The notes below the pieces were generated by a model. That model was not told the origin of the DNA, did not search any database, and saw only the letters and a program-made list of their open reading frames with translations. Positions 1 through 64,000 of a stretch of 64,000 nucleotides of DNA are shown here, piece by piece. Both the position numbers and the translations under genes were made by a program. Every line of letters begins with the position of its first letter. Positions within the stretch are counted from its first letter, which is position 1. The DNA is taken from the NCBI GenBank assembly GCA_036788695.1, contig DAIQMY010000001.1:313773-377772 (forward strand), in the 5' to 3' direction. Origin of the DNA: Candidatus Levyibacteriota bacterium. GTDB taxonomy: Bacteria > Patescibacteriota > Microgenomatia > Levybacterales > GWA1-39-11.

Positions 1-528
1 AATGCAATTAAGGGAGGAGCAATTCCTGCAGAATTCTGTACCTCAATAGAAAAAGGCGTTAAAGAAACTCTGGAAAATGGGCTTTTATTGGGGTATCCAG
101 TGGTTGACTTAAAGGTTACGCTATATGATGGGTCATATCATGATGTTGACTCGTCTGACATGGCATTTAAGATTGCTGGATCTATGGCGCTTCAGGATGC
201 AGCTAAAAAAGGTCAGTTATCCCTTTTGGAGCCTATTATGAAGATAGAGGTAACCACTCCTGAAGAGTTTATGGGGGATGTGATAGGTGATCTTTCATCA
301 AAGCGTGCGCAGATTACAGGAACTGAAGAGCGTGGAAATGCGCGTATTATTCATGGAGAGGTTCCCTTAGAAGAGCTTTCAGGGTATGCTACTACAATTC
401 GTTCTATGTCTCAGGGGCGCGCAACATATTATATGGAGCCATCTCATTACCAAGAAGTTCCTCGAAACATTGTTGACGCAATGTTGGCAAAGACCACATT
501 TACAGGACGTGTATCTGCGCAATCATAA
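1..528 (+). CDS. fusA: Elongation factor G, C-terminal part (5' end lies outside the window)
   Basis: Frame 1 reads through from position 1 (NAIKGGAIPAEF...GYPVVDLKVTLYDGSYHDVDSSDMAFKIAGSMA), matching the EF-G domain IV/V consensus. Stop at 526-528. Confidence 0.9.
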   Translation, partial: NAIKGGAIPAEFCTSIEKGVKETLENGLLLGYPVVDLKVTLYDGSYHDVDSSDMAFKIAGSMALQDAAKKGQLSLLEPIMKIEVTTPEEFMGDVIGDLSSKRAQITGTEERGNARIIHGEVPLEELSGYATTIRSMSQGRATYYMEPSHYQEVPRNIVDAMLAKTTFTGRVSAQS

Positions 529-575
529 ACTTCTTGAAAACTCAAGAATATAGTGTTACTATTATTCAATAAATT

Positions 576-1022
576 ATGGCTGATAATTCTCAAATTCCCC
601 AATTTGACAAATCCCAATTCAATAATGATGGTTATGTAAAACGCGTTGAAAAGCCATGGGGATATGAATTGCATTTTGTGCGGGAGGGTATGCCATATAT
701 GGGTAAGTTAATGCATATTAATGCAGGATGCAGGCAGTCTATGCAGCTTCACGATGCTAAGCAAGAAACGTATCTTGTGACATCTGGCAAAGCCAAGGTA
801 CTTTGGGAAAACAGTAAGGGAGAATTAATTGAGACAGAGCTTGTGCCAAATATAGGATTTACGACTCTTCTGGGGCAAAGACACAGGCTTTGTGGTATAA
901 GTGATTGCGATATTCTTGAATTTTCAACACCAGAAAAGGGTACTACATGGAGGCTTGAGGATGATTATAGTAGACCAGATGAAACACCCGAGCAAAGAAA
1001 GAAAGAAAGGGGAGAAAAATAG
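576..1022 (+). CDS. Cupin-domain protein (mannose-6-phosphate isomerase-like cupin)
   Basis: KPWGYELHF...G.YMGKLMHINAG motif typical of the cupin_2 fold. Sits next to the SIS isomerase gene. Confidence 0.55.
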   Translation: MADNSQIPQFDKSQFNNDGYVKRVEKPWGYELHFVREGMPYMGKLMHINAGCRQSMQLHDAKQETYLVTSGKAKVLWENSKGELIETELVPNIGFTTLLGQRHRLCGISDCDILEFSTPEKGTTWRLEDDYSRPDETPEQRKKERGEK

Positions 1023-1031
1023 AAGATATTT

Positions 1032-2075
1032 ATGGTTGACTTTACAAACATAGACGAAGTAAAAAGACTTGATCCTCAGGACACCTTGCGTTCTACGCAA
1101 TTACTTCCAGAACAATTAGAGGCTGCATGGGATGAGGTGAGGCAGATTCAAGTTCCTCAAGGGTACAATAACGTTTCAAACATTATTTTTTGTGGTATGG
1201 GAGCATCCATATATGGAGCACTCGTTGTAAAAGCACTTTTTGGTTCTGACTTTTCGTATCCAATAGAAATGGTATCAGACTATCATCTCCCAAAGTATGT
1301 AAATAATAATTCGCTTGTTGTTCTAACGAGCTATTCAGGTACAACTGAAGAAGTCTTATCTTGCGCGCATGAAGCACGTGAAAAAGGGGCGAAGATGTTA
1401 ATCCTCACAAAAGGTGGTCAATTGGCAGAGTTTGCGAAACAAGAAAACGTACCCTCATACATATTTAATGGAGCGTTAAATCCTGCTGGTGTTCCAAGGC
1501 TTGGTAATGGGTACACAATAATTGGGCTAATGGGTCTTTTGCATAATGCAGGAATAATTACATTAGATGAGGGCTTATTGAAGGGGGGGATTGAACATAT
1601 TAGGAAAAATAAAGACGCGATTGTTGAACGAGCCATGCATGATGCGCATAGTATGGTAGGTAAAATTCCAGTTATTTTTGCGGCAGAACATTTATCAGGA
1701 AATGCCCAGATATTAAGAAATCAATTTAATGAAACAAGTAAAACTTTTTCTGCCTATTACTTAATCCCTGATCTAAATCATCATCTCATGGAGGGTTTAC
1801 AGTTCCCATCCCCTAGTAATTTAAAGTTTATGATATTTGATTCTCATGCATATTCTCCAAAAATTCAAAAAAGAGTAGAGCTGACTTTAGATGTTGTTCG
1901 TCAAAATAATCACACAATACTTGAGTATATTACTCGCGGAACCGACAAGTATCAGGATTTTCTTGAAGTATTATCTCTTGGTTCATACACTACTTTATAT
2001 TTGGGGCTTTTATATGAACAAAATCCTGCAATAAACCCTTGGGTTGACTACTTTAAAGAAAAATTAGCAGCATAG
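1032..2075 (+). CDS. SIS-domain bifunctional phosphoglucose/phosphomannose isomerase (archaeal/CPR type)
   Basis: 347 aa. SIS-type nucleotide/sugar-phosphate binding region (IIFCGMGASIYGA...VLTSYSGTTEE). Length and layout fit the PGI/PMI family. Confidence 0.6.
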   Translation: MVDFTNIDEVKRLDPQDTLRSTQLLPEQLEAAWDEVRQIQVPQGYNNVSNIIFCGMGASIYGALVVKALFGSDFSYPIEMVSDYHLPKYVNNNSLVVLTSYSGTTEEVLSCAHEAREKGAKMLILTKGGQLAEFAKQENVPSYIFNGALNPAGVPRLGNGYTIIGLMGLLHNAGIITLDEGLLKGGIEHIRKNKDAIVERAMHDAHSMVGKIPVIFAAEHLSGNAQILRNQFNETSKTFSAYYLIPDLNHHLMEGLQFPSPSNLKFMIFDSHAYSPKIQKRVELTLDVVRQNNHTILEYITRGTDKYQDFLEVLSLGSYTTLYLGLLYEQNPAINPWVDYFKEKLAA

Positions 2076-2083
2076 ACAGATAT

Positions 2084-2410
2084 ATGAGGTTCTCTCCTAC
2101 CCTTTTTTTGGTTCTACAATTTTTTATTCTTTTTCCCTCAGTACTTTTTATCTTAGGTATATTTTTTACATTTTTTGCAAAAGATGCAACAGTATATAAC
2201 CTTGTAATTTCAAAAAATATTTTACAAAACATAGGTGTTTTGATTATTTCTCCTCTAGCTTCTGGATTTGTTGCTTATCACTATTTAGAGAGGTATCGAC
2301 CGGAGGGATTTGTAGAACTGGTATCAAAATATCTGTTGGGATATACAATAATAGTTTTAGGTTCTACCATTATTTTTCTATTCTTGAAATTTTTTTCTAG
2401 CCTTTCTTGA
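2084..2410 (+). CDS. Small polytopic membrane protein, hypothetical
   Basis: 108 aa with 3-4 hydrophobic helices. No recognisable motif. Confidence 0.4.
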   Translation: MRFSPTLFLVLQFFILFPSVLFILGIFFTFFAKDATVYNLVISKNILQNIGVLIISPLASGFVAYHYLERYRPEGFVELVSKYLLGYTIIVLGSTIIFLFLKFFSSLS

Positions 2411-2441
2411 TTAACCTACACCAATCACATACAATATCGAC

Positions 2442-3410
2442 ATGATAGTTATTAGGGACGCGCAGATGAAGGATTATTTGTGGTACAAAATTGGTGGAAG
2501 CGCTCGTTATCTGCTGCAATGCTTTTCTGAAGAAGACATAGTTGAAGCTTTTGAGTTTATAAAAAAAGAAAAAATTGAGACCTATTTTATAGTAGGTATG
2601 GGCTCAAATCTTCTTTTCACTGATGGATACTTTGACGGTGTAGTTATACAAATAGTAATAGATACGCAAGGCTCGGGAATTACTCTCTTAGATAAAGAAA
2701 CAATACAGGCATTTTCTGGGGTGGAGCTCGACTCTGTAATTCAGTTTGCTTTTGAGAATAACCTATTGGGATTGGAGTGGGCGGGTGGATTACCTGGTAC
2801 TGTCGGAGCAGCGATTAGGGGAAATGTTGGAGCATTTGGAGGTGAATTTAAAGACTGTTTTAAGGCAGCGCGTGTTCTAGTTTACAATAAGAGAACATAT
2901 AAAGTTTTAGAGTTAAATAAGCGGGATATAAAATTTGCGTATAGGACAAGCACAATAAAAAAACAGAAAAATATGATTGTGCTTTCTGCCACATTTAAAC
3001 TTAAAAAAGTTGATGATAAAAAGTTAGGATGGGGGAAGCAAACATATTTTGCAAATATAGAGTACCGAAAGAGTAAGCATCCAATGGATTTTCCCTCAAC
3101 AGGATCTGCATTTAAGAACATAAACAACCCAGAGAACATAGAAAAAATACTAACTGTTTTTCCTGATATTGAATCTGATGTGAGAATCAAATGGCATGGG
3201 AAGGTGAGTATGGGATATCTCAATAAGCGTCTTGAGCTTTCGGGCTTACAAATCGGTCAGGCTCATATCTCAAATAAACATAGTAATTTCATTGTGAATT
3301 TAGGAGGTGCGACTGCGTTAGATGTTCTATCTGTAATAAAAAAGGTGCAGGAAACATTCCAAGAAACATTTGGATTTATTCCTGAGCTTGAAGTAGAGAT
3401 AGTATCGTAA
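2442..3410 (+). CDS. murB: UDP-N-acetylenolpyruvoylglucosamine reductase
   Basis: FAD-binding PCMH-type N-terminal region (IGGSARYL...GMGSNLLF). C-terminal MurB region (GSAFKN...HSNFIVNLGGATA.DVL). Confidence 0.7.
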   Translation: MIVIRDAQMKDYLWYKIGGSARYLLQCFSEEDIVEAFEFIKKEKIETYFIVGMGSNLLFTDGYFDGVVIQIVIDTQGSGITLLDKETIQAFSGVELDSVIQFAFENNLLGLEWAGGLPGTVGAAIRGNVGAFGGEFKDCFKAARVLVYNKRTYKVLELNKRDIKFAYRTSTIKKQKNMIVLSATFKLKKVDDKKLGWGKQTYFANIEYRKSKHPMDFPSTGSAFKNINNPENIEKILTVFPDIESDVRIKWHGKVSMGYLNKRLELSGLQIGQAHISNKHSNFIVNLGGATALDVLSVIKKVQETFQETFGFIPELEVEIVS

Positions 3411-3443
3411 AAAACTTAAAAAGCCAACCTGAGCATATAATCT

Positions 3444-4247
3444 ATGAGTTCTAAAAAATATAAATTATTAATTTCAGACTATGATGGAACCCTTTCTGGT
3501 CCTGAGTTTGCTATTCCTGATAAGACAGCTCACGCGATTAAAAAATGGATGTCAACCGATCACTTATTCTCAATCGCTTCCGGAAGGCAGTACCTTATGC
3601 TTAAAAAAGACTGTACTTTGCTGGACTTGTCTACCCCACTCATTGTTAGGGGAGGTGCAGAGATTGTGGATCCAAAAAATGATAACATTATCTTTCAAGA
3701 GCAAATACCTAAAGAGACAGTTGCTGAAATTTTTAAAATTTTAAAAAAACACACTGATAAAATCGCGCTTGAAAAAGATGATACAATTTTTTCTTCCTTC
3801 AAATTCGCAGGCGATTTTCCTGAAGTAAAAAGAAAGAGTCTTGATGAGTTCACGATTACCTCCCTTCCTAAAATAGTGGCGAAGGCAGATCACAAGAAGA
3901 GTGGAGAGTTAGAGATAGTGATGGATAGCATAGTAAAAAAATTTCCAGAACTACACATAGTAAGAAGTTATACTCCCCTAGGATCTGGATATGATATAAC
4001 CTCTATTAAGGCAACAAAACATCTTGCCACTCTTGAATTGATAAAATTATTGGGATTATTCCCTGAAGATGTTATAGGGGTAGGAGATGGATATAATGAT
4101 TTTCCACTTCTTGAGGCATGTGGTTTAAAGGTTGCTATGGAAAATTCCCCGGATGAGCTGAAGGCTATTGCGGATATGGTAATTCCTGCGCAAAGAGAAG
4201 AAGGGGTGGCATTTCTTATCGAAAAACTCCTGAAAGAAGAAGGCTAA
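3444..4247 (+). CDS. HAD-superfamily hydrolase, Cof-like (subfamily IIB)
   Basis: Motif I LISDYDGTL. Motif IV GDGYNDFPLL. Confidence 0.7.
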   Translation: MSSKKYKLLISDYDGTLSGPEFAIPDKTAHAIKKWMSTDHLFSIASGRQYLMLKKDCTLLDLSTPLIVRGGAEIVDPKNDNIIFQEQIPKETVAEIFKILKKHTDKIALEKDDTIFSSFKFAGDFPEVKRKSLDEFTITSLPKIVAKADHKKSGELEIVMDSIVKKFPELHIVRSYTPLGSGYDITSIKATKHLATLELIKLLGLFPEDVIGVGDGYNDFPLLEACGLKVAMENSPDELKAIADMVIPAQREEGVAFLIEKLLKEEG

Positions 4248-4418
4248 AGAAGCCAGTGTATTAAAAAACTGTTTTTATAAAATAGTTCCCCAGGCGTAAA
4301 CAACTTAAAAAATTACCATATAGTATGTAATGATTCGCAAAATACACTTAGCTTTGTTGAATATTTTTAGAACTCTTGTAAACGCATCATAAGCTGCAAT
4401 CAGCTAGTATGATACAAT

Positions 4419-5489
4419 GTGTGCGTGCGAAAAATATTTTTACTTTTTAGTATACTTTTCTGTTTTTTTGTTTTATTTCTGTATCTTAAATCAACATTTC
4501 AAAAAAAAACTGTTCAACCAATTCGGGAGACTAGGACTGAAAAAATAGAAACAAGGGTTTCGCCGAAAGAAGAGTATTTATTCGTTCCTTACTGGACTAT
4601 AGATGAAGATATTTCATCTAGTGAGATGACATTAGTATATTTTGGGGTTTTGGGTGGGAAAAATGGGATTGAACAGAGTGATGAAGGATATAAAAACTTA
4701 TCAATGTTTGAAGAAAATAAAAATAGAAAAGACAGCATATTAGTTTTAAGAATGTTAAATACAGATACTAATTTAGATATATTAAAAGACAAAAAAATAC
4801 AGCAACGAATTATAGATGAGACAATAGTTCTTGCAAAGAAACACCACTTTTCAGGAATTATCTTGGACTTTGAAACGCAAGGATTGCCATTTAAAACTTT
4901 GCTTGAGAGCATTACGTCAATGCATGCGTTATTTGCAAAACAGACCCATTTATCAAGCCTTTCATTTGGTACATTACTATTTGGAGATACATTTTATAGA
5001 GTGCGTCCATATGATGTAGAAAAGATTGTGGAAGTGGTAGACCGCGCATATATAATGGCATACGACTTTAGTAAGGCCAAGGGTGACCCAGGTCCCAATT
5101 TTCCATTAAATGGGAAAAACACGTATGGATATGATTTTAAGATAATGGTTGAGGATTTTTTAGATGTTATACCTGGGCATAAGTTGACAATTATTTTTGG
5201 TATGTTTGGGTATGACTGGAAAATTGATGATAAAGGAAGAGGTCGAGAGCAAGCGATTTCTAAAAGTACAATTGCTTTTGAAAAATTTATGTCAACCTGC
5301 ATATCTAGTAGTACGTGTGATGCAAAAATGGATAGCCAATCAGCAGAAACTAACATAAAGTATATATCTGAGGACAAAGAGAATCATGTAATTTGGTTTG
5401 AAAATTCTGAATCTGTTATGAGAAAGAAAGCATTTCTTACTGACTTGGGTTTACGATCAGTTGGCTACTGGGCGTACTCATATTATTAG
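4419..5489 (+). CDS. Membrane-anchored GH18-like glycosyl hydrolase-fold protein (putative)
   Basis: N-terminal transmembrane anchor. GH18-like motifs GVLGG (SxGG-like), SGIILDFE (DxxDxDxE-like, retaining D and E) and IMAYDF (MxYD). Confidence 0.45.
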   Translation: MCVRKIFLLFSILFCFFVLFLYLKSTFQKKTVQPIRETRTEKIETRVSPKEEYLFVPYWTIDEDISSSEMTLVYFGVLGGKNGIEQSDEGYKNLSMFEENKNRKDSILVLRMLNTDTNLDILKDKKIQQRIIDETIVLAKKHHFSGIILDFETQGLPFKTLLESITSMHALFAKQTHLSSLSFGTLLFGDTFYRVRPYDVEKIVEVVDRAYIMAYDFSKAKGDPGPNFPLNGKNTYGYDFKIMVEDFLDVIPGHKLTIIFGMFGYDWKIDDKGRGREQAISKSTIAFEKFMSTCISSSTCDAKMDSQSAETNIKYISEDKENHVIWFENSESVMRKKAFLTDLGLRSVGYWAYSYY

Positions 5490-6060
5490 AAGCTTCTTTG
5501 CAAAAAATTGTTAATGGAGAAGTTCCCGTTAAAAGAGAAGAAGGAGTTTTTTGAGATCCCGCAAAACTTTTATTTAAAAAACGTATAACATGGGATCCGG
5601 TAGGAGTAGGTGAGTCAATGGTAAAAGTAAGTATTGCTACTTTGCTATTTCCTTTTTTTTCTGTGTTTTGTGCATTTAATTCCAGAGCGAGCGATGCTCT
5701 TCCATACTGTTCACGCGTTTCCTCAAGTAAAATTGAATAATCGGTACTTTCTCCAAAGAAATTTGGAGAATAGGGGGTAAGTCTCACGTTTTGAATCACT
5801 TCAGGGTTATATGACAATTCAATCTGTATGCTGTTTAGATAATTATTTTCAGACGAGACGTAGATAGGAACCTCATAAGAAGAATTTATACATGAGGATG
5901 TGATTGTATTCGGGTTGAAAAAAAGTATGGAAGACGGTGAATTGGAGCTAGATTCATTTTTTTGAGTAAGTGAGTTAAATGGTGATACATAAGACAATAA
6001 AAGAAATAGAAGAATTAGAACAAATATAGTTATTCCTAAAACAACGAGATATTTACTCAT
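5437..6060 (-). CDS. Membrane-anchored cohesin-like domain protein (putative)
   Basis: N-terminal TM helix, Ser-rich linker, then a ~110-aa beta-rich domain with a cohesin-like SYNPEVIQNV motif (compare cohesin SYDPNVLE). Its start lies 3 bp downstream of the stop of the dockerin-bearing protease gene. Confidence 0.4.
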   Translation of the reverse strand: MSKYLVVLGITIFVLILLFLLLSYVSPFNSLTQKNESSSNSPSSILFFNPNTITSSCINSSYEVPIYVSSENNYLNSIQIELSYNPEVIQNVRLTPYSPNFFGESTDYSILLEETREQYGRASLALELNAQNTEKKGNSKVAILTFTIDSPTPTGSHVIRFLNKSFAGSQKTPSSLLTGTSPLTIFCKEASNNMSTPSSQLIVNPSQ

Positions 6061-6063
6061 GAG

Positions 6064-8523
6064 TTAATCCCCGCCTCTTTCTCTTAGTTGTCTTAAGAAA
6101 ATATTCAAATCTTTTTCATCTATGTTTCCTTCATTATCAAAATCTGCAGTTATATGTATATCGTCGCAGATGTTGTTTATTATACAATTGACTAAGATGT
6201 TATAGTCTAGAATATCAAGCACGCCGTCTTTTACTAGGTCTCCAACAGTTAAGGCAGTAGTAGGAAGAGTTATATTATTTCCACTATCTTTTATAGTATA
6301 AAAACCTGGAATTGATTTTTTAAGCGTGGAAGACGCATCGGCGAAATTCACTCTCAGTTGGTATATTCCTGGAGGAATATTTAAAATCGGGATTTCCCCT
6401 GAAAACACACCGTTTTCATAGAGTAAGGGAGTTGTGATGGTTGAAGTAATTTCTCCATTCTTGTCAATAAATTCAATACTAGCAAATCTTACTTTACTGA
6501 TTGGGTCTGTGTTCCCTCCAGCCCCTATTCCAGGATGAATAAGTGATATTTTAATGGTTCCTTTGGATGAAGAAGATGTAGGTGTAGGGTTTGAGGGGGA
6601 GGGAGTACTTGCTACAGAAGTGATAGTGGGCGTAATAGCTGTAGTTGGGGTAGGATTTTGTGGTTGAGCTGTGGGGGTTGGGTTATTTGGCGAGTCTGTT
6701 GGAGTAGGATTTTGGTTATCAGGCATTAAAGAGTTTACTGCGCGTGCAAGATTTAATCGCGGACCAATAGGTCTATCAGTTGATATAGTATCTGCATTTG
6801 AAACTAATATGTTTTTTACTTCATCTGGTGATAGATTTGGGTTAATAGACAGCAGAAGTCCCGCAGCGCCTGCAACATGAGGGGTAGCCATAGATGTACC
6901 ATTGAGACTTTCGTATTGATTTTGTGGCCAGGTAGAAATAATTGATACACCCGGGGCGGAAATGTTGACAATCGAACCGTAGTTTGAAAAAGAGGCGCGT
7001 TGATCAGATTGCGTAGTTGCGCCTACTACAAATGTGCCATTACAGTTAGCAGGAGAACTTGTAGAAGCGTCGACTGGGATTCCTCCGGAAACTCCGTTTC
7101 CTGCTGCTACTATAACGCTTACATTAGCATTTCTCGCGTAGTCTACTGCTTCCTGAAATATACCACAAGGAGAATATCCACCCAAACTCATATTAATAAC
7201 TTTTGCTCCATTGTCTACAGCATAATGAATTGCCTGAATAATGATAGAGTCGTCTCCTTGACACTCACCGTTGTATTGTCCCATCGATTTAATTGCTAAT
7301 ATCTTTACATTCCAATTTACGCCTACAACTCCAATATTGTTATTGGTTAGGGCACCAATTGTGCCCGCTACATGTGTTCCATGTCCACATTCGTCCTGGG
7401 AGTCACTTGTTCCGTTAAAGAAATTATATCCATTTTCAATATGTCCAGATAAATCTTGGTGATTGTAATCAACCCCAGAATCAATAACTGCGACTTTAAT
7501 ATTATTATTTCCTTTTGCCTTGTTCCATGCACTAGGTCCTTGAATTTTTTCCATCCCCCACATTTGTGAAAAATATGGGTCGTTTGGAATCTCTGTTGTT
7601 TGTTTTATCCCGTTTTCAACTGCAAGTTCCACTGTTGGAAGTTTTTTATATTCATCTAGCGCGTTTTGTATTGATGTGTTTTTATCTAATGTTATGACTT
7701 GTGCATATTCTAGGGGTGTTTCATATTTCGTATTTTCCAGTAAGTTTTTTTCTTGGATAAAACTAACTTTCTCTTTGGTATCTGCATATAGCTCTTGTAG
7801 AACCATTGGATTTGGAGTTCTTGACATAGAATTTGCAGCATCCATTGCAGCTATTCTTGCCTGACCAAGTATAGGTTGAGAAGCAATTTTTGCTCTTTCT
7901 TGAAGATTTTCTGCCACGTTTGCAGGTGTTGTACCCTTTTTATACTGTACAATTATTTGCTGTTTTGAACGTTCGATTGGGCTTCTATCCGCTGACTGAA
8001 TAGTTTGAGTGGTTTTGATAGAGTTTGGTGCAGCATTTTTAACTTGAGGCAGCGCAAGAAATAGTTTAACAGCCTTTCTTACGTCAGACCCTTTTTTTAA
8101 GGTTACAAGATTAGTTGCTGACTGAGTTTTTTTTATAGGATATAAGTTTTTTTGAGATATGACCCCAGATTCCTCTTCAACCTTTGCTATCTGTTGTAAT
8201 TGATTAGTGTAGAAAGAAGTTCCTGGTATTTTGCCTGACAATTCCATAAAGAACATTTTAGTTTTATTTATAATTCCCTGAGAGTCTAGTTGTCGTTCTT
8301 TTAATGCAGCCTTGAGCTGTAAAGGGGAAAGTCCTGGTTGGTATACGACAATAATTTGAGAAGAATACTTTTCTAGCTGATTTTCAGCTACGGAATTTGG
8401 GGCAGCATAAGAAGAAGTACATACTGTTTTTAGCAGGAAAAAAAGTATAAGTAAAATAAGACCTCTTTTTAACACATATATATAGTAGCCTGCAAAAAAA
8501 AACTTCGCAATAGGAAAAAGCAT
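6064..8523 (-). CDS. Secreted subtilisin-like serine protease (S8) with duplicated N-terminal propeptide-like domains, Pro/Thr linker and C-terminal dockerin-like domain
   Basis: Signal/TM at N-terminus. Catalytic triad motifs VIDSGVD, HGTHVAGT, GTSMATPHVAG. PT-rich linker (NPTPTDSPNNPTPTAQPQNPTPT...). C-terminal DLVKDGVLDILDYNILV...DFDNEGNIDEKDLNIFL resembles a tandem dockerin calcium-binding repeat. Confidence 0.85.
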   Translation of the reverse strand: MLFPIAKFFFAGYYIYVLKRGLILLILFFLLKTVCTSSYAAPNSVAENQLEKYSSQIIVVYQPGLSPLQLKAALKERQLDSQGIINKTKMFFMELSGKIPGTSFYTNQLQQIAKVEEESGVISQKNLYPIKKTQSATNLVTLKKGSDVRKAVKLFLALPQVKNAAPNSIKTTQTIQSADRSPIERSKQQIIVQYKKGTTPANVAENLQERAKIASQPILGQARIAAMDAANSMSRTPNPMVLQELYADTKEKVSFIQEKNLLENTKYETPLEYAQVITLDKNTSIQNALDEYKKLPTVELAVENGIKQTTEIPNDPYFSQMWGMEKIQGPSAWNKAKGNNNIKVAVIDSGVDYNHQDLSGHIENGYNFFNGTSDSQDECGHGTHVAGTIGALTNNNIGVVGVNWNVKILAIKSMGQYNGECQGDDSIIIQAIHYAVDNGAKVINMSLGGYSPCGIFQEAVDYARNANVSVIVAAGNGVSGGIPVDASTSSPANCNGTFVVGATTQSDQRASFSNYGSIVNISAPGVSIISTWPQNQYESLNGTSMATPHVAGAAGLLLSINPNLSPDEVKNILVSNADTISTDRPIGPRLNLARAVNSLMPDNQNPTPTDSPNNPTPTAQPQNPTPTTAITPTITSVASTPSPSNPTPTSSSSKGTIKISLIHPGIGAGGNTDPISKVRFASIEFIDKNGEITSTITTPLLYENGVFSGEIPILNIPPGIYQLRVNFADASSTLKKSIPGFYTIKDSGNNITLPTTALTVGDLVKDGVLDILDYNILVNCIINNICDDIHITADFDNEGNIDEKDLNIFLRQLRERGGD

Positions 8524-8552
8524 AATAAGATCACTGTTTTTTAAAATACCCC

Positions 8553-8581
8553 TTGACGAGTTTTGAAAGATGTTGTATTAT
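8553..8581 (+). promoter_or_regulatory. Sigma-70-like promoter upstream of tuf
   Basis: TTGACG (8553-8558), 17-nt spacer, TATTAT (8576-8581). ~45 nt upstream of the tuf start. Confidence 0.5.
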
Positions 8582-8626
8582 ACTTTTTACACCTTAAAAA
8601 AGAGGTGATTTTTTTGATTTAAATAT

Positions 8627-9805
8627 ATGGCAACATTTCAACGAAACAAACCACACGTTAATATTGGAACTATCGGTCACGTCGACCATGGTAAAACTAC
8701 TTTAACTGCAGCTATTACCACTGTTTTGGCCAAAAAAGGAATGGCTGAAGCACGCAAATACGAAGATATAGATAATGCTCCAGAAGAGCGAGCAAGAGGT
8801 GTTACGATTAACATTTCTCATCAAGAATACGAAACAGAAAAACGTCACTACGCACACATTGATGCTCCAGGACACGCTGATTATATTAAAAACATGATTA
8901 CTGGTGCCGCACAAATGGATGGAGCAATCTTGGTAGTATCTGCTGCTGACGGTCCAATGCCTCAAACACGTGAACATATCCTTCTTGCGCGTCAGGTTGG
9001 AGTTCCGGCTCTTGTTGTTTTTCTTAATAAAGTAGATATGGTACAAGATCCAGAGCTTATTGATTTAGTTGAGATGGAAGTACGTGAACTTCTTTCAAAA
9101 TATCAATATCCAGGAGATGAGATTCCTATGGTTAAAGGATCAGCTCTTAAGGCAACTCAGGGAGATGCAGAAGCAGAAGCTCAAATAATGGAATTAATGG
9201 CAAAGGTTGATGAATATATTCCTACTCCAGAACGACCAACAGATAAGCCATTATTGATGCCTGTTGAGGACGTTTTTTCTATTAAAGGACGCGGAACAGT
9301 TGTTACAGGACGTATTGAGCGCGGAATTGTAAAAATTAACGATACAGTCGCAATTATAGGTATAAAACCTACAAAGGAAGTAGTTGTTACCGGAGTTGAG
9401 ATGTTTAGAAAACAACTAGACGAAGGACAAGCAGGAGACAATGTAGGTCTTTTACTTCGTGGAATTGAAAAGCAGGATGTAGAGCGCGGACAAGTAATAG
9501 CCAAGCCAGGAAGTATCACTCCACATACAAAATTTGAGGCTGAAGTTTATATTCTTACAAAGGAAGAAGGAGGAAGACACACTCCATTCTTCTCCGGGTA
9601 CAGACCACAATTTTATATCAGAACAACTGACGTTACTGGAGAAATCAAGCTTCAAGAAGGCGTTGAAATGGTTATGCCTGGAGATAACGCAAAAATGACT
9701 GCTGAGCTTATAGTCCCTGTAGCTATGGAAGACGGAATGAGATTTGCAATTCGCGAAGGTGGACGCACAGTTGGAGCAGGAGTTGTTACCAAAATCTTAG
9801 CTTAA
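8627..9805 (+). CDS. tuf: Elongation factor Tu
   Basis: [27 protein letters not shown] motifs. 392 aa. Confidence 0.97.
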
Positions 9806-9873
9806 TAGCTTTTGATTATTTGCACATTTTACATTTAAATTTAGTCCGCCAAGTCGGCGGATGGTAACACAGA

Positions 9874-9899
9874 CCTCGCATCCAATGCGAGGTTTTTTT
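9874..9899 (+). terminator. Rho-independent terminator/attenuator between tuf and rpsJ
   Basis: 8-bp perfect stem CCTCGCAT/ATGCGAGG, loop CCA, followed by T7. A second hairpin (9845-9861) precedes it. Confidence 0.7.
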
Positions 9900-9915
9900 G
9901 TTTAAGGAGAAAAAA

Positions 9916-10224
9916 ATGCCAAAAGGAAGAATAAGAGTTAGACTAAAATCATATGATCCCAGGATTATAGATAGTACGTGTCAACAAATCTTAGACACGG
10001 CAATTCGTACTGGAGCAAAAGTAGTTGGTCCTGTACCTCTTCCTACTCAACGATCTATGTTTGCAGTTAATAAATCTGCGTTTGTTGATAAAAACGCGCA
10101 AGAACATTTTCAAATTAAAACACATAAACGCCTTATTGATATTATGTCCCCAACAGATAACACTATAGAATCCTTAATCCACTTAGATCTCCCAGCAGGT
10201 GTGGATGTAGAAATTAAGATGTAA
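9916..10224 (+). CDS. rpsJ: 30S ribosomal protein S10
   Basis: MPKGRIRVRLKSYD... Shine-Dalgarno AAGGAG 7 nt upstream of ATG 9916. The ORF-track start at 9898 is a TTG inside the terminator T-tract. Confidence 0.95.
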   Translation: MPKGRIRVRLKSYDPRIIDSTCQQILDTAIRTGAKVVGPVPLPTQRSMFAVNKSAFVDKNAQEHFQIKTHKRLIDIMSPTDNTIESLIHLDLPAGVDVEIKM

Positions 10225-10225
10225 C

Positions 10226-10600
10226 ATGTCTTTATTGGAAAGAATACGTGCTCCATTTAAAAAAGCAAATCATTTTCCACCCGTGGTTTTTCCCTCAAGT
10301 AAAGAAGTAAAGAAGACCCCCACAACTGAAAATCCATATGCGAATAATTCTTTAAATGACTTTTTAAAGATTAATTCATTTGAAAAATTATCAACAGAAG
10401 AGCGGATTCAAATTTCTAAAAACCTTCGCAAGATGGCAGAAGAAGCAGAGAGCGAATTTCATGAAAAAAGTGCGATTCGAGACAGAGATGAGAGCGTGAA
10501 ACTTATGAGAATAGTGTTTGAATTGGAGAAAATGAATAATTACCAGACAGATACATCTGAGGTGAATCAGGATTTTTCATCTTCCAAGCATCTAAAATAG
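10226..10600 (+). CDS. Hypothetical hydrophilic K/E-rich protein inserted between rpsJ and rplC
   Basis: 124-aa ORF starting 2 nt after the rpsJ stop. No recognisable domain. Codon usage resembles neighbours. Confidence 0.45.
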   Translation: MSLLERIRAPFKKANHFPPVVFPSSKEVKKTPTTENPYANNSLNDFLKINSFEKLSTEERIQISKNLRKMAEEAESEFHEKSAIRDRDESVKLMRIVFELEKMNNYQTDTSEVNQDFSSSKHLK

Positions 10601-10750
10601 ATGGGATACGTTTCCATAGAGAGTTTAGCCTCGTTGCGAGCTTGCATTTTGCTTACGACTTCTATATAATAACTTTTACTCATGTTTAGGTTTACTACCG
10701 AGACTGAATGGAACACTACATAAGAGCTTAGCTGCATTTTTTTGCGTATG

Positions 10751-10778
10751 AAGCGACTTTATGTAGTCGCTTTTTTTG
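10751..10778 (+). promoter_or_regulatory. Terminator-like hairpin + U-tract immediately upstream of rplC start (putative attenuator)
   Basis: AAGCGACT-TTATGT-AGTCGCTT, a perfect 8-bp stem, followed by T7. It ends 12 nt before the rplC ATG. Confidence 0.5.
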
Positions 10779-10789
10779 TGTTTAAACAT

Positions 10790-11671
10790 ATGTCTTTACA
10801 AGCAATTATTGGGAAAAAAATAGATCAGACGCAGGCATTTCTGGAAGACGGAAGACGAATTCCTCTTTCACTGATTTCTGTGTCTGGAAATGTTATTGCA
10901 CAAGTAAAGACATTGGAAAAGGACAAATATACGTCTGTACAGCTTGGATTTGGAGATAAAAAAAAGGTAAATAAAGCAACAGAAGGACATGTAAAAAAAG
11001 CGGGACTTACAAAAACACCCCGCTTTTTTCGTGAAGTAAAAGTTGAAGATATCACAGGATATGAGGTTGGGACAGTCGTAAACGTTGAGGAAATGCTTGA
11101 GCTAGGAGACGTTATTGATGTAACTGGAACATCAAAGGGAAAAGGATATGCTGGGGTAGTTAAAAGACATGGGTTTAAAGGTGGACCGAGAACGCACGGA
11201 CAGTCTGATCGTGAACGCGCGCCTGGTTCAATCGGTCAAACAACAACACCTGGACGTGTTTATAAGGGAAAAAGGATGTCCGGGCGTATGGGAAATGAGC
11301 GTGTGACTATTAAAAATCTGACAGTAGTTGATATTAAAGATGGCATAATTTATGTTCGTGGTTTGGTTCCAGGGGTGAAGGGGTCATTAGTAATGATTTC
11401 AAAAGTGAAAGAAGATAAGAGAAGTAGAGCCACAAAGAAGAAATTTGTTCCTCTTTTCTCAATCAAAGAAGAGGTTCTTGAAGAAAAAAGCGTAGAGCCT
11501 GTTGTTGTAGAGACTGTAGAAGTTGAGACACTTCCCGAAGATCCACAAAAAGTTGTTGAAGAAAAGATAGAGGAAACAGCTGCGCCTATAGAAATAGCAA
11601 AAGAAGAAGTAAAAGTAGACGATAAACCTAAAAAAGAAGCTGTATCTGAAGGAAAAGAGGAGGATAAGTAA
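10790..11671 (+). CDS. rplC: 50S ribosomal protein L3 with long K/E-rich C-terminal extension
   Basis: MSLQAIIGKKIDQTQAF start. L3 core through ~residue 200, then ~90 aa charged tail (KVKEDKRSRATKKK...EGKEEDK). Confidence 0.9.
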   Translation: MSLQAIIGKKIDQTQAFLEDGRRIPLSLISVSGNVIAQVKTLEKDKYTSVQLGFGDKKKVNKATEGHVKKAGLTKTPRFFREVKVEDITGYEVGTVVNVEEMLELGDVIDVTGTSKGKGYAGVVKRHGFKGGPRTHGQSDRERAPGSIGQTTTPGRVYKGKRMSGRMGNERVTIKNLTVVDIKDGIIYVRGLVPGVKGSLVMISKVKEDKRSRATKKKFVPLFSIKEEVLEEKSVEPVVVETVEVETLPEDPQKVVEEKIEETAAPIEIAKEEVKVDDKPKKEAVSEGKEEDK

Positions 11672-11673
11672 TT

Positions 11674-12465
11674 ATGGCTGAAAAAAAGATAAAAAAAGAA
11701 GCAAGCGCACAAAAGACAAAAACTCTTGATAAAAAAACAGTGGTGAAGCCCGTAAAGGAGAATGTGAAGATTATGAAAGATACAAAAAAGAGCAAAATGA
11801 AAACAAACGAGCCAAAGGACGCAGTAATCTCCACAAAAGAAACATTTTCAGTAGATGTATATGGATTAGATGGCAAGGTATCAGGGAAGGTAAATATTCC
11901 CACTGAAATCTTTAAAGCAAAGGTAAACCTTACTTTAATGGCTCAGGCTGTAAGAGTATATCTTGCAACGCAAAGAAGCGGAACATCTTCTACAAAAACA
12001 AGATCAGAAGTTTCAGGAACAACAAAGAAGATGTATCGCCAGAAGGGTACGGGTCGTGCGCGCCATGGAGCCGCAAAAGCGCCTATTTTTGTGGGTGGTG
12101 GAATTGCTTTTGGTCCAAAACCGAGAAGCTTTGCTCTAACCCTTCCGAAGAAAATGAGAAGGAAAGCGCTTTTCTCTGCCTTAACAAGTAAGTATTCAGA
12201 AAATAATCTTATGATTTTAGATGCAGCACAGGCTACAGGGAAAACAAAAGAAATTGTAAACACATTTAAAAATCTTGGACTAACAAAAAAAGTAACTATT
12301 GTGGTTACTCCAGAAGAAAAACAGATTTCCCGTGCAGCAAGAAATATTAAGGGAGTAACAGTTGAGCACGCTGCAAACTTAAATACCTATAGCGTTTTAA
12401 ATAGTAATACTGTTATTTTTGCAAAAGATGCACTTAGTATTTTGCAGAGTACGTTTTTAAAATAA
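11674..12465 (+). CDS. rplD: 50S ribosomal protein L4 with K-rich N-terminal extension
   Basis: L4 core (GTGRARHGA...PIFVGGG...FGP). ~55-aa lysine-rich N-terminal leader. Confidence 0.9.
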   Translation: MAEKKIKKEASAQKTKTLDKKTVVKPVKENVKIMKDTKKSKMKTNEPKDAVISTKETFSVDVYGLDGKVSGKVNIPTEIFKAKVNLTLMAQAVRVYLATQRSGTSSTKTRSEVSGTTKKMYRQKGTGRARHGAAKAPIFVGGGIAFGPKPRSFALTLPKKMRRKALFSALTSKYSENNLMILDAAQATGKTKEIVNTFKNLGLTKKVTIVVTPEEKQISRAARNIKGVTVEHAANLNTYSVLNSNTVIFAKDALSILQSTFLK

Positions 12466-12466
12466 T

Positions 12467-12817
12467 ATGAAAACTATAATTATTAAACCATTAATTACAG
12501 AAACGTCTATGAAGGATGCAGCTTCAAACAAATTTACGTTTTCTGTTTTTAAAGATGCTACAAAGACAGAGATAAAGAAAGCAGTTGAGAAAACATTTAA
12601 CGTACACGTTATAGGAGTTACAACCCTGAATTTAACAAGGCGAAAAACTGTATTTACCAAATTTGGTCGTAAAAAAACTACTGAGAATATAAAAAAAGCA
12701 CGAGTAGAACTTGAAAAAGGACAAACCATTCCAGCATTTGAAGTTGATGGTAAAAAAGAAGAACCAACTGTTAAAAAAGAGAAAAAAGAAAAGAACAAAA
12801 AAGAAGAAAGTAAGTAA
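12467..12817 (+). CDS. rplW: 50S ribosomal protein L23 with K/E-rich C-terminal tail
   Basis: L23 core (FTFSVFKDATKTEIKKAVEKTFNV.V). Tail KKEEPTVKKEKKEKNKKEESK. Confidence 0.85.
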   Translation: MKTIIIKPLITETSMKDAASNKFTFSVFKDATKTEIKKAVEKTFNVHVIGVTTLNLTRRKTVFTKFGRKKTTENIKKARVELEKGQTIPAFEVDGKKEEPTVKKEKKEKNKKEESK

Positions 12818-12819
12818 GT

Positions 12820-13569
12820 ATGACAAAAGCACTAAAACATATTTTAAAAAAGAATTCAGGAAGAGATTCTTCTGGCCAGGTTATGGTGAGATACCAAGGG
12901 GGGAGACACAAGAGATTTTACAGAGATATAGACTTTAAGAGAAATAAGCATGGGATAGAGGCAGAGGTAGTAGAGATTGAATATGATCCGAATAGGTCAG
13001 CTGATATAGCATTATTGCAATATAAAGATGGAGAGAGACGGTATATTTTGTGTCCTGTAGGTCTTGAAGTAGGAATGACTGTTTCAGCAGGGGATACAGT
13101 AGATTTGAAGCCTGGTAATGCCCTACGTCTCATTCAAATACCCGTAGGTACTTTCGTGCATAATATTGAGCTTACATTTGGACGTGGAGGACAAATAGCA
13201 AGGTCAGCAGGAGATCAGGCAGTAGTTACTGCACGTGAAGGTGAATATGTGCATGTGAAGATGCCTTCAGGTGAGGTAAGGCGCATTTTAGGTAAAAATT
13301 ATGCTACAATCGGCCAGGTAGGAAACGTTTTATGGAAAGACCGCGTGCTTGGAAAAGCCGGAGCAGCTCGCCATATGGGTATCCGTCCTCACGTACGAGG
13401 CGTTGCTATGAATCCTCGTTCTCATCCTCATGGTGGAGGAGAAGGAAGAAGCGGGATAGGTATGAGTAGTCCTAAAACGTATGCAGGAAGAAAAGCCGTA
13501 GGAAAAACAAGACGACCAAAAAAATACTCAAATAAGTTTATAATTTTACGAAGAAAGAAAGGTAAATAA
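12820..13569 (+). CDS. rplB: 50S ribosomal protein L2 (lacks conserved N-terminal ~25 aa)
   Basis: [32 protein letters not shown] motifs. Begins at the position equivalent to E. coli L2 residue ~30. No KPTSPGRR segment in any frame upstream. Confidence 0.9.
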
Positions 13570-13598
13570 GAAAAGTATATCTTTTCTCAGATAAGAAT

Positions 13599-13883
13599 AT
13601 GTCAAGATCACTAAAAAAAGGACCATATATAGATGAGCGAATTATGAAGAAGGTGCAAGCCCAAAAGGCGAATGGATCAAGCGATCCAATAAAAACATGG
13701 TCACGCGCATGCCAAATTCCACCGGAATTTGTAGGACATACATTCCTTGTGCACCAAGGAAAACATTTTGTGACAGTTAAGGTAACTGAAGGTATGGTTG
13801 GGCACAGATTAGGGGAATTCGCGCAGACGAGATTATTTAAGGGACATGGTAGAATTGTCGCTCGTGAGATATCAAAGACCTAA
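13599..13883 (+). CDS. rpsS: 30S ribosomal protein S19
   Basis: [12 protein letters not shown]...[26 protein letters not shown]. Confidence 0.95.
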
Positions 13884-13902
13884 TGGTTTTTATATATAAA
13901 AT

Positions 13903-14346
13903 ATGCAATACGTAGCAGAAGCAAAAAATGTTAGAATATCACCTCGGAAGATGAGGTTGGTAGTTGATGGGGTAAGGAAAATGCCAATAGATAAGGCAAT
14001 AGCAACTCTTTCAATAGCAAGTCAGAGAGCGTCTGACCCTATTAAAAAGGCCTTGGAAAGTGCTATTGCGAATGCGGTTCATAATGGTCAGGTTAAAAAA
14101 GAGGAGCTATATATATTTGAAATGTTTGTAAATGAAGGAACCTCATATAAAAGGTTCCACTATGCAGGAAGAGGAAGGACACGACCATATAAGAAGAGAT
14201 CAAGTCACTTAAAAGTGATACTTGGAGTAAAGGACGTAATAGCAAATCCTTTAACTGAGATTGAAGAAGGAAAAAAAGACGAAAAACCAATGAAGACAAT
14301 AAAGAAAAGAGAAACTAAGAAAGGAGAAAAACAAGTTAGTAAATAA
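13903..14346 (+). CDS. rplV: 50S ribosomal protein L22 with K-rich C-terminal tail
   Basis: L22 core (AEAKNVRISPRKMRLV). Tail EEGKKDEKPMKTIKKRETKKGEKQVSK. Confidence 0.9.
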   Translation: MQYVAEAKNVRISPRKMRLVVDGVRKMPIDKAIATLSIASQRASDPIKKALESAIANAVHNGQVKKEELYIFEMFVNEGTSYKRFHYAGRGRTRPYKKRSSHLKVILGVKDVIANPLTEIEEGKKDEKPMKTIKKRETKKGEKQVSK

Positions 14347-14367
14347 CTTGCTGAATAATTAAACCAA

Positions 14368-15012
14368 ATGGGACAAAAAGTTAACCCAATTGCATTAAGA
14401 CTTGGAGGTCATCAGAGCTTTTTAAGCGTCGGATACTATTCTAAGAAAATGTATCCTAAGATTACCCTTCAGGATATAAAAATTCGGGAAATGCTTTATA
14501 AAAAGCTAAAGCAAGCGGGGGTTGGAAGGATTGTAATAGAAAGATCAGTCAGTACAATTAAAATTACAATATTTGTAGTTCGTCCCGGAATAGTAATAGG
14601 GCGAGGAGGAAGTGGGCTTGAAGATATTAAAAGAATGGTGCTGGGGATGTTATTTGAGCCTAAAAAAGATAAAAAAAATCAACCAAGAGTAGAATTAAAG
14701 GTGGAACCAGTTAAAGACCCTAATCTATCAGCATTCTTAGTTGCATCTAATATTTCAGATCAACTCATAAGGAGAATGCCTTTTAGGAGAATTATGAAGC
14801 AGTCAATTGAAAAGGTTATGGGAAGTGGAGCTAAGGGAGTAAGAATAGTTTTAGCAGGAAGAATCAATGGGGCAGAGATTGGACGTCGTGAGAGATTGCA
14901 GGTTGGAAAAGTATCACTTTCAACAATCCGAGAAGATATTGATTACGCGAGTGTCCCAGCTCTTACAAAATCTGGGTATATAGGAGTGAAAGTATGGATA
15001 GATCGGGGATAA
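14368..15012 (+). CDS. rpsC: 30S ribosomal protein S3
   Basis: MGQKVNPIALRLG... KH domain GRGGSGLEDIK. Confidence 0.95.
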   Translation: MGQKVNPIALRLGGHQSFLSVGYYSKKMYPKITLQDIKIREMLYKKLKQAGVGRIVIERSVSTIKITIFVVRPGIVIGRGGSGLEDIKRMVLGMLFEPKKDKKNQPRVELKVEPVKDPNLSAFLVASNISDQLIRRMPFRRIMKQSIEKVMGSGAKGVRIVLAGRINGAEIGRRERLQVGKVSLSTIREDIDYASVPALTKSGYIGVKVWIDRG

Positions 15013-15049
15013 ATAGAGTGAAGGATAATTTGAAATTTAATTAAATAAT

Positions 15050-15460
15050 ATGTTAACACCAAGAAGAACAAAATATAGAAAACAATTTAGACCAAAAACG
15101 GTTGAAAAACCATCTAGGGGTGGAAATTATGTAGCCTTTGGAGAGTTTGGATTAAAGGCTATGAATTCAGGAAATGTTTCAAGTAGGCAGATAGAGGCAG
15201 GGAGAAAGGCTATGACCCATTTTACAAAAAGAGGCGGACGTATCTGGATTCGAATTTTTCCTGATCGCCCAACTACTCGCAAGCCGCCTGAGACGAGAAT
15301 GGGTGGAGGTAAGGGTGATTTGCATGAATATGTAGCACCTGTTCAGACTGGAAGAATAATTTTTGAAATGGGTGGAATACCAGAAACTATAGCTCGAGAA
15401 GCAATGAGATTGGCAGCAAATAAGCTACCTATAAAATGCAGAGTAGTTGAAAGAAAATAG
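15050..15460 (+). CDS. rplP: 50S ribosomal protein L16
   Basis: MLTPRRTKYRKQFR... Confidence 0.95.
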   Translation: MLTPRRTKYRKQFRPKTVEKPSRGGNYVAFGEFGLKAMNSGNVSSRQIEAGRKAMTHFTKRGGRIWIRIFPDRPTTRKPPETRMGGGKGDLHEYVAPVQTGRIIFEMGGIPETIAREAMRLAANKLPIKCRVVERK

Positions 15461-15478
15461 AAGAAAAAGATTAAAATT

Positions 15479-15694
15479 ATGAAAAAGAAAGATTTAGAAA
15501 ATTTGCGCTTGAAAACAAAAAATGAACTCACTGTTCTTGCGGGCTCACTTTGGATTGAAATCATGAAGGCACAAATAGACAAGAAAACTAGTGGTAAAGT
15601 AAAAAATGTGAATGAGGCAAAAAATAAGATGAAAGACAGAGCACGAATTTTAACAATTATTGGAGAAAAGGAAAGGGAGGTAAAACATGTCTAA
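15479..15694 (+). CDS. rpmC: 50S ribosomal protein L29
   Basis: 71 aa. DLENLRLKTKNELTVLAGSL matches the L29 helix. Confidence 0.85.
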   Translation: MKKKDLENLRLKTKNELTVLAGSLWIEIMKAQIDKKTSGKVKNVNEAKNKMKDRARILTIIGEKEREVKHV

Positions 15695-15935
15695 AAAAAC
15701 ATTTATTGGAAAAGTAGTTTCAGACAAGATGAAGAACACTATAATCGTTGCAATTGAAAGAAATATTGCGCACCCACGTTATGGGAAACTGATTAAAAGA
15801 ACACAAAAACTTATGGCTGATACGGGTGGGGTGGATGTAGTTGTTGGTGATACCGTTAAGATTGAAGAGATCAAACCAATGAGTAAAAATAAAAATTTTA
15901 AAGTTGTGAAAAAGGAGGAGGACAAGTCTAAGTAA
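15687..15935 (+). CDS. rpsQ: 30S ribosomal protein S17
   Basis: FIGKVVSDKMKNTIIVAIER...HPRYGK. Confidence 0.9.
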   Translation: MSKKTFIGKVVSDKMKNTIIVAIERNIAHPRYGKLIKRTQKLMADTGGVDVVVGDTVKIEEIKPMSKNKNFKVVKKEEDKSK

Positions 15936-15951
15936 ATATATGCTCAACTCA

Positions 15952-15988
15952 TCCCGATAGATCGGGACGAGCCTCAACATATTTTTTT
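15952..15988 (+). promoter_or_regulatory. Hairpin + T-tract at S10/spc operon boundary (putative attenuator/processing site)
   Basis: 7-bp stem TCCCGAT/ATCGGGA (15952-15967). T7 at 15982-15988. It sits in the 72-bp gap between rpsQ and rplN, which is the S10/spc operon boundary in E. coli. Confidence 0.35.
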
Positions 15989-16007
15989 CTTGATAAACTC
16001 ATAAAAA

Positions 16008-16382
16008 ATGGTACAACACAGAACAAAATTAATAGTTGCAGATAATTCAGGCGTTAAAGAGCTGATGGTAATCCACATTTATGGTGGATCAACAAGAAGG
16101 AAAGGTCATATTGGTAGTATTCTTGGATGTGTTGTTAAGAGGTCACTTCCAAATACTCAGTTTAAAAAGGGTGACAAGGTAAAAGCAGTACTGGTTCGCT
16201 CAAGGAAAGAATTTAAGAGAATTGACGGAACATATATTAGATTTTCGGAGAACGCAGGAGTTGTTATTGAGAATGCGGAAACAAAAAACCCTGTAGGAAC
16301 AAGAATTTTTGGTCCTATAGCACGAGAGATTAAAGAGGAGGGGTTTGCAAAGATTGCATCTTTAGCAAGTCACGTTGTTTAA
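16008..16382 (+). CDS. rplN: 50S ribosomal protein L14
   Basis: [19 protein letters not shown]...IRF..NA.V......P.GTRIFGP.ARE. Confidence 0.95.
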
Positions 16383-16398
16383 GAAAGGAATTATAAAA

Positions 16399-16698
16399 AT
16401 GAAAATAAAAAAAGGAGATACAGTTAAAATTACTCGCGGAAAAGATAAGGGAAAAGAGGGAATTGTTGAAAAAGTGAAAGCAGGAACAATTGTTGTTCCA
16501 GGAGTAAATGAATTCAAGAGACACATAAAGAAGAGTGCAACTGGACAAAAGTCTGAGATTGTTACTATTACAAAACCAATGCAGGCTTCAGTAGTTGCGC
16601 TTATTTGTCCAAAGTGTAAAAAGCAAACACGTATTGGGTATTTGATAAAAGAAGGCGGAAAAGTAAGAATCTGTAGAAAATGCAAAAAAGAGATTTAA
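16399..16698 (+). CDS. rplX: 50S ribosomal protein L24 with C-terminal 4-Cys zinc-ribbon
   Basis: KOW motif KIKKGDTVKITRGKDKGKEG. Start likely ATG 16399, with AAGGAA SD. The ORF-track start 16375 overlaps rplN. C-terminus CPKC...(15 aa)...CRKC. Confidence 0.88.
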   Translation: MKIKKGDTVKITRGKDKGKEGIVEKVKAGTIVVPGVNEFKRHIKKSATGQKSEIVTITKPMQASVVALICPKCKKQTRIGYLIKEGGKVRICRKCKKEI

Positions 16699-16713
16699 AA
16701 AAATACTAAAACT

Positions 16714-16827
16714 ATGAAAGTACAAGCGTCAATAAAAAAAAGATGTAAAAAATGCAAGGTTATTAAAAGACGAGGAGTCCTGTTTATAATTTGTGAGATT
16801 CCAAAACATAAACAAAGACAGGGATAA
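16714..16827 (+). CDS. rpmJ: 50S ribosomal protein L36
   Basis: 37-aa ORF not in the ORF track, read by hand: [37 protein letters not shown]. Matches the L36 C-x2-C-x12-C-x4-H zinc-ribbon consensus. Confidence 0.9.
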
Positions 16828-16853
16828 GTTCAGATAATACTATAAATAAAATT

Positions 16854-17396
16854 ATGCAATCATACAAAGAAACATTTGAGAAAGAGATTATAAAAAAGCT
16901 TCAGCAAGATTTGGGGCTTAAAAATGTAATGTCTGTGCCTAGACTGAAAAAAATTGTGGTAAACACCAGTACTAAGGATTTTCTTTCTGATAAGAAAAAT
17001 TTGGAGCGGGCAGCAGAAGACCTGGGGACAATTACTGGACAAAAGGCAAGGATAGCTCGGGCAAAGGTATCTATCGCAACATTTAAGTTGAGAGAGGGAG
17101 ACAAGCTTGGTCTAGTTGTAACCCTAAGAGGCAAGAGGATGTATGATTTTTATGAAAAACTTGTTAAAATTGTCTTTCCTCGGGTTCGAGATTTTTCAGG
17201 TGTATCCGAGAAGTGGTTGGATGGACAGGGAAATTTAAGTATTGGCTTTTCAGAAAATACAGTGTTTCCTGAAATAGATCCAGGAAAGGTAGAAAAAATA
17301 CGTTCATTACAGGTAACAATTGTTACAAATGCGGAAAACAATAAGCAGGCAAAAGCATTATTTGAGGCAATGGGCATGAAGTTTAGAAAAAATTAA
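16854..17396 (+). CDS. rplE: 50S ribosomal protein L5
   Basis: 180 aa. [15 protein letters not shown] motifs. Confidence 0.95.
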
Positions 17397-17401
17397 AATA
17401 T

Positions 17402-17587
17402 ATGGCAAAAAAATCAAGCATAGTAAAGTTTCAACACAAACAGAAATTTAAAACAAGAGATGTAAACAGGTGCGCACTTTGTGGGCGTTCCCGTTCCTAT
17501 CTACGCCGTTTTGGTTTGTGTAGAATTTGTTTTAGAGAAAAAGCATTGAAAGGAGAATTGCCAGGAGTAACAAAGGCGAGTTGGTAA
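17402..17587 (+). CDS. rpsN: 30S ribosomal protein S14 type Z (zinc-binding)
   Basis: 61 aa. [23 protein letters not shown]. Confidence 0.95.
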
Positions 17588-17599
17588 GAAAATAAATAT

Positions 17600-17986
17600 A
17601 TGTATACTATTGGAGACTTTTTAATTCAAATAAAAAATGGGTATATGGCTCGTAAAAAAGAGCTAGTAGTTCCTTATGCAAAGATAGTGTTATCTATGGG
17701 GCAAATTCTAGCAAAAGAGGGATATATAAAGGCTGTAGAGGTTGTAGATAACAACGGTCGAAAGATGATTGCAATAGAATTGCTTTATAAAAATAAAAGA
17801 CCAGCACTTAAGGATGTGAAGCTTGTTTCAAAACCATCTCTTCACCGATATGTAACAAAAACAAGGATTAAAAGATTTGCGGGGAACTTTGGAATTTCAG
17901 TTGTCTCGACAAGTAGGGGAGTTATGACAGGAAAGGAGGCTTTACAGCAAGGAGTTGGTGGAGAGTTATTGTGTGAGATCTCCTAG
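17600..17986 (+). CDS. rpsH: 30S ribosomal protein S8
   Basis: DFLIQIKNGYMARK... Confidence 0.92.
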   Translation: MYTIGDFLIQIKNGYMARKKELVVPYAKIVLSMGQILAKEGYIKAVEVVDNNGRKMIAIELLYKNKRPALKDVKLVSKPSLHRYVTKTRIKRFAGNFGISVVSTSRGVMTGKEALQQGVGGELLCEIS

Positions 17987-18004
17987 TGATTTGCGTAAAG
18001 ATCT

Positions 18005-18556
18005 ATGTCAAATAATATTGGAAAAAAACTTATTAAGATTGAAGATGGAGTACAGATTCAAATTGCTGATGGGAAAGTAGTGGTAACTGGAGCGAAGGGT
18101 ACTTTATCAGCAAAAATTCCTGAGGGCGTAGAAATAGAAATAACTGATGGGAGTGCAAAAATTAAAAGAACTGAGAAGGATCCCAATTCAGGGAAATATG
18201 CAGGTTTAATTCGTGCAATTCTATCAAATATGGTAGAGGGTGTTTCAAAGGGGTTTAAAAAAGATTTGGAATTGTCAGGGGTTGGATATAGAGCAAAAGT
18301 GGAAGGTAGAGATTTAGTTCTTAATGTAGGATTTGCAAATGCTGTAAGAGTATCTCCTCCGGAAGGGATTACTATTGCGGTTTCTGAAAATACAATTTCT
18401 GTAAGTGGCGTTGATAAGGCACTAATTGGTGATATAGCATCAAAAATTCGTGAGGTTAGAATTCCTGATCCCTATAAAGCAAAAGGAATTAAGTATGCAG
18501 GTGAGAAGATAAGAAGAAAGGTTGGAAAGGCAGCTAAGGCTGTTGGAGGAAAATAA
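18005..18556 (+). CDS. rplF: 50S ribosomal protein L6
   Basis: Two-domain L6 pattern (SNIGKKLIKI...VTGAKGTL...GVGYRA). Confidence 0.92.
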   Translation: MSNNIGKKLIKIEDGVQIQIADGKVVVTGAKGTLSAKIPEGVEIEITDGSAKIKRTEKDPNSGKYAGLIRAILSNMVEGVSKGFKKDLELSGVGYRAKVEGRDLVLNVGFANAVRVSPPEGITIAVSENTISVSGVDKALIGDIASKIREVRIPDPYKAKGIKYAGEKIRRKVGKAAKAVGGK

Positions 18557-18606
18557 CCATTTATAGTATGTAACTTCAAAAAACGAAGAAATAAAATATT
18601 AAAATT

Positions 18607-18972
18607 ATGAAAAGTACAAAAGAAGAAAAAATTAAAAAAATAAGAATTGAAAGAAGAAAGTTGAGGACAAGAAAAAAGATTTTGTCTATGTCTACTTCCC
18701 CAAGACTTTCTGTTTTTCGCTCAAATATGAAAATGTATGCTCAAATCATTGATGATACGAAAGGTATAACCATGGTATCTGTTCATGAAAAAGAGCTGCA
18801 AGAGGCAGTTGGTACAAAGATGGATAAGTCTGGGAAATTAGGAGAGTTGATTGCAAAAAAAGCTCTTGAGAAAAAAATTGAAACAGTAGTTTTTGATAAG
18901 GGATCATATAGATATCATGGACGCGTAAAAGCGTTTGCTGAGGGTGCACGAAAAGGAGGATTAAAATTTTAA
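18607..18972 (+). CDS. rplR: 50S ribosomal protein L18
   Basis: PRLSVFRSNMKMYAQIIDD... Confidence 0.92.
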   Translation: MKSTKEEKIKKIRIERRKLRTRKKILSMSTSPRLSVFRSNMKMYAQIIDDTKGITMVSVHEKELQEAVGTKMDKSGKLGELIAKKALEKKIETVVFDKGSYRYHGRVKAFAEGARKGGLKF

Positions 18973-18975
18973 TAT

Positions 18976-19443
18976 ATGGATAATAATTCTATGGAAAAAT
19001 TTGAAGAAAAGGTAATTCAGGTTTCCCGAGTTTCAAAAAAAACAAAAGGTGGGAATAAGGTTAGATTTGCCGCATTGGTAGTTGTAGGTGACAGACGAGG
19101 AAAAGTTGGAATTGGACTAGGTAAGTCTGGAGATGTAGCGCAGGCAATAGCAAAGGCTGTATCTTATGCGAAAAGAAGGATGATTTTTGTACCAATACAT
19201 AATGAAACAATCACGCAGCAAATCAGAGTAAAAAAAGGTGCTGCTCAAGTGCTTTTAAAGCCTGCACCTAAGGGTACCGGAATTATTGCAGGAGGAGCTA
19301 TAAGAAGCGTTGTTGAAGTAGCAGGAATTAGGAATATATCATCAAAGATTCTAGGATCTTCCAATAAAGCAGGAAATGCTCAAGCTACTTTTATGGCCTT
19401 AACGCAACTCGCGCAAGCTTATGAAGCAAGGGAGAACACATAA
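18976..19443 (+). CDS. rpsE: 30S ribosomal protein S5
   Basis: VVGDRRGKVGIGLGKS.DV..AI.KA. It is followed directly by rplO, with no rpmD (L30) between them. Confidence 0.95.
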   Translation: MDNNSMEKFEEKVIQVSRVSKKTKGGNKVRFAALVVVGDRRGKVGIGLGKSGDVAQAIAKAVSYAKRRMIFVPIHNETITQQIRVKKGAAQVLLKPAPKGTGIIAGGAIRSVVEVAGIRNISSKILGSSNKAGNAQATFMALTQLAQAYEARENT

Positions 19444-19444
19444 T

Positions 19445-19885
19445 ATGCAATTACATAATTTACCAAAAATAACAACAAAAGGATTAAGACGTGTAGGACG
19501 TGGACATGGATCAGGGCGTGTTAAAACTTCAGGGCGAGGAACAAAAGGTCAAAAAGCAAGAAGAGATATTAAGCTTCACTTTGAGGGCGGCGCGCTTCCT
19601 TTAATAAAGCGCTTACCATTTTTGAAGGGTAAGGGTAGAAATAAAACAATTAATCATGACCAAATTGTTTTAAATGTTAAGGACTTTAAAGGACTTCCAG
19701 AAAAAACGGTGATTGATTTAGATTTTCTTAAAAAATATAAACTGGTAGATATTGATAAAGCAAAAACGTATGGAGTAAAAATATTAGGAGAGGGAGAGGT
19801 TACAGTTCCATTAATAGTGAACTTCCCAGTTTCAAAAATAGCCAAGACAAAGATAGAAAAAGCGGGCGGGACAGTTTCCGTATGA
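19445..19885 (+). CDS. rplO: 50S ribosomal protein L15
   Basis: MQLHNLPK...[25 protein letters not shown]. Start ATG 19445 lies 1 nt after the rpsE stop and in frame with the ORF-track 19421. Confidence 0.92.
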
Positions 19886-21168
19886 ATCTTTTTTTAAAAC
19901 TTTTTAGAAATAGCGTAAGAGATAGGGAAATTCGCAAGAAAATCCTTATTACGCTTTTTCTGCTCCTCATGTTCAAGTTGTTTGCGCATATTCCAGTTTC
20001 TGGTGTAAACATAGCACAGCTAAAAAATCTTTTTGCTCAAAATCAGCTTTTAGGGTTTTTGGATATTTTTTCAGGAGGAACACTCTCAAATTTTTCGATT
20101 TTAGCCCTAGGGTTAAATCCCTATATCTATGCGTCAATAGTTTTACAGCTTCTTACAATCGTTTACCCAAAGCTTGAAGCACTCGCCAAGGAGGGAGAGT
20201 ATGGGAAGCAAAAAATAAATCAATATACTCGCTACATAACAATTCCACTCGCAATAGTGCAGGGGGTTGGTATGTATGCTCTATTAAGGAATCAAAACAT
20301 TGTTTCAAGTCTTTCACCTTTAGAAATTGTTTCTTTTATTGCTACATTAACGTGCGGAACTATGATTGCTATGTGGATTGGGGAGCTTATTTCCGAGCAG
20401 GGTATTGGGAATGGAATCTCAATTCTTATCTTTGCTGGTATTGTCGGACAAATACCGGTTATGCTTATGCAGACTATTACAACAATCACTGCTGAGCAAT
20501 TTTTAAATATTGGTATTATTGTTATTTCCGCTATTCTCCTTGTGGCTGCGGTTGTTGCAATTAATGAGGCAGTAAGGCGTGTACCAATTTATTACGCAAA
20601 GCGGGTGAGAGGTTCTAAGATGCTTGGTGGTCAATCAACACATTTGCCCTTAAAATTAAATCAAGCAGGTGTTATACCAATAATTTTTGCTGTTTCATTA
20701 GTGCTACTCCCTTCCGTTATTGCAAATTTTTTAACAACTACGCGTAATAATACACTCTCTTTTATAGGAACAAGCATCTCAACGTATTTGGACCCAAATG
20801 GGGCACTTTATAATATTTTGTACTTCTTGCTGGTTGTAGGATTTACCTATTTTTATACCGCAGTTGTTTTTAACCCATCAAAAATTGCTGAGGAAATTCA
20901 AAAGTATGGCGGATTTATACCTGGAGTAAGACCCGGTAAAGCGACGGCATCATTTTTGAACTTTATTGTTACAAGAATAACACTTGCCGGAGCAGTATTT
21001 TTAGGTATAATTGCAGTGTTACCGAATATAGGGCGAGTGATAACCGGAAATCAGACTCTTCTTATAGGAGGAACGAGTATTTTAATTGTTGTATCAGTTG
21101 TCATTGAAACTGTTAAAATATTAGATACGCAGATGGTGACGAAGAGTTATGAGAAATTTTTAAAGTAA
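19882..21168 (+). CDS. secY: Preprotein translocase subunit SecY
   Basis: 428 aa, 10 TM segments. [21 protein letters not shown] motifs. Confidence 0.95.
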
Positions 21169-21179
21169 GATAAGTACTC

Positions 21180-21731
21180 TTGATATATATGAAATTAATC
21201 TTAATAGGTATACAAGGAAGTGGTAAGTCTACACAAGGAAATATACTCTCCGAGAGATTGCATATACCCTATCTATCTTCTGGGCATATATTTCGTGAAA
21301 TGGCAAAAGAGAAAACTCCATTGGGTCGTTATATTAAAGAGACCATGAATGCAGGATTTTTGATCCCAGATGACAAAACACTAGAAATAGTTATTGAGTA
21401 TTTAGGGCGTTCAGAATATCGGGATGGTTATATTCTTGATGGATTTCCTAGAACTGTTCCACAGGCTGAAGCATTTCCAAATGGAGTAGAAAAGGTAATC
21501 TATCTGAGGGTGACTGATAAAGAGGCATTATGGAGATTAGCCGGTCGCGATGAGGAAGGAGTACGTGAGGACAACACATTGAAAGCTATTTTGAAGCGCA
21601 TAAATGAATTTCATACGAAAACAGAGCCTGTAATTGAATACTACAGGGAAAAAGGTAAACTACTTGAGATAAATGGGGAGAGACACATAGAAGAAATTGC
21701 CTCTGAGATACTTTCAGATATTCAGAAATAA
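21180..21731 (+). CDS. adk: Adenylate kinase (short-LID type)
   Basis: P-loop IGIQGSGKSTQG. NMP-binding GFLIPD...ILDGFPRT. Start may be ATG 21189 (MKLILIG). Confidence 0.85.
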   Translation: MIYMKLILIGIQGSGKSTQGNILSERLHIPYLSSGHIFREMAKEKTPLGRYIKETMNAGFLIPDDKTLEIVIEYLGRSEYRDGYILDGFPRTVPQAEAFPNGVEKVIYLRVTDKEALWRLAGRDEEGVREDNTLKAILKRINEFHTKTEPVIEYYREKGKLLEINGERHIEEIASEILSDIQK

Positions 21732-22301
21732 ATGATAAAACCTCAAATTGTAGGCATTACAGGAGCGTTTGGAAGTGGAAAATCTACTGCTTCTGATTTT
21801 ATTACCTCATTTGGATATAAGAAAATAAGATTATCGAAGTTTTTAGAGGATGAGCTCTTGTCTTCAGGAGATGTAGCTATAACTCGTAAGAAGCTTCAAG
21901 ATCTTGGTAACTCTTGGCGTAATGAGCATGGAAGCGGAGTACTAGGGAAAAAAGCAGTTGAATTTATTTTCACAAACAATGTTGAGAAAGTGGTTGTAGA
22001 GGGTATTCGAAATATTGAAGAGGTTCAAGAATTAAAAAAAATAGGTAAGGTGACTTTAATTGCGCTTATGGTTGATAGAAATGTTAGGTATAAGAGGTTA
22101 GAAAAGTTGACGAGAAGAGAAAAATTAACACCTGAATTATTTGAGAAATTAGACGCACGAGATTTGGGACTGGGGGAGAGTAAGTCTGGATTACAAACTG
22201 CTCTCTGTATCGCGTTATCAGACATATACATACAAAATAATACAAACGAGAAAGAGTTATGCGCTAAATTAGAAAAAGTGATAGCTGAGATTGAGAGGTA
22301 A
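21732..22301 (+). CDS. P-loop nucleotide kinase, CoaE/dNMP-kinase-like (paralogue 2)
   Basis: IVGITGAFGSGKST Walker A near N-terminus. 189 aa. Family assignment uncertain. Confidence 0.5.
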   Translation: MIKPQIVGITGAFGSGKSTASDFITSFGYKKIRLSKFLEDELLSSGDVAITRKKLQDLGNSWRNEHGSGVLGKKAVEFIFTNNVEKVVVEGIRNIEEVQELKKIGKVTLIALMVDRNVRYKRLEKLTRREKLTPELFEKLDARDLGLGESKSGLQTALCIALSDIYIQNNTNEKELCAKLEKVIAEIER

Positions 22302-22334
22302 TAAAAGAGATTTTTTAGTAACTATATTTTAAAA

Positions 22335-22907
22335 ATGAAAAACATATATGTTTTAATAGGGCCGCCATTATCCGGGAAGGAAACACAGGGAGAGTTATTG
22401 GAGACTTCTTTAGGAGGAATTCCAAGATTTTCAATGGGACATCTAATTCGTGAGGCAAGAAGTAAGGATCAAAGATTTGAAAACGCTTATCAACAATATA
22501 GTATGCAAGGGAAGCATTTACCCAATGAAATAAAATTTCCGCTTTTAGTAGATGAGATGAATAAGGCAAGTCAGTCTGGTTTTATTTTGGATAATTTTCC
22601 TGCAACAGAAGAAGACGTGGAATATTTAGAGAGATATCTTGCGGGAAAAGATTTGAATATGAAAACTGTAATTGTGTTAAATGTTTCAAGGGATGAAATG
22701 AAAAAGCGCTTTGAAATAGCAAAAAACAGGCGAGGTCGTGCAGATGATACAATTGAAAACATTGTTGATAGAAGAGAAATCCAAGATAGTGATCGTATGG
22801 CAGTGCTTAATCATTATGAAAAGATGGGATTGTTGAGGATGATTAATGGGGAGCAGTCTGTAGAGAAAGTTCATCAGGACATATTAAGGGAGATTGATCA
22901 ATCATAA
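22335..22907 (+). CDS. Adenylate/UMP-CMP kinase-family NMP kinase (paralogue 3)
   Basis: IGPPLSGKETQG P-loop. GFILDNFPAT NMP-binding. RRGRADD LID-like motif. Confidence 0.6.
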   Translation: MKNIYVLIGPPLSGKETQGELLETSLGGIPRFSMGHLIREARSKDQRFENAYQQYSMQGKHLPNEIKFPLLVDEMNKASQSGFILDNFPATEEDVEYLERYLAGKDLNMKTVIVLNVSRDEMKKRFEIAKNRRGRADDTIENIVDRREIQDSDRMAVLNHYEKMGLLRMINGEQSVEKVHQDILREIDQS

Positions 22908-22916
22908 GTTTTTAAA

Positions 22917-23696
22917 ATGAAAAATAATACTAAAACAAGTAGTCAAATAGAAATTATGGCAAAGGCAGGAGAAATGCTTGGGGTAGTTTTGGCAGAAACT
23001 CTAGCGTTGATTAAGCCTGGGATAACAGAACTTGAGCTCGATGAGTTTGCAGATAAAAGAATAGTAGAGCTAGGTGGTTATCCCGGGTTCAAGAAGGTTG
23101 AGGGGTATAAACATGCTATTTGTGTTGCCACCAACGACATTGTGGTTCACGGCATACCGAAAAAAAGGATTCTTCGGGGAGGAGATATTATTGCAGTAGA
23201 TGCTGGAGTATTCCTTGATGGGTTTCACTCTGACATGGCAGAGACAGTCATAGTTGGGAAAGCACAAAATAATGGAATTCACCGGTTTTTAGAGTTAGGC
23301 AAAAAAGCAATGTATGCAGGTATCATGCAGGCAAAACCCGGCAACCGTGTTGGAGATATTTCAAAAGCAATACAAGAGATTGTGGAAAAACAAGGAGGGT
23401 ATTCAGTTGTCCATTCTCTTGTGGGTCATGGTGTAGGAAGAGACCTTCATGAAGGCCCTCAAGTTCCAGGTTATTTACGTGGAAGAATAGAGAAAACACC
23501 ACTTCTTGTTCCAAGTATGACTATTGCAGTTGAAGTAATTTATAATATGGGTGATCAGGAAGTTGAATATGAGGGTTCAGATGACTGGACAATTGCTACA
23601 AAAGACCATTCCTTGTCTGGAGTTTTTGAGAGAACAATCGTTATAACAGATGCAGGACCAAAGCTTTTAACCCACTTTCCAGGAGAGCAACTATAG
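22917..23696 (+). CDS. map: Methionine aminopeptidase type I
   Basis: Metal ligand context D(A)VDAG...HG.GR.LHE.P. Confidence 0.9.
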   Translation: MKNNTKTSSQIEIMAKAGEMLGVVLAETLALIKPGITELELDEFADKRIVELGGYPGFKKVEGYKHAICVATNDIVVHGIPKKRILRGGDIIAVDAGVFLDGFHSDMAETVIVGKAQNNGIHRFLELGKKAMYAGIMQAKPGNRVGDISKAIQEIVEKQGGYSVVHSLVGHGVGRDLHEGPQVPGYLRGRIEKTPLLVPSMTIAVEVIYNMGDQEVEYEGSDDWTIATKDHSLSGVFERTIVITDAGPKLLTHFPGEQL

Positions 23697-23792
23697 CCTT
23701 GATATGAGGCTTAGTATCTGATAGAATATACAAATACTTAAGCTCTCTTAGAGGAATCTCAAGGGAGAATTTTTGAGTTTAGGGATATACGG

Positions 23793-24014
23793 ATGGCGCA
23801 TCAAGGATCAATAGAAGTAGACGGAATCGTAAAAGAGGTTTTGCCCAATACTTTATTTAGAGTTGAAATAGAAGGTGGGAGGGTAGTTCTCTGTCATCTT
23901 TCGGGTAAGATGAGGATTCATTTTATAAAAATTTTACCAGGGGATAGGGTACGGATAGAAATGACGCCATACGATAAAACAAAGGGAAGAATTACCTTTA
24001 GACATAGAAGCTAA
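23793..24014 (+). CDS. infA: Translation initiation factor IF-1
   Basis: 73 aa, S1-like OB fold. Starts [29 protein letters not shown]...IL.GD.V..E..PYD motif. Confidence 0.95.
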
Positions 24015-24042
24015 AAATTCAGTAGTGTGATCTATTAAAAAT

Positions 24043-24435
24043 ATGAGAGTAGCAGGTGTAAATGTACCAGATGGAAAAAGAGCAGATATAGCGCTTACCT
24101 ATATTTATGGGGTAGGTCGTTCTAACGTGAAAGAAATTTTAGTAAAAGCTAAAATAGAGCCTGATAGAAGAATAAATACTCTATCTGAGGAAGAATTAAC
24201 ACAAATCCAGAAGGCACTTGATTCAATTAAAATCGAAGGAGACTTAAGGGGCGAAATTTTTGAAGACATTAAGCGTCTTAAAAATATAAGTTCTTATAGG
24301 GGATTAAGACATGCAAGAAATCTCCCAGCGCGAGGTCAAAGAACTCGTTCTAATGCTCGTACAAAGCGTGGAAAGAGAGTTACTATTGGTGCAATCAAAA
24401 AAGAGGTTGCAGAAAAAATGGGACTTAATAAGTAG
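24043..24435 (+). CDS. rpsM: 30S ribosomal protein S13
   Basis: MRVAGVNVPDGKR...YIYGVGRS. Confidence 0.95.
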   Translation: MRVAGVNVPDGKRADIALTYIYGVGRSNVKEILVKAKIEPDRRINTLSEEELTQIQKALDSIKIEGDLRGEIFEDIKRLKNISSYRGLRHARNLPARGQRTRSNARTKRGKRVTIGAIKKEVAEKMGLNK

Positions 24436-24452
24436 GAAAAACTATAAACAAT

Positions 24453-24851
24453 ATGGCAAAAGTACAAGTAAAAACAACAAAAACAAAAAAGAAAAAAATG
24501 GTGACAACATCAGCGGGTCGTGTATATGTAAGTACAACATTTAATAACACAATTGTTACTGTAACAAATGAAAAGGGTGACGCTCTTTCATGGAGTTCAT
24601 CTGGGAACATGGGTTATAAGGGTACAAGAAAGTCTACTCCTTTCGCGGCGACTCAAGCTGTTGATGAGGCATTAAAACGAGCAAGAGAAGTTGGTCTGCA
24701 ATCAGTAGAGGTGTATATTAAAGGTCCTGGGGTTGGACGTGATGCGGCTTTGCGTGCAGTTAGAAATTCTGGTCTTACAATTTCAATGATAGCAGATGTA
24801 ACGCCTATTCCACACAATGGAGTAAGGGCAAAGAAGAAGAGACGAGTATAG
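24453..24851 (+). CDS. rpsK: 30S ribosomal protein S11
   Basis: TFNNTIVTVT...G..LSWSS.G...YKGTRKSTPFAA. Confidence 0.95.
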   Translation: MAKVQVKTTKTKKKKMVTTSAGRVYVSTTFNNTIVTVTNEKGDALSWSSSGNMGYKGTRKSTPFAATQAVDEALKRAREVGLQSVEVYIKGPGVGRDAALRAVRNSGLTISMIADVTPIPHNGVRAKKKRRV

Positions 24852-24866
24852 TAATAAATATTTATT

Positions 24867-25454
24867 ATGGCAAGATATACAGGACCAAAACATAGATTAG
24901 CAAGACTTGAGGGTGTAAATATTCTCGAGAAAACATCTAATTCTCTTGAGCGTAGATTGAATATTATTCCTGGAATTCATGGAAAGAAAGGGAGAAGAAA
25001 AACGTCAGAGTATGGACTACAGTTAAGGGAGAAGCAAAAGCTTAAAAAAATATATGGTCTTTTGGAAAAGCAATTTAGAAATTACGTTGATCTTGCACAG
25101 AGTAAGAAAGCAAATACAGAAGATGCCTTGGTTCAACTTCTTGAAACAAGACTAGATAATATTGTTTACCGTTTGGGTTTTGCTCGATCCAGAAATCAGG
25201 CTCGTCAAATGGTTTCACACAAGCACGTATTCGTAAATGGAAAAAAAGTAAATATCCCTTCATATAGAGTAAAAGAAGGAGATTCAATTACTTTTGCAAC
25301 TAAAATGATTAAGACTGAGGAAGAAGAAGCACGCGCAGTTTTACCATTTGTTGAAAGAGAAATAGATTCTGGTAAGCTTATGAGGCTTCCTGAGAGTAAA
25401 GATGTGCCAAATCCAGTAGATTATCAATTGGTTATTGAATTTTACTCTAGATAG
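24867..25454 (+). CDS. rpsD: 30S ribosomal protein S4 (non-zinc form)
   Basis: MARYTGPK..LARLEG. S4 RNA-binding domain. Confidence 0.93.
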   Translation: MARYTGPKHRLARLEGVNILEKTSNSLERRLNIIPGIHGKKGRRKTSEYGLQLREKQKLKKIYGLLEKQFRNYVDLAQSKKANTEDALVQLLETRLDNIVYRLGFARSRNQARQMVSHKHVFVNGKKVNIPSYRVKEGDSITFATKMIKTEEEEARAVLPFVEREIDSGKLMRLPESKDVPNPVDYQLVIEFYSR

Positions 25455-25541
25455 TAGTACAATAACGATTATAGAAGCCTAGCGTATGGGTTATTACTCA
25501 TATTGTGTAGGCTTCAATTCTGTCATTTTGGAGTTATAAAT

Positions 25542-26465
25542 ATGATCAGTCCTAAATTTAAAGTAGTTGAAGAGAATACGCAAGAAAATTATACAAGATT
25601 TGTTTTTGAACCACTTGAACCTGGTTTTGGAAACACCTTAGGAGTTGCGCTTCGTCGTGTGCTTCTGACTGGTATTGAAGGATCAGCAGTTACTTCAGTA
25701 AAAATTAATGGTGTAAAACACATGTTTTCAACCCTCCCTGGATTAAAAGAAGATATTATTGAGCTTATACTTAACATTAAGATGTTGAGAGTTAAAATGG
25801 CTGAAAGCAAAAAGGAAGCTAAGTTAACGCTTGAAGTAACAGGACCAGGAGATATTACTGCATCTAATATAGAAGTAACAGACGGCATAGAAATAGTAAA
25901 CTCTGATCATTACCTAGGTTCTCTTTCTGATAAAAAATCAAAACTAGAAATGGAAATGACAGTTGAGCGTGGTCTTGGATACTCACTTGCAGAAGAAAGA
26001 AAGATTTCAACAGTTGGAGTCATTCCGATCGATGCAATCTTTTCACCTGTTGTAAGAGTAAATTATAAGGTTGAGCAAACACGTGTAGGACGTCAAACAA
26101 ACTATGATAAGCTCGTTCTTGACGTATGGACTGATGGAACAATTGTTGCCTCCGTTGTTTTGGAGCAGGCAGCTCGCATTTTAGTCGCATACTTTATGAG
26201 AATATATGAGCAAGATGAAGATGTTGTAGCTGAGCAAATTATATCTTCACCAAAATTATCTGATGATGTAGCAAGAATGACAGTTGATGAGTTGGACTTG
26301 CCTACAAGAATCTATAATTCCCTAAGAAATGCTGGTATAGAAACTGTTGGTCAACTTTTAACAACTCCTAAAAAAGAATTAATGAATTATAGAAACCTTG
26401 GGGCAAAATCACTCTCCGTTATTGATGAAAGCCTTAAGGAAAAAGGAATAGATTTCAACATCTAA
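25542..26465 (+). CDS. rpoA: DNA-directed RNA polymerase alpha subunit
   Basis: N-terminal domain FVFEPLEPGFGNTLG.ALRRVLL. C-terminal domain ELDL.TR..N.L..AGI.TVG.L. Start ATG 25542, in frame with ORF-track 25503. Confidence 0.93.
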   Translation: MISPKFKVVEENTQENYTRFVFEPLEPGFGNTLGVALRRVLLTGIEGSAVTSVKINGVKHMFSTLPGLKEDIIELILNIKMLRVKMAESKKEAKLTLEVTGPGDITASNIEVTDGIEIVNSDHYLGSLSDKKSKLEMEMTVERGLGYSLAEERKISTVGVIPIDAIFSPVVRVNYKVEQTRVGRQTNYDKLVLDVWTDGTIVASVVLEQAARILVAYFMRIYEQDEDVVAEQIISSPKLSDDVARMTVDELDLPTRIYNSLRNAGIETVGQLLTTPKKELMNYRNLGAKSLSVIDESLKEKGIDFNI

Positions 26466-26503
26466 AGTTCTGCTTTAAAAATTTCGGTTTGATACATATT
26501 AAT

Positions 26504-26527
26504 GCGTCTTAACCGACGCTTTTTTTA
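26504..26527 (+). terminator. Rho-independent terminator/attenuator between rpoA and rplQ
   Basis: GCGTC-TTAACC-GACGC stem-loop followed by T8. Confidence 0.6.
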
Positions 26528-26533
26528 TAAAAG

Positions 26534-27010
26534 ATGAGAAAAAGAGTATTTGGTAAAAAATTAAAAAGAACAACGAATCAAAGAAAGGCGCTTTTTAGAT
26601 CGCTCACACAAGCGCTTGTTTTGCATGGTAGAATAAAAACAACGGAAGCTAAGGCAAAAGCAATAAAAGGAGAAATTGAAAAATTAATAACATATGCAAA
26701 GAATCATAAAGAAAACGCATATAACCACTTACAGCATCATGTGCACCCAAAAACAGCCGAGGGAATTATAACAATAGCACCAGTATTTGAAAATAGACCA
26801 GGAGGATACACAAGAATTATAAGAATTGGTGGAAGAAAAAAGGATAATGCAGCAATGGTATTATTGGAATTTGTAGAAAAGACACAGTCTGTTATCATTG
26901 AGGAACCAAAGAAAACTGAAAAGAAAGTTATTGAAAAAGCTACTAAAGAAAACGATAAAAAAATAAAGAAAGGAAAGGATGCAAAACCTAACAAAACCAA
27001 CAAAAAGTAA
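26534..27010 (+). CDS. rplQ: 50S ribosomal protein L17 with K-rich C-terminal tail
   Basis: L17 core (LGR...HR.ALFR.L...L..HGRI.TT.AKAK). Tail KKTEKKVIEKATKENDKKIKKGKDAKPNKTNKK. Confidence 0.9.
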   Translation: MRKRVFGKKLKRTTNQRKALFRSLTQALVLHGRIKTTEAKAKAIKGEIEKLITYAKNHKENAYNHLQHHVHPKTAEGIITIAPVFENRPGGYTRIIRIGGRKKDNAAMVLLEFVEKTQSVIIEEPKKTEKKVIEKATKENDKKIKKGKDAKPNKTNKK

Positions 27011-27431
27011 AGAAATAATTCGCTCATGGCATCTTGTGGATGCAAATGGTGCAATTCTAGGCAGAACAGCCACAATTATTGCAGAATCCCTCATGGGTAA
27101 AGGAAAATCATATTTTGCAAAGAATATGGATTGTGGAGATTATGTTGTGGTAATAAACGCAGCCATGGTTAAAGTTACAGGTAACAAGGAGAAAAACAAG
27201 ATATACACGAGGTATTCAGGCTATCCAGGCGGACTTCATTCAAAGCGTTTGGAAGAGGTAAGAGAATCTAGGCCAACTGAGATTATAAGACATGCAGTTT
27301 CAGGAATGCTTCCCAAAAACAAATTAAGAGCGCAGATGTTAAAGCGACTTTATATATACAAGAATACAGAACATCCATATGAGGATAAATTAAAGAGTAA
27401 GATTCTGAAAGATAAAAATGAGGAGAAATAA
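26979..27431 (+). CDS. rplM: 50S ribosomal protein L13
   Basis: W.LVDA.G.ILGR.AT.IA..L.GK.K. Overlaps the rplQ tail by 32 nt. Confidence 0.9.
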   Translation: MQNLTKPTKSKEIIRSWHLVDANGAILGRTATIIAESLMGKGKSYFAKNMDCGDYVVVINAAMVKVTGNKEKNKIYTRYSGYPGGLHSKRLEEVRESRPTEIIRHAVSGMLPKNKLRAQMLKRLYIYKNTEHPYEDKLKSKILKDKNEEK

Positions 27432-27436
27432 AAAAA

Positions 27437-27898
27437 ATGGATAAAGTAGAAATAAAAACAAAACCATCAAAAAATTACATAAGTGCGGTAGGTAGACGCA
27501 GAGAAGCTGTTGCGCGCGTAAGAATTTACACTGCGACCGGTAAAATTGAAGTTTTTGATGAAGAGAGAAAAAGAGGAGATATAGTAATAAATAAAAAACC
27601 CGTTATGGAATATTTTTCTTTCGCGTCTTCTGCCTCAAAATATAAAAAATTATTAGGTGAGACAGGGGTAGATGGAAAGTATGTAATTTCCGCAAGAATT
27701 ACAGGTGGAGGGCTTAATGGACAATTGGAAGCATTCGTACATGGGGTAGCACGTGCATTAGATAAAATTGATAAAGAGAAGCATCACAAAGTGTTATCAG
27801 ACAATGGTTATCTTACTCGTGACCCAAGAACTCGTGAGCGACGCAAAGTCGGAAACGCTGGGAAAGCACGTCGTAAGAAGCAGTCACCAAAGCGTTAA
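27437..27898 (+). CDS. rpsI: 30S ribosomal protein S9
   Basis: C-terminal ...DPRTRERRKVGNAGKARRKKQSPKR. Confidence 0.93.
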   Translation: MDKVEIKTKPSKNYISAVGRRREAVARVRIYTATGKIEVFDEERKRGDIVINKKPVMEYFSFASSASKYKKLLGETGVDGKYVISARITGGGLNGQLEAFVHGVARALDKIDKEKHHKVLSDNGYLTRDPRTRERRKVGNAGKARRKKQSPKR

Positions 27899-27922
27899 AG
27901 TTCAAGCTCAAACTCCATTTAT

Positions 27923-28414
27923 TTATTCCACTGCTTTTTTAATTACATCAAAGGAAAACCCGCGAGACTGAAGAAGACGCATCATTTTTTCTTTAAATTG
28001 AAGCTTATCTAAATGAGAATAAATTCTTTTTTTCCTTTCAACAAATGCTTTTGCGGTTATAAAGTCATCTTGCGCATTTTTTGAAACAGTGCTAATAATA
28101 TCATCATTTATTCCCTTTTGCTTTAGTTCATAGGAAATAAAATACTTGCTTTTTCCTTTATACTGTTGCCTGCTGCGAGCGAAACTTCTCCCAAATTCCT
28201 CATCATTTAAGAAATTTAATTCTGTAAGTCTTAGAATCGTTTGAGGAATAACGTTATCTACAAACCCTTTTTTTGCTAAATAATCCTCTATTTCTTTGGT
28301 GCTTCTTGCACGTAAAGACAAATATCTTACAGCACTATTAAATGCGTATTGTGGGTCGTTGGGGTGTACGTTACTGAAGGGCTTCTTCCTCATTTTCCTC
28401 TTTTGTTTCCTCAA
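27923..28414 (-). CDS. recX: Recombination regulator RecX
   Basis: Immediately downstream of recA on the same strand. Repeated helical RecX-like pattern ([13 protein letters not shown]...L..KG...). Start may be the internal Met (28393). Confidence 0.6.
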
Positions 28415-29489
28415 TTCCTACTTCTATCATAGGCTTTTGTGATTCTGACTTTTTCATCACTTCATCAACTATTTTTTTTGCTGTATCTTTGTGTTCAGTA
28501 AGATATGCTTTTGCTGACTCTCGTCCTTGACCAAGCATTAATTCGCCATACCGTAAGAATGCTCCAGATTTTTGAATTACACCTGTTTCAATTCCCACAT
28601 CTAAAATATTACCCTCGCGAGAGATTCCAATACCGCCCATTACGTCGAATTCAGCAACTCGAAACGGTGGGGATACTTTATTTTTTACAACTTTGACGCG
28701 GGTTCTATTTCCAATTACTTTATCCCCATCTTTTAATGTTTCAATTTTTCTAACATCAAGCCGAATTGATGCATAAAATTTCAATGCCATTCCTCCGGTA
28801 GTTGTTTCAGGATTACCAAACATAACTCCAATTTTTTGCCTGAGTTGGTTTGTGAATATGACAATAGTTTTAGATTTTGAAATTGCAGCAGTAAGTTTTC
28901 TTAGCGCCTGAGACATAAGTCTTGCCTGCATTCCCATAACTGCGTCTCCCATTTCTCCCTCTATTTCAGCGCGGGGAACAAGTGCAGCCACAGAGTCGAT
29001 TACTATTACATCTACTCCTCCTGATCTAATAAGCTGTTCAGTGATTTCAAGCGCTTGTTCTCCTGTATCCGGTTGAGAAATGATAAGATCTTCCAGCTTT
29101 ACGCCAATAGTCTGCGCCCATAATGGGTCGAGAGCATGTTCTGCATCTATAAATGCCGCTATCCCTCCTATTTTTTGAGCTTCTGCAATAACTGAAAGGC
29201 AAAGGGTAGTTTTCCCTGATGCTTCGGGTCCAAATATTTCAATAATACGACCACGGGGAAATCCCCCAACTCCAAGTGCTAAGTCTAGGGCAAGTGCTCC
29301 TGTTGGAATTACTTCTATAGCCATTTTCCCTGCTGAGTCGCCAAATTTCATAATGGATCCTTTTCCATACTGTCTTTGTATTTGTTCCATTGCCATATTA
29401 ATTGCCTGAAGACGTTGAGAGGAGGATGCGGAAGCGTTTGCTGCAGTTGTTGATAATCCGTTTGTGGTGTTTGCTTTTGGTTTTGCCAT
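28371..29489 (-). CDS. recA: Recombinase RecA
   Basis: GPEASGKTT Walker A. L2 loop [20 protein letters not shown]. 372 aa. Confidence 0.97.
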
Positions 29490-29616
29490 ATTCTTTTAGT
29501 TCTTCTTCTTTTCGAGTTTTATTGTAACAACTTTCGTATTAATTTCAACCATACGCACTATATCAAAAAGTAGCAAAATATCCATTCCTGTAAAAATTTG
29601 GTAAAATCACATGTTA

Positions 29617-29687
29617 CGGGATGTAGTATAGTGGTAGTACGCTGCGCTGGGGGTGCAGTAGTCCGCGTTCGATTCGCGGCATCCCGA
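29617..29687 (+). tRNA. tRNA-Pro: tRNA-Pro (anticodon GGG)
   Basis: Hand-folded cloverleaf. Acceptor CGGGATG/CATCCCG. D-arm GTAT-AGTGGTA-GTAC. Anticodon stem CTGCG/TGCAG with loop CTGGGGG, anticodon GGG at 34-36. T-arm CCGCG-TTCGATT-CGCGG. Discriminator A. No encoded CCA. Confidence 0.85.
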
Positions 29688-29750
29688 CTGAATGAAATAG
29701 GAAAGAATTTTTTAATCATGTTTTCGGTATTGGCTTGATATATTAAAAAA

Positions 29751-30347
29751 ATGAATCTGCTTACTTTTTTTCTTCAAAATAATATCCAAATAATCCTAGG
29801 CATCCATATAGTAGGTGTAGTAATAGGTTTTGGAGGAGCAATAGTCACTGATATACTTTTCTTAAAATTCATAAAAGATGGCAAGATCGTGTCATACGAA
29901 TTAAATATTCTTGCAACTATGTCAAAAATAATTTGGACTGGCATTTTGCTCATCTGTATTTCTGGTCTTTTTATTTTACTTTCAGATATAGATCGTTATA
30001 CTCATTCGGCAAAATTCCTACTTAAAATGTTTGTTGTATGGGTAATAGTTATCAATGGATTATTTTTAAATTTTGTTGTGACACCAAAATTACCCACAAT
30101 CAATTTTAGGGACGTAAGTCACTTAGGGGACAAGACAAAAAACATAAGGAAATTAGTATTTGTATCTGGTGCAATTTCGGCAACCTCCTGGTGGACTGTT
30201 TTTATTTTAGGAATGTTGCGTGTCTCCCCTGCATCATTTTTAGTTCTCCTTAGTTTCTATCTGTTGATAGTAATAACTGCAATTATTGGAAGTCTCGTTG
30301 TAAATAGTTTACTGAGCAAGGGTATTCTTAAGCTTCCTTCTTTGTAG
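29751..30347 (+). CDS. Polytopic membrane protein, hypothetical
   Basis: 198 aa, ~5 predicted TM helices. Confidence 0.45.
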   Translation: MNLLTFFLQNNIQIILGIHIVGVVIGFGGAIVTDILFLKFIKDGKIVSYELNILATMSKIIWTGILLICISGLFILLSDIDRYTHSAKFLLKMFVVWVIVINGLFLNFVVTPKLPTINFRDVSHLGDKTKNIRKLVFVSGAISATSWWTVFILGMLRVSPASFLVLLSFYLLIVITAIIGSLVVNSLLSKGILKLPSL

Positions 30348-30383
30348 CGTTTAGGAAAAATTTAAATTATAATCGAGCAATAA

Positions 30384-30779
30384 GTGCATATGAATTTTAA
30401 AAGACCACGTGGATTTCTTCGATTGGGAGGAATAATCATTTTTATTATTGGGCTATTTGGAATTGCCGGTCTTATAGGTCCAAGTCCTTCTCAAAGTATT
30501 TTCCGTTCGTATTGGTGGCTAGGAGAGAAGGAGAGTCTAGTATTTTTTATTACAGGATTAGTTTTGTTTTTTATATCATTTACCTTTCCTGCACTTTGGC
30601 AAAGATATATAGTAATTATATTCGGTATTATAGAGATATTAATTGGTTCATTTGCTTTTTTTGGCCAAAGTATATTTGGAGTAAACCTTGAGAATCCCTC
30701 TGATCTTATATTCCATTTTATTATTGGTGGATGGGCAATATATTCAGTGTATGGGATGCCCAGGGGTAAACGAGCATGA
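30384..30779 (+). CDS. Small membrane protein, hypothetical
   Basis: 131 aa, 4 hydrophobic segments. Confidence 0.4.
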   Translation: MHMNFKRPRGFLRLGGIIIFIIGLFGIAGLIGPSPSQSIFRSYWWLGEKESLVFFITGLVLFFISFTFPALWQRYIVIIFGIIEILIGSFAFFGQSIFGVNLENPSDLIFHFIIGGWAIYSVYGMPRGKRA

Positions 30780-31111
30780 AAGATTTATTAAACAAAAAAT
30801 GTGTTCCATGTGAAGGCGGGACATTGCCATTCACGAATGAGCAGATTGAGGAATACAAAAAAGAAATAGCTCAGAATTGGCAAGTTATAAATGAGGGGAA
30901 AAAACTATACAGAAAATTTAAACTAGAAAATTTCAAAAAAGCAATGGTTTTAGTGAATGAAATTGCTAAAATATCAGAACAGGAGCAGCATCATCCTGAT
31001 ATTAAAATATTCTACAATATAGTTGAGATAACACTGTGGACACACGCAATCGCGGGACTATCTGAAAATGATTTTGTGGTTGCTGCAAAAATTGACGCGC
31101 TTGCACAGTAG
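30776..31111 (+). CDS. Pterin-4a-carbinolamine dehydratase (PCD/DCoH family)
   Basis: EQHHPDIKIFYNIVEITLWTHAIAGLS matches the PCD signature [E]-x3-H-H-P-x5,6-[YW]-x12-H-x3-G-L-S. Confidence 0.75.
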   Translation: MKDLLNKKCVPCEGGTLPFTNEQIEEYKKEIAQNWQVINEGKKLYRKFKLENFKKAMVLVNEIAKISEQEQHHPDIKIFYNIVEITLWTHAIAGLSENDFVVAAKIDALAQ

Positions 31112-31126
31112 ATGATTTGAAGTAAT

Positions 31127-31846
31127 TTGGATATGAAAGTGTTTTTGGGAACTAAGAAAGATAAGGTAACGGTTTTTGCAAAAGAGGCGCTTTATAAAAT
31201 ATTTACCGATCACTACAACAAGCATATATTATTTCTTACTTCTGGTGGATCCTCGTTTAGATTATTGGATGCATTAGATAATTTGCCCCCTTATGTATCC
31301 ATTGGTGTTTTAGATGAGAGGTATAGTAAAGACCCAAAGGTAAATAATTTTTCACAACTTACAAAAACACAATTTTATATACGTTCAGAAAAAAGATTTG
31401 AACAAATTCTTCATACTGCAGTACATGCGGATGAGTCCCTTGATTCTTTTTCAAACAGATTTGAAGCCCTTATGAGAGGATGGAAGGCTCAATTTCCGGA
31501 CGGGATAGTAGTTGCAACATTGGGAATGGGAAAAGACGGGCATATTTCTGGAATAATGCCATTTCCAGAAGATAATGTGGTGTTTGAAAAGTTATTTAAC
31601 AATTCGAGGAATTGGGTTGTTGGATATGATGTAGGGAATAAAAACCCGTATCGGTATCGGGTAACTACAACGTTGCCATTTTTAAGAAATGAAGTAGACT
31701 TTGCTGTTGCATACATTACGGGTGAAGAAAAAAAAGACGCATTGGATATGTGTCTTGCAGATGATGGTGAGGTAAACAATATTCCTGCCCGGGTGATGCA
31801 TGACATGAAGAATGTGACAGTTTTTACAGATATAGAAACAAAGTGA
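31127..31846 (+). CDS. 6-phosphogluconolactonase/glucosamine-6-P deaminase family protein
   Basis: LTSGGSSF and LGMGKDGHISGIMPFP motifs (compare LSGGSTP / LGMGEDGHTASLFP). Confidence 0.65.
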   Translation: MDMKVFLGTKKDKVTVFAKEALYKIFTDHYNKHILFLTSGGSSFRLLDALDNLPPYVSIGVLDERYSKDPKVNNFSQLTKTQFYIRSEKRFEQILHTAVHADESLDSFSNRFEALMRGWKAQFPDGIVVATLGMGKDGHISGIMPFPEDNVVFEKLFNNSRNWVVGYDVGNKNPYRYRVTTTLPFLRNEVDFAVAYITGEEKKDALDMCLADDGEVNNIPARVMHDMKNVTVFTDIETK

Positions 31847-31848
31847 TG

Positions 31849-32838
31849 TTACTTTCTTGAAATGACTTTTTTTACAGAAGTTATGATGTCTGGTGTATCC
31901 ATATGATATTTTTTTAATAATTCATCAGGTTTTCCTGACTCACCAAAAATATCTTGAAGTCCAATTCTTTCAAGAGGAGTAGGAAGTTGTTCTGAAAATA
32001 TTTCAGCAAGTAATCCACCCAACCCTCCTGCTACTTGATGATCTTCTACTGACACTGCTGCGCGGGTTTTTTTGACTGATTCTATGACGGATTCTCTGTC
32101 AAGAGGTTTTATAGACGCAATATTAAGAACTTCTGTGTTAATTCCCTCTTCTGCTAATTGTTTTGCAGCCATGAGCGCATAGTAGAGCATATATCCTGTT
32201 GCAAATAGAGATACCTGTGGATTTTCTCCTATCCAATAGACGTATGCCTTCCCTTCCTCGAATGGGGTCTCAGAGGTTGTTATAATAGGGGTCTTATCGC
32301 GTGTGAAACGCATATACACAGGTCCCATGACGTTTCCTGCGAGAATAGTAGCTCGTTCACCCTCTAATGCGTCACAGGGCACAAAAACGCGGATATTTGG
32401 CCAAACACGGGTAATTGCGATATCTTCTGTTGCCTGGTGAGTTGCCCCATCCGGTCCGGTCATGATGCCTGCGTGGTGACCGGCTATCTTTGCATTTGCA
32501 TCGTTGTATACAATTGTTGTTCTAATTTGTTCCCAGTTTCTTCCAGGAGAGAAGGTTGCATATGAAGAAATAAATGGAATTTTCCCACTTACGCCTAATC
32601 CTGCTGCTATAGCTGCCATATTTTGCTCTGCTACTCCTACCTCAAAATAGCGATCACTATATTTTTTTGCAAACGCCTCAACTTTAGTTGAATCGGTGAG
32701 ATCCGCACAAAGCGCGACTACATTTGGATTTGTATCACCTAGTTTTATAAGTCCAGTTCCATACCCTGAACGTGTTGCATCCTTCTCAACATTTTCATCA
32801 AACAATTTTGGGTTTAATTTTAAGACTGGGTTTAACAT
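31849..32838 (-). CDS. Transketolase, C-terminal (pyrimidine-binding) subunit of split enzyme
   Basis: 329 aa. AEQNMAAIAAGL, G.THQ motifs. Adjacent to the N-terminal subunit gene. Confidence 0.85.
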   Translation of the reverse strand: MLNPVLKLNPKLFDENVEKDATRSGYGTGLIKLGDTNPNVVALCADLTDSTKVEAFAKKYSDRYFEVGVAEQNMAAIAAGLGVSGKIPFISSYATFSPGRNWEQIRTTIVYNDANAKIAGHHAGIMTGPDGATHQATEDIAITRVWPNIRVFVPCDALEGERATILAGNVMGPVYMRFTRDKTPIITTSETPFEEGKAYVYWIGENPQVSLFATGYMLYYALMAAKQLAEEGINTEVLNIASIKPLDRESVIESVKKTRAAVSVEDHQVAGGLGGLLAEIFSEQLPTPLERIGLQDIFGESGKPDELLKKYHMDTPDIITSVKKVISRK

Positions 32839-32851
32839 AGTGCTCAGATAA

Positions 32852-33721
32852 TTAGATTAATTTACTATTTCCCTTTAACTTTTCCAGTAATGCATTTAAC
32901 TCGCCTAGTGCTTTTGCCGCCTCATCCTTGTTGGGGGCCTTGCCGTGCCAGAGATAATCATTTTCCATAAATGACACGTTTTTACCAGGAATTGTGTGTG
33001 CTATTATACAGGTTGGTCTTCCATGTGTTTTTCTAGCACTTTGAACAGCTTGGACAAATCCCGCCATGTCATGCCCGTCTACTTCATACACGTTCCAGTT
33101 AAATGATTCGTATTTTAATCGTAAAACTTCAAGGGGCACAATTTTTTCTGTAAGTCCATCTATTTGGATCATATTTCTATCAATTACTACAGTAAGATTA
33201 TCTAGCTCATATTTAGGTGCAAGCATCACTGCTTCCCACGTGTTGCCTTCTTGGTGTTCACCATCTGAGGTAAGACAATATACATGCCAATCTTTTTTAT
33301 CCATTTTTGCAGCCAAAGCCATTCCTATAGCTTGAGACAGTCCTTCTCCAAGTGGTCCTGAAGTGTTTTCAACTCCTGGAGTAACCCCTCTATGAGGGTG
33401 TCCTTGGAGTGGAGAATTAATTTTTCTAAGCGTATTTAGCCAATCAAGCGGGAAATACCCTGCTTTTGCGAGAGTGGCGTATAGGACGGGGCATATATGA
33501 CCATTTGATAGAACTAGTCTGTCTCGGTCTTCCCATAATGGTTTTTTAGGATCTTTGTTGAGAATATGAAAATACATACAGGTAAAGATATCTGACATTC
33601 CAAGTGACCCTCCTGGATGACCCGAGCCTGCTTCTTCAAGCATTTTTATAATCAGTATTTGAATTTCTGTTGAAATAACTTGCAGGCTATAGATTTCTTG
33701 TTGTGTAATGTTTGTAATCAT
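32852..33721 (-). CDS. Transketolase, N-terminal (TPP-binding) subunit of split enzyme
   Basis: 289 aa. GHPGGSLGMSD, SDGEHQEGNTWEA (thiamin-diphosphate binding). Confidence 0.85.
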   Translation of the reverse strand: MITNITQQEIYSLQVISTEIQILIIKMLEEAGSGHPGGSLGMSDIFTCMYFHILNKDPKKPLWEDRDRLVLSNGHICPVLYATLAKAGYFPLDWLNTLRKINSPLQGHPHRGVTPGVENTSGPLGEGLSQAIGMALAAKMDKKDWHVYCLTSDGEHQEGNTWEAVMLAPKYELDNLTVVIDRNMIQIDGLTEKIVPLEVLRLKYESFNWNVYEVDGHDMAGFVQAVQSARKTHGRPTCIIAHTIPGKNVSFMENDYLWHGKAPNKDEAAKALGELNALLEKLKGNSKLI

Positions 33722-33758
33722 ATAAAATATTGTTCAAAAAGACACAAGTAAAGTATTA

Positions 33759-35042
33759 TTAGTATTTATACACGATAAATAAATCTGAAACATTGCTGGG
33801 TAGTCTTCCTGTTTCGATTCCATCTCCGACTTTTTCAAAAAAAACGAGACTATCATTCTTTTGGAGACTTGTGTTTATGTCCAATTGTAATTCTTCAGCG
33901 CGTGTTTTTGTGCTCGTATCTCCAATTGCGCCCGCAAGTTTACTGTTATCCCAACCATCTGAATCAAAGGAACACAGAATTGTGCTTTCAGGCATATCCT
34001 CAAGTGTTCCCAAGACTACTTCTTGGTTTCTTCCTCCTGCCCCCCCTCCCGCTACATGCACTGTGGTTTCTCCTCCTGCAAGTAGTATGCTTTTGGGTTT
34101 TGTGAGTTCAATAAGTGTTTTGCCCGCGGTTTTTGCTTCATGCTCAAATTTATCGCTATAGATTTCTGCGTCAATTTGGAATATATGTGCCTTATCTTGC
34201 ATTGCTGATAAAGCACTATTATTTGAAAGCATTATGATATTTGTAATATTTTGAAATAGTGATTTTTCTTTTGGGGTTTCAAGAAGGGAATCTAACGCAA
34301 ACGGTAAGACTTTTTGCATGTTATACTTCTCAATTATTGCTTTTGCATCAGCCACAGTTCCTTCATCATACACTGTAGGACCAGAAGCTATTACCGACAA
34401 GTCATTTCCTGGTACATCAGAAAAGATAAGACTTACAACACGGGATGGGAAAAGTGCCTTTGCGAGTCCTCCACCTTTAACTTCTGACAAATGTTTCCGA
34501 ACAGTGTTCATTTCAGATATTGTTGCACCAGATTTGAGAAGTTCTTTATTGACTTCTATTTTTTGATCAAGCGATATTTTATTTGGTGCGACAAGCATTG
34601 CAGAGCCGCCACCGCAGATAACTACAAGAACTAAATCCCTTTCATTTAGTTGGAGGGTTGCTAAGCGTTTTAATAATGCTTGGGTGAATGCGGCATTTAT
34701 TGTGGAAGGAAGCGGATGAGACCCATTTGTGAAATGAATTTTTGTAAACTGTTCAGGATTTGTGTCTATTACGTGTCCTTCTGTAAGTTTTTCACCTAGT
34801 TTTTCCTCAATAATCTTTGCAATGCCTGCGGATCCCTTCCCGAAACCAACAAGAAAAACTCTTTCAAATAGTGATATGTCAAATGATTGATCTGAGATAG
34901 TTAACATGTTTCCAATCAGCTTGAAGTTGTTATTCATTACGTGGTTAGGCTGGATTGACATGAAAGCTGCTTCTACAAGCTCTAAAACTATTTTTCTTTC
35001 ATTGGTAGTTGAAAGCGTGGATACGTTTTTAATAAAAGCCAT
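33759..35042 (-). CDS. Glycerate 2-kinase / hydroxypyruvate reductase-like (MOFRL family)
   Basis: LLAGGETTVHV..GGAGGRNQE signature of the MOFRL family. Confidence 0.65.
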   Translation of the reverse strand: MAFIKNVSTLSTTNERKIVLELVEAAFMSIQPNHVMNNNFKLIGNMLTISDQSFDISLFERVFLVGFGKGSAGIAKIIEEKLGEKLTEGHVIDTNPEQFTKIHFTNGSHPLPSTINAAFTQALLKRLATLQLNERDLVLVVICGGGSAMLVAPNKISLDQKIEVNKELLKSGATISEMNTVRKHLSEVKGGGLAKALFPSRVVSLIFSDVPGNDLSVIASGPTVYDEGTVADAKAIIEKYNMQKVLPFALDSLLETPKEKSLFQNITNIIMLSNNSALSAMQDKAHIFQIDAEIYSDKFEHEAKTAGKTLIELTKPKSILLAGGETTVHVAGGGAGGRNQEVVLGTLEDMPESTILCSFDSDGWDNSKLAGAIGDTSTKTRAEELQLDINTSLQKNDSLVFFEKVGDGIETGRLPSNVSDLFIVYKY

Positions 35043-35107
35043 GTATCTAGTATCTAGTATTTTATATCTAGTATCAAGTATGTTTGATGGTGCCAGATTG
35101 CAGGTTT

Positions 35108-35857
35108 CTATTTTTGTGTTTTACCGTGTTTCCAGTTGGCTGATTTCAAGAAAGTAGAGTATACATCATCGTCTATGTCTATGTTGGATGCTGATATTTC
35201 CGCGTCTGTTGGGTTGTGTTCTTGGAAGACTACAAATGGGACATCAGTAATTACACTAAGTGGTGTTTGTTCTATTGTTTCTCCCATAAGGACAACTGCG
35301 GCGGCTGCAAGTCCGTCCATAATGTTTACTTTTGTCATTTTAAATTCCCGACCAAAAAGATCTTTTGAGCCGATATGGTCATTTATTGCCTGAAAACCGC
35401 TGTGTGCAAGTCCAATTCCCGTTACTCCCCATCTAAGCGGTGTAGTTTTACTGTCCGTAATAAGAATTCCTAAGTTTTTAATTTTATGTTTTTCTCTTAA
35501 GTAAGTACGAATTTTATTTGCGCTTTCTTGTGCATTTTTTGGCCAAAAAACAAAATAGCCATTCGTATTTGATTCATCAATCCCCGCTGTTGCGGCTAAA
35601 ATATTATTCTTAATAGTAATATACACCCCGTATTTGTTTTCCTCTTTTGGAAGATATAAATTAGCTTCGCGCGCAACCAATTCATCTTTTGTAGATGCGG
35701 ATTCAGGAAGCATGTTTCCTTCACAGATTGCAACTATTTTTGAGGTTATAGCAATAATTGAGTTTTCCTCAAGCGGGGGCAGATACATATCTAGTATTGG
35801 GAATATATCAGTATCTTCAGCTGTGATCTTATGAGTCTTTATAGATATAATTTGCAT
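35108..35857 (-). CDS. CofE-like (F420-0:gamma-glutamyl ligase family fold) protein
   Basis: IAITSKIVAICEGN and ITDSKTTPLRWGVTGIGLAHSG resemble CofE-family motifs. Function in this organism is unclear. Confidence 0.4.
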   Translation of the reverse strand: MQIISIKTHKITAEDTDIFPILDMYLPPLEENSIIAITSKIVAICEGNMLPESASTKDELVAREANLYLPKEENKYGVYITIKNNILAATAGIDESNTNGYFVFWPKNAQESANKIRTYLREKHKIKNLGILITDSKTTPLRWGVTGIGLAHSGFQAINDHIGSKDLFGREFKMTKVNIMDGLAAAAVVLMGETIEQTPLSVITDVPFVVFQEHNPTDAEISASNIDIDDDVYSTFLKSANWKHGKTQK

Positions 35858-35860
35858 GAT

Positions 35861-37471
35861 TTACCTTGCGTATGGGTTACTCAATTCTCCGGCAGATGGA
35901 GAGACTTTGTCAACAAGTATTGATTCTCTTGCATGCAGTGTTTTTATGTCAGGGACTCTTTGAAACACTAGTCCTACAGAAATAGCATAAAGAATTCGTT
36001 CTATATTTCTTGTGATTGATTTTCTGTCAGATAAATTATCGGGTTCAAACATGCCATTACCTTTACACAACATTCTAACTCCACCCTCACCCTCTGGAAA
36101 TCGTATTCTTCCTTGTTCATCGAAGCTATCTGGCCTCCATGTTTTAGCTGAATTTGATGCTTCACCCCCATATAATACCCACCAATTTTTTTGGGGATCT
36201 TCAAAAACATATTTTCCACTCCCTGCAATACTTACTCCTATCTCTCCTGGTTTTGATAAGTAATGAGCTCCGAGAGAAAGTGCAGTTATCATATGACTTC
36301 CAACCCCACCACCCTCAATCCCGATAGGTACTTGCAAGTTTGCTTCGCGTAAATCATAAAGTAGGTTTGGTGTATTCACTGGGATATCTGCATTTATTGA
36401 TGTAGTACATTGACTTCCTCCAGCGACTCCAATAATTATTGAGTCACAGCCTGCATTAACGGCTGCTCTTGCAGTTTTTACGTCCATTATTTGACCTGCT
36501 ATCACATTGACAGAATTTTTTTGAAAGCTTGGATGCTTTCTAAGTGCGTCTACCGTTTCTACTATTTCATGTCCTCCTTCGGGAGAATAAATTCTAAACA
36601 TAGTGCAGCCCTTTTCAAGTAACAATTCAGATCGTTTTATTCCTTTGGGAGATGCTTCAATAGCTGCTCCAACATTTTTGATCCAGGAGTTTCTTAATGT
36701 GTCTATGTAATCTTTATATGCTTTTTCAGGTTTAAATTCTTCAGAAGATCTCCCTTGTATTTCCCAAAATTTTATTAAATCACTTTCAGTAGGTGTCATC
36801 ATTTCTGTAATTGGGTAAGTTCTTAAATCATCTATAACCTGTCCTATTAAAAGTGCTTGCTTTTTTGGATCTCCCCATATTTTATCTCGGGATGCTGTAA
36901 CCATTACTCCTGACTGCGCTGCCTTTCTGTAGGATTCTCTGCTTGCCACATCAGGAACTGCTCCAAGCATAATAGGCATTCTTCCTTGTCCCATGATTGG
37001 AACGTTTAAGAGGCTAGGATATGCATCTTGAGATCTACTAATTCTTTTTTTTCCTTCAGGAGATGGTGAAGTAGTTCTCAGGTCGTCAAATGAAACAATT
37101 TGTCCTTCAGATTTTAAACTTCGCATGACCGGAGAAGTAGCCTCTGAGTTTATTGGGTTTGTAAGAGTTGCCTGAATCCTTTCAAGAAATTTTTCAGGAG
37201 TGTTCCATTGGTCTATGTCTTTTTTTTCTGACTCCTCAATAGTATGTTTTATTTCTTCAGGGATTTTTATAAGACGGGTACCTTCAGGCAGTAATTTATG
37301 ATCATGGGTGGATATTAGAGGAATTTCCCCCATAACTAATGCATGATCAATGTCTGTTTTTAACAATTCTGCAATAAGCGCTGTTTGGGAGACATAGTGC
37401 GTTAATGCTCCCAAGCTTTCTCTTGTTGGGTTATATTTTCTAGATTTATTCTCTGTATCCAAGGGGTGCAT
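35861..37471 (-). CDS. IMP dehydrogenase/GMP reductase-family TIM-barrel protein with long N-terminal extension
   Basis: IIGVAGGSQCTTS (catalytic CTT loop) and IGIEGGGVGSHMITALSLGA (phosphate-binding). 536 aa, with an unassigned ~250-aa N-terminal region. Confidence 0.5.
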   Translation of the reverse strand: MHPLDTENKSRKYNPTRESLGALTHYVSQTALIAELLKTDIDHALVMGEIPLISTHDHKLLPEGTRLIKIPEEIKHTIEESEKKDIDQWNTPEKFLERIQATLTNPINSEATSPVMRSLKSEGQIVSFDDLRTTSPSPEGKKRISRSQDAYPSLLNVPIMGQGRMPIMLGAVPDVASRESYRKAAQSGVMVTASRDKIWGDPKKQALLIGQVIDDLRTYPITEMMTPTESDLIKFWEIQGRSSEEFKPEKAYKDYIDTLRNSWIKNVGAAIEASPKGIKRSELLLEKGCTMFRIYSPEGGHEIVETVDALRKHPSFQKNSVNVIAGQIMDVKTARAAVNAGCDSIIIGVAGGSQCTTSINADIPVNTPNLLYDLREANLQVPIGIEGGGVGSHMITALSLGAHYLSKPGEIGVSIAGSGKYVFEDPQKNWWVLYGGEASNSAKTWRPDSFDEQGRIRFPEGEGGVRMLCKGNGMFEPDNLSDRKSITRNIERILYAISVGLVFQRVPDIKTLHARESILVDKVSPSAGELSNPYAR

Positions 37472-37842
37472 TATATCAATTAATGCCTATAGTTGTAAAG
37501 ATATTGCACGAGAAAGATTTACACATTAAGTTTCTTTTGCTTACACGAAGCATAAGTGCAAATTCGTCAGAAATGGATAAAATATCGACTGCAAACAGGA
37601 AAAGATCCGTTTTTTATAGTACATGGTTGGAGTCACCTTCTATATAGTATTTGAAAAGAGAGGTATAATCGATCTGTTCCATCATCTGCTTATAATATAA
37701 GACAGAATCATTTACAATGCATTAGGTTTTAGATATAATATGCAGTAGACACGATGGTGATGAGTAATTATGGTACGCACACACGCAATCATATCACCTC
37801 TTTAAGGCTTATTTAAAAGCTTTTTCTTCGTGTAATTAAATT

Positions 37843-39021
37843 ATGGCAGCACTAAAGACACTAGATCAATTACGTCAAGAATACATTGAGAAACTTGAGA
37901 AAGTTTCAGGTATTTCTAGGGACTCAGCAAAGCAAGAATTGCTTACTGAGGCAGAGCGTGATTCCTCAGAACAGCTTGCTAAGATAATACGAGAAACGGA
38001 AGATCAAGCAAAGCTCACCGCAAACCACAAAGTTCAAGAAATTTTAGTTGATGCCATGCGTCATGGTGCGCTTAACTACATTGCTGAGTATACAGTTTCA
38101 ACGATCAGAGTAGAATCAGAGGATGTAAAAGGTAGAATAATTGGAAAAGAGGGAAGAAACATACGTTCATTTGAAAATGCTACAGGAGTAGATGTTGATC
38201 TGGATGAGGAGGGAATTATTAGGCTCTCTTCTTTTGATCCAGTCAGGCGTGAAATAGCAAGACGTTCGCTAGAGGTGTTAATTAAGGATACTAGAATTCA
38301 ACCAGTAAGAATTGAGGAAGTTGTATCTGAAACTAAAAAAGAAGTAGATGCAATCTTGTTTGAAGAAGGAGAAAAGTTGGCGCATGAGGTAGGGGTATAT
38401 AATCTTCAACCAGACTTGTTATCTATGTTGGGAAGATTTAAGTTCCGCACATCTTTTGGACAGAATTTGGTAGTTCACACACTTGAGGAGACAAAAATTG
38501 GGATACAAATTGCATCAGAAATTGGAGCAAACGTAGATATAGTGCGTTTAGGGTGCTTATTTCATGACATAGGAAAGATTGTAAATGATAAAGAAGGAAG
38601 CCACGTTGCACTAGGAGTTGAGCTGCTACAAAAATACAAAATTTCAAAAGAAGTTATCAATTGTGTGGCAGAACATCATGAAGATAAGCCATTTTCATCA
38701 GTAGAGTCAGTTATTGTGCATATTGCAGATTCTATTTCTGGAGCACGTCCTGGAGCAAGACACGAAGACGTACAGGATTATGTAAAGCGTATTCGTGATA
38801 TGGAGGATATCGCAAAGAAATTTGATGGAGTTGATGATGCGTACGCATTTGAAGCAGGGCGTGAGCTTAGGGTAGTCATAAATCCTGGGAAATTAGATGA
38901 CATTGAAACCACCATAATTGCAAAGAAAATTAAGGAAGAGATTGACAGTAAGCTTATTGTTCCAGGTGTAGTACGAGTTACAGCAATCCGCGAATTTAGA
39001 TCCACAGAACCCAAGGAGTAA
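37843..39021 (+). CDS. rny: Ribonuclease Y (KH + HD domains; no N-terminal TM anchor in this ORF)
   Basis: Coiled-coil N-terminus. KH domain GRIIGKEGRNIR. HD domain HDIGK...HH. 392 aa, versus ~520 for B. subtilis RNase Y. Confidence 0.8.
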   Translation: MAALKTLDQLRQEYIEKLEKVSGISRDSAKQELLTEAERDSSEQLAKIIRETEDQAKLTANHKVQEILVDAMRHGALNYIAEYTVSTIRVESEDVKGRIIGKEGRNIRSFENATGVDVDLDEEGIIRLSSFDPVRREIARRSLEVLIKDTRIQPVRIEEVVSETKKEVDAILFEEGEKLAHEVGVYNLQPDLLSMLGRFKFRTSFGQNLVVHTLEETKIGIQIASEIGANVDIVRLGCLFHDIGKIVNDKEGSHVALGVELLQKYKISKEVINCVAEHHEDKPFSSVESVIVHIADSISGARPGARHEDVQDYVKRIRDMEDIAKKFDGVDDAYAFEAGRELRVVINPGKLDDIETTIIAKKIKEEIDSKLIVPGVVRVTAIREFRSTEPKE

Positions 39022-39035
39022 GAGTTGATTTAAAA

Positions 39036-39398
39036 ATGAGAACTGAAGTGCCACAGTTTGAGAAACTTATAAATGCTAATTCACCACGCCGTGAAGATTT
39101 TGGACCAGGAAAGGCAGGTGGTGCAGCCTACTTGCTAGTTCTGAAAAAGGAGCCTTGTGGCTTCATCGCAAGCGACCCCGTTAATAAGCAGGGCGGGAGC
39201 ATAGCGTGCGGTAAAGAGTCAATAGCTACATTAGATTTTGATTTTCCAATTACTAATGACTTGGAACACATTCCTGTATGTTCAGAAGAGCATTTTAGGT
39301 TAGTTCAAAATTCAATTAAAGAAGAGATTACTAACCTGGGTGAGTCGGGGGGCAGACCATGGATTTCATTTGGGATAAACGGATGGGGGCGTCATTAA
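39036..39398 (+). CDS. Hypothetical protein
   Basis: 120 aa, Gly/Cys-containing. No recognisable motif. Overlaps the downstream convergent gene by 4 nt. Confidence 0.35.
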   Translation: MRTEVPQFEKLINANSPRREDFGPGKAGGAAYLLVLKKEPCGFIASDPVNKQGGSIACGKESIATLDFDFPITNDLEHIPVCSEEHFRLVQNSIKEEITNLGESGGRPWISFGINGWGRH

Positions 39399-40138
39399 GA
39401 TAAATACCCACGTTTATGAAGCCAGTTATTAATAATAGCAATGTTCTCATTAATAGTTGTATTTGTAGTATCTACAATTAGGTCGAATAAATTTTCATCC
39501 AAAGCGTCTCCTGATTCTTCATTCAGCTCAAGCATTTTGCGAAAAATTCCCGCGTCACTTTTGTTTCTTTCTATGGTTTTTTCAAGTACCTCTTTGTAGT
39601 CTATGCCTTCTCTTTTAGCAATTCTTCTCGCAGATTCTTCAACTGTTGTTATAAGCTTTATTTTTAAAATGCCCAAGTCTTTTTTTTCTTTCATTTCTTG
39701 CTGCAAGGCAATAATAGGACCTAGCCTAGAGTCAACAATAACAGGTCTTCTTTGCCTGCCATGAATTACACCTGTGGCATTCCTGATTACAAGTCTTCCT
39801 AACGCATTTAGCTTATCATCTATTTCAGGTTTTCTATCTATTGCCCCAACCACTATATTTCCGGTAGTAGCATAGTGGATTTTTTTGAAGATCTTCCCAA
39901 CGTCGACAAATTCTGCTCCATGTTGTTCTGCAAGAGCTCTACCCACAGATGAGGTTCCTGTTCCCGCCCAACCTGCAAGTTCAATAACGTTATAGGATGG
40001 AGAAAGTAAATCAATTCCTTTCGGTTTTTCAGATAATTTCATTACTGTCAGCTTAGATTGTTCAATTCCCATATACATATTATAGGTTCTTAAATCCCGG
40101 AAAGCAAACCTTGGGTAACATTTGTGAAAAATAAACAC
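39395..40138 (-). CDS. Cytidylate kinase-like P-loop kinase
   Basis: IELAGWAGTGTSSVGRALAEQHG resembles the Cmk P-loop region. True start probably the internal Met (MKLSEK, ~40042), since the P-loop would otherwise sit 50 aa in. Confidence 0.45.
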   Translation of the reverse strand: MFIFHKCYPRFAFRDLRTYNMYMGIEQSKLTVMKLSEKPKGIDLLSPSYNVIELAGWAGTGTSSVGRALAEQHGAEFVDVGKIFKKIHYATTGNIVVGAIDRKPEIDDKLNALGRLVIRNATGVIHGRQRRPVIVDSRLGPIIALQQEMKEKKDLGILKIKLITTVEESARRIAKREGIDYKEVLEKTIERNKSDAGIFRKMLELNEESGDALDENLFDLIVDTTNTTINENIAIINNWLHKRGYLS

Positions 40139-40349
40139 TACATCTTGACAATTATTTTTGTAGGTTGTATTGTTAAATCAATGCAATTTTACACTTTTGA
40201 ATCTTCAAAAACTTCAATAAGTACAATTCTTCATATCCAGTCGACTTTTTTAAGTAAAGCAAGGTTCTCCTCTAGTCTCCATACTTCAGGGATAACCTTT
40301 TTTCTTTATTCTATTTCCCTAAAGGGAAAAAGATTGGGGGTGAAATCTG

Positions 40350-40628
40350 ATGTCTGTAACTAAAAAAGAACTCATAGAAGTTGTAGCTAAAAAGGCAAAC
40401 TTAACAAATAAAGCATCAAAAGAGGCAATTCGAGTATTTTTAAATTCTATACGTGATTCCTTAAAACGAAATGAGAAGGTTGTTATTTCCGGTTTTGGTA
40501 CATTTTCTCTTAGAACTAGAAAACAAAAAAAAGGAAGAAACCCGAAAACTGGTGAGCCTATGATGATTGCTGCGCGTCGTGCTCCTGGATTTACTCCAGG
40601 AAAAAGTCTTAAAAAAGCAGTCAGATAG
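40350..40628 (+). CDS. hup: DNA-binding protein HU
   Basis: GFGTFSLRTRKQKKGRNPKTGEPMMIAARRAPGFTPGKSLK. Arm region with conserved R-N-P-x-T-G. Confidence 0.9.
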   Translation: MSVTKKELIEVVAKKANLTNKASKEAIRVFLNSIRDSLKRNEKVVISGFGTFSLRTRKQKKGRNPKTGEPMMIAARRAPGFTPGKSLKKAVR

Positions 40629-40960
40629 TAGGATTTGGTCTCAGAAGTTTAGGTATGGTACTGCCCGTATCATGCGATTTAATCTTCGTATTTGTACTTT
40701 AGTACATCTTGCACTAGCAGGTTTGCGGTTGGGTTTCTGTTTTCTTATATGGAAGTATTGTTTCGTTTTTTATCACTATAATTCTCACCTACTCTTTTAA
40801 TCTTTTTATTAATATTTTTATTCATAAACTACGCGCAAAACTGTGCCTTGTCAATTTTTATTGCGCGTCTTGTACTTATGTTTTAAAGCATCCCCCAGGA
40901 GTAAGTGGGCGCTTTTTTTTGAAAACTATAATAAAAATAGCCTCATATAACATCTTATAG

Positions 40961-40989
40961 TTGTTAGCTTCTTCTTGATGTAGTATAAT
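40961..40989 (+). promoter_or_regulatory. Sigma-70-like promoter of rnpB
   Basis: TTGTTA (40961-66), 17-nt spacer, TATAAT (40984-89). Predicted +1 ~7-10 nt downstream coincides with the 5' strand of the P1 stem. Confidence 0.5.
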
Positions 40990-40998
40990 AATATAGCT

Positions 40999-41344
40999 CT
41001 GGGAAGAAGGACTATTACGGTTCATATAATGGATCGAGGAAAGTCCAGACAGCAGCAATGCAGGGGACGGGGCATAAGCCCCGATTGGCAACAACTAGTG
41101 TTTAAACCTTTACTCACATGTGGGTTTAAAACAGATCTTGAATTGACAAGATTTGAGAGCAACAGAGACGAGTGAGTGTGAAACGGGCAATCCTACCTGC
41201 TGCAACTTCCGAACGGTGTGTTTAAAGCGCATTGCTTAGCACCAAAGATTGAAGGCATCCTGCTAAGAACAGGAAAGGTCGACTTAAAATATCGAACTTA
41301 GAGAGATATAGTCTAAAACAGAATCTGGCTTATTCTCTTCCCAG
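40999..41344 (+). ncRNA. rnpB: RNase P RNA, bacterial type A
   Basis: Conserved CR-I GAGGAAAGUCC (41036-41046). GCAACAGAGA. GUGAAACGGG. CR-V ACAGAAUCUGGCUUA (41317-41331). P1 pairing CUGGGAAGA / UCUUCCCAG at the two ends. P4 pairs AAG(U)CCAG with CUGGCUU, with compensatory changes relative to E. coli. Confidence 0.9.
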
Positions 41345-41378
41345 GGCATACAAATTTCTTTCGTGATAAAGTTAAAAG

Positions 41379-41936
41379 ATGAGCTATTTGCATAGCAAAA
41401 TATTTTGGGCTTTGTTTCTCACCAATTGTTTGTACACAGTTATTTTATTAGTATTTATAGTACCTTTTATGATTTTTGTAGTAGCTATGTTGTCTTTTGT
41501 ATCTTTCATTCTTGTTTTTTTAGTCTCAGAAATTTTTTCTATTCAGTCTTATACGCTTTTGAAATTAATTCCTAACACTTTCTCACAACTTCCAATAACT
41601 TTATCAATCTTTATCTTTTTGGGGATAAATTATGTAATATCACGAATGTATCTAAGCCACTATAAGTATGAGGTAGATAGTGATGGAGTAAGAATTACAA
41701 CTGGATTTAGAGACTCAAAGCTTAGGTCATATTCTAAGGGTAATGTAGACGAAGTGAAAATTACGGCTAACCTTGCAGAGCTTGTATTGGGAATTTACGA
41801 TGTATTGATTATTCCTCGGAATGGCAAAAAAAGCAAACTTGCAATTTATAACCCAGGAAGAATTATTGGTTTAGATAGAGAGAAAGCTGAAGCTATTTAT
41901 AGAAGTATTTACACGAACAAGGTAAGTGAGGAGTAG
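41379..41936 (+). CDS. Membrane protein with bacterial PH-like (YdbS/DUF304-like) domain
   Basis: Two N-terminal TM helices, then YEVDSDGVRITTGF...VDEVKI...YDVLIIPRNG, typical of bPH_2 proteins. Confidence 0.4.
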   Translation: MSYLHSKIFWALFLTNCLYTVILLVFIVPFMIFVVAMLSFVSFILVFLVSEIFSIQSYTLLKLIPNTFSQLPITLSIFIFLGINYVISRMYLSHYKYEVDSDGVRITTGFRDSKLRSYSKGNVDEVKITANLAELVLGIYDVLIIPRNGKKSKLAIYNPGRIIGLDREKAEAIYRSIYTNKVSEE

Positions 41937-41943
41937 GTTATTC

Positions 41944-44817
41944 TCATGTGTTACAGAGTAATTTGTATTCACAGTTAACGCAAAGGACATTCTTACTACA
42001 TTGAAAGCTACTTTCCTCTATTTCCTTTATATCCTCAAGTAGATTATTTTCAAATTCTTCCAAGTCCTCCTTTTTAAAGGTCATTGTTTTTTTTGTATTT
42101 CCTTCAAGAAAATGAAGCGTTAGCTTAATATCTTCCGGTTTTCTATCTAGTATTGGGTCTTTAACGCGAGTTGCAGCAAGCGCATACATAGCCAATTGAA
42201 GCCTATGGGATTTTTCAGCTTTTGGATTGTCCTCACCGGTTTTGTAATCAATAATCTCTATTCCGTTATCAGTTTTATCAATTCTATCTATTTTCCCAAA
42301 AATTTTAACACCATTTTTTAACGTGAAATTAAATGGCATTTCAAGAGCCAAGGGTACTACGGGAGGTTGACATTCTTTTGAATAAAATTCTTCCAACAGT
42401 TTTTGTCCTTGTACAATACGTTCTTTTTCATGTGCTTTACTTTCATATCCATCCGACTGCCACTCATGTTTTAGCAAATCGCAAAGTTCTTGAAGTGATA
42501 ATATATTGCCGTTTTGTACCGCTTTATAGAAGCTATAAAGTGTATTATGCATTGAAATACCAAAACTTTGTACGGCGGCAGGGGGAGTAGGTAAGCCAAG
42601 AATGACTTTTGCTTTATAGTGAAGTGGGCAAATATCAAACATTTGGAGATTAGAGTAGGTAAGATAGGTCACTTTATATGGATTTTTAATTTCTATTTTT
42701 TCATCCACATTCTCATATACTGATAAAACTTCAGTTAAAGATAGCTGTTGAACACGTTTTGGGACCTGCTCTGTCTTTGCGAGATTAGGCAATGCCTCAT
42801 AAATAAAAGGAGAGATCTTTTTTGCGCGTTTTCCAGTTCCATAGTAATCTGCCGCAGTAAAATAAAGATGCTTACGTGCCCTTGTCATCCCAACGTAAAA
42901 TAGTCTTCGCTCTTCTTGTAAGTGGATATCTTCTTCGTCTATTATTTTCTCTTTAATAATCTCTTGGGGAAGTGGGATTTTTTCAGTTCGTTCACGGGAT
43001 GGGAATCTGTCATTTACGAGGTTGACCATGAAAACAGTGTCAAATTCTAGTCCTTTTGAAGAATGGACTGTGAGAATATTTACCGCATTTAAATCTCTCA
43101 CATCAACATCAGCGGCAGTTGGGCTATCCCCCATAGTTAACATAAGCGAGAGCCAATCTACCAGGGTAAAGATGTTGCTGTTTGTACGTTCTGACTCAAA
43201 ATTTTTTATCCTATCAAAAAATTTTGCAATGTTTTGAACGCGTCTTTCTTCTTTTACAGAATTTGTTGCGGAGAGTGTTTCAAACAATTTACTATCGACT
43301 AAAAAGTAATATAAAATTTGTCCGGCTGGATCTTTTCGAGCAAGATCTAAGTGGCGCAAAACCATTTGCTTAAATAAGTTTAATTTTTCCTGAGTTTCAG
43401 GTTTTAGAAATGTTTGATTTAAGTTGTTAAGTGATTCAAAAAGAGTTAAATTTTTCTTTTTTGCAAAATTTAATAAATAATTAAGTTCTACAGTTGGAAG
43501 TTTGAAAATATCCATTGAAAGCACCCTGAAAAGAGATACAGAGTCAGAAAGATTGGTAAGAAAAACAAGGTATGCGATGAGATCTTTTACTTCTTCCTGT
43601 TGAAAGAGATGTCCTGGGCCCAAGAATTGGTAGGGGATTTTGTGTCTTTGCAAGGCCGTAGTTATAATTTGAGCATGATTGTTTGCTCTGACAAGGATTG
43701 CTATATCTTTATATGATATATCTCGACTCAATTCTATTATCTTACGGGCAATTGCGTCTGCTTCATCTTCTGTGCGAACTTCATGAATGAGTTCAATACC
43801 TGATTTTTTAGTAGCTTTCGTGTGGGATTTAAGCTTTTTATCAATCTTTTCAACAATCTCAAGCCTGTTTGGGTTATTATGTTGAATAAGAGCATATGCA
43901 GCATCTAATATGACCTGGGTTGATCTATAGTTATCAATAAGACTTATAACTGATGCTGTGGGAAAATTTTTTTTAAATTGAAGCACATTATTTACAGCCG
44001 CACCTCTGAATCTATATATTGACTGGTCATCATCTGCAACGACCGTAATATTGTGTTCTTTTCCAGCAAGCAAAATGGCTAGTTCATTTTGTGCATAGTT
44101 TGTGTCCTGGAATTCATCGACTAATACAAATTTAAATTGCGTTTGGTAACGTTTTAAAATATGAGGTCTTTGCCGAAACAATAATAGGGTATTGGATATG
44201 AGATCTGAAAAATCCATGACTGAATTTTCAATCTTTAATTGCTCATATGCCTTATATGCGTTTGCGAGTTCCGCGTATTGCGCGGTCTCATCATTTTGCT
44301 CTTTGCTGTTTTTATTTTGTTCATGAGCCCATTTCATATAATCTTCAGGAGTTATATCTTCATCCTTGAGCCTTGCAAAATGGGTGAGGAGAGCATTTAA
44401 AAATTTTGTCGGATTTCCAAGAGGTCTAAACATTTTCAGTCCTAAATTAAAAATGTTTTGTCTCATTAAAAGAATCGCTTCTGATTCTGAGATAAGTTTA
44501 TAATTTGGATCAAGTCCAATTGCATGTGCGTCGTCTCTTAAAATTTTGTCGCAGAAGGAGTGAAATGTATGAATCCATAGATTCGTATAGCCATAAGGGA
44601 GTAGAATATCCACTCTTTCCTGCATTTCGTACGCTGCCTTTTCAGTAAATGTTAGCGCTAAAACCTGGGATGATGGAACATTTTTTTCAGTGATAAGGTG
44701 TCTTATTCTTTCTGTTATAACCGTAGTTTTCCCTGTGCCAGCGCCCGCAATTATGAGAAGAGGTCCGCTTCTGAATGTTACAGCCTTTTGCTGTTGAGTA
44801 TTCAATTGTTTATTCAT
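41944..44817 (-). CDS. UvrD/PcrA-family SF1 helicase fused to C-terminal Cas4/AddB-like PD-(D/E)XK nuclease with 4-Cys Fe-S motif
   Basis: N-terminal LIIAGAGTGKTTV (Walker A). Helicase motifs through ~residue 650. C-terminal ICPLHY...GKIDRID...EIIDYKTG...LQLAMYALA...CSKNVLCVNCEYKLLC (nuclease motifs II/III, QxxxY, Cys cluster). Confidence 0.8.
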   Translation of the reverse strand: MNKQLNTQQQKAVTFRSGPLLIIAGAGTGKTTVITERIRHLITEKNVPSSQVLALTFTEKAAYEMQERVDILLPYGYTNLWIHTFHSFCDKILRDDAHAIGLDPNYKLISESEAILLMRQNIFNLGLKMFRPLGNPTKFLNALLTHFARLKDEDITPEDYMKWAHEQNKNSKEQNDETAQYAELANAYKAYEQLKIENSVMDFSDLISNTLLLFRQRPHILKRYQTQFKFVLVDEFQDTNYAQNELAILLAGKEHNITVVADDDQSIYRFRGAAVNNVLQFKKNFPTASVISLIDNYRSTQVILDAAYALIQHNNPNRLEIVEKIDKKLKSHTKATKKSGIELIHEVRTEDEADAIARKIIELSRDISYKDIAILVRANNHAQIITTALQRHKIPYQFLGPGHLFQQEEVKDLIAYLVFLTNLSDSVSLFRVLSMDIFKLPTVELNYLLNFAKKKNLTLFESLNNLNQTFLKPETQEKLNLFKQMVLRHLDLARKDPAGQILYYFLVDSKLFETLSATNSVKEERRVQNIAKFFDRIKNFESERTNSNIFTLVDWLSLMLTMGDSPTAADVDVRDLNAVNILTVHSSKGLEFDTVFMVNLVNDRFPSRERTEKIPLPQEIIKEKIIDEEDIHLQEERRLFYVGMTRARKHLYFTAADYYGTGKRAKKISPFIYEALPNLAKTEQVPKRVQQLSLTEVLSVYENVDEKIEIKNPYKVTYLTYSNLQMFDICPLHYKAKVILGLPTPPAAVQSFGISMHNTLYSFYKAVQNGNILSLQELCDLLKHEWQSDGYESKAHEKERIVQGQKLLEEFYSKECQPPVVPLALEMPFNFTLKNGVKIFGKIDRIDKTDNGIEIIDYKTGEDNPKAEKSHRLQLAMYALAATRVKDPILDRKPEDIKLTLHFLEGNTKKTMTFKKEDLEEFENNLLEDIKEIEESSFQCSKNVLCVNCEYKLLCNT

Positions 44818-44990
44818 CTTTATGATAATAATCTTCTTGTACTCTTGCTCACTTCGTTCTCAAAATCTAAAGATGAGGTTTAGTACCTTATCCATGTTTG
44901 TATTATACGATTCTTTATTGGTAGACCATTGTAGCATAGGATACATGTCTTGGGTGTATAAAAGCGGGTGTGCTATACTCTTAAAATTCC

Positions 44991-45743
44991 ATGGCAGCTA
45001 TTTCATTCAAATCATTACTTATAAAAAAAGAAAAGAATGGTGAGAACGCGTGGAATTTTTATTTTACTAAACCTGAATTTACGCATAGAACAAGTCATAA
45101 CAGATTGGGCATCATCAAAAACTCAAAAAAATTTACTTATCTTCCAGGTCAGTATGTAAAAATTAACCTCGATATTAAAAATCCAGACGCAAGAGGGGTA
45201 AGTAGATACTTTACATTATCTAGTAGTCCTCAAGACACATATTTAATGGTGACCACTCGCATATTAAAGTCTACTTTTAAATTATCGCTAAATAGTCTTG
45301 CGATAGGTCAGGAAGTTCAGATAAGAGGTCCATGGGGAGACTTTGTTTTAGACAAAAAAGAAACACGTCCTGTTGTTTTTATAGCGGGAGGAATTGGGAT
45401 AACCCCGTTCCAATCAATCATTAAATCTTTCTTAAAAGAAAAAGGTAAAATTCCAAAGATAACTTTATTTGTTTCCTATAAAACATCCCAGGACGTTTTA
45501 TTTAAGAGAGAGATGGATTTTGTGACTGGAAATAAGAATATACGCGTTATTACAGTCATTTCATCAGAAAATAAAGAGAGGATTGAAATAAAATTTCTTC
45601 AAAAGCATCTTGTTTCTTTGGACAAATATGCGTATTATATTTCAGGTTCTGAAAAAATGGTCTCGGACATGAAAAGAATGCTGACGAATGAAGCAAAAAT
45701 CTCTGAAACTCATATAAAGACAGATGATTTCCCGGGTTATTAA
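44991..45743 (+). CDS. FNR-like FAD/NAD(P)-binding oxidoreductase (PyrK/ferredoxin reductase family)
   Basis: RYFTLSS (RxYS FAD motif). GPWGDF. FIAGGIGITPF (NAD(P) GxGxxP). Confidence 0.6.
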   Translation: MAAISFKSLLIKKEKNGENAWNFYFTKPEFTHRTSHNRLGIIKNSKKFTYLPGQYVKINLDIKNPDARGVSRYFTLSSSPQDTYLMVTTRILKSTFKLSLNSLAIGQEVQIRGPWGDFVLDKKETRPVVFIAGGIGITPFQSIIKSFLKEKGKIPKITLFVSYKTSQDVLFKREMDFVTGNKNIRVITVISSENKERIEIKFLQKHLVSLDKYAYYISGSEKMVSDMKRMLTNEAKISETHIKTDDFPGY

Positions 45744-45746
45744 AGA

Positions 45747-45968
45747 ATGAAACGCAATAGTAAAAAAATACAAAAAACAAATGTGTTGTCCTCAACGGAC
45801 CTTGAAAGATTTGGTGGGGCGGTAAAACACATAAGACAAGCTTGGGAGAATATGGCTGATGAAACAGACTTTGAAGAGAGGGAATTATTCGTAGAAATGG
45901 CATCAAAGGTACTCTTTTTAAGAAGTAAATTATCAGAACTTGATAAAAGTAATGATCATGTCAATTAA
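45747..45968 (+). CDS. Small hypothetical protein
   Basis: 73-aa ORF starting 4 nt after the preceding stop. No motif. Confidence 0.25.
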   Translation: MKRNSKKIQKTNVLSSTDLERFGGAVKHIRQAWENMADETDFEERELFVEMASKVLFLRSKLSELDKSNDHVN

Positions 45969-46915
45969 TCGCCCGGCAATAATTTTTCTTCTTCGTTTTT
46001 AATATTTGCAGTTGATTGAATTTTTATTCCCAATTTATCAAATCCAGTTGTAACGTGTGCCATTACGTTGTAGGAATTTGTAATATGTTTGTTTAACACT
46101 CCAATTGTTTCGCCCACTTTTTCATAATCTTTCTGCATCGCTCTTACTCCGGAAAGAATTTCTTTTGCCTGCTCAGTAATCTTCTGACCCTCAAAACTTA
46201 TAAGTATGGATCTTAAATATGCGTAGAAAGTCATGGGGGATACGGGAAGAACACGTTTGACAGACGCGTAGTCATACAGTGCAGAGTGATTGACGATTTC
46301 GTAATATATTGCTTCAGAGGGGATATACATAAGGGCATAATCTATAGTTCCTTCTTGTGTCAAAATATATCTACTTGAAATTGCGTCAATATGTTTTTTT
46401 ACATCTGAAACAAAGTCTTTCTCAATTGTTTTTTTCTCAGCTTCTGTTTCGGAGGCTGCCATTTTTCTAAAATTTTCTAAAGGAAATTTTGAATCAATAG
46501 GGATAATTCCCGCCTCAGTTTTAATTGCTGCATCTACAATTACGCCACTTTTAAATGTGTATTGAAGATGAAAAGAGGATTTAGGAAGCATTTGTGAAAG
46601 TAACTCTTTCAGAACCTGCTCGCCTATATTTCCTCTGAGTTTTGGGCTTTTAAGGAGGTCTTGTAGATCTCGCATGGACCGTCCTATTTCTGACATTTCC
46701 CCAATATTTTTTTGTACGCCTGAGATAACCTCTGCTGCTTTGTCGAGTCTGGAATTTAATTGTTGAGAGTTGTTGTCGAGTCGCTTATCCATGGATTTAA
46801 GCCACTCAAGCAATGTTTGGTCAGATTTCTGATTTGATTTTTTTGAGACGATATAAATTACAATTCCAAAACCTAGAACGAGAATAGAGGAAATAATGAG
46901 CAGATCTGTATTCAT
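45965..46915 (-). CDS. rmuC: DNA recombination protein RmuC
   Basis: N-terminal TM + coiled coil. RGNIGEQVLKELL...IPIDSKFPLE matches RmuC conserved core. Confidence 0.75.
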   Translation of the reverse strand: MNTDLLIISSILVLGFGIVIYIVSKKSNQKSDQTLLEWLKSMDKRLDNNSQQLNSRLDKAAEVISGVQKNIGEMSEIGRSMRDLQDLLKSPKLRGNIGEQVLKELLSQMLPKSSFHLQYTFKSGVIVDAAIKTEAGIIPIDSKFPLENFRKMAASETEAEKKTIEKDFVSDVKKHIDAISSRYILTQEGTIDYALMYIPSEAIYYEIVNHSALYDYASVKRVLPVSPMTFYAYLRSILISFEGQKITEQAKEILSGVRAMQKDYEKVGETIGVLNKHITNSYNVMAHVTTGFDKLGIKIQSTANIKNEEEKLLPGD

Positions 46916-47043
46916 GAAGTGTTATATTTTACCACATGAAAACAATTAAACAGTTTCTCAGGGTTTTAGTCTTGGGAGATTTTCAATGGTCTGGTTGAAA
47001 ACGATTCTGAATTGTTGATGCTTAATAGGATTTTTGTTATATT

Positions 47044-48021
47044 TTGAGTATGTCTATTCCACAAAGTGAGGGTGAACCTCATATTGCACAGCCAACCTTA
47101 GGTAGGCTAGTTAGAGCTCATGAGTATGCTGAGTTTGAAACTATAAGAAGCCACCATAGAAGTTCAGCATTGGATGCAAGAGAAAAAGCAAACCAGAAAA
47201 AACAAAGTTCAAGCCCGCTTGATAAAGCTCTCAGCGTTTGGCAAAGTAAAAAATCACACTTTCATGATAGAAAATCTGAAGGAGCTAAATTAAAAATTGA
47301 AAAAGAAGTTGAACAAATGTTTTGGTCAGCGGATAGAGACGAAATGTCAACATTCTACCAGTCCGTTGCAGCAAATGCAGCAGGGATGGGAATGAAAGAC
47401 CTTGCAGACGAACTAATTCGCATGAGTGAAAGAAGCCCTGAACAAGCCCTTACTGAATATAAGCCTGGGGTACACTCTGAGCTTGCTCAAGCTGTTGAAC
47501 AGATGGCTTATTACATAGGAAATAGATTTAAGGAACCAACAGTGGTAGTTATTTCTGACGGTGGGTTTATAACGGAAGGTAATCTTTTCGGTCCAATAAC
47601 ACCTGAAAGAATTGCCGGAAGGGATGCTTGGTATAGAAGGAATAACCCAGAAAACATACTTAATAAGACGAAGGTAGCATATGGATTATTGGGTTTAAAG
47701 GATTATATTGAGGACATTCCAGACTTTACTCATGAATCAAGCTTTTGGCCACTTTCTAACTCATGGGAGAAAGATCACAAGACGTATATTTCTGGAGCAT
47801 TTAGAGACCCCGTGGCATTCTCATTTATTTTCATAAGACCGAAAACTAAGAGTACACCAGATGATTTTCAAGAAATGTATATCCCTCCAAAAGTAGGGAT
47901 ACAATTAAATAAAATTAATGTAGATTGGCCACAAATTGAACCTGATTCATCAAAAGCTGTTCATGAACTAGACCGCTATAGCTTACTGCAACCTAAATTG
48001 TTACCTGTCCCAGAAGTTTAA
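47044..48021 (+). CDS. Hypothetical protein (unknown family)
   Basis: 325-aa ORF. Visibly less A/T-skewed than its neighbours. No recognisable motif. Confidence 0.4.
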   Translation: MSMSIPQSEGEPHIAQPTLGRLVRAHEYAEFETIRSHHRSSALDAREKANQKKQSSSPLDKALSVWQSKKSHFHDRKSEGAKLKIEKEVEQMFWSADRDEMSTFYQSVAANAAGMGMKDLADELIRMSERSPEQALTEYKPGVHSELAQAVEQMAYYIGNRFKEPTVVVISDGGFITEGNLFGPITPERIAGRDAWYRRNNPENILNKTKVAYGLLGLKDYIEDIPDFTHESSFWPLSNSWEKDHKTYISGAFRDPVAFSFIFIRPKTKSTPDDFQEMYIPPKVGIQLNKINVDWPQIEPDSSKAVHELDRYSLLQPKLLPVPEV

Positions 48022-48551
48022 CTATTTTTCTCAAGCACCTTGTAAAGAGCGATTCCTAAAGTTACCATAACGTTTAGGCTTGTGTTAATCCCAAACATGG
48101 GAAGTTCAACTATAGAGTCACACGCACTCAGTGTTTCAGAGGAGCAACCATCTGTTTCATTTCCTACTACTAGTGCGATCGGAAGTTTATAGTCAAATGT
48201 GGTAAAGGGTATACTTCTTTGATCTTGTTCGACTGCGACAATTTGAACGTTTTGTATTTGCTGTTTTAATTTTTGAATTGCCTCTGGTGCGCTTGAAACG
48301 TATTCCCAAGGTGTCCATTGCCATGTATTAATGCTTGCCTTTTTAATGCGTGAATTTGGAGGTGTTTCGGTTCTCCCGCAGAGATATACCTTTGCTGCTC
48401 CTACAGCGTCTGCTAGGCGGAATATAGCGCCAACGTTATATGTATCAAGAACGTCATCTAGAATAATATAAATCCCTTGCCTTTTAATTGAATTGAGTTG
48501 TTCTTGGGTTGGTTCTGTTGTTCTCAGTGTTGCCGGTTTGAGTTTATTCAT
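48018..48551 (-). CDS. SpoU-class (SPOUT) RNA 2'-O-methyltransferase, TrmH/TrmL-like
   Basis: NVGAIFRLADAVG. LVVGNETDG. LPMFGINTSLNV. Confidence 0.7.
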   Translation of the reverse strand: MNKLKPATLRTTEPTQEQLNSIKRQGIYIILDDVLDTYNVGAIFRLADAVGAAKVYLCGRTETPPNSRIKKASINTWQWTPWEYVSSAPEAIQKLKQQIQNVQIVAVEQDQRSIPFTTFDYKLPIALVVGNETDGCSSETLSACDSIVELPMFGINTSLNVMVTLGIALYKVLEKNS

Positions 48552-50595
48552 TTGTTTGCTCTGTTATGCCCACCTCTTTTAGTAATTGTTTTTTTGTCCA
48601 GACAGCAAAATCGCATTTAGGATAGTTGCTGCAACCAAAAAATGTTCTTCCCTTTTTTGTTTTTTTTACTATAACATCTCCCTTGTCTTTAGGACACTTA
48701 TACTGTGTTGCATCTATTATAGGGGCGGTGTATTTACACGTTGGAAAGTTACCGCAAGCATAAAACTTCCCAAAACGTCCGCGCCTTATTAAAACAATTC
48801 CACTATCTAATGGACAGATTTTATCAGTTTTTTCGTCCAGGTCTATTTTAGTAACCTCCGCATTTTCAGCTTCGGCTAGTTGTTTTTCAAGGGGAGCGTA
48901 GAATTCAGCAATCATTGGTTTCCATAGAATTTCACCATTTGCGATTGCGTCCAACTTATTCTCCATAGCCGCGGTAAAGGGAATATCATCTATGTCAGAA
49001 AAGTTTTTAACTAAAAAATCGCTCACTGTGTTTCCTACCAGTGTGGGAATGAATCTATTCTCCTCACGCTCTATGTAGAATCTATCTAAAATGGTAGAGA
49101 CTATAGAGGCATACGTAGAAGGACGGCCAATCCCATTCTTTTCAAGAGTTGATATCAGGCTTGCATCATTATACCGAGGAGGAGGAGTTGTTGTGTGTTG
49201 GGTTTTTTGCGCGTTTACGAACGGAAGTATTTCTCCACTATCAAATTCGGGTAGAAACTCTTCTCCGTCTTCTCTGTACCACAACTTTAAATAACCATCA
49301 AACAGTAATACAGATCCAGATTTTTCAAAAACGTGTCCAAGAAGTGTTTTAACTGTGATTTTTGTTGATTCAAATAGTGCATCAGCCATTTGTGTTGCGA
49401 TTGCTCGTTTGTAAATGAGTTCATAAAGTCTTACCCCATCTCGCCCCAATTCGCCTGCTATTTTTCGCTTCACCTCTTCAAAATTTTCTATTTCTGTAGG
49501 GCGAATTGCCTCGTGTGCTTCTTGGGCAACTTTAGACTTAGTTTTAAATATTCTGTTTCCGTCATGCAGATATTTTTCGCCAAATTCTTTCTGAATAAAG
49601 TCTCTTGCTTTTGTTATAAATTGATGGGAGAGATTAAAAGAGTCTGTCCTGTGATATGTGATATGTCCTTCCTCATACAATTTTTGAGCAACTTGCATAG
49701 TTTTTCTACTATTAAAGGATAGTTTTCGTGCCGCTTCAATTTGCATAGAAGATGTAATAAATGGTGGTAGAGGAGAGCGTTTATTTTGTTTCTTTGCTAC
49801 GTCTGAAACAGTATATGATTGAGCGGATAATTCCGCGATAATTTTGTCCGCGAGTGATTCGTTTAGAGTAGTCTTTGTGTACGTATACTGACCGTCATAG
49901 AGGTCAAGTTTTTCAGTCTGTTCAATTTTTTCCCCATTTATAGAAGTTAGCTCAAACTGTACTTCACTTAGCCCAGAGTTTCCACTTTCAGTTTTTCTAA
50001 GTATTACAAAAATTTTATAGTATTCTTCTGAATTAAATTTTGCAATCTCTCGTTCACGTTCTACTATTAATCGAAGTGCAATAGATTGAACGCGACCGGC
50101 AGATAAGTTTCTCTTAATTTTTTTCCATAATATCGGGGATACCTTGTAGCCCACAATTCTATCAAGCACCCGTCGCGCAATTTGTGCATCTACGAGTTTT
50201 TCATCAATCTCCCGAGGATTATTGAGCGCTTCTTCAATTGCGTCCCGCGTTATTTCATGGAAAACGATCCTTTTGAAGACTGCACCCTTTTTAGCTTCTG
50301 GTCTTAGCATTTCTAAGAGATGGTAGGAAATTGCTTCACCCTCGCGGTCAGGGTCTGTTGCAAGAAGTACAGTATCTGCTTTTTTTACTTTTTTCTTGAG
50401 TAAGGTTAGGGTTTTTTGTTTTGCTTTAGGGGTTACATACCTGGGTTCAAAATCGTGCTCTATATCAACCCCAATATCTCCTCTGGGCAAGTCTCTTATG
50501 TGGCCAATGGACGCTTCCACATCATATTTATCTCCGAAAAATCGGGTTAAGGTGCGTGCCTTTGTAGGTGATTCAACAAGAATTAATGTACTCAT
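48544..50595 (-). CDS. topA: DNA topoisomerase I
   Basis: Toprim N-terminus LILVESPTKARTL. Catalytic Tyr region. Two C-terminal C4 zinc ribbons (CPLD...C...C, CPKDKG...CSNYPKC). Confidence 0.92.
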   Translation of the reverse strand: MSTLILVESPTKARTLTRFFGDKYDVEASIGHIRDLPRGDIGVDIEHDFEPRYVTPKAKQKTLTLLKKKVKKADTVLLATDPDREGEAISYHLLEMLRPEAKKGAVFKRIVFHEITRDAIEEALNNPREIDEKLVDAQIARRVLDRIVGYKVSPILWKKIKRNLSAGRVQSIALRLIVEREREIAKFNSEEYYKIFVILRKTESGNSGLSEVQFELTSINGEKIEQTEKLDLYDGQYTYTKTTLNESLADKIIAELSAQSYTVSDVAKKQNKRSPLPPFITSSMQIEAARKLSFNSRKTMQVAQKLYEEGHITYHRTDSFNLSHQFITKARDFIQKEFGEKYLHDGNRIFKTKSKVAQEAHEAIRPTEIENFEEVKRKIAGELGRDGVRLYELIYKRAIATQMADALFESTKITVKTLLGHVFEKSGSVLLFDGYLKLWYREDGEEFLPEFDSGEILPFVNAQKTQHTTTPPPRYNDASLISTLEKNGIGRPSTYASIVSTILDRFYIEREENRFIPTLVGNTVSDFLVKNFSDIDDIPFTAAMENKLDAIANGEILWKPMIAEFYAPLEKQLAEAENAEVTKIDLDEKTDKICPLDSGIVLIRRGRFGKFYACGNFPTCKYTAPIIDATQYKCPKDKGDVIVKKTKKGRTFFGCSNYPKCDFAVWTKKQLLKEVGITEQTNE

Positions 50596-50688
50596 AATTG
50601 GTTATTACGTGATAGGAATTAGTATAACAACTGAGAAAGAGGGATTGTAAAGGATTAATTTACTATTTGCAAGAGAACGTGCAAGGAG

Positions 50689-51387
50689 TTAATTTTCTTG
50701 AACGTCAATATTTACCTCATGCTTAGCTATTTCCGTGGCATTCTCTTTTACTTTTTTTTGTGCTTCCTCTACTGATCTATTAAATTCATCCATTGTGATG
50801 GGGCTAATTGAATATTCATGTTTTGGGTCAGAAGAAATGCTATATTTAATCTCAGGTTTTTCAGGACGCTTAATATTCATTTCCAGTAATGGATTTCCGT
50901 CAACCATAGTATAAGAGCCACTCATATCTACCTGAATTCCAGAATGTTCAAAAAATAGAGCAAGATTTAAAAACTTTTCCATCCTACCAGGACCGTACCT
51001 ATCAATAGAAGCTAAATTAGAAGGTGTATCTACGGGATAATAATCAATTCCTTCTTTCAAGTTATTGTTATTTGCGGAAATTCTATAAGGTCCGTCTATA
51101 GTCATGATATCAATGTTTCCTGAGATATCAGTGGACTTTATAAAAAGAGTTCTTGTGTCTTCTGATTGTGTCTTTCTTCCAAGTACTACTAATGCTTCTG
51201 TAGGAAGAGTATTTTCAAGTGAGTCCATGACACGCGTATGTTCTGATCTAGTGCGTGGCTTTTCTTCCGGTGTCCTTCCTGGTTTTGGTTCCATTAAGGG
51301 GATTATAATTTTAAGAGAAAAAGAAGTCAATATATTAGGCAAAGTAGAGGTCAGGTGCCGCATGGACGTTTTTCCACGATTCTTCAC
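50689..51387 (-). CDS. Hypothetical protein (start uncertain; overlaps tsaD 3' end if the longest ORF is used)
   Basis: 232-aa ORF. An internal Met (MEPKPGRT...) gives a non-overlapping start. No motif. Confidence 0.3.
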   Translation of the reverse strand: MKNRGKTSMRHLTSTLPNILTSFSLKIIIPLMEPKPGRTPEEKPRTRSEHTRVMDSLENTLPTEALVVLGRKTQSEDTRTLFIKSTDISGNIDIMTIDGPYRISANNNNLKEGIDYYPVDTPSNLASIDRYGPGRMEKFLNLALFFEHSGIQVDMSGSYTMVDGNPLLEMNIKRPEKPEIKYSISSDPKHEYSISPITMDEFNRSVEEAQKKVKENATEIAKHEVNIDVQEN

Positions 51388-52429
51388 TGGGGTTAAGTAA
51401 TGCGTATGTTCCTATCATGGCTGCGTTATCTGTACAGTATTTTTTTTCTGGAGCAAAAACTTTTGTGTGGGGCATGCGATTTTCAATTTGTAATTTAAGA
51501 TTTCTGACGAGTTCCGAGTTAGCTGATACTCCACCGCCAAGCAGTATAGTGGAGGCACTGAACTGCTCAGCTGCGTCTAGTGTCTTTTTGCACAACACAT
51601 CAACAACTGCTTTTTGAACTGCAAAGCATATTTCATTTTTCATTGTTTCAGTTAGTGTATGTTGTTGTGTGAAGCGCATTACTTCTGATTTTAAGCCTGA
51701 AAAAGAAAAATCATAGGTCTTAACTCCTAATAGTGGTGCGTGGAATCGTATTTTTGTAGCAATTCCCTTTATAGCTCGCTGTTCTATCTCTGGTCCTGCA
51801 GGATATGAAAGACCCAAGAGTCTTCCTATTTTGTCGAGCGCTTCCCCAGCAGCATCATCTCTTGTCCCTCCAAGCCACGTAAATTCCTGTACGTTTTTAA
51901 AATAGAGAAGATCTGTGTGCCCACCTGAAACAATTAAACCTATAAAGGGATGATGTATGATTTTCAGTTTTTGATTATCACCTAAAAACGGCTCTGATTC
52001 TATGCAATTTGCAAAGATATGTGCGAGCAAATGGTTGACGGGAATAAGAGGTTTTTCAAAAATGTAGCAAAGTGTTTTTGCGGTCTCAACTCCTACAAGC
52101 AAAGATCCAATAAGTCCTGGACCGTGCGTTATTGCTATGGCATCAATAGTGTTTTTAAGTATATCGCTTGCGTTCTTAAAATCGTTTATCTGTTTTTGAT
52201 CTGATTTGTTTGTGTGATTTTTAAATTGAATAAGAGCTTGGGTAATGACAGGAATAATATATTGTACTTGTTCACGGGCTGCATTTTCCGGGATTATTCC
52301 GCCAGTTTTTGCGTGCGTACTAAGCGAGCTTGCAGTGATATTTGAGTGAACAATTATATTTCCGTCTATCTTCTCAACTACAGCAGCAGACGTTTCATCG
52401 CATGAAGATTCAATTGCTAATATTTTCAT
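51335..52429 (-). CDS. tsaD: tRNA N6-adenosine threonylcarbamoyltransferase TsaD/Kae1
   Basis: MKILAIESSCDETSAAVV. HxxH metal site ...HLLAHI. GGVSAN. Confidence 0.9.
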   Translation of the reverse strand: MKILAIESSCDETSAAVVEKIDGNIIVHSNITASSLSTHAKTGGIIPENAAREQVQYIIPVITQALIQFKNHTNKSDQKQINDFKNASDILKNTIDAIAITHGPGLIGSLLVGVETAKTLCYIFEKPLIPVNHLLAHIFANCIESEPFLGDNQKLKIIHHPFIGLIVSGGHTDLLYFKNVQEFTWLGGTRDDAAGEALDKIGRLLGLSYPAGPEIEQRAIKGIATKIRFHAPLLGVKTYDFSFSGLKSEVMRFTQQHTLTETMKNEICFAVQKAVVDVLCKKTLDAAEQFSASTILLGGGVSANSELVRNLKLQIENRMPHTKVFAPEKKYCTDNAAMIGTYALLNPSEESWKNVHAAPDLYFA

Positions 52430-52527
52430 GAATTTCTAGTTTATCTAATTTGTTTTTAACCTAAACAATTACCAAAATGCAATCAGGGAGTTGGAATTTT
52501 AGAGAAATTGTGTAAATGTGCTAGAGC

Positions 52528-53013
52528 TTATTGTATTCCCTTAAAAGTTACGATGTCTCCTTTTTTTATGTTATTTTTCTTAACTTCCCCCGCGTTTACT
52601 TCTAGAACATAATTTGAATCTTCTGAAGGTTTATAGATAGGAAGTGCTGCAGTATTTTGTTCTTTGCTTGGAGCTTTTGCATTTTCGACTATATCTACAA
52701 TCTTGGTATCGTTTATAAATAATATATCAATCGGGAATTTCATATTTTTCATCCAAAATGCAGGTTTTGATTTTTCTTGAAATATAAATAACATGCCTGA
52801 GTCATTTGGGAGACTATTTCTGTCAGATAATCCTTTTTGTTTGTCTTTTTCTGTTTTGACCACAATAAGTTTGTATGTCTTATTTTGAATCGTAGCTGTT
52901 GTACTGCTACTTCCGCCTCCACCCCCAAAATTGAGAAAATTTGTTCCGCGAGTAAGCATAAATATGATAACAACAATTACTAGTAAACCGTAAAACAGTA
53001 AGACTTTTTTCAT
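52528..53013 (-). CDS. DUF192-family protein (membrane-anchored)
   Basis: N-terminal TM, Gly/Ser linker, then GMLFIF...FWMKNMKFPIDILFI...YVLE motifs of DUF192. Confidence 0.55.
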   Translation of the reverse strand: MKKVLLFYGLLVIVVIIFMLTRGTNFLNFGGGGGSSSTTATIQNKTYKLIVVKTEKDKQKGLSDRNSLPNDSGMLFIFQEKSKPAFWMKNMKFPIDILFINDTKIVDIVENAKAPSKEQNTAALPIYKPSEDSNYVLEVNAGEVKKNNIKKGDIVTFKGIQ

Positions 53014-53513
53014 TTTAGCTCCTTCTTTTTTCTGATCAGGTCTGTTGTAGAGTATTGGGGAAGGCGGTCAATTACTTCAACTATTTTTCCTCCTACCATT
53101 TTTGCCTGTTCCACTTTTTTATTATAGGCAGGATCTCCTGACGTGACAGCAATTATATCAGGTTCTATTTTTTTTACAAGATCGTAATACTCTAGGTCTT
53201 TCTTTAATTCTGGAAGCAGGAGAATGTAATCTACACATTCAATCTCACTAAGAATTCGTGCTCGCTTCTTCTGTGTATTAATTGGTCTTTCACTACCCTT
53301 CCATTTTTTAATAGATTTATCGCTTTCAAGGAGTATCAGGATTACATCTCCTTGTTCTTTGGCCTTTTTGAGAAACAGAATATGTCCTTCATGAAGAATA
53401 TCAAAGCACCCGCCCACAAGTACTAATTTGCCTCGGGATTTGACTTGACTCAATTTGTTTGGCAGAGTATCTTGTGTAATTATTTTATCCATGTGCTCTT
53501 GCGTAGTTCTCAT
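53010..53513 (-). CDS. Cytidylyltransferase-like nucleotidyltransferase (RfaE domain II/TagD-like, HxGH)
   Basis: LVGGCFDILHEGHILFL (HxGH). ~165 aa. Confidence 0.65.
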   Translation of the reverse strand: MRTTQEHMDKIITQDTLPNKLSQVKSRGKLVLVGGCFDILHEGHILFLKKAKEQGDVILILLESDKSIKKWKGSERPINTQKKRARILSEIECVDYILLLPELKKDLEYYDLVKKIEPDIIAVTSGDPAYNKKVEQAKMVGGKIVEVIDRLPQYSTTDLIRKKKELK

Positions 53514-53534
53514 CAGGCAGACGAAAATTGCAGA

Positions 53535-54968
53535 TTATCCCTCTTTTGTGCCACGTAGGAATATTGCTTGCCACGGACGATACACTGATTTATAGCTGTC
53601 TGCAATAACAACTTTGCCGTTTTTTGTCACTTTTCTTGAGAAAACAACAGTTGCCCCATCTGCTGCAAAATCTACTTGTTTTACTTGTCCTCGCGGAAGA
53701 GTAGGATCATCTTGATAAGATGCTTCAGGGGCTGGTGTTTGACTTGTTATAACAGGCGTACTCATAGATACTTCCCTTCCGTCACTTTTCCCGTAAAGGT
53801 TAAACGTAAGTCTTAGGTTGGCAAGGTCCGTATGAGCAACTATAAGTATATAATTTCCCGTGTCGTTTTTAAATTTTAAGTCTACGGTTGGATAATATAC
53901 CGTAGCGTCTAATCCTGGAGGGGAATCTTGCTCGTAATATCCAACTCTATACGCGTGAGCAACACGATTGGTAATTGGCAGACCAGCATTTAACAACGCT
54001 CTAAAAAGTGTAGTTGATACTTGGCATACTCCTCCTCCGTCACCTAACACAGTTTTGCCATTTTGAATAATGTAGGCTTGTTGATAGCCGGTAAATTGAG
54101 TAACGTCACCAAGGTTTTTTACAAATGAAAACTCCTCTCCAGGGGGAACGAGTACACCGTTGATTTTTCCTGCAGCAAGAGCTACATTATGAATTCTACC
54201 TGGAATTGAGTGTGCAAAAAGAGAGGTTCCTTCACCAATTTCTTCAACTATGCCTAGATTATTTGCTTTTTCTGTTGGGATATTTGGTTTTAAAATTTTA
54301 AGCGGAATAGGAAGCGTGACAGCTTTTATTTTTCCGCTTATTATTTCCGGAATTTTTTGGTTAATATTTTTTTCAATGGTATCAAAATCTATAGTGCGTC
54401 CATCAACGGACTCCCTAAACGCAATAACCTTTTTGTCTTTGATTTCAAAAAGCGCATCTTGAGCGGATATGTGAATTTCTTTTTCGATTGGTGCAAGTAG
54501 TTTTGTTGTCTTATCTAAACTACTTGTGTATGACGGATTTAAATAAGTTCCATTAAGATATGAATTAAAAATGTAATAGATATTGCTTACTATATCTTTA
54601 TTTTTCCCTATGCTCTCAGCTTGGGATACCATAAGTTTTACGTCATACCCTATTCCTAGTTCTTGCGCAGAAATTGTGGCGATTCTATTGTCCTCACTTT
54701 TAAAAGTAATGGTGCTTTTGCCAATGTTTTTATTTTTTTCTTCAAAAATTCTTGTTACCTCATCTGCAGTTTTTTCACCAACATAAGTGTTTCCAAGAAA
54801 AATGCCCGGAATAACTTTATTCTTATACGTCACCTTAAAGTAGATAAGAAAAAATGTAGCGAGGCAAAAACTAGCAAAAAACATTCCAATAATAAACCAA
54901 AAAATTGGTGTTATGTATTTGCTTTTTTTGTTTTTTTGTTCTTTTTTTGAAGAATTTTTTTCTTTCAT
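53535..54968 (-). CDS. VanW-family protein with N-terminal TM anchor and C-terminal G5-like domain
   Basis: GGGVCQVSTTLFRALLNAGL..R..H core of VanW (PF04294-like). Confidence 0.65.
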   Translation of the reverse strand: MKEKNSSKKEQKNKKSKYITPIFWFIIGMFFASFCLATFFLIYFKVTYKNKVIPGIFLGNTYVGEKTADEVTRIFEEKNKNIGKSTITFKSEDNRIATISAQELGIGYDVKLMVSQAESIGKNKDIVSNIYYIFNSYLNGTYLNPSYTSSLDKTTKLLAPIEKEIHISAQDALFEIKDKKVIAFRESVDGRTIDFDTIEKNINQKIPEIISGKIKAVTLPIPLKILKPNIPTEKANNLGIVEEIGEGTSLFAHSIPGRIHNVALAAGKINGVLVPPGEEFSFVKNLGDVTQFTGYQQAYIIQNGKTVLGDGGGVCQVSTTLFRALLNAGLPITNRVAHAYRVGYYEQDSPPGLDATVYYPTVDLKFKNDTGNYILIVAHTDLANLRLTFNLYGKSDGREVSMSTPVITSQTPAPEASYQDDPTLPRGQVKQVDFAADGATVVFSRKVTKNGKVVIADSYKSVYRPWQAIFLRGTKEG

Positions 54969-55039
54969 ATGTTTGCAAAATCAATCGTCACTATTATACT
55001 ATAAATAGACATGGTTTTTCGTATGCCATTGCTTGCAAT

Positions 55040-56461
55040 ATGGATCCTAACAATTCAAACCCACAAACACCACAGCCTATACCTGTACAGCCTGTTTCAA
55101 CGCCTCAGCCACATATAGAACATGAAGAGGGTGGAGGAAAGCGTAAAATAGTAAGTATAGTTATTGGACTTGTCGTATTAATAGTAATATTTTTATTCGT
55201 TTTTCTGGTGATTATTCCAAAATTTTTTTCCAAGAATAATAATCCTGTAACTCTTACGTATTGGGGTTTATGGGAAGAGCCTTCAGTCATGAATCAAATA
55301 ATCGCAGATTTTAATAGAGAATACCCAAATATAAAAGTAACATATGAGCGACAGGATATTAAGGTGCTAGGAAAATATATTGACAGATTGCAAACTCGCA
55401 TTGAAAATGGGAATGGTCCGGACATATATAGATTTCATAATAGCTGGCCTTTGGAGTTAAAGGGTTATCTCCTTGCGCTCCCAAAAGATGTTGTTGATTC
55501 TTTGGAGTTGGATACGCAATATTATGATGTTATAAAAAAAGATATAAAGATAAACGGCGCATATTATGGAGTTCCGCTAGGGATAGACACTTTAGCACTT
55601 TTTTACAACGTAGATTTATTTAAAGCGGCTGATATTGCTCAACCACCTTCAAGCTGGAACGATCTAACAGATATAGCTGCAACACTTACCGTACCCGATG
55701 AGGAGGGAAAGATTAGAACAGCAGGTATTGCATTGGGAACATATGATAATATCTATCACGCATCAGACATAATATCTTTATTATTCGTTCAAAATGGTGC
55801 GGACTTATATAATTTGGCGGGTCCCACAAAACAAAATGCTATTGATGCATTGGGGACATACTACACATATTTTGCAAAAGGGGATGAAGCAGGCAGGGGG
55901 AAGACATGGGATTCAGGCATGGAAAACTCAAAGCTCGCGTTTGCAAACGGCAAATTGGCTATGTACTTTGGATACTCATGGGATATATTTGAGATAAAAG
56001 GAAAAAATCCAGATCTAAACTTCAAAGTGACACGAGTGCCCAATTTGCCTCCAGACAGAAATCAAACAATAGCGTCTTATTGGGTCGAGGGCATTTCTTC
56101 AAAGACAAAGCACCCAAAAGAAGCCTTTATTTTCTTAAAATACTTGGGGAAGAAGACAACGCTTGAGAAATTATATACTCTTGAATCAAAAACACGTCTT
56201 TTTGGAGAACTTTACCCAAGACGCGATATGAAATCGCTTCTTGCAAATAATCCGCTTCTGATCCCATTCCTGGAGCAAGCGGATAGGGCAGTTGCGACAC
56301 CATTCTCATCTGATACATACGATGACGCAATGAACTCAGCACTAAATACATACTTGGGGAATGCTGTAAATTCAATACTTAATGGGGCATCTCCCGAAAC
56401 CGCGATTGACACTTTGGGTGCTGGAGAAACTCAGGTACTGCAAAGATATAATTTTCAATGA
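55040..56461 (+). CDS. Extracellular solute-binding protein (ABC-type, family 1), TM-anchored, orphan
   Basis: Start ATG 55040 (MDPNNSNPQ...). N-terminal TM helix. SBP_bac_1-like body. No permease/ATPase genes nearby. Confidence 0.65.
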   Translation: MDPNNSNPQTPQPIPVQPVSTPQPHIEHEEGGGKRKIVSIVIGLVVLIVIFLFVFLVIIPKFFSKNNNPVTLTYWGLWEEPSVMNQIIADFNREYPNIKVTYERQDIKVLGKYIDRLQTRIENGNGPDIYRFHNSWPLELKGYLLALPKDVVDSLELDTQYYDVIKKDIKINGAYYGVPLGIDTLALFYNVDLFKAADIAQPPSSWNDLTDIAATLTVPDEEGKIRTAGIALGTYDNIYHASDIISLLFVQNGADLYNLAGPTKQNAIDALGTYYTYFAKGDEAGRGKTWDSGMENSKLAFANGKLAMYFGYSWDIFEIKGKNPDLNFKVTRVPNLPPDRNQTIASYWVEGISSKTKHPKEAFIFLKYLGKKTTLEKLYTLESKTRLFGELYPRRDMKSLLANNPLLIPFLEQADRAVATPFSSDTYDDAMNSALNTYLGNAVNSILNGASPETAIDTLGAGETQVLQRYNFQ

Positions 56462-57375
56462 AAAAAGAAACATTTAAATATTCTGTATTAAAAACACTTT
56501 GTTATTCGCAGGTATTCTCTTATCCATTAACAATTCATGAGTTATGGAAGTATCTGATAAGTGATAAAAAAATTTCATATCAGGAATTTTTATTGCGCTT
56601 TTATAAAACGCGTCAAGATTTTGAACAGATTGGAGAGTATGTGGTTCTTTTTGGCGATAAACATTTAGTTACGCAGAGACATTCCCGCGCTTATGAATCT
56701 AAGCGCAAAATGGCAAAAGCACACTGGATTAGTCAGTTTTTGTCAGTTATTCCCACGATTAAATTAATCGCGGTTTCTGGCAGTCTTTCTATGTTTAATG
56801 CAAAAAAAACGGATGATATAGATTTATTCTTCATAACATCAAAAAATTCCTTGTGGATTAGCCGTTTTTTAGTTAATTTAATACTTTTTTTCCTTGGAGA
56901 AAAGAGGGGGAGAAAAGAGAAGTATGCTAAGGATAAAGTATGTCCTAACATGTTTATTTCAGAGGACCGTTTAACTATCAGTAAGAAAACTATGTATACG
57001 GCTCATGAAGTGGCACAAATGAAAGTAATTTTTTCAAGAGAGGATGTTGTCTTAGACTTCTTTACCGCAAACAAATGGGTATTAAAATTCCTTCCCAATG
57101 TATTTGTTCTAGGCAAAAAGCATAAGAAAGAAAAAAGTATCCACTCTGGTTTTTTACTTCAAGCGATTGAAAAATTTTTCTACTTTGTTCAACTTCAATA
57201 TATGAAAAAAAGAATTACTCACGAGACTATTAAAAAAGACGTTGCGGCATTTCATCCTATTCAAAATGATAAGATTATCCAAATGCTTTATACATTAAAG
57301 GTAAATACACAAATAAGTATAATACAAGACAAAAATAGGCACAAAAGTAACCACTCAACCACCGTTGTAAACTAA
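56458..57375 (+). CDS. Nucleotidyltransferase-fold protein (Pol-beta/LicD-like GS...DDID motif), function unknown
   Basis: VSGSLSMFNAKKTDDIDLFFI. 4-nt overlap with the upstream SBP gene. Confidence 0.4.
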   Translation: MKKETFKYSVLKTLCYSQVFSYPLTIHELWKYLISDKKISYQEFLLRFYKTRQDFEQIGEYVVLFGDKHLVTQRHSRAYESKRKMAKAHWISQFLSVIPTIKLIAVSGSLSMFNAKKTDDIDLFFITSKNSLWISRFLVNLILFFLGEKRGRKEKYAKDKVCPNMFISEDRLTISKKTMYTAHEVAQMKVIFSREDVVLDFFTANKWVLKFLPNVFVLGKKHKKEKSIHSGFLLQAIEKFFYFVQLQYMKKRITHETIKKDVAAFHPIQNDKIIQMLYTLKVNTQISIIQDKNRHKSNHSTTVVN

Positions 57376-57390
57376 CTATACTCCAGGATA

Positions 57391-57419
57391 TTGACATGCT
57401 ACGAGGCTTCTAGTATAGT
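57391..57419 (+). promoter_or_regulatory. Sigma-70-like promoter for greA
   Basis: TTGACA (57391-96), 17-nt spacer, TATAGT (57414-19). Confidence 0.6.
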
Positions 57420-57442
57420 GTCATTTGAACTTATTAATTAAT

Positions 57443-57478
57443 CCCTCCCTCGGTATACCCGGAAGGGGTTTTTTTTAA
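57443..57478 (+). promoter_or_regulatory. Leader hairpin + U8 between promoter and greA start (intrinsic terminator/attenuator-like)
   Basis: GC-rich imperfect stem CCCTCCCTCGG...CCGGAAGGGG followed by T8 (57469-76), 15 nt before the greA ATG. Confidence 0.4.
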
Positions 57479-57491
57479 GCAGAAAGCAATA

Positions 57492-57971
57492 ATGGATAAT
57501 AATAATCAAAAGAAAAAAATATTTGTCACGAAAGAAGGATTAGACGAGCTTAAGAGGGAGCTTGAGGAATTGAATAAGGTAAAACGTCCGGAAGTTTTAG
57601 AGCGTGTTTCTGCAGCTAGGGCAATGGGAGATCTTGCTGAAAACTCTGAATATACTGCAGCTCGTGAGGACTTATCTCTTATTGATGGAAGAATAGAGGA
57701 ATTGACAGAGATTCTCAAGAGTGCTGAATTAATAAAAGAAACAGGGAAAGATACAAAAGCTATTCAGCTTGGTTCTACCGTCATTGTTTCAATTGGTGGA
57801 AAAAAAGAAGAATTTGCTCTAGTTGGTGAATGGGAAGCAGATCCTCACAATAAAAAGATTTCACATGAATCTCCACTCGGAAAAGCACTTATGGGTAAGG
57901 CTGTAGGAGAAAAAATAGAGGTAGAAGCACCAGCAGGTACAATCTCTTATACCGTAGTTTCTATTCACTAA
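57492..57971 (+). CDS. greA: Transcription elongation factor GreA
   Basis: Coiled-coil N-terminus with acidic tip (EDLSLIDG). C-terminal FKBP-like domain. Confidence 0.9.
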   Translation: MDNNNQKKKIFVTKEGLDELKRELEELNKVKRPEVLERVSAARAMGDLAENSEYTAAREDLSLIDGRIEELTEILKSAELIKETGKDTKAIQLGSTVIVSIGGKKEEFALVGEWEADPHNKKISHESPLGKALMGKAVGEKIEVEAPAGTISYTVVSIH

Positions 57972-58062
57972 TTGTTGTATTTTTAAAATACATACATCTT
58001 CATTTTTCAAACGTTTATTTCATTTTTCCCAAAATTAATTTTTTAGTGTATAATAGGAGGCT

Positions 58063-59820
58063 ATGTCAGCACATCAAGGAGAAAATTCAATAAAAAAAGA
58101 CATAAGTACTCTTGCGGTAACTCCTTTCATTCAGGACTATAAATCCTTTTATTCGTCTTTTTCGTGGGATGAATCTATTTCATCTATTTCATTTTTTGAA
58201 GATGGTACTCTCAATGCAGCTTATAACGCTGTAGATAGGCATGCAAAGGAAGGTAAGGCTGAGCGGGCTGCTCTTTTGTGGGAAGGTAGTACTGGAGAAA
58301 AAGAGACATATACATACTCAGATCTTTCAAAAAAATCCAACCAATTTGCAAATGTTTTGACATCTTTTGGTGTGGGTAAGGGGGACCGTGTTTTTGTTTT
58401 TCTTCCAACAATTCCAGAGCGGTATATAGCGTTTTTAGGTATTTTAAAAACAGGAGCAATTGTGGGAACTCTTTTTTCAGCATTTCAGGAATTAGCCCTT
58501 TTAGACAGGCTTTCTGATAGTGGAGCAAAGATTGTTATAACAAATGAAGCACTATATCCTCGTATTCAGAAAATAGAAAAAGATCTTCCTTCTCTTGAAA
58601 AAGTAATTATAGTTGAGCGGGGAAGCGTTGCTCATCCTCAAGGTGACCATATTGCATCTTTTGAAAGAGAAATGGAAAAGGCTGCAGTTAGTTTTGATGT
58701 GGCACACATGAAGAAGGAGGACTATTCTTATATGCTTTACACATCTGGAACGACAGGAAAACCTAAGGGAGTTGTTCACTCTCACTTTGATGTGCTACAG
58801 GCAATGTTAACTACAAAGTATGTCCTAGATTTACACGATGATGATATTTATTGGTGCACAGCTGATACAGGATGGGTAACTGGAGTTGTATATGGGGTGT
58901 TAGGACCTATGTGTCTTGGCGTTACATCTGTTATTTTTGAAGGAAGATATAGTCCTACAGCTTGGTACACAATACTTCAAGATTACAAGGTTACTGTTTG
59001 GTATACAGCTCCTACTGCAATAAGAATGCTTATGGGGTCAGAAGTACAACCAAAGAATTTTAATTTGTCTTCTCTTCGGGCACTTTTTAGTGTGGGTGAA
59101 CCGCTGAATCCGGAGGCGATTTGGTGGGGGCTTGAGGCGTTTGGGCTTCCATTTCACGATACCTGGTGGCAGACGGAATTGGGCGGAATGGCAATTGTAA
59201 ACTATGTATCAATGGATATTAAACCAGGAAGTATGGGAAAGCCTTTTCCCGGAATTGTTGCGTCAGTGGTAGATGAGAATGGAGAAGAAGTAGAACAAGG
59301 CAAGATTGGCAGTCTTGTTATAAAGCCTGAAACTGACCCATCACTTATGGGAGAGATTTGGCACAATAAGGAAAAATTTGATTCGTACTTTAAAGACGGA
59401 TGGTATGTTTCAGGAGACAAAGCATATATTGATAATGATGGCTATTTTTGGTTTGTTGGGCGGGCAGATGATCTCATAAATACTCAGGGAGAAAGAGTTG
59501 GACCGTTTGAGGTGGAAAGCGCACTAGTTGAATATCCAGATGTTGTTGAGGCAGGTGTCATAGGAAAGCCAGATGAGATGCGGGGTGAAATAATTAAAGC
59601 CTTTGTTGTCCTCAAGCCAGGTATAGAAGGGACAGATGAGCTAAAGGAGAAAATTGCACAACATGTGAAGAAGAACTTAGCGGGTCATGCATATCCACGA
59701 GAAATTGAATTTATTGAGAAGCTTCCTAAAACAAGATCTGGGAAAATAATGCGAAGGCTCTTGAAGTCTCGCGAATTAGGTTTACCTGAAGGTGATACTT
59801 CAACCCTTGAGGACTATTAA
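58063..59820 (+). CDS. AMP-forming acetyl/acyl-CoA synthetase
   Basis: AMP-binding signature YTSGTTGKPKGV. Acs-like C-terminal PKTRSGKIMRR (acetylatable Lys motif). Confidence 0.85.
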   Translation: MSAHQGENSIKKDISTLAVTPFIQDYKSFYSSFSWDESISSISFFEDGTLNAAYNAVDRHAKEGKAERAALLWEGSTGEKETYTYSDLSKKSNQFANVLTSFGVGKGDRVFVFLPTIPERYIAFLGILKTGAIVGTLFSAFQELALLDRLSDSGAKIVITNEALYPRIQKIEKDLPSLEKVIIVERGSVAHPQGDHIASFEREMEKAAVSFDVAHMKKEDYSYMLYTSGTTGKPKGVVHSHFDVLQAMLTTKYVLDLHDDDIYWCTADTGWVTGVVYGVLGPMCLGVTSVIFEGRYSPTAWYTILQDYKVTVWYTAPTAIRMLMGSEVQPKNFNLSSLRALFSVGEPLNPEAIWWGLEAFGLPFHDTWWQTELGGMAIVNYVSMDIKPGSMGKPFPGIVASVVDENGEEVEQGKIGSLVIKPETDPSLMGEIWHNKEKFDSYFKDGWYVSGDKAYIDNDGYFWFVGRADDLINTQGERVGPFEVESALVEYPDVVEAGVIGKPDEMRGEIIKAFVVLKPGIEGTDELKEKIAQHVKKNLAGHAYPREIEFIEKLPKTRSGKIMRRLLKSRELGLPEGDTSTLEDY

Positions 59821-60482
59821 TCTATTACGTTGTTTGTGAATAAAGACTCAAGGATTGAAAATGCTTTATTCACGTCTTTTTTGTTTACCACAAAAGTAAA
59901 TTCCAAGTGTGCTGAAACAATTTCAACTATGTTAATTCCTTCCCAGGCAAGCGATTTTAGAAGTGAGTAGAGTATTCCTGGAGAATGAATTGAGCTTTCT
60001 GGTAGTTGAATTGTGATAGAGGAGAGGTTATTAATTTTCTCTGTTATTTTTTCATTATCTAGTATGCTGCATGCCTTCTCCTCTATATCGTTACTAATTA
60101 TAATAGATGTTTCAAAGACTCCTTGGGTGACGGTTAGAAAGTATTTAGCTTGACTATCAGATAACTGTAAAAGAGTAGGGAGTATTTTCGGTAAAGATTG
60201 TGAGTTTAGGACAACTATTTCCGAAAGATTTGATTTTAATGTCATGTTAGGTGGTGCAGTAAATATATCTGTAGATTTATAGTTTGGCCTGATTGTTGTG
60301 GAAAGTCTATTCAACGCCATGATAAGTGATGCTTCACTTACTGTTTTTTTAGTAAGTTGTTCTACTTCTGGTTGAATATAACGTGCAAGAGCTGAAAAGT
60401 TAATAATTCCTTTAGAAATAGCCTCAGAAAGATATCTGGAGCGCGAAATGATAATCTCAACTGCAGAAGATATGCTAACCAT
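59817..60482 (-). CDS. Tandem ACT-like domain protein (aspartokinase regulatory-domain-like), hypothetical
   Basis: C-terminal PGILYSLLKSLAWEGINIVEIVSAHLEFTFVV resembles an ACT beta-alpha-beta-beta-alpha-beta unit. An upstream half resembles a second unit. Confidence 0.35.
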   Translation of the reverse strand: MVSISSAVEIIISRSRYLSEAISKGIINFSALARYIQPEVEQLTKKTVSEASLIMALNRLSTTIRPNYKSTDIFTAPPNMTLKSNLSEIVVLNSQSLPKILPTLLQLSDSQAKYFLTVTQGVFETSIIISNDIEEKACSILDNEKITEKINNLSSITIQLPESSIHSPGILYSLLKSLAWEGINIVEIVSAHLEFTFVVNKKDVNKAFSILESLFTNNVID

Positions 60483-60537
60483 ATTTTGTTAAAATTTTAA
60501 CACAATATATATAATTTGTCAATATTTTATAGAAAAT

Positions 60538-60566
60538 TGACATACTATAGGAACCTTCGTATACTT
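60538..60566 (+). promoter_or_regulatory. Sigma-70-like promoter for the GNAT-like/HDAC-like/PPAT-DPCK cluster
   Basis: TTGACA (60538-43), 17-nt spacer, TATACT (60561-66). Confidence 0.5.
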
Positions 60567-60601
60567 GCTTTATCAATTCAGCTATACATTATAATAAATG
60601 T

Positions 60602-61666
60602 ATGACTGATACAAGAGATATGGGAAAAGAAATAGTTTCAAGCACTGGGCGTATGGGTATAGATACCCGATCAGACAATAGATTTTATTGGAATGTGAGG
60701 CAACCAATGCATGATGCAAGCAGGGTTGAAAAGGGGTTTGATAGGCTTGCGCAAGTAAAAAATATAAAACCTTCTCGAGAGAACCAGTTTGATTTTCTTG
60801 ATTCCTCAAAGAGACGGGATGTTATGAGATTTATTGCAACTGGAGAAGTTGCAGAGCAGCTAATTAATCCCAGCAATCCTTTTTCTGGAAATGTAGAGGT
60901 TGCTTTTCCGATTTCGGATGGTGATTGGTATATAAGCCTGGGTAGAAACGGAGAAGATAGAAAAACGGCTCTTTCTATGGATGAATTAATTCAGGAGACA
61001 GCTGTGCCTGACAGGCAAAATTATCCAGCAGCAGCAGTGGAAAAGGTGTTGAAGGAAGGGTACTCGTTTAGGACAGACCTTTCAAGCCCTCAAGTGCGGG
61101 AACAAGTATTAGGATTATGGGATAATACTTTTGGTTGGACAACGGAAGAGATTTGTAATTTAGAAAAAAGTTTAAAGGAGCAGGAGAAAACTGGAGAAAA
61201 GAATGTATGGTTCAGTGCTTTGCAAAAGCCTATTTTAAAAGATAAAGTAGTTGTCGCAGTCGGTATGGCGGAGAAAATCAAATTTACAAGAAGTAATGGT
61301 AGACCAATTGATATTATAGAATTAACTGAATGGTCTGTAGATGAAGGAAGTCGTGGGAATGGATATATGCCTGCAACGGTAACTCAATTAGCAGCCCAAG
61401 TGTTAGATTCATACCCCATAGAAGAGAGAAAAAGAGATATCTTACTTATAGCAGAGTGCAATATTGGAGCGTATGCTCATAAAACAGGTTACAAGGCAGG
61501 ATTAACAGTACCTGAAAGAGTTGTTCCACAAATATTGAAACAGAATGTAGATGTAAATGGTATTTCTTCAGACTTTGCCTTTATGTATATTTCTCCATCA
61601 TCTCTTGCAAAAAACTATCCACCAGAGGTGGTAAAACAAATATTAAGAGATACTGAGGTAAAGTAA
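60602..61666 (+). CDS. Hypothetical protein with C-terminal GNAT-like acetyltransferase motifs
   Basis: SRGNGYMPATV (motif A-like) and NIGAYAHKTGYKAG (motif B-like N-x2-A-x3-Y-x-K-x-GY). N-terminal ~200 aa unassigned. Confidence 0.4.
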   Translation: MTDTRDMGKEIVSSTGRMGIDTRSDNRFYWNVRQPMHDASRVEKGFDRLAQVKNIKPSRENQFDFLDSSKRRDVMRFIATGEVAEQLINPSNPFSGNVEVAFPISDGDWYISLGRNGEDRKTALSMDELIQETAVPDRQNYPAAAVEKVLKEGYSFRTDLSSPQVREQVLGLWDNTFGWTTEEICNLEKSLKEQEKTGEKNVWFSALQKPILKDKVVVAVGMAEKIKFTRSNGRPIDIIELTEWSVDEGSRGNGYMPATVTQLAAQVLDSYPIEERKRDILLIAECNIGAYAHKTGYKAGLTVPERVVPQILKQNVDVNGISSDFAFMYISPSSLAKNYPPEVVKQILRDTEVK

Positions 61667-61667
61667 T

Positions 61668-62630
61668 ATGAAGTTTCCTATTATCTATTCTTCCCAACAC
61701 AAACAACACGCTCCGTTATTTGAGATATATGACGATGTGAAAGAGGAATATTCTGAAAAGCCTGCGCGGATTGAGACAATTAAAGAAAAACTTGAACAAG
61801 AGAATGCGGGGCAATTTTTTTCTCCTTCTAAGTTTCCCTTGGATCATATAAAGAAAATACATCATTATGCGTATATAGATTTTCTGAAGAATCGTTCAAG
61901 ACTTTTAAAAGAAAATGAAGTTTTATACCCTTCATATTTTATAACTGATACGTATATTGCAATTACCCCTGGAACATACGATGCAGCTGTCGAGTCTGTA
62001 AACATAGCACTTACTGGTGCACAGAAAGTACTTGATGGTGAAAAACTTGTCTACTCTCTTTGTAGGCCTCCAGGACACCACGCAGAAGAAAGAAGTATGG
62101 GTGGATATTGTTTCTTTAATAATGCAGCAATCGCGGCAAATTTCCTAACTCAAAAGGGTAAAGTTGCTCTATTGGATATAGATTTCCACCACGGAAATGG
62201 AACGCAGCAAATATTTTATGAGAGAAGCGATGTTTTATATGTATCTATTCACGCTGATCCAAAAGAAAAATATCCATATAAAACTGGTTTTATGGATGAA
62301 AGCGGGAAAGGAGCAGGAGAGGGTTTTACCGTAAATTATCCATTGCCACTTGGCGTAACAGATATTAATTACATGTCAGTACTGAAAGATGCACTTTCCA
62401 AAATCACAGAATTTAATCCTGAATTTATTGTATTATCAGCCGGATTTGATACCTATGAAAACGATCCAATAGGGGGATTCAAGCTCACTGTCCCATTTTA
62501 TGAGGCTATAGGTCAAGAAATAAAGGCGTTAAATACTTCCACTCTTGTTGTGCAGGAAGGTGGATATGCTGTAGATGCATTAGGGGAAATGGCTTACAAT
62601 TTTCTAAAGGGATTATCTTTTACTTCATGA
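61668..62630 (+). CDS. Histone deacetylase-family (AcuC/acetylpolyamine amidohydrolase-like) deacetylase
   Basis: GYCFFNNAAIA, DIDFHHGNGTQ, LSAGFDTYENDPIGG: the three HDAC signature blocks. Confidence 0.85.
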   Translation: MKFPIIYSSQHKQHAPLFEIYDDVKEEYSEKPARIETIKEKLEQENAGQFFSPSKFPLDHIKKIHHYAYIDFLKNRSRLLKENEVLYPSYFITDTYIAITPGTYDAAVESVNIALTGAQKVLDGEKLVYSLCRPPGHHAEERSMGGYCFFNNAAIAANFLTQKGKVALLDIDFHHGNGTQQIFYERSDVLYVSIHADPKEKYPYKTGFMDESGKGAGEGFTVNYPLPLGVTDINYMSVLKDALSKITEFNPEFIVLSAGFDTYENDPIGGFKLTVPFYEAIGQEIKALNTSTLVVQEGGYAVDALGEMAYNFLKGLSFTS

Positions 62631-63559
62631 GATATAGATTGGCTGCATTGGGTGGAACATTTGATAGATTACACCGTGGACATAGGGATTTTCTTCAATT
62701 TTCACTTTCCAAAAGTGACTATGTGGTGTTAGGGCTTACCTCAGATGCTTATATTAAAAAATATAAAGATGGACTTGGAGTTGAACCTTACGAAGCGCGG
62801 GAAAAAAACCTCCAGATATTTTTACAATCGATTCAGAAAGAAAGTAGAGTAAAGATTGTGTCAATTGATGACCTGTTTGGTCCAACAATTTTACCTGAAT
62901 ATAAGTTTGATGCACTTATTGTAACCCGGGACACCATAAAAGGTGGAGAAGAGATAAATAAGAAAAGAAAAGAGATGGGGCTTTCAGACTTATCAGTGGA
63001 AGTTTTTTCTTTAACAAATGAAGTTTACGGTGTTCCGATTGCATCTTCAACAATACGAAAAGTAATTTTTGCTCTTCCCGCAAGTCTACGTTTTCTACTT
63101 CAGGAGCCATGGGGAAAAGTAACTGAGAAAGTTCCACGCAATATAGAATCGGAGAAAACTATTACTGTAGGGGATGTAACTACAAAAATGTTTTTAGATC
63201 AGGGGATACATCCCAGACTTGCAATAATTGATCTCTATATAGAGCGGGAGTACGCTGTTAAAAAAATTGAGGAATTAGGTTTTTCTAGTAGTCAACCCGT
63301 AGTGTATGTTAAGAATCCTGCTGCAACTATTACCCCCGAATTAGTAATTGCTATCCGTGAAGCACTTTTAAGCAACGAAGATTCACTTATCATTGTTGAG
63401 GGAGAAGAGGATCTAGCGGTTTTGCCGGCTTTGCTTGAGGCGGATAATGGGTATTCAGTTTTTTATGGGCAGCCAGGTCAAGGGATGGTAGAGGTAAAGG
63501 TAAATGATAAAGTTAAAAAGAGTGCGCAGGATTTACTCGCCAAGTTTGACAAGAAATAA
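62627..63559 (+). CDS. Fusion: archaeal-type phosphopantetheine adenylyltransferase (N-terminal) + DUF359-like GTP-dependent dephospho-CoA kinase (C-terminal)
   Basis: N-terminal LGGTFDRLHRGH (HxGH cytidylyltransferase). C-terminal VGDVTT...IVEGEEDLAVLPA, reminiscent of archaeal DPCK (DUF359). Confidence 0.55.
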   Translation: MRYRLAALGGTFDRLHRGHRDFLQFSLSKSDYVVLGLTSDAYIKKYKDGLGVEPYEAREKNLQIFLQSIQKESRVKIVSIDDLFGPTILPEYKFDALIVTRDTIKGGEEINKKRKEMGLSDLSVEVFSLTNEVYGVPIASSTIRKVIFALPASLRFLLQEPWGKVTEKVPRNIESEKTITVGDVTTKMFLDQGIHPRLAIIDLYIEREYAVKKIEELGFSSSQPVVYVKNPAATITPELVIAIREALLSNEDSLIIVEGEEDLAVLPALLEADNGYSVFYGQPGQGMVEVKVNDKVKKSAQDLLAKFDKK

Positions 63560-63656
63560 ATCCTTTGGTAACATGGATATACAAATGAAATTTCTAACCA
63601 TCCTCAAGAAGATTAAGAAAACCCCATAGGGGCTAGATCTTTTTGTGAGAGAGCTA

Positions 63657-63681
63657 GACCCCGAGCAATCGGGGTTTTTTT
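63657..63681 (+). terminator. Rho-independent terminator
   Basis: CCCCGA-GCAA-TCGGGG followed by T7. Preceded by a second hairpin at 63623-63632. Confidence 0.75.
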
Positions 63682-63713
63682 GTGTCTCAAAACTATAAGA
63701 AAGGAGGGTAAAA

Positions 63714-64000
63714 ATGAATAAAGAAATAATAAGCCAAGGCTTGAATCAATTCATGACAAAAGAGGGACCAGTTGTTATTAACTATACCTATCACCCAGAC
63801 AGTTATTTAGCTCATGAGCTGCGGATGACACAGGGGATAAATGGTTCAAAAAAAGAACTCTTGTCATGTGCTACTGAATTATCCAATGCGGTTTGTGGCT
63901 TAGGAGTAAGAGGGAAAAAGCTTGTGGAAGAAGCACAGCTTCAAACTCCGCAAATGCGTCTTTCTGATGAGGTAGGGACTATCCAGGAAATGTTGTCTCA
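63714..64000 (+). CDS. Hypothetical protein, 5' part (runs off window end)
   Basis: ATG 63714 preceded by AAGGAGG SD. Open frame to window end (MNKEIISQGLNQFMTKEGP...). Confidence 0.5.
   Translation, partial: MNKEIISQGLNQFMTKEGPVVINYTYHPDSYLAHELRMTQGINGSKKELLSCATELSNAVCGLGVRGKKLVEEAQLQTPQMRLSDEVGTIQEMLS

What the first reader, a model, noticed from the sequence alone, without database searches (positions are those of the whole stretch)
16399..16827. L24 has gained a 4-Cys zinc ribbon, and L36 (rpmJ) has moved to sit between rplX and rplE
The C-terminal beta-hairpin of L24 carries C-P-K-C ... C-R-K-C (CxxC-x15-CxxC), aligning to the non-Cys hairpin of B. subtilis L24 ([22 protein letters not shown]). 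This is a C+ zinc-binding form not usually listed for L24. Immediately downstream, a 37-aa L36 gene (absent from the ORF track) sits between L24 and L5 rather than after infA/secY where it normally lies. Both are departures in ribosomal architecture and gene order.
Basis: partly seen in the sequence, partly recalled or inferred. Interest (0 to 1): 0.5.

Follow-up and report, generated by a model that had tools for sequence, protein, structure and literature searches.

The report
Zinc-type L24; L36 gene moved
In this Levybacteria genome, ribosomal protein L24 is the already known four-cysteine zinc-binding type, and the tiny L36 gene has moved a few kilobases within the ribosomal gene cluster, a real but minor change shared by every Levybacteria genome sampled.

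Summary
Both observations are real. An intact 37-aa C+ rpmJ (16714-16827) lies between rplX and rplE. infA runs straight into rpsM with a 28-nt gap, and the 64-kb window holds no second rpmJ.

The Cys were not gained here, and the form is not unlisted. Thermus thermophilus uL24, present in hundreds of PDB ribosome entries, has the same four Cys at the aligned positions. A 2023 NAR paper (PMC10450194) lists uL24 among the Zn-binding proteins and surveys its C+ isoform in 2021 bacteria. The motif is invariant in the 120 nearest homologues. It is also common across CPR lineages, Clostridia, Anaerolineae and Acidimicrobiia, and was lost in one subclade of this lineage.

The rpmJ move is genuine. 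SecY places the window in Candidatus Levybacteria. All 13 Levybacteria loci (window included) carry rplX-rpmJ-rplE. All eight that reach infA have an empty infA-rpsM junction. They form one clade (199/200 bootstraps) whose sister clade keeps infA-rpmJ-rpsM, which points to a single ancestral move.

This is a small lineage marker. Gene callers often miss the relocated gene, which is the main practical consequence. Interest is low.

The parts
16399..16698 (+). rplX, encoding uL24 (99 aa) of the C+ (four-Cys) isoform
   Evidence: Pfam PF17136 3e-19 and KOW 4e-06. PDB uL24 hits down to 7.5e-17. AF2 model pLDDT 88.3 with TM 0.82-0.89 to solved uL24 chains.
16606..16617 (+). First knuckle, C70-P-K-C73
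   Evidence: Aligns residue for residue with the CPAC knuckle of T. thermophilus uL24. C70, P71 and C73 are invariant in 49 homologues.
16672..16683 (+). Second knuckle, C92-R-K-C95, at the end of the C-terminal beta-hairpin
   Evidence: Aligns with the CAKC knuckle of T. thermophilus uL24. C92 and C95 are invariant. Model strands 79-84 and 87-92 form the hairpin between the two knuckles.
16699..16713 (.). 15-nt rplX-rpmJ spacer
   Evidence: No + strand terminator-like site. In relatives this spacer is as short as 1-4 nt, and the last rplX codons read AAGGAGAT(A/T)TAA, which resembles a Shine-Dalgarno site.
16714..16827 (+). rpmJ, encoding bL36 (37 aa, C+ type: CxxC...CxxxxH), at a non-canonical site
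   Evidence: Pfam PF00444 3e-18. Only copy in the window. Found at the same site in 12 further Levybacteria loci.
16828..16853 (.). 26-nt rpmJ-rplE spacer
   Evidence: It is 2-5 nt in L081, L083 and L085.
16854..17396 (+). rplE, encoding uL5
   Evidence: Pfam Ribosomal_L5 and L5_C.
23793..24014 (+). infA, encoding IF-1
   Evidence: Pfam eIF-1a 4e-25.
24015..24042 (.). Empty canonical rpmJ site: a 28-nt infA-rpsM junction
   Evidence: The same junction is 1-55 nt in L081, L083, L087 and L089-L092. The sister clade has rpmJ here.
24043..24435 (+). rpsM, encoding uS13
   Evidence: Pfam Ribosomal_S13 6e-29.

Best explanation
The window comes from a Candidatus Levybacteria genome (Microgenomates, CPR). 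Its uL24 is the known C+ isoform. Two CxxC knuckles at the base and tip of the C-terminal beta-hairpin are the counterparts of the four Cys that hold a structural Zn2+ in Thermus thermophilus uL24. This state was inherited, since it is near-universal in the CPR relatives sampled, and was not gained here. Its inferred role is to clamp the hairpin without changing the fold. Separately, in the common ancestor of the sampled Levybacteria the native C+ rpmJ left its usual slot between infA and rpsM. It was placed about 7 kb upstream, in the rplX-rplE junction of the same operon cluster, most simply by duplication-insertion followed by loss of the original. It is now read as an internal gene of the spc cluster. 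The spacers are very short, and the Shine-Dalgarno-like last codons of rplX lie just upstream of its start. The gene product is unchanged, so only gene order differs. Shown here: gene identities, Cys homology and conservation, the empty canonical site, and monophyly of the rearranged loci. Inferred: zinc occupancy, co-transcription and coupling, and the duplication-then-deletion route.
For: Identity of the genes. The Cys align one for one with T. thermophilus uL24 ([29 protein letters not shown] against ICPKCKKQTRIGYLIKEGGKVRICRKCK). PMC10450194 states that T. thermophilus uL24 coordinates Zn and defines the (CXXC)-(CXXC) C+ isoform. Conservation: 120 of 120 nearest homologues have four Cys. 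In genome loci 75 of 80 have the four Cys, spanning Microgenomates, Dojkabacteria/WS6, several Parcubacteria phyla, Clostridia, Anaerolineae and Acidimicrobiia. Of the 150 nearest 50%-identity representatives, 123 are C+. The fold is unchanged. Taxonomy: SecY is 97% identical to a Levybacteria MAG, and many named Levybacteria follow at 67-79%. Relocation: rplX-rpmJ-rplE occurs in the window, L001, L002, L006, L008, L081, L083, L085, L087 and L089-L092. The canonical junction is empty in all eight of these that reach infA. All 13 form one clade in 199 of 200 NJ bootstraps on 7 proteins and 1148 columns. The sister clade (L005, L015, L086, L088; L003 lacks rpmJ at rplX-rplE, but its contig stops before infA) keeps infA-rpmJ-rpsM. 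The relocated L36 is closest to the sister clade's canonical copy, 31 of 37 residues against 25-28 for other lineages. No + strand terminator lies between rplX, rpmJ and rplE. Spacers are 1-4 nt in several relatives.
Against: Zinc binding is inferred only from homology and was not measured. Only about 20-kb pieces of the related genomes could be read. A second rpmJ elsewhere in a Levybacteria genome is therefore not excluded, though none occurs in this 64-kb window. A 37-aa protein carries little phylogenetic signal, so vertical descent of the relocated copy is suggestive and not proven. Sampling of uL24 was centred on a C+ query, and one of the six search patterns contained the Cys motif. The C+ fractions are therefore biased upward and do not settle whether C+ is ancestral for bacteria.
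Confidence: 0.88

Rival explanations
1. The four Cys of uL24 are a recent, lineage-specific gain, a new zinc ribbon invented in CPR or in this organism.
For: Model organisms such as E. coli, B. subtilis and S. aureus have the C- form at these positions. The classic 2001 list of Zn-ribbon ribosomal proteins, as I recall it, does not include L24.
Against: T. thermophilus has the same four Cys at the same positions. The isoform is described and surveyed in PMC10450194. It occurs in Clostridia, Anaerolineae, Acidimicrobiia and many CPR phyla. Within Levybacteria the only change seen is a loss (L006 and L008).
Confidence: 0.03
2. The rpmJ between rplX and rplE is an extra paralogue, and the functional canonical copy lies elsewhere in the genome.
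For: Many Proteobacteria carry two rpmJ genes, and some have lost the operon copy (PMC8046335). Whole Levybacteria genomes could not be scanned here.
Against: The canonical infA-rpsM slot is empty in all eight loci that cover it. No second copy occurs in 64 kb. This copy is the C+ type 1 form with all four ligands, not the C- rpmJ2/ykgO type. It is conserved and intact in 13 of 13 loci.
Confidence: 0.06
3. The relocated rpmJ was acquired horizontally and replaced the native gene, and did not arise by a move within the genome.
For: Only 37 residues are available, so origin is hard to resolve. Horizontal exchange of small Zn-ribbon ribosomal protein genes is well documented (Makarova et al. 2001, cited).
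Against: The relocated protein is most similar to the canonical-site copy of the sister clade, 31 of 37 residues against 25-28 of 37 for Clostridia, Thermus and other CPR. No mobile-element remnants or repeats lie in the very short flanking spacers.
Confidence: 0.08
4. The arrangement is an assembly or binning artefact, such as a chimeric contig or misjoin.
For: The source is probably a metagenome assembly. Several related MAG records carry clearly wrong taxon labels.
Against: The same junctions occur in 13 independent assemblies from different projects, including contigs of 525 kb, 250 kb and 243 kb. The junction sequences have diverged from one another.
Confidence: 0.01

Closest known systems
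C+ (zinc-binding) isoform of uL24, as in Thermus thermophilus 70S structures and as surveyed in PMC10450194
   Same: Same protein family. The CxxC...CxxC pair flanks the C-terminal hairpin, and the Cys align residue for residue. The overall fold is the same (TM 0.88 to 4v8a_AY).
   Different: The spacer is 18 residues against 19 in Thermus. The host is an AT-rich (36.7% GC) CPR bacterium, a group that paper did not sample (no mention of CPR or Patescibacteria). That paper ties C+ uL24 chiefly to growth at high temperature.
C+/C- alternation of small ribosomal proteins (L31, L32, L33, L36, S14, S18; Makarova, Ponomarev and Koonin 2001, 'Two C or not two C')
   Same: The pattern is patchy, with recurrent loss of the Cys ligands among close relatives. 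L005, L006, L008, L050 and L079 are C- among C+ neighbours.
   Different: No C+/C- paralogue pair of uL24 was seen in any locus. Nothing indicates a Zur-regulated switch.
Loss of rpmJ from the spc operon in Gammaproteobacteria (events P50-P52, PMC8046335)
   Same: rpmJ is one of the few genes that leave their slot in the otherwise very stable S10-spc-alpha cluster. Duplication followed by deletion is the proposed route.
   Different: In those cases the surviving copy is a pre-existing C- type paralogue (rpmJ2) outside the cluster. Here the C+ type gene stays inside the cluster, about 7 kb upstream, and the change is fixed across a candidate phylum-level lineage.
Canonical bacterial order ...secY-(adk-map)-infA-rpmJ-rpsM...
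   Same: All other genes of the cluster are in the usual order. L30 is absent, as is typical of CPR.
   Different: rpmJ lies between rplX and rplE, and infA abuts rpsM.

Membership tests
uL24 (bacterial ribosomal protein L24) | N-terminal KOW motif plus the L24 C-terminal domain, with significant matches to the family models | tested here: met
   PF17136 69.5 bits (cut-off 27) and PF00467 26.9 bits (cut-off 22.3). PDB uL24 chains match at up to 7.5e-17.
uL24 (bacterial ribosomal protein L24) | Gene lies directly after rplN in the spc cluster | tested here: met
   rplN occupies 16008-16382 and rplX 16399-16698.
uL24 (bacterial ribosomal protein L24) | uL24 fold | tested here: met
   AF2 model pLDDT 88.3. 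Foldseek TM 0.82-0.89 to solved uL24 chains.
C+ isoform of uL24 | (CXXC)-(CXXC) pattern, as defined in PMC10450194 | tested here: met
   C70-P-K-C73 and C92-R-K-C95. The definition is quoted.
C+ isoform of uL24 | Cys occupy the positions of the Zn ligands of T. thermophilus uL24 | tested here: met
   All four Cys align in the phmmer alignment.
C+ isoform of uL24 | A metal ion is actually bound | not testable with these tools
   Needs metal analysis or a structure of a CPR ribosome.
bL36, C+ (type 1) form | About 37-38 aa, match to the Ribosomal_L36 model, and CxxC...CxxxxH ligands | tested here: met
   PF00444 66 bits (cut-off 26.1). Ligands C11, C14, C27 and H32 are visible in the translation.
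bL36, C- paralogue (rpmJ2 / ykgO type) | Loss of the Cys/His ligands, a longer protein, and a location outside the ribosomal protein cluster | tested here: not met
   All ligands are present and the protein is 37 aa. A recalled ykgO-type query gives only 35% identity, against 63-68% for recalled C+ queries. The gene lies inside the cluster.
Canonical spc/alpha gene order | rpmJ lies between secY/infA and rpsM | tested here: not met
   The infA-rpsM gap is 28 nt and rpmJ is at 16714-16827.

The most novel reading that the evidence does not exclude
The rplX-rpmJ-rplE order is a clean, single-origin rare genomic change that defines Candidatus Levybacteria. Together with the near-universal retention of Zn-type uL24 (plus C+ uS14 and bL36) across CPR lineages, it would show that Cys-rich ribosomal proteins are an ancestral bacterial state with recurrent loss and not an adaptation to heat. 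It would also show that published reports of L36 being 'missing' from most Patescibacteria phyla are largely annotation artefacts.
Probability: 0.4. Interest if true: 0.3.

Novelty: new member of a known kind. Interest (0 to 1): 0.2.

Why it matters
The consequences are small but practical.

1. Relocated rpmJ is easy to miss. Gene callers skipped it in 6 of the 9 related loci for which gene calls were available. One published survey reports L36 as missing in 20 of 26 Patescibacteria phyla (PMC7137472). Surveys of ribosomal protein loss in CPR should therefore search six-frame translations and should not assume the usual position.

2. The rearrangement is a simple presence/absence marker for Levybacteria. 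Many public MAG records of this group carry wrong taxon labels, so such a marker is useful.

3. CPR bacteria add a large group, outside any growth-temperature survey, to the known carriers of Zn-type uL24. This bears on the published idea that these metal sites track growth temperature (PMC10450194).

None of this changes how the ribosome is thought to work.

Tried and rejected
- The literature hit for 'L24' plus zinc in the treble-clef zinc-finger classification (PMC4999995) concerns eukaryotic/archaeal eL24 (PDB 3U5E_W), an unrelated protein. I discarded it.
- Rfam at gathering thresholds found only one tRNA (29617-29687). It found no ribosomal-protein leader or other RNA near the finding.
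- The listing of cluster members returned no names or accessions for ten close L24 homologues. Taxonomy came from a SecY search instead.
- The promoter and terminator scan of 15400-17700 gave promoter-like hits at the chance level (10 found, 6.8 expected). It gave no + strand terminator, so there is no sign that rpmJ brought its own signals.
- The first bootstrap run with Biopython's distance calculator timed out. I repeated it with a numpy Kimura distance.
- No model coordinates were available to the script environment, so Cys-Cys distances in the AF2 model could not be measured.
- I considered a junction-specific degenerate DNA pattern for the metagenome collection. I did not run it, because no version was both specific for L36 and allowed by the pattern rules, and 13 independent loci already settle the question.
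- A link between the two traits (C+ L24 and moved rpmJ) is rejected. L006 and L008 have the moved rpmJ with a C- L24, and many lineages have a C+ L24 with rpmJ in the canonical place.

Full report
**What is at the coordinates**

The window is AT-rich (36.7% GC). On its + strand it carries a complete S10-spc-alpha ribosomal gene cluster. The order is tuf, rpsJ, a 124-aa ORF with no family match, rplC-rplD-rplW-rplB-rpsS-rplV-rpsC-rplP-rpmC-rpsQ, rplN, rplX, rpmJ, rplE, rpsN (the short 61-aa form), rpsH, rplF, rplR, rpsE and rplO (with no L30). Then follow secY, three adenylate-kinase-like genes, map, infA, rpsM, rpsK, rpsD, rpoA, rplQ and rplM.

The finding's interval covers two genes exactly. 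rplX (16399-16698) encodes 99 aa and matches Pfam ribosomal_L24 at 3e-19, plus KOW. rpmJ (16714-16827) encodes 37 aa and matches Pfam Ribosomal_L36 at 3e-18.

uL24 has exactly four cysteines, C70-P-K-C73 and C92-R-K-C95. They align with DPKT...AKKS of Staphylococcus aureus uL24. L36 has the usual C11/C14/C27/H32 ligands. infA ends at 24014 and rpsM starts at 24043, so nothing sits at the usual rpmJ site. tblastn with four L36 queries finds no other copy in the 64 kb.

**The four-Cys L24 is a known isoform**

A search of PDB sequences with the C-terminal 42 residues puts Thermus thermophilus uL24 on top. The alignment is Cys for Cys: window ICPKCKKQTRIGYLIKEGGKVRICRKCK against Thermus [29 protein letters not shown]. 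That chain is present in several hundred ribosome entries.

PMC10450194 (Nucleic Acids Res 2023) states that in T. thermophilus uS14, bS18, uL24, bL28, bL31, bL32, bL33 and bL36 coordinate zinc. It defines the C+ isoform of uL24 as (CXXC)-(CXXC) and surveys it in 2021 bacteria with known growth temperatures. That paper does not mention CPR or Patescibacteria.

An AlphaFold2 model built from 49 homologues (pLDDT 88.3) is an ordinary uL24 fold. It superposes equally well on C- proteins (S. aureus, TM 0.89) and on the C+ Thermus protein (4v8a_AY, TM 0.88). The cysteines therefore sit on the standard C-terminal hairpin and do not create a new domain.

**The Cys were inherited, not gained here**

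- All 120 nearest homologues in the 5.8-billion-protein collection have exactly four Cys.
- In a 49-sequence alignment with 55% mean column identity, C70, P71, C73, C92 and C95 are invariant.
- Among 80 genome loci, 75 carry the four Cys. These include Microgenomates, Gottesmanbacteria, Dojkabacteria/WS6, Pacebacteria, Nealsonbacteria and Staskawiczbacteria. They also include many Clostridia MAGs, an Anaerolineae MAG and an Acidimicrobiia MAG.
- Among the 150 nearest 50%-identity cluster representatives, 123 are C+, 20 lack any CxxC, and 7 are partial or truncated.

These samples are centred on a C+ query, and one of the six search patterns contained the motif. The fractions are therefore biased upward. 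Even so, they rule out a local gain.

C- forms are scattered among close relatives (L005, L006, L008, L050, L079). This is the recurrent-loss pattern long known for other small zinc-binding ribosomal proteins. Two of the C- cases, L006 and L008, lie inside the window's own lineage.

**The rpmJ move is real and dates to the ancestor of the sampled Levybacteria**

A SecY search places the window in Candidatus Levybacteria. The best hit is 97% identical, in a 250-kb contig of GCA_018062815.1, and many named Levybacteria follow at 67-79%.

Thirteen independent loci carry rplX-rpmJ-rplE: the window, L001, L002, L006, L008, L081, L083, L085, L087, L089, L090, L091 and L092. All eight of them that extend as far as infA have infA abutting rpsM, with gaps of 1 to 55 nt. 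These are the window, L081, L083, L087 and L089-L092.

I built a neighbour-joining tree from seven proteins: L14, L24, L5, S14, S8, L15 and SecY (1148 columns). The 13 rearranged loci form one clade in 199 of 200 bootstraps. The sister clade is L005, L015, L086, L088 and L003, and it groups with them in 195 of 200 (an earlier four-protein tree, agrees). Its members that reach that far keep infA-rpmJ-rpsM, and rplX abuts rplE in them. More distant Microgenomates, Dojkabacteria, Clostridia and Anaerolineae also have the usual order.

The relocated protein is most similar to the canonical-site L36 of the sister clade, 31 of 37 identities. It shares only 25-28 with other lineages. It is the C+ type, not the C- paralogue type.

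The simplest reading is a single move of the native gene within the cluster. A duplication-then-deletion route has been proposed for other rare changes in this cluster (PMC8046335).

**How the gene is probably expressed at its new place (inferred)**

In several relatives the spacers on both sides of rpmJ are only 1-5 nt (L081, L083, L087, L002). In the window they are 15 and 26 nt. The last codons of rplX in most members read AAGGAGAT(A/T)TAA, a Shine-Dalgarno-like sequence a few bases before the rpmJ start. No terminator-like site lies on the + strand between rplX and rplE.

rpmJ is therefore most likely co-transcribed and translated as an internal gene of the spc cluster. Nothing suggests any effect on the protein or on the ribosome.

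**Relation between the two traits**

There is none. L006 and L008 have the moved rpmJ with a C- uL24. Most CPR and Clostridia loci have a C+ uL24 with rpmJ in the usual place.

**What is new**

C+ uL24 is already described. What this work adds is that it is common across CPR, a group outside the published survey. I found no paper that mentions the position of rpmJ in Levybacteria. GenBank annotations of two Levybacteria MAGs already call L36 between L24 and L5, so the data are public but, as far as I could find, not discussed in the literature.

A practical point follows. In six other relatives the gene callers left the 119-250-nt rplX-rplE gap empty although the ORF is intact. One published survey reports L36 as missing in 20 of 26 Patescibacteria phyla (PMC7137472). 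Part of that figure is probably an annotation artefact.

**Limits**

- Zinc binding is inferred from homology only.
- Only about 20-kb pieces of related genomes could be read, so a second rpmJ elsewhere in a Levybacteria genome is not excluded.
- A 37-residue protein cannot firmly rule out horizontal replacement.
- The direction of C+/C- evolution across all bacteria was not reconstructed.

**Verdict**

The L24 part is already known. The rpmJ part is a genuine but minor gene-order variant specific to this lineage. Interest is low.

Noticed in passing
window 10226-10600 (+): A 124-aa ORF with no Pfam match sits between rpsJ and rplC. This slot varies among relatives: L081 has a 119-aa ORF on the opposite strand, L087 has a NUDIX gene, and L085 and L086 have nothing called there.
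   Followed up: partly
window 15948-15990 (+), between rpsQ and rplN: A GC-rich hairpin (CUCAUCCCGAUAGAUCGGGACGAG) is followed a few bases later by a run of seven U. It lies in the 72-nt gap at the S10/spc boundary. The fold is -15.8 kcal/mol with z = -2.3. The terminator scan did not list it. It could be an attenuator or a processing site.
   Followed up: partly
window 21180-22907 (+): Three tandem kinase-like genes lie between secY and map: adk, an AAA_18-type gene, and a second ADK-family gene. The closest relatives share this (L081, L083, L089, L090). The deeper Levybacteria L087, L091 and L092 have a single adk.
   Followed up: partly
window 18976-19885 (rpsE-rplO): There is no rpmD (L30) between rpsE and rplO. 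The same holds in the CPR loci, whereas the Acidimicrobiia and Anaerolineae loci have it. This is the known CPR hallmark.
   Followed up: partly
window 17402-17587 (+): rpsN encodes the short 61-aa form and carries CxxC...CxxC ([20 protein letters not shown]). With uL24 and bL36, at least three C+ ribosomal proteins lie in this cluster. uS4 (24867-25454) has no N-terminal Cys.
   Followed up: no
L081, L083, L085, L087, L091, L092 (rplX-rplE gaps): The intact relocated rpmJ was not called by the gene callers in these public assemblies. It was called in L089 and L090. A published claim that L36 is missing in 20 of 26 Patescibacteria phyla (PMC7137472) may therefore be partly an annotation artefact.
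   Followed up: partly
L006 and L008 (L24 at 10001-10303 in each): A Levybacteria subclade has lost all four Cys of uL24 (LIDPKKKKP...RISRISKE) while keeping the relocated C+ rpmJ.
   Followed up: yes
L020, L023, L026, L028, L039, L044, L045, L060, L074, L075, L079 (Parcubacteria-type loci): No infA, rpmJ or rpsM hit appears in the sequence available downstream of rplX (up to 10 kb; several contigs end sooner). Where map is present, the cluster appears to break after it. Whether L36 lies elsewhere or is absent in these genomes was not examined.
   Followed up: no
L001, L002, L005, L006, L008, L015, L046, L004, L003 (record titles): Several species-representative MAG records with CPR-type ribosomal clusters carry doubtful titles. 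Examples are 'uncultured Gammaproteobacteria bacterium', 'Bathyarchaeia archaeon' and 'Saccharimonadales'. These do not fit their placement among Microgenomates and Levybacteria in the trees.
   Followed up: partly
L007, L009, L012, L014, L016, L017, L019, L021, L022, L027, L029, L032, L035, L038, L041, L043, L059: In Dojkabacteria/WS6-like loci uL24 carries a 20-60-residue Lys-rich C-terminal tail after the second CxxC, giving total lengths of 123-165 aa. Where rpmJ is visible in these loci, L36 is 38 aa with a C-x-D-C-Y first knuckle.
   Followed up: no
window 10742-12817, 13903-14346 and 26534-27010: Long Lys/Glu-rich extensions are present on uL3 (C-terminal, about 90 aa), uL4 (N-terminal, about 60 aa), uL23, uL22 and bL17.
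   Followed up: no

Follow-up and report, generated by a model that had tools for sequence, protein, structure and literature searches.

A candidate reversible acetylation module beside acetate-activation and CoA-synthesis genes in a Candidatus Levybacteria genome

Introduction

Does a cluster of acetate-activation and CoA-synthesis genes in a Candidatus Levybacteria genome also encode a reversible acetylation switch, and what would such a switch act on? Much of bacterial diversity belongs to the CPR/Patescibacteria, most of which are uncultured; next to nothing is known of how they are regulated. Among the papers that could be searched, nothing relevant was found on acetylation, HDAC or Acs in CPR, Patescibacteria or Saccharibacteria. 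The genes in question occupy positions 58063-63559 of the window, the 64,000-nucleotide stretch of DNA analysed here, and had been predicted from the letters to form an acetylation switch resembling AcuA and AcuC of Bacillus subtilis. The basic observation is confirmed. The pair formed by a GNAT-fold protein (X) and a zinc-dependent deacetylase (HDAC) gives CPR/Patescibacteria their first concrete candidate for a system of reversible acetylation.

Results

The locus begins with a gene for an AMP-forming acetate--CoA ligase (Acs; 58063..59820, plus strand, 585 aa), followed on the minus strand by a gene for an ACT-domain protein (59817..60482, 221 aa). A divergent intergenic region (60483..60601), putatively a control region, separates the latter from a plus-strand operon of three genes and holds two back-to-back promoter-like sites, each a match to the consensus only: TTGACA-17-TATACT on the plus strand (60537-60565) and TTGACA-17-TAAAAT with a TG extension on the minus strand (60522-60494). 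The operon encodes X (60602..61666), HDAC (61668..62630, 320 aa) and a bifunctional phosphopantetheine adenylyltransferase/dephospho-CoA kinase (PPAT-DPCK; 62627..63559, 310 aa), whose start overlaps the HDAC stop by 4 nt, and is closed by a hairpin resembling an intrinsic terminator (63656..63686, plus strand; a 9-bp stem with five GC pairs, then a T run). In this genome, X and HDAC are thus tightly coupled and lie near acetyl-CoA synthetase and CoA-synthesis genes.

Acs matches NF003313 with 817.5 bits (cut-off 729); among solved structures it is closest to AcsA of B. subtilis (9g79, 634 bits, compared with about 394 for Salmonella Acs). By sequence it is of the AcsA type, the Bacillus kind regulated by AcuA and AcuC. 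The candidate target lysine, K561, lies within LPKTRSGKIMRR and is encoded at 59743-59745. The motif around it, PKTRSGK, is identical in all ten linked Acs orthologues, as the proposal of a Pat/AcuA target would have it, but it does not discriminate, because this catalytic A10 motif occurs in all such synthetases.

X, 354 aa long, consists of an N-terminal domain (residues 1-150; 60602..61051) and a C-terminal GNAT domain (residues ~150-354; 61052..61666). The latter follows the order beta1-alpha1-alpha2-beta2-4-alpha3-beta5-alpha4-beta6-7, and the pyrophosphate-binding loop Q/R-x-x-G-x-G/A between strand 4 and helix 3 is present as R251-G-N-G254-Y-M (RGNGYM, residues 251-256, nt 61352-61369), flanked by a strand at 235-246 and a helix at 256-270. 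G-x-G is the family consensus at this loop, and E240, T242, E243, W244, E285 and N287 are conserved elsewhere in the domain. As had been suspected, X has the GNAT fold, and its CoA-loop motif is intact. X itself stays below the Pfam gathering score for GNAT proteins (PF13527, 12.4 bits, cut-off 25), and Pfam GNAT matches at E<0.01 are found in 18 of 74 X relatives (best 5.4e-9). The resemblance to AcuA does not extend to descent: sequence searches of the PDB with X and with a seven-sequence X profile returned chance matches only, AcuA not among them, and an hhalign comparison of the 74-sequence X profile with AcuA (9g7f_C, 2q04) gave a probability of 1.7% over 35 columns confined to motif A. 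A tail of the AcuA type, similar to RLRFYHRYMY, was looked for at the C-terminus of X and is absent. The N-terminal half, for which the original prediction could name no domain, is alpha/beta and still matches no assignable fold; S14, G16, G19, R23, R27, R72, E99 and N116 are invariant or nearly so in the family, and the domain may be a new one for sensing or recognition. The X family comprises about 260 clusters at 50% identity, its named members come from Patescibacteria only, and neither Pfam nor NCBIfam has a model for it; X belongs to an undescribed and unannotated acetyltransferase family.

The partner of X has PF00850 (Hist_deacetyl) as its sole Pfam match at E <= 0.1 (2.5e-78). It carries the motifs RPPGHH, DIDFHH, the D ligand and EGGY, of which HH, DxH, D and the EGGY tyrosine are invariant among orthologues. 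The expected deacetylase family is borne out by this match and these complete catalytic and zinc-ligand motifs, on which an arginase or agmatinase identity was rejected. Judged by bit scores, the closest similarity is to acetylpolyamine amidohydrolases of the ApaH kind (245-267 bits; PsApaH 9gkz, 267 bits) rather than to AcuC or class I enzymes at about 100 bits (HDLP 1c3p, 100.8; HDAC1, 100.9), so that the protein is ApaH-like where it had been called AcuC-like. Its core is about 57% identical to 9gkz (residues 89-316). HDAC residues ~75-89 (nt 61890-61934) align with ApaH 84-121, so that about 23 residues are missing; the extended L2 polyamine-specificity loop and the R95-D163 inter-subunit salt bridge are absent from HDAC, the equivalent of ApaH D163 being Arg here and Arg or Lys among orthologues, 23 of 24 of which keep the short loop. 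From these motifs, HDAC is predicted to be a catalytically intact deacetylase with an ApaH-related core that lacks the L2 loop.

The ACT protein has a conserved N-terminal region of about 75 aa followed by one or more aspartokinase-like ACT regions. In Pfam, residues 153-215 match ACT_9 (1.3e-6) and ACT_7 (2.2e-5), the latter also matching ten of the 11 family members. The family profile finds only aspartokinase chains in the PDB and not AcuB, although AcuB structures have been published. A C-terminal ACT domain is shared with AcuB, whereas the N-terminal Bateman domain (CBS pair) is missing, and no CBS family was matched at E<=0.1 in any of the 11 members. The gene is therefore not the AcuB-like component it had been taken for but resembles aspartokinase regulatory domains. 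A profile of the N-terminal region alone gave no matches in the PDB; a helix-turn-helix at this end, which had been considered, was supported neither by Pfam nor by the PDB profile search. The protein is a candidate sensor or adaptor.

The third gene of the operon was rightly read as a bifunctional CoA-synthesis enzyme of archaeal type. Residues 3-145 match NF001985 (128.5 bits, cut-off 104) and residues 185-307 match PF04019 (DUF359; 119.7 bits, cut-off 25; 7.7e-35), so that an N-terminal archaeal PPAT and a C-terminal DUF359/arCOG04076 domain share one polypeptide. The match to the GTP-dependent DPCK model NF041125 (2.3e-26, 92 bits) is below the equivalog cut-off of 300. Its sequence thus assigns the product as a phosphopantetheine adenylyltransferase/predicted GTP-dependent dephospho-CoA kinase.

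X loci across CPR were collected using a seven-sequence X alignment, together with contig scans and HDAC-first sampling; the distant contexts were taken from the latter two, because a word-indexed wide-profile search added only three proteins. HDAC directly follows X in 31 of 32 distinct loci, with a median spacer of 1 nt, which makes the X+HDAC pair the conserved unit, kept across CPR, and the X family the obligate partner of a distinct and abundant deacetylase subfamily. Conservation of the operon holds for this pair and less so for its neighbours: Acs is linked in ten loci, in at least four arrangements and including Saccharimonadales, PPAT-DPCK in six and the ACT protein in 13, while LysRS of either class, in 11, is met beside the pair about as often as Acs. 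What has been shown comprises the structure of the genes, the folds, catalytic motifs that are intact, the obligate pairing and the recurrent linkage of Acs, ACT and CoA genes. LysRS of both unrelated classes adjoins the pair, on either side. Mean pairwise identity is 40% for X versus 60% for its HDAC partner, and between the window and locus L005 the X cassette has been cleanly replaced.

Discussion

The reading that we prefer, to which we assign about an even chance of being correct, is that CPR have a reversible acetylation module of their own, analogous to acsA-acuABC, and that in the Levybacteria genome its likely target is Acs. The C-terminal GNAT domain of X would use acetyl-CoA to acetylate an amine, and the translationally coupled zinc deacetylase would take the acetyl group off again. 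In Levybacteria, the pair would thereby sit within a cluster for acetate activation and CoA supply (the AcsA-type synthetase and PPAT-DPCK), and its most likely target would be the catalytic Lys561 of Acs: at high acetyl-CoA the synthetase would be switched off, and deacetylation would switch it on again. The divergently encoded ACT protein may serve as a metabolite-sensing adaptor, by analogy with AcuB, the ACT domain of which inhibits AcuC. Our inferences concern the donor (acetyl-CoA), the acceptor (the lysine of Acs) and the part played by the ACT protein. The functional analogy is reasonable in this genome because Acs is of the AcsA type and its linkage recurs in several arrangements; to that extent the proposed switch stands, and it is the Acu-like descent of its parts that does not.

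An Acs switch has to be weighed against other substrates of the same two enzymes. X and the ApaH-like HDAC could act on a small amine, either a polyamine or a metabolite related to lysine (for instance N-acetyl-lysine, N-acetylcadaverine or an intermediate of the diaminopimelate (DAP) pathway in acetylated form), with Acs recycling the freed acetate; this appears unlikely, as 23 of 24 HDAC orthologues lack the loop and salt bridge concerned with polyamines, and as two co-translated enzymes that write and erase the same free metabolite would run a futile cycle unless other pathway steps intervened, the enzymes for which are not conserved beside the pair. Genes for polyamine synthesis or the DAP pathway were seen in no locus. 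An improbable alternative of about the same weight is a general writer and eraser of the CPR protein acetylome with many targets, in which Acs and CoA genes are linked for acetyl-group economy and not because Acs is regulated: the acetate set free by deacetylation would be converted by Acs to acetyl-CoA, which X would then use. The occurrence of the pair across CPR with or without a nearby Acs favours such a generalist, as does the absence of any gene of Pat or CobB type from those annotated in the window and the loci, which were annotated in part. AcuC of B. subtilis has a broad substrate range, and recycling of acetate by Acs has been proposed (PMC13039410). Against this, the adjacency of Acs is recurrent, rearranged yet retained, which argues for a more specific tie, and a conserved extra domain of 150 residues with invariant Arg is not obviously needed by a general writer.

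The LysRS neighbours raise the question of whether lysine, rather than acetate, is the common theme. GNAT toxins acetylate aminoacyl-tRNA, and in a conflict-type or tRNA-directed system X would modify an essential target (e.g. Lys-tRNA or LysRS) with HDAC as the reversing antidote. The faster evolution or exchange of X relative to HDAC, the cassette replacement and the presence of either LysRS class point in this direction; a PADLOC search bearing on the defence or toxin idea gave no hits, and we regard such a system as highly improbable. Decidedly unlikely, though not to that degree, is a lysine-centred CPR system that is not primarily an Acs switch and has LysRS, Lys-tRNA or amines of the lysine/DAP pathway as its targets. 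Here X would be a new kind of two-domain GNAT, working on those targets together with the loop-less HDAC, and its Arg-rich N-terminal domain would bind an anionic ligand or a partner. Amino-acid status would be sensed by the ACT protein of aspartokinase type, possibly in connection with LysRS-made Ap4A, and X alleles would be swapped between lineages as cassettes. If true, this would be a new metabolic or regulatory route by which bacteria with minimal genomes join the supply of lysine to translation and acetyl-CoA.

If instead Acs is the target, as in the preferred reading, acetylation has arisen at least two times as a means of controlling Acs, out of GNATs that are unrelated and HDACs of different lineages, and on each occasion with an ACT protein alongside. 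The loop-less ApaH-like HDAC provides a natural test of whether the L2 loop chooses between polyamine and protein substrates.

Comparison with known systems

The module looks like an analogue of acsA-acuABC that was built independently from non-orthologous parts, and not like a member of that system. Both have an AcsA-type synthetase carrying an acetylatable catalytic lysine, a neighbouring GNAT and zinc deacetylase whose genes share an operon and are tightly coupled at their junctions, a small ACT-containing protein and a divergent promoter region. However, none of the three Acu-like parts (X, HDAC and the ACT protein) is orthologous. AcuA is a single domain of about 210 aa that uses its C-terminal tail to plug the CoA site of AcsA, whereas X has 354 aa and an additional N-terminal domain; AcuC belongs to cluster 2c/class I HDAC-like enzymes, whereas HDAC is ApaH-related; and AcuB is CBS-CBS-ACT, its Bateman domain for binding AMP or Ap4A being absent here. 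The gene order differs as well: acuB lies between the two enzyme genes, whereas the ACT gene here is transcribed divergently and takes the place of acs in B. subtilis as the divergent partner of the operon, which in Levybacteria also includes a CoA-synthesis gene.

The closest solved relatives of HDAC are the cluster 4 ApaH enzymes (M. ramosa ApaH and PsApaH 9gkz; Graf et al. 2024, PMC11532494), with which it shares RPPGHH, EGGY, the residues for zinc binding and catalysis and Ile at the gatekeeper position. In cluster 4, the L2 loop drives head-to-head dimerisation and, together with the R95-D163 salt bridge, defines polyamine selectivity; acetylated AcsA and peptides with acetyl-Lys are further substrates of PsApaH (PMC11532494). 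Unlike these enzymes, HDAC is about 23 residues short at L2 (about 320 aa versus 341-353), has Arg/Lys in place of the salt-bridge partner D163 and is paired with a GNAT gene.

Actinobacterial AAPatA (PMC6434083) likewise brings an ACT domain and a GNAT into the acetylation control of Acs (here proposed), with an amino-acid-type ACT as the presumed sensor. [quoted passage not shown] Finally, PPAT-DPCK has both domains in the same order as the PPAT-arCOG04076 (DUF359) fusion/TK1697, a fusion type known from uncultured archaea (PMC6650551), and covers the same two final steps of CoA synthesis (here predicted, as is GTP dependence). Unlike the archaeal fusion, the Levybacteria protein has a bacterial host, and its gene shares an operon with those of an acetyltransferase and a deacetylase.

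Layout of the locus

All ORFs of the original prediction are present where it placed them, and this check, together with family searches, gene spacing and promoter and terminator sites, confirms the observation, with minor corrections. GC content in the window is low (~36%), and a protein identity, that of X, places the window in a Candidatus Levybacteria genome (CPR/Patescibacteria). X (60602–61666, + strand; 354 aa), identical in sequence to the MAG protein PKA38_01870, a 'hypothetical protein' of a Candidatus Levybacteria bacterium, forms a tight junction with HDAC (61668–62630, +; 320 aa), although the spacing measures 1 nt rather than the 2 nt first reported. The reading frames of HDAC and PPAT-DPCK (62627–63559, +; 310 aa) overlap by 4 nt, and a terminator with a 9-bp stem lies 3′ of the latter. 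The 119-nt gap between X and the ACT gene (59817–60482, −) carries back-to-back promoter-like sites, each an 11/12 consensus match. Within 60590–60604, a perfect TATAAT ends 6 nt 5′ of the X ATG, with no obvious Shine-Dalgarno; X might also be translated from a leaderless transcript, besides the 11/12 promoter match at 60537–60565.

Conservation of the arrangement

Loci were gathered by exact look-up of X homologues and pattern scans of GTDB genomes and metagenomes, window proteins were mapped onto them by tblastn, and HDAC homologues served as the starting point for independent sampling. The 32 distinct loci (L-numbers below) derive from Levybacteria, Daviesbacteria, Woesebacteria, Blackburnbacteria, Saccharibacteria/Saccharimonadales and unclassified Patescibacteria. 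Operon conservation extends to related genomes for X and HDAC, which form the universal unit: in 31/32 loci the next gene downstream of X is HDAC (median spacer 1 nt; ≤25 nt in 27/31; 12 overlapping pairs). All five HDAC-first loci have an X-family gene directly upstream, and the pairing is therefore valid in both directions. Only in L022 (2800–3600) is HDAC replaced downstream of X, by an ORF that by eye resembles an M23-type metallopeptidase (HxxxD ... HxH-like motifs); an M23 gene also follows HDAC in L015. L009 and L013 are short contigs (4.8 and 5.2 kb) in two GTDB bins that bear the title 'uncultured Gammaproteobacteria bacterium'; their X–HDAC loci are of typical CPR type, and the contigs are probably mis-binned.

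The predicted linkage to Acs and CoA synthesis recurs, but most loci have no Acs nearby (10/32 do), and PPAT-DPCK is found in 6/32. Acs linkage takes at least four layouts: in the window and its relatives the order is Acs, ACT(−), X; in L030 Acs immediately precedes X; L019 has Acs-CoA_binding_2-PPAT/DPCK-X; and X-HDAC-Acs occurs in a Saccharimonadales genome (L034), where Acs is 63% identical. The position of PPAT-DPCK varies, yet it stays nearby in Levybacteria-like loci. That the linkage was reshuffled but kept argues for selection behind it.

X represents a sizeable GNAT family

X is a GNAT whose cofactor loop is intact. Pfam/NCBIfam-type family searches gave no match at E≤0.1, and a word-indexed search returned only seven relatives. 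An exhaustive profile search retrieved 260 cluster representatives at E≤1e-3 (140 at E≤1e-30), nearly all full length (320–420 aa). This makes X a member of a sizeable family for which neither Pfam nor NCBIfam has a model. Mean pairwise identity is 40% among X proteins vs 60% among HDACs. Between the window and L005, DNA identity is 87% in the left flank (up to 60544) and 84% in the right (from 61638 on), with no detectable similarity across X (window 60545–61637, L005 2619–3741) and only 34% identity at the protein level. The L005 allele is closest to P0010 (52%), which is in a different subclade from window X. The X gene and its promoter are swapped as a cassette. In L013 (1538–2493 and 2515–3516), X is frameshift-split into a 276-aa fragment and a second one, next to the most divergent HDAC; this copy may be decaying, differently specialised or a sequencing error.

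The deacetylase

The prediction of an HDAC-family enzyme with its signature blocks is upheld (Hist_deacetyl, 2.5e-78), and the catalytic motifs are invariant across 24 orthologues. Contrary to the prediction, it is not AcuC-like: the nearest solved relatives are acetylpolyamine amidohydrolases (ApaHs; PsApaH 9gkz 267 bits, M. ramosa 3q9b 252, 6phr 245), against ~135 bits for single HDAC6 domains and ~100 for class I enzymes (HDLP 1c3p, HDAC1). The core (residues 89–316) is ~57% identical to PsApaH and carries RPPGHH, DIDFHH, the second Asp ligand and EGGY. Cluster-4 polyamine deacetylases are defined by an extended L2 'polyamine-specificity loop', which drives head-to-head dimerisation via an R95–D163 salt bridge; PsApaH is reported also to remove acetyl groups from acetyl-Lys peptides and from the acetylated AcsA of B. 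subtilis (Graf et al., PMC11532494). HDAC residues 75–89 correspond to ApaH 84–121, ~23 residues fewer exactly at this loop, and Arg occupies the D163 equivalent. HDAC is therefore an ApaH-related core that lacks the feature restricting ApaHs to polyamines. The loop is short in 23/24 orthologues; the most divergent (L013, 40% identity) alone has a 15-residue insertion there. The subfamily is abundant (>7,000 matches at E≤1e-40); the best 120 matches are each at least 54% identical, and every match source with an organism name belongs to a CPR lineage.

Acs and CoA-synthesis genes

Acs (58063–59820, +) is a short Bacillus-type synthetase: it matches NF003313 acetate–CoA ligase (817.5 bits, cut-off 729) and scores 634 bits to 9g79, identified as B. 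subtilis AcsA (PMC11910552), vs ~394 for Salmonella Acs. All 10 linked orthologues carry the same LPKTRSGKIMRR motif (K561); since K561 is the catalytic A10 Lys common to all such synthetases, the motif permits regulation and does not indicate it. The predicted archaeal-type two-step CoA-synthesis enzyme is supported by matches to archaeal PPAT NF001985 (128.5 bits, cut-off 104) and DUF359 (7.7e-35); it was through this architecture, a PPAT-arCOG04076 fusion, that the GTP-dependent DPCK of archaea came to be discovered (PMC6650551), and here a bacterium has it.

A small CoA_binding_2 protein (PF13380) directly 3′ of Acs in L004 (2572–2994) and L019 (8444–8818) is a further CoA-related part of the cluster in some lineages. 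At window 21180–22907, a 189-aa P-loop kinase with weak likeness to CoaE (20.4 bits, cut-off 27) sits between two paralogous adenylate kinases (PF00406, 1.2e-34 and 1.6e-22); if this kinase is a dephospho-CoA kinase of bacterial type, two unrelated DPCKs would coexist in the genome. A second, stand-alone 167-aa cytidylyltransferase-like protein (53010–53513, −; PF01467, 2.3e-15) may be another PPAT/NMNAT-type enzyme, and L034 has a comparable gene (441–998) close to X-HDAC-Acs. Upstream of Acs, Levybacteria-like loci conserve two neighbours: GreA (57492–57971; 9/32 loci) and a 305-aa protein (56458–57375; no match above curated cut-offs, weak Polbeta nucleotidyltransferase, E 0.017).

The ACT protein and lysine-related neighbours

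The ACT protein, present in 13/32 loci and mostly divergent and directly upstream, had been likened to AcuB. The AcuB Bateman domain binds AMP/Ap4A, and its ACT domain docks onto AcuC and inhibits it (PMC13121692, PMC13039410). The ACT fold (ACT_9/ACT_7 at residues 153–215 only of 221) is the sole feature common to both; a family search found no CBS domain in any family member (11 orthologues), and the conserved ~75-residue N-terminus has no match. Against the PDB, the profile of these orthologues matched aspartokinase chains in 12/12 cases (best 3l76, 1.2e-5), several being regulatory beta subunits aligned over ~100 residues. Just downstream of HDAC, L010 (10156–11142) and L012 (5436–6428), 2/32 loci, encode an aspartate kinase with the catalytic domain only (TIGR00657, 282–288 bits, model positions 3–287 of 442, without the ACT region); the stand-alone ACT protein lies just upstream of X in other lineages, and the two may form a split or trans-acting regulatory arrangement.

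LysRS of two unrelated classes, above NCBIfam cut-offs, adjoins or lies near the pair, on either side, in 11/32 loci, about as often as Acs: seven class I (L002/L007, L005, L009, L016, L019, L023, L035) and four class II (L010, L012, L013, L029). From synteny with related loci, a LysRS gene is expected just beyond the window end, after 63714. LysRS is a classic source of Ap4A. In B. subtilis, Ap4A controls AcuB/AcuC (PMC13039410), and an Ap4A link to the X–HDAC neighbourhood is thus conceivable. Downstream of the pair in L015 (3784–7863) lie genes for the ACT protein, a homocitrate-synthase-like protein, an M20 deacylase (ArgE/DapE/LysK-like) and an enolase-superfamily member (L-Ala-D/L-Glu epimerase-like), an amino-acid neighbourhood with a lysine flavour.

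A putative acetylation switch

X, a GNAT, has its cofactor loop intact; the deacetylase is intact as well, and the entrance to its active site is opened up. The two are obligately coupled in translation, often have an ACT partner and are repeatedly linked to AcsA and CoA supply. These features fit best a switch that works by reversible acetylation, in analogy to acsA-acuABC. Formed by X and HDAC, the switch would in this genome probably act on K561 of Acs, with the ACT protein as sensor or adaptor; we infer every step beyond X being a GNAT and HDAC being active. We give this reading about an even chance, because the relatives of HDAC are polyamine deacetylases, because most loci have no Acs nearby and LysRS is an equally frequent neighbour, and because the evolution of X, with its cassette swap and low identity, is unusual. 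A small-molecule acetylation cycle, polyamine or lysine-derived, is a rival reading that we consider unlikely, the L2 loop being short. Similarly doubtful is a pair that serves the acetylome in general while Acs recycles acetate; this would suit the many loci without Acs, but the recurrent linkage in the others argues for a more specific tie. The LysRS neighbours and the swapping of X could bring to mind a system directed at tRNA or of conflict type; PADLOC yielded nothing in support of defence, and we regard this as very improbable.

A literature search found no description of the X family or of X–HDAC pairing in CPR bacteria. A GNAT/HDAC writer–eraser pair beside Acs with an ACT protein is already known from Bacilli, whereas the parts here are non-orthologous; what is new is a domain of X, the loop-less ApaH-like HDAC subfamily and the CPR-wide pair.

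Follow-up and report, generated by a model that had tools for sequence, protein, structure and literature searches.

Results

Architecture of the ORF

Does a Patescibacteria genome encode the last two steps of CoA synthesis in one archaeal-type polypeptide, and what role is left for a second kinase in the same stretch of DNA that had been likened to bacterial CoaE? The window (the whole stretch of 64,000 nucleotides that was analyzed) belongs to a metagenome-assembled genome of Candidatus Levybacteria (Patescibacteria), a host with a small genome. Within the window, RecA, EF-Tu, MurB, Topo I, and an RpoA that has the C-terminal domain of bacteria mark the host as bacterial, and an adjacent protein has a record from Candidatus Levybacteria with 100% identity. 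For positions 62627–63559, the initial annotation had proposed an archaeal-type pantetheine-phosphate adenylyltransferase (PPAT) fused to a DUF359-like, GTP-dependent dephospho-CoA kinase (DPCK) in a bacterium. The ORF list and the translation yielded a single uninterrupted frame of 310 aa with an ATG start and a TAA stop, and both Pfam domains lie in this one ORF in the order PPAT to DUF359 (Table 1). The DUF359 domain directly follows the PPAT domain, essentially without a linker. The motifs that had been pointed out were all found (HRGH at aa 16–19, VGDV(TT) at aa 181–186, and EGEEDL at aa 258–263). The HMM matches, the motif conservation, and the predicted fold agree, and the PPAT–DPCK fusion is thus confirmed.

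Table 1. Features of the P-loop kinase, the fusion gene, and its surroundings, in window positions
Feature	Position	Strand	Basis or remark
P-loop kinase, called CoaE-like in the initial annotation	21732..22301	+	189 aa; probably outside the CoA pathway
Gene of a 354-aa protein, first of a putative three-gene unit	60602..61666	+	No Pfam or NCBIfam match
HDAC-family amidohydrolase gene, nearest to acetylpolyamine amidohydrolases	61668..62630	+	Pfam Hist_deacetyl, 263.9 bits
Predicted bifunctional PPAT-DPCK (archaeal-type CoA synthase) gene	62627..63559	+	Complete; 310 aa and stop
PPAT domain, archaeal/eukaryotic type	62627..63064	+	aa 1–146; NF001985 and 3do8 matches
HxGH nucleotidyltransferase signature, H16-R-G-H19	62672..62683	+	Sequence; GGTFD (aa 9–13) lies 5' of it
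Second nucleotidyltransferase motif, ISSTxxR-type, I138-A-S-S-T-I-R144	63038..63058	+	Sequence; SSTIR at aa 140–144
DUF359 / arCOG04076 GTP-dependent DPCK domain	63065..63556	+	aa 147–310; Pfam, NCBIfam, and 8jvc matches
D183, equivalent to catalytic Asp48 of TK1697	63173..63175	+	8jvc alignment, TVGDV in both proteins
D202, equivalent to Asp67 of TK1697	63230..63232	+	8jvc alignment, IIDL vs LYDL
D262 in the GEEDL motif, equivalent to Asp125 of TK1697	63410..63412	+	8jvc alignment, GEEDLA in both proteins
Terminator-like hairpin AGACCCCGAGCAATCGGGGTTT, then a T-run	63656..63687	+	~100 nt 3' of the stop; consensus scan, pattern match only

The PPAT and DUF359 domains

For the N-terminal half, the HMM comparison with archaeal PPAT (NF001985 / COG1019) gave 128.5 bits over aa 3–145, relative to a cutoff of 104. 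Pfam CTP_transf_like (PF01467) matched aa 8–145 with 47.9 bits (gathering cutoff 21). In a sequence search of the PDB, the archaeal PPAT 3do8 from A. fulgidus was retrieved with E = 4.9e-10. Across 55 fused homologs with identities down to 38%, residues G9, G10, T11, H16, G18, and H19 are invariant. The stretch I138–R144 carries what we take to be the ISSTxxR-type motif of the nucleotidyltransferase superfamily, and its S140, I143, and R144 are kept in at least 90% of the 55 homologs.

The C-terminal half was matched by Pfam DUF359 (PF04019) at aa 185–307 with 119.7 bits (cutoff 25, E = 7.7e-35), covering profile positions 1–125 of 126. DUF359 similarity thus extends over most of the region (aa ~160–310) on which the proposed kinase identity depended. 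The NCBIfam model of the Thermococcales DPCK (NF041125) aligned aa 147–307 with its positions 2–169 of 176 (E = 2.3e-26); its 92.4 bits lie below the equivalog cutoff of 300, which indicates divergence and not exclusion, the model being specific to one archaeal order. The Thermococcales-specific NCBIfam model for PPAT gave 73 bits relative to an equivalog cutoff of 290. Because both models are clade-specific, these sub-cutoff scores say little on membership.

The PDB sequence search retrieved the GTP-dependent DPCK 8jvc (TK1697 of T. kodakarensis) with E = 7.5e-19. The alignment places D183, D202, and D262 opposite three Asp residues of TK1697. Asp48 and Asp67 are needed for its function in T. 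kodakarensis, which was lost in the D48A and D67A variants, and the D125A variant was impaired (PMC6650551). All three aspartates, together with G259, E260, and L263, are invariant in the 55 homologs.

The AlphaFold (AF2) model of the 310-aa fusion had a pLDDT of 88.8 and a pTM of 0.57. Foldseek ranked the DPCK structures 8jvc, 8jvg, and 8jvf first, followed by 3do8 and then by the bacterial PPATs, so that the bacterial CoaD structures come after the archaeal one among the matches with the PPAT fold. The E values were 5e-15 to 2e-13 for 8jvc/8jvg and 3.6e-9 for 3do8, with target-normalized TM-scores of 0.77–0.82 and 0.75–0.83, respectively. Sequence identity in these superpositions was 31–34% to 8jvc/8jvf/8jvg and 26–27% to 3do8.

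Proposed function

From the sequence matches and the structural model, we assign a probability of roughly 85% to the reading that the ORF at 62627–63559 encodes a bifunctional enzyme for the last two steps of CoA synthesis. The PPAT domain would adenylylate 4'-phosphopantetheine with ATP to yield dephospho-CoA, and the DUF359 domain would then phosphorylate the 3'-OH of dephospho-CoA to yield CoA. The latter domain is not a P-loop kinase but one of the Rossmann-like type, with thiamine pyrophosphokinase as a relative. By analogy with TK1697, its phosphate donor is probably GTP. The fusion may keep the two steps stoichiometric or may channel dephospho-CoA; channeling in particular is conjecture, because a model with a pTM of 0.57 gives no reliable inter-domain geometry. 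In a host with a reduced genome, the substrate could be salvaged phosphopantetheine or pantetheine instead of the product of a full de novo pathway.

Among the roughly 45 further ORFs scanned in the 64-kb window, we found no PanK, CoaBC, CoaD, or CoaE. The cytidylyltransferase at 53010–53513 was considered as a bacterial CoaD and rejected; with 115 bits it is RfaE-domain-II-like, and its matches include no model of a bacterial CoaD.

The P-loop kinase outside the fusion

The initial annotation had called the kinase at 21732–22301 a bacterial-type, CoaE-like P-loop kinase and left two options, redundancy with the fusion or a different role. Under redundancy, this kinase would be a working CoaE-type DPCK, either as one of two DPCKs or as the true one with the DUF359 domain as an accessory. 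We consider this unlikely. A similarity to CoaE exists, as Pfam CoaE (PF01121) matched with E = 4.4e-4 and the best CoaE structure, Legionella 4ttp, with E = 0.008 (19.6 bits), and close homologs are named 'dephospho-CoA kinase' in JGI and in some NCBI records. However, the PF01121 score of 20.4 bits falls short of the cutoff (27), the match spans no more than profile positions 2–85 of 180, and no dephospho-CoA kinase model was found among the NCBIfam matches at E ≤ 0.01. AAA_18 of Pfam matched with 35 bits. The P-loop (G11-AFGSGKS18) is present and conserved in the family, which is a generic feature of P-loop kinases. The best PDB match was the archaeal SSO1041 (UPF0200, AdkA-like; 3lw7/3h0k), which aligns over the full length with E = 3e-13 and 53 bits and is much closer than any CoaE structure.

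The catalytic Asp of CoaE, reportedly Asp32 in the M. tuberculosis enzyme (Walia et al. 2011), lies in a DxD motif that follows strand 2. In a short and weak alignment, this motif ('YAD' in Legionella, 'DLD' in Thermus) falls on R33-L34-S35 of the window kinase. Position 35 is variable; of 120 family members, only 34% have Ser there. With moderate confidence, the catalytic Asp of CoaE appears to be absent from this kinase. The gene also has a conserved place in a ribosomal-protein operon, between adk and cmk/adk2 in the order secY-adk-X-cmk/adk-map, and the catalytic triad of the competing DUF359 domain is invariant. Both observations speak against redundancy.

We presume, partly from the similarity of its N-terminus, that SSO1041 is a member of arCOG01045, and we infer that it groups together with the window kinase and the T. 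kodakarensis CoaE homologs of this family. SSO1041 and the window kinase are both P-loop kinases and distant relatives of CoaE. Both T. kodakarensis homologs, TK1334 and TK2192, lack DPCK activity (PMC6650551). The designation as bacterial-type CoaE was abandoned. Of the two options, a different role is favored, and a nucleotide-kinase-like function is more likely than redundancy. The protein would then be a nucleotide-type kinase and not a second DPCK.

Alternative substrates and the artifact hypothesis

Considerably less probable still is that the two domains serve another substrate pair, for example a RibL-type FAD synthetase, an NMNAT, or a sugar- or glycerol-phosphate transferase, joined to a kinase acting on its product. 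PF01467 is a broad superfamily, and weaker matches were indeed obtained to RfaE domain II, TagD, and ethanolamine-phosphate cytidylyltransferase. Nevertheless, only the PPAT-specific model exceeded its curated cutoff, all other family models remaining far below theirs, and among solved structures archaeal PPAT comes closest, followed by bacterial PPATs. The window already has an RfaE-II-like transferase at 53010–53513. Furthermore, the sole characterized DUF359 member is a DPCK, which catalyzes the step directly after PPAT (PMC6650551).

An assembly or gene-calling artifact, or a functionless decaying relic, is effectively refuted: nothing specific suggests it beyond the metagenomic source of the assembly, and it is contradicted by the unbroken frame, a GC content of 0.38 in the ORF as compared with 0.37 in the window, the identical architecture on many independent contigs and samples, and the invariant catalytic residues.

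Occurrence and origin of the fusion

HMMER searches against representative proteins returned 1377 clusters (E ≤ 1e-30); end-to-end matches make up nearly all of the best 150. Some homologs lie on long contigs of about 490–600 kb. The fusion is present in at least 150 clusters at 50% identity, and probably in over 1,000. The two-domain architecture, with a length of ~300–360 aa, is common to the best 120 homologs from a word-index search and to the best 150 HMMER representatives. The sources include Levybacteria, other Patescibacteria, and marine group II archaea. The size of this fused family, together with the end-to-end matches, speaks for the fusion being under purifying selection. With the DUF359 domain alone as the query, we obtained only 18 standalone DUF359 proteins, and all four that carry an organism name are archaeal.

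Neighbor-joining trees with bootstrap were calculated for each domain separately and turned out to be star-like. In both trees, the marine group II fusions formed a clade of their own with 98–100% bootstrap support. A clade of all fused proteins was recovered in 0 of 100 replicates, and a clade of all bacterial fused proteins in 0–2 of 100. These trees speak neither for nor against a single origin of the fusion.

Discussion

Comparison with known systems

The fusion of PPAT to arCOG04076 in uncultured archaea led to the prediction of the archaeal DPCK, and biochemical and genetic work then verified this enzyme (PMC6650551, PMC6393860). It was this archaeal fusion that served as the clue for Shimosaka et al. 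2019 (PMC6650551). The fusions of marine group II/III Euryarchaeota (e.g., AIF21550.1; Poseidoniales) share with the window protein the order PPAT to DUF359, a length of ~320–345 aa, and the motifs. Proteins from five Poseidoniales loci match the window protein from end to end with 29–31% identity. The difference lies in the host, which is archaeal there and a member of Levybacteria/Patescibacteria here.

Both folds and the equivalents of Asp48, Asp67, and Asp125 are shared with the T. kodakarensis enzymes TK1697 (DPCK; 8jvc/8jvf/8jvg) and TK2128 (PPAT). Deletion mutants of TK2128 and TK1697 are CoA auxotrophs. The two enzymes are encoded by standalone genes in a hyperthermophile that has the entire de novo route to CoA, whereas the window protein is fused and belongs to a mesophilic, low-GC bacterium with a reduced genome.

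The eukaryotic CoA synthase (COASY) likewise combines the PPAT and DPCK reactions in one polypeptide and in the same order. Its PPAT domain is of the archaeal/eukaryotic type, like that of the window protein, but its kinase domain is a P-loop homolog of CoaE, unrelated to the DUF359 fold. Because the kinase folds are unrelated, the two fusions are analogous and not homologous in their second halves.

Bacterial CoaD and CoaE catalyze the reactions predicted here. The CoaD fold was recognized by Foldseek with E of ~3e-5 and a target-normalized TM-score of ~0.63, although the window protein is only 12–20% identical to the CoaD structures. It contains no CoaE-type domain, and neither a CoaD nor a bona fide CoaE was found in the window.

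Consequences for annotation

A literature search on CoA enzymes in Levybacteria and Patescibacteria found nothing relevant. Because the fusion has been described from archaea before and is frequent in public sequences, the window gene being a further bacterial member, the finding amounts mainly to a correction of annotation. At NCBI, the bacterial copies of the fusion are called 'pantetheine-phosphate adenylyltransferase' only, while the name 'dephospho-CoA kinase' is often given to the unrelated P-loop kinase of these genomes. As a result, metabolic reconstructions may credit the last step of CoA synthesis to the wrong gene. DUF359 has been treated as a pan-archaeal core family (PMC6393860, PMC6650551); it is also widespread in one lineage of candidate-phyla bacteria, where it is always fused to an archaeal-type PPAT. 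The fusion is an addition to the archaeal-type enzymes known in candidate-phyla bacteria and does not open a new mechanism.

A wider picture can be offered only tentatively, and we regard it as possible but doubtful as a whole. Levybacteria and related Patescibacteria may lack CoaD, CoaE, and a de novo route, and may depend for CoA solely on a GTP-using, bifunctional synthase of the archaeal type that salvages 4'-phosphopantetheine or pantetheine. This enzyme might stem from a transfer between domains of life, with a fusion event separate from that in marine group II, and the P-loop 'dephospho-CoA kinase' would be a mis-named nucleotide kinase of the arCOG01045 type. A compact, two-step CoA synthase could serve tests of phosphopantetheine salvage in organisms with a minimal metabolism.

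Gene neighborhood

The stop codon of the upstream HDAC-family gene overlaps the start of the fusion by 4 nt (ATGA), and the two genes are probably co-transcribed. The HDAC-family product aligned with the acetylpolyamine amidohydrolases 9gkz, 3q9b, and 6phr of the PDB with 245–267 bits. A promoter-like site (60537–60565; 11/12 in the consensus scan) lies 5' of the gene of the 354-aa protein, and the hairpin 3' of the fusion probably marks where the transcription unit ends, as judged by its sequence pattern. For the 354-aa protein, the sole hint from the Pfam and NCBIfam searches was a sub-threshold match to the GNAT family Acetyltransf_9 (E = 0.16), and its single-sequence AlphaFold model was unusable (pLDDT 35.8). 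We rejected both genes as conserved partners of the fusion; neither adjoins it in the relative with 82% identity or in any of the other loci from Levybacteria.

The fusion is also present in genome bins labeled as Gammaproteobacteria, Pseudomonadales, or Vitreimonas. Rfam scans of the window and of oddly labeled loci yielded tRNAs only. In the loci of relatives that we inspected, there was no recurrent CoA-pathway gene or obvious transporter pair near the fusion. Genes for GreA, a solute-binding protein, VanW, an ACT-domain protein, and sometimes acetyl-CoA synthetase did recur in its vicinity.

Domains and active sites of the fusion protein

In Pfam, aa 8–145 of the 310-aa protein matched CTP_transf_like (PF01467; 47.9 bits, cutoff 21), and an HMM check of the C-terminal half matched aa 185–307 to the whole DUF359 profile (PF04019; 119.7 bits, cutoff 25, E = 7.7e-35). 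In NCBIfam, the phosphopantetheine adenylyltransferase (PPAT) subfamily model NF001985 reached 128.5 bits and so passed its curated threshold (104). The Thermococcales 'GTP-dependent dephospho-CoA kinase' (DPCK) model aligned with aa 147–307 over positions 2–169 of 176 (E = 2.3e-26); thus, the kinase domain is complete, and virtually no linker separates it from the PPAT domain directly before it. The clade-specific equivalog cutoffs were missed, as expected at about 30–35% identity. The closest solved structures by sequence were the Thermococcus kodakarensis DPCK TK1697 (8jvc, E = 7.5e-19, aa 157–307) and an Archaeoglobus PPAT (3do8, E = 4.9e-10, aa 6–145). AlphaFold2, run with 55 homologues, gave a model with a mean pLDDT of 88.8, whose pTM of 0.57 leaves the domain–domain orientation unfixed. 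Foldseek against the PDB ranked 8jvc/8jvg/8jvf first (target-normalised TM-score 0.77–0.82), then 3do8 (0.75–0.83) and many bacterial CoaD PPATs (about 0.63). The NF001985 and DUF359 scores and the fold matches agree with the initial annotation of an archaeal PPAT fused to a DUF359 DPCK.

All the motifs it cited were found in the translation: GGTFD (aa 9–13), HRGH (16–19), SSTIR (140–144), VGDV(TT) (181–186), and EGEEDL (258–263). Among 55 fused homologues with identity down to 38%, G9, G10, T11, H16, G18, and H19 (HxGH motif) were invariant, as were R155 and G163 (LRxxLxxPxG, N-terminal segment of the kinase), D183, D202, R207, G259, E260, D262, L263, and Y280, G281, Q282, P283; S140, I143, and R144 were kept in at least 90%. 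In the alignment to 8jvc, D183, D202, and D262 correspond to Asp48, Asp67, and Asp125 of TK1697, which are required for function in vivo (Shimosaka et al., PMC6650551). Judged from this conservation, both active sites appear intact and under selection. These data establish the identity and integrity of both domains and their fused architecture.

Proposed function and gene context

By analogy with characterised archaeal enzymes, the N-terminal domain would adenylylate 4'-phosphopantetheine with ATP, and the C-terminal domain would phosphorylate dephospho-CoA at the 3' position, probably with GTP. It is speculative that the fusion helps channelling and that salvaged phosphopantetheine is its substrate source. 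The ~55 ORFs scanned within the 64-kb window included no PanK, CoaBC, CoaD, or CoaE. CoA is used by the cell: 2.8 kb upstream of the fusion is the gene of a bona fide acetate-CoA ligase.

The GC content of the fusion ORF (0.38) agrees with that of the window (0.37). Its first 4 nt, ATGA, hold both its ATG and the stop of the preceding gene; this overlap, with the pattern-matched promoter and terminator, suggests a three-gene unit at 60602–63559. The stretch just upstream of the fusion, 58063–62630, forms an acetate/acetyl-CoA-themed cluster (Table). Neither the ligase nor the HDAC gene is present at the fusion locus of an 82%-identical relative, so we would guess that the two travel together, deacetylation freeing acetate and the ligase activating it.

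Table. Features of the window
Feature	Position	Strand	Remarks
PPAT-DUF359 fusion ORF	62627–63559	+	ATG start, 310 codons, TAA stop
Promoter-like site	60537–60565		5' of gene at 60602; predicted, pattern match only
Terminator-like hairpin, then T-run	63656–63687		predicted, pattern match only
Acetate-CoA ligase	58063–59820		NF003313 817 bits, cutoff 729
ACT-domain protein	59817–60482	-	
354-aa protein			first gene of 60602–63559 unit; sub-threshold GNAT hint only, E = 0.16
Acetylpolyamine-amidohydrolase-like HDAC enzyme	61668–62630		
Second cytidylyltransferase-superfamily protein	53010–53513	-	167 aa; DUF192 gene next
Split transketolase	32852–33721 and 31849–32838		
DUF4147/MOFRL protein	33759–35042		glycerate-kinase type
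F420-0:gamma-glutamyl ligase family protein	35108–35857		
536-aa protein	35861–37471		partial IMPDH/GMP-reductase barrel match only
SIS/bact-PGI_C isomerase	1032–2075		

Host and distribution

RecA/RecX, RpoA with a bacterial C-terminal domain, EF-Tu, MurB, topoisomerase I, RNase Y, and TsaD are encoded in the window and mark it as bacterial. The kinase at 21732–22301 is 100% identical to a database protein from a Candidatus Levybacteria genome bin, and the nearest relatives of the fusion (82–95% identity) are likewise Levybacteria, a phylum that NCBI taxonomy places in the Microgenomates group of the Patescibacteria group.

The fusion is widespread. PF01467 and PF04019 occurred together in all 120 best word-index homologues (299–360 aa). 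Exhaustive HMMER searching of 1.84 billion cluster representatives gave 8903 matches at E ≤ 1e-3, of which 1377 reached E ≤ 1e-30; nearly all of the best 150 (E ≤ 1e-90) aligned end to end. Searching one genome per species yielded 80 loci. End-to-end fused matches came from Levyibacteriota, other Patescibacteria, Microgenomates, and Roizmanbacteria, from the marine group II archaea (Poseidoniales, Thalassarchaeaceae), and from a few bins labelled Gammaproteobacteria, Pseudomonadales, or Vitreimonas. Matches to a standalone PPAT or a standalone DUF359 protein were archaeal throughout, with a single exception on a contig labelled Bifidobacteriaceae (L030).

When each domain was analysed by neighbour joining, marine group II fusions formed a separate clade (98–100% bootstrap), a clade of all fusions was recovered in 0/100 bootstraps, and the bacterial fusions formed no resolved clade. 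The proteobacterial labels are doubtful: either they are wrong, or the fusion extends to other bacterial phyla. Both domain trees group L009, L018, and L021 with Patescibacteria (L010, L011), but L007 and L014 are placed among archaeal standalone sequences. L018 and L021 share a downstream RarA and a nearby Elp3. An Rfam scan of the loci so labelled yielded tRNAs only. The fusions in L007, L009, L014, L018, L021, and L076 are full-length, at 41–48% GC.

Some fused homologues appear to be longer. In Roizmanbacteria L034 (9497–10984) the open frame runs ~165 aa upstream of the match and may be coding over this length; protein P0386 (530 aa) has ~190 additional N-terminal residues, and the profile matched P0369 (435 aa) in three non-contiguous segments. 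These proteins may have gained domains in addition to the CoA synthase.

The kinase at 21732–22301

This P-loop kinase had been called bacterial-type CoaE-like, leaving redundancy with the fusion or a different role. The P-loop kinase assignment holds; a bacterial-type CoaE identity is unsupported. PF01121 scored 20.4 bits (cutoff 27) over the N-terminal half only, and the top Pfam match was AAA_18. Among solved structures it was nearest to Sulfolobus SSO1041, a UPF0200 protein matched over the full length (E = 3e-13), compared with E = 0.008 at best for CoaE structures. The DxD motif, which carries the catalytic Asp of CoaE, aligns (Legionella, Thermus) to R33-L34-S35, and position 35 is variable across 120 family members. 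The gene is flanked by two adenylate-kinase-family genes, with secY before and map after; a 55%-identical relative has the identical order secY-adk-kinase-cmk-map. The position of the gene among those for nucleotide kinases points to a nucleotide-kinase role. The order secY-adk-X-cmk is reminiscent of the archaeal arrangement. Two T. kodakarensis CoaE homologues (arCOG01045) had no DPCK activity, and their function was left open (Shimosaka et al., PMC6650551); we infer that the kinase and SSO1041 belong with arCOG01045. Redundancy is less likely because of the CoaE score, structure match, DxD alignment, gene order, and these inactive homologues; a different role is favoured.

The row at 21180–22907 (ADK-family gene, UPF0200-like P-loop kinase, second ADK-family gene) lies within a ribosomal-protein operon. 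In relative L084 (3456–5276), a cytidylate kinase takes the third position instead; in the window, a cytidylate-kinase-like gene stands apart from the row, at 39395–40138.

Relation to known systems and annotation

Eukaryotic COASY, PPAT fused to a CoaE-type DPCK, is a functional analogue of the window protein, although the kinase halves are non-homologous. The fused architecture is already published and abundantly sequenced, and the member described here is bacterial. The 2019 identification of the archaeal DPCK took a PPAT-DUF359 fusion as its starting point (PMC6650551), a further paper describes DUF359 as the one gene in the pan-archaeal core still lacking characterisation (PMC6393860), and both papers describe the family as archaeal. 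A literature search on CoA enzymes in Patescibacteria, candidate phyla, and Levybacteria found no relevant report. Our analysis adds a large bacterial lineage to the PPAT-DUF359 family. The fusion had been correctly and well observed; its value lies mainly in an annotation correction and in adding to the archaeal-type enzymes of candidate-phyla bacteria.

The true DPCK candidate is the DUF359 domain, yet the public label of the fusion is only 'pantetheine-phosphate adenylyltransferase'. Names for the family of the 21732–22301 kinase are inconsistent: 'AAA family ATPase', 'hypothetical protein', and also 'dephospho-CoA kinase', the last in many public records (P0123, P0149, P0189, P0210, and others). 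This looks like a systematic mis-annotation of DPCK in the Levybacteria phylum.

Other genes in the window

CoaD identity was ruled out for the second cytidylyltransferase-superfamily protein, which is nearest to RfaE domain II, heptose-1-phosphate adenylyltransferase (115 bits, under the equivalog cutoff). The enzyme run at 31849–37471 is regarded as archaeal-flavoured, both by the initial annotation and by us. At 54905–57375, an SBP_bac_1 solute-binding protein with an N-terminal membrane anchor overlaps by 4 nt the gene of a 305-aa soluble protein that had no family match. The latter has a GS...DxD pattern recalling Pol-beta-type nucleotidyltransferases, and its gene is directly upstream of the PPAT-DPCK gene in several Levybacteria (L005, L006, L013).
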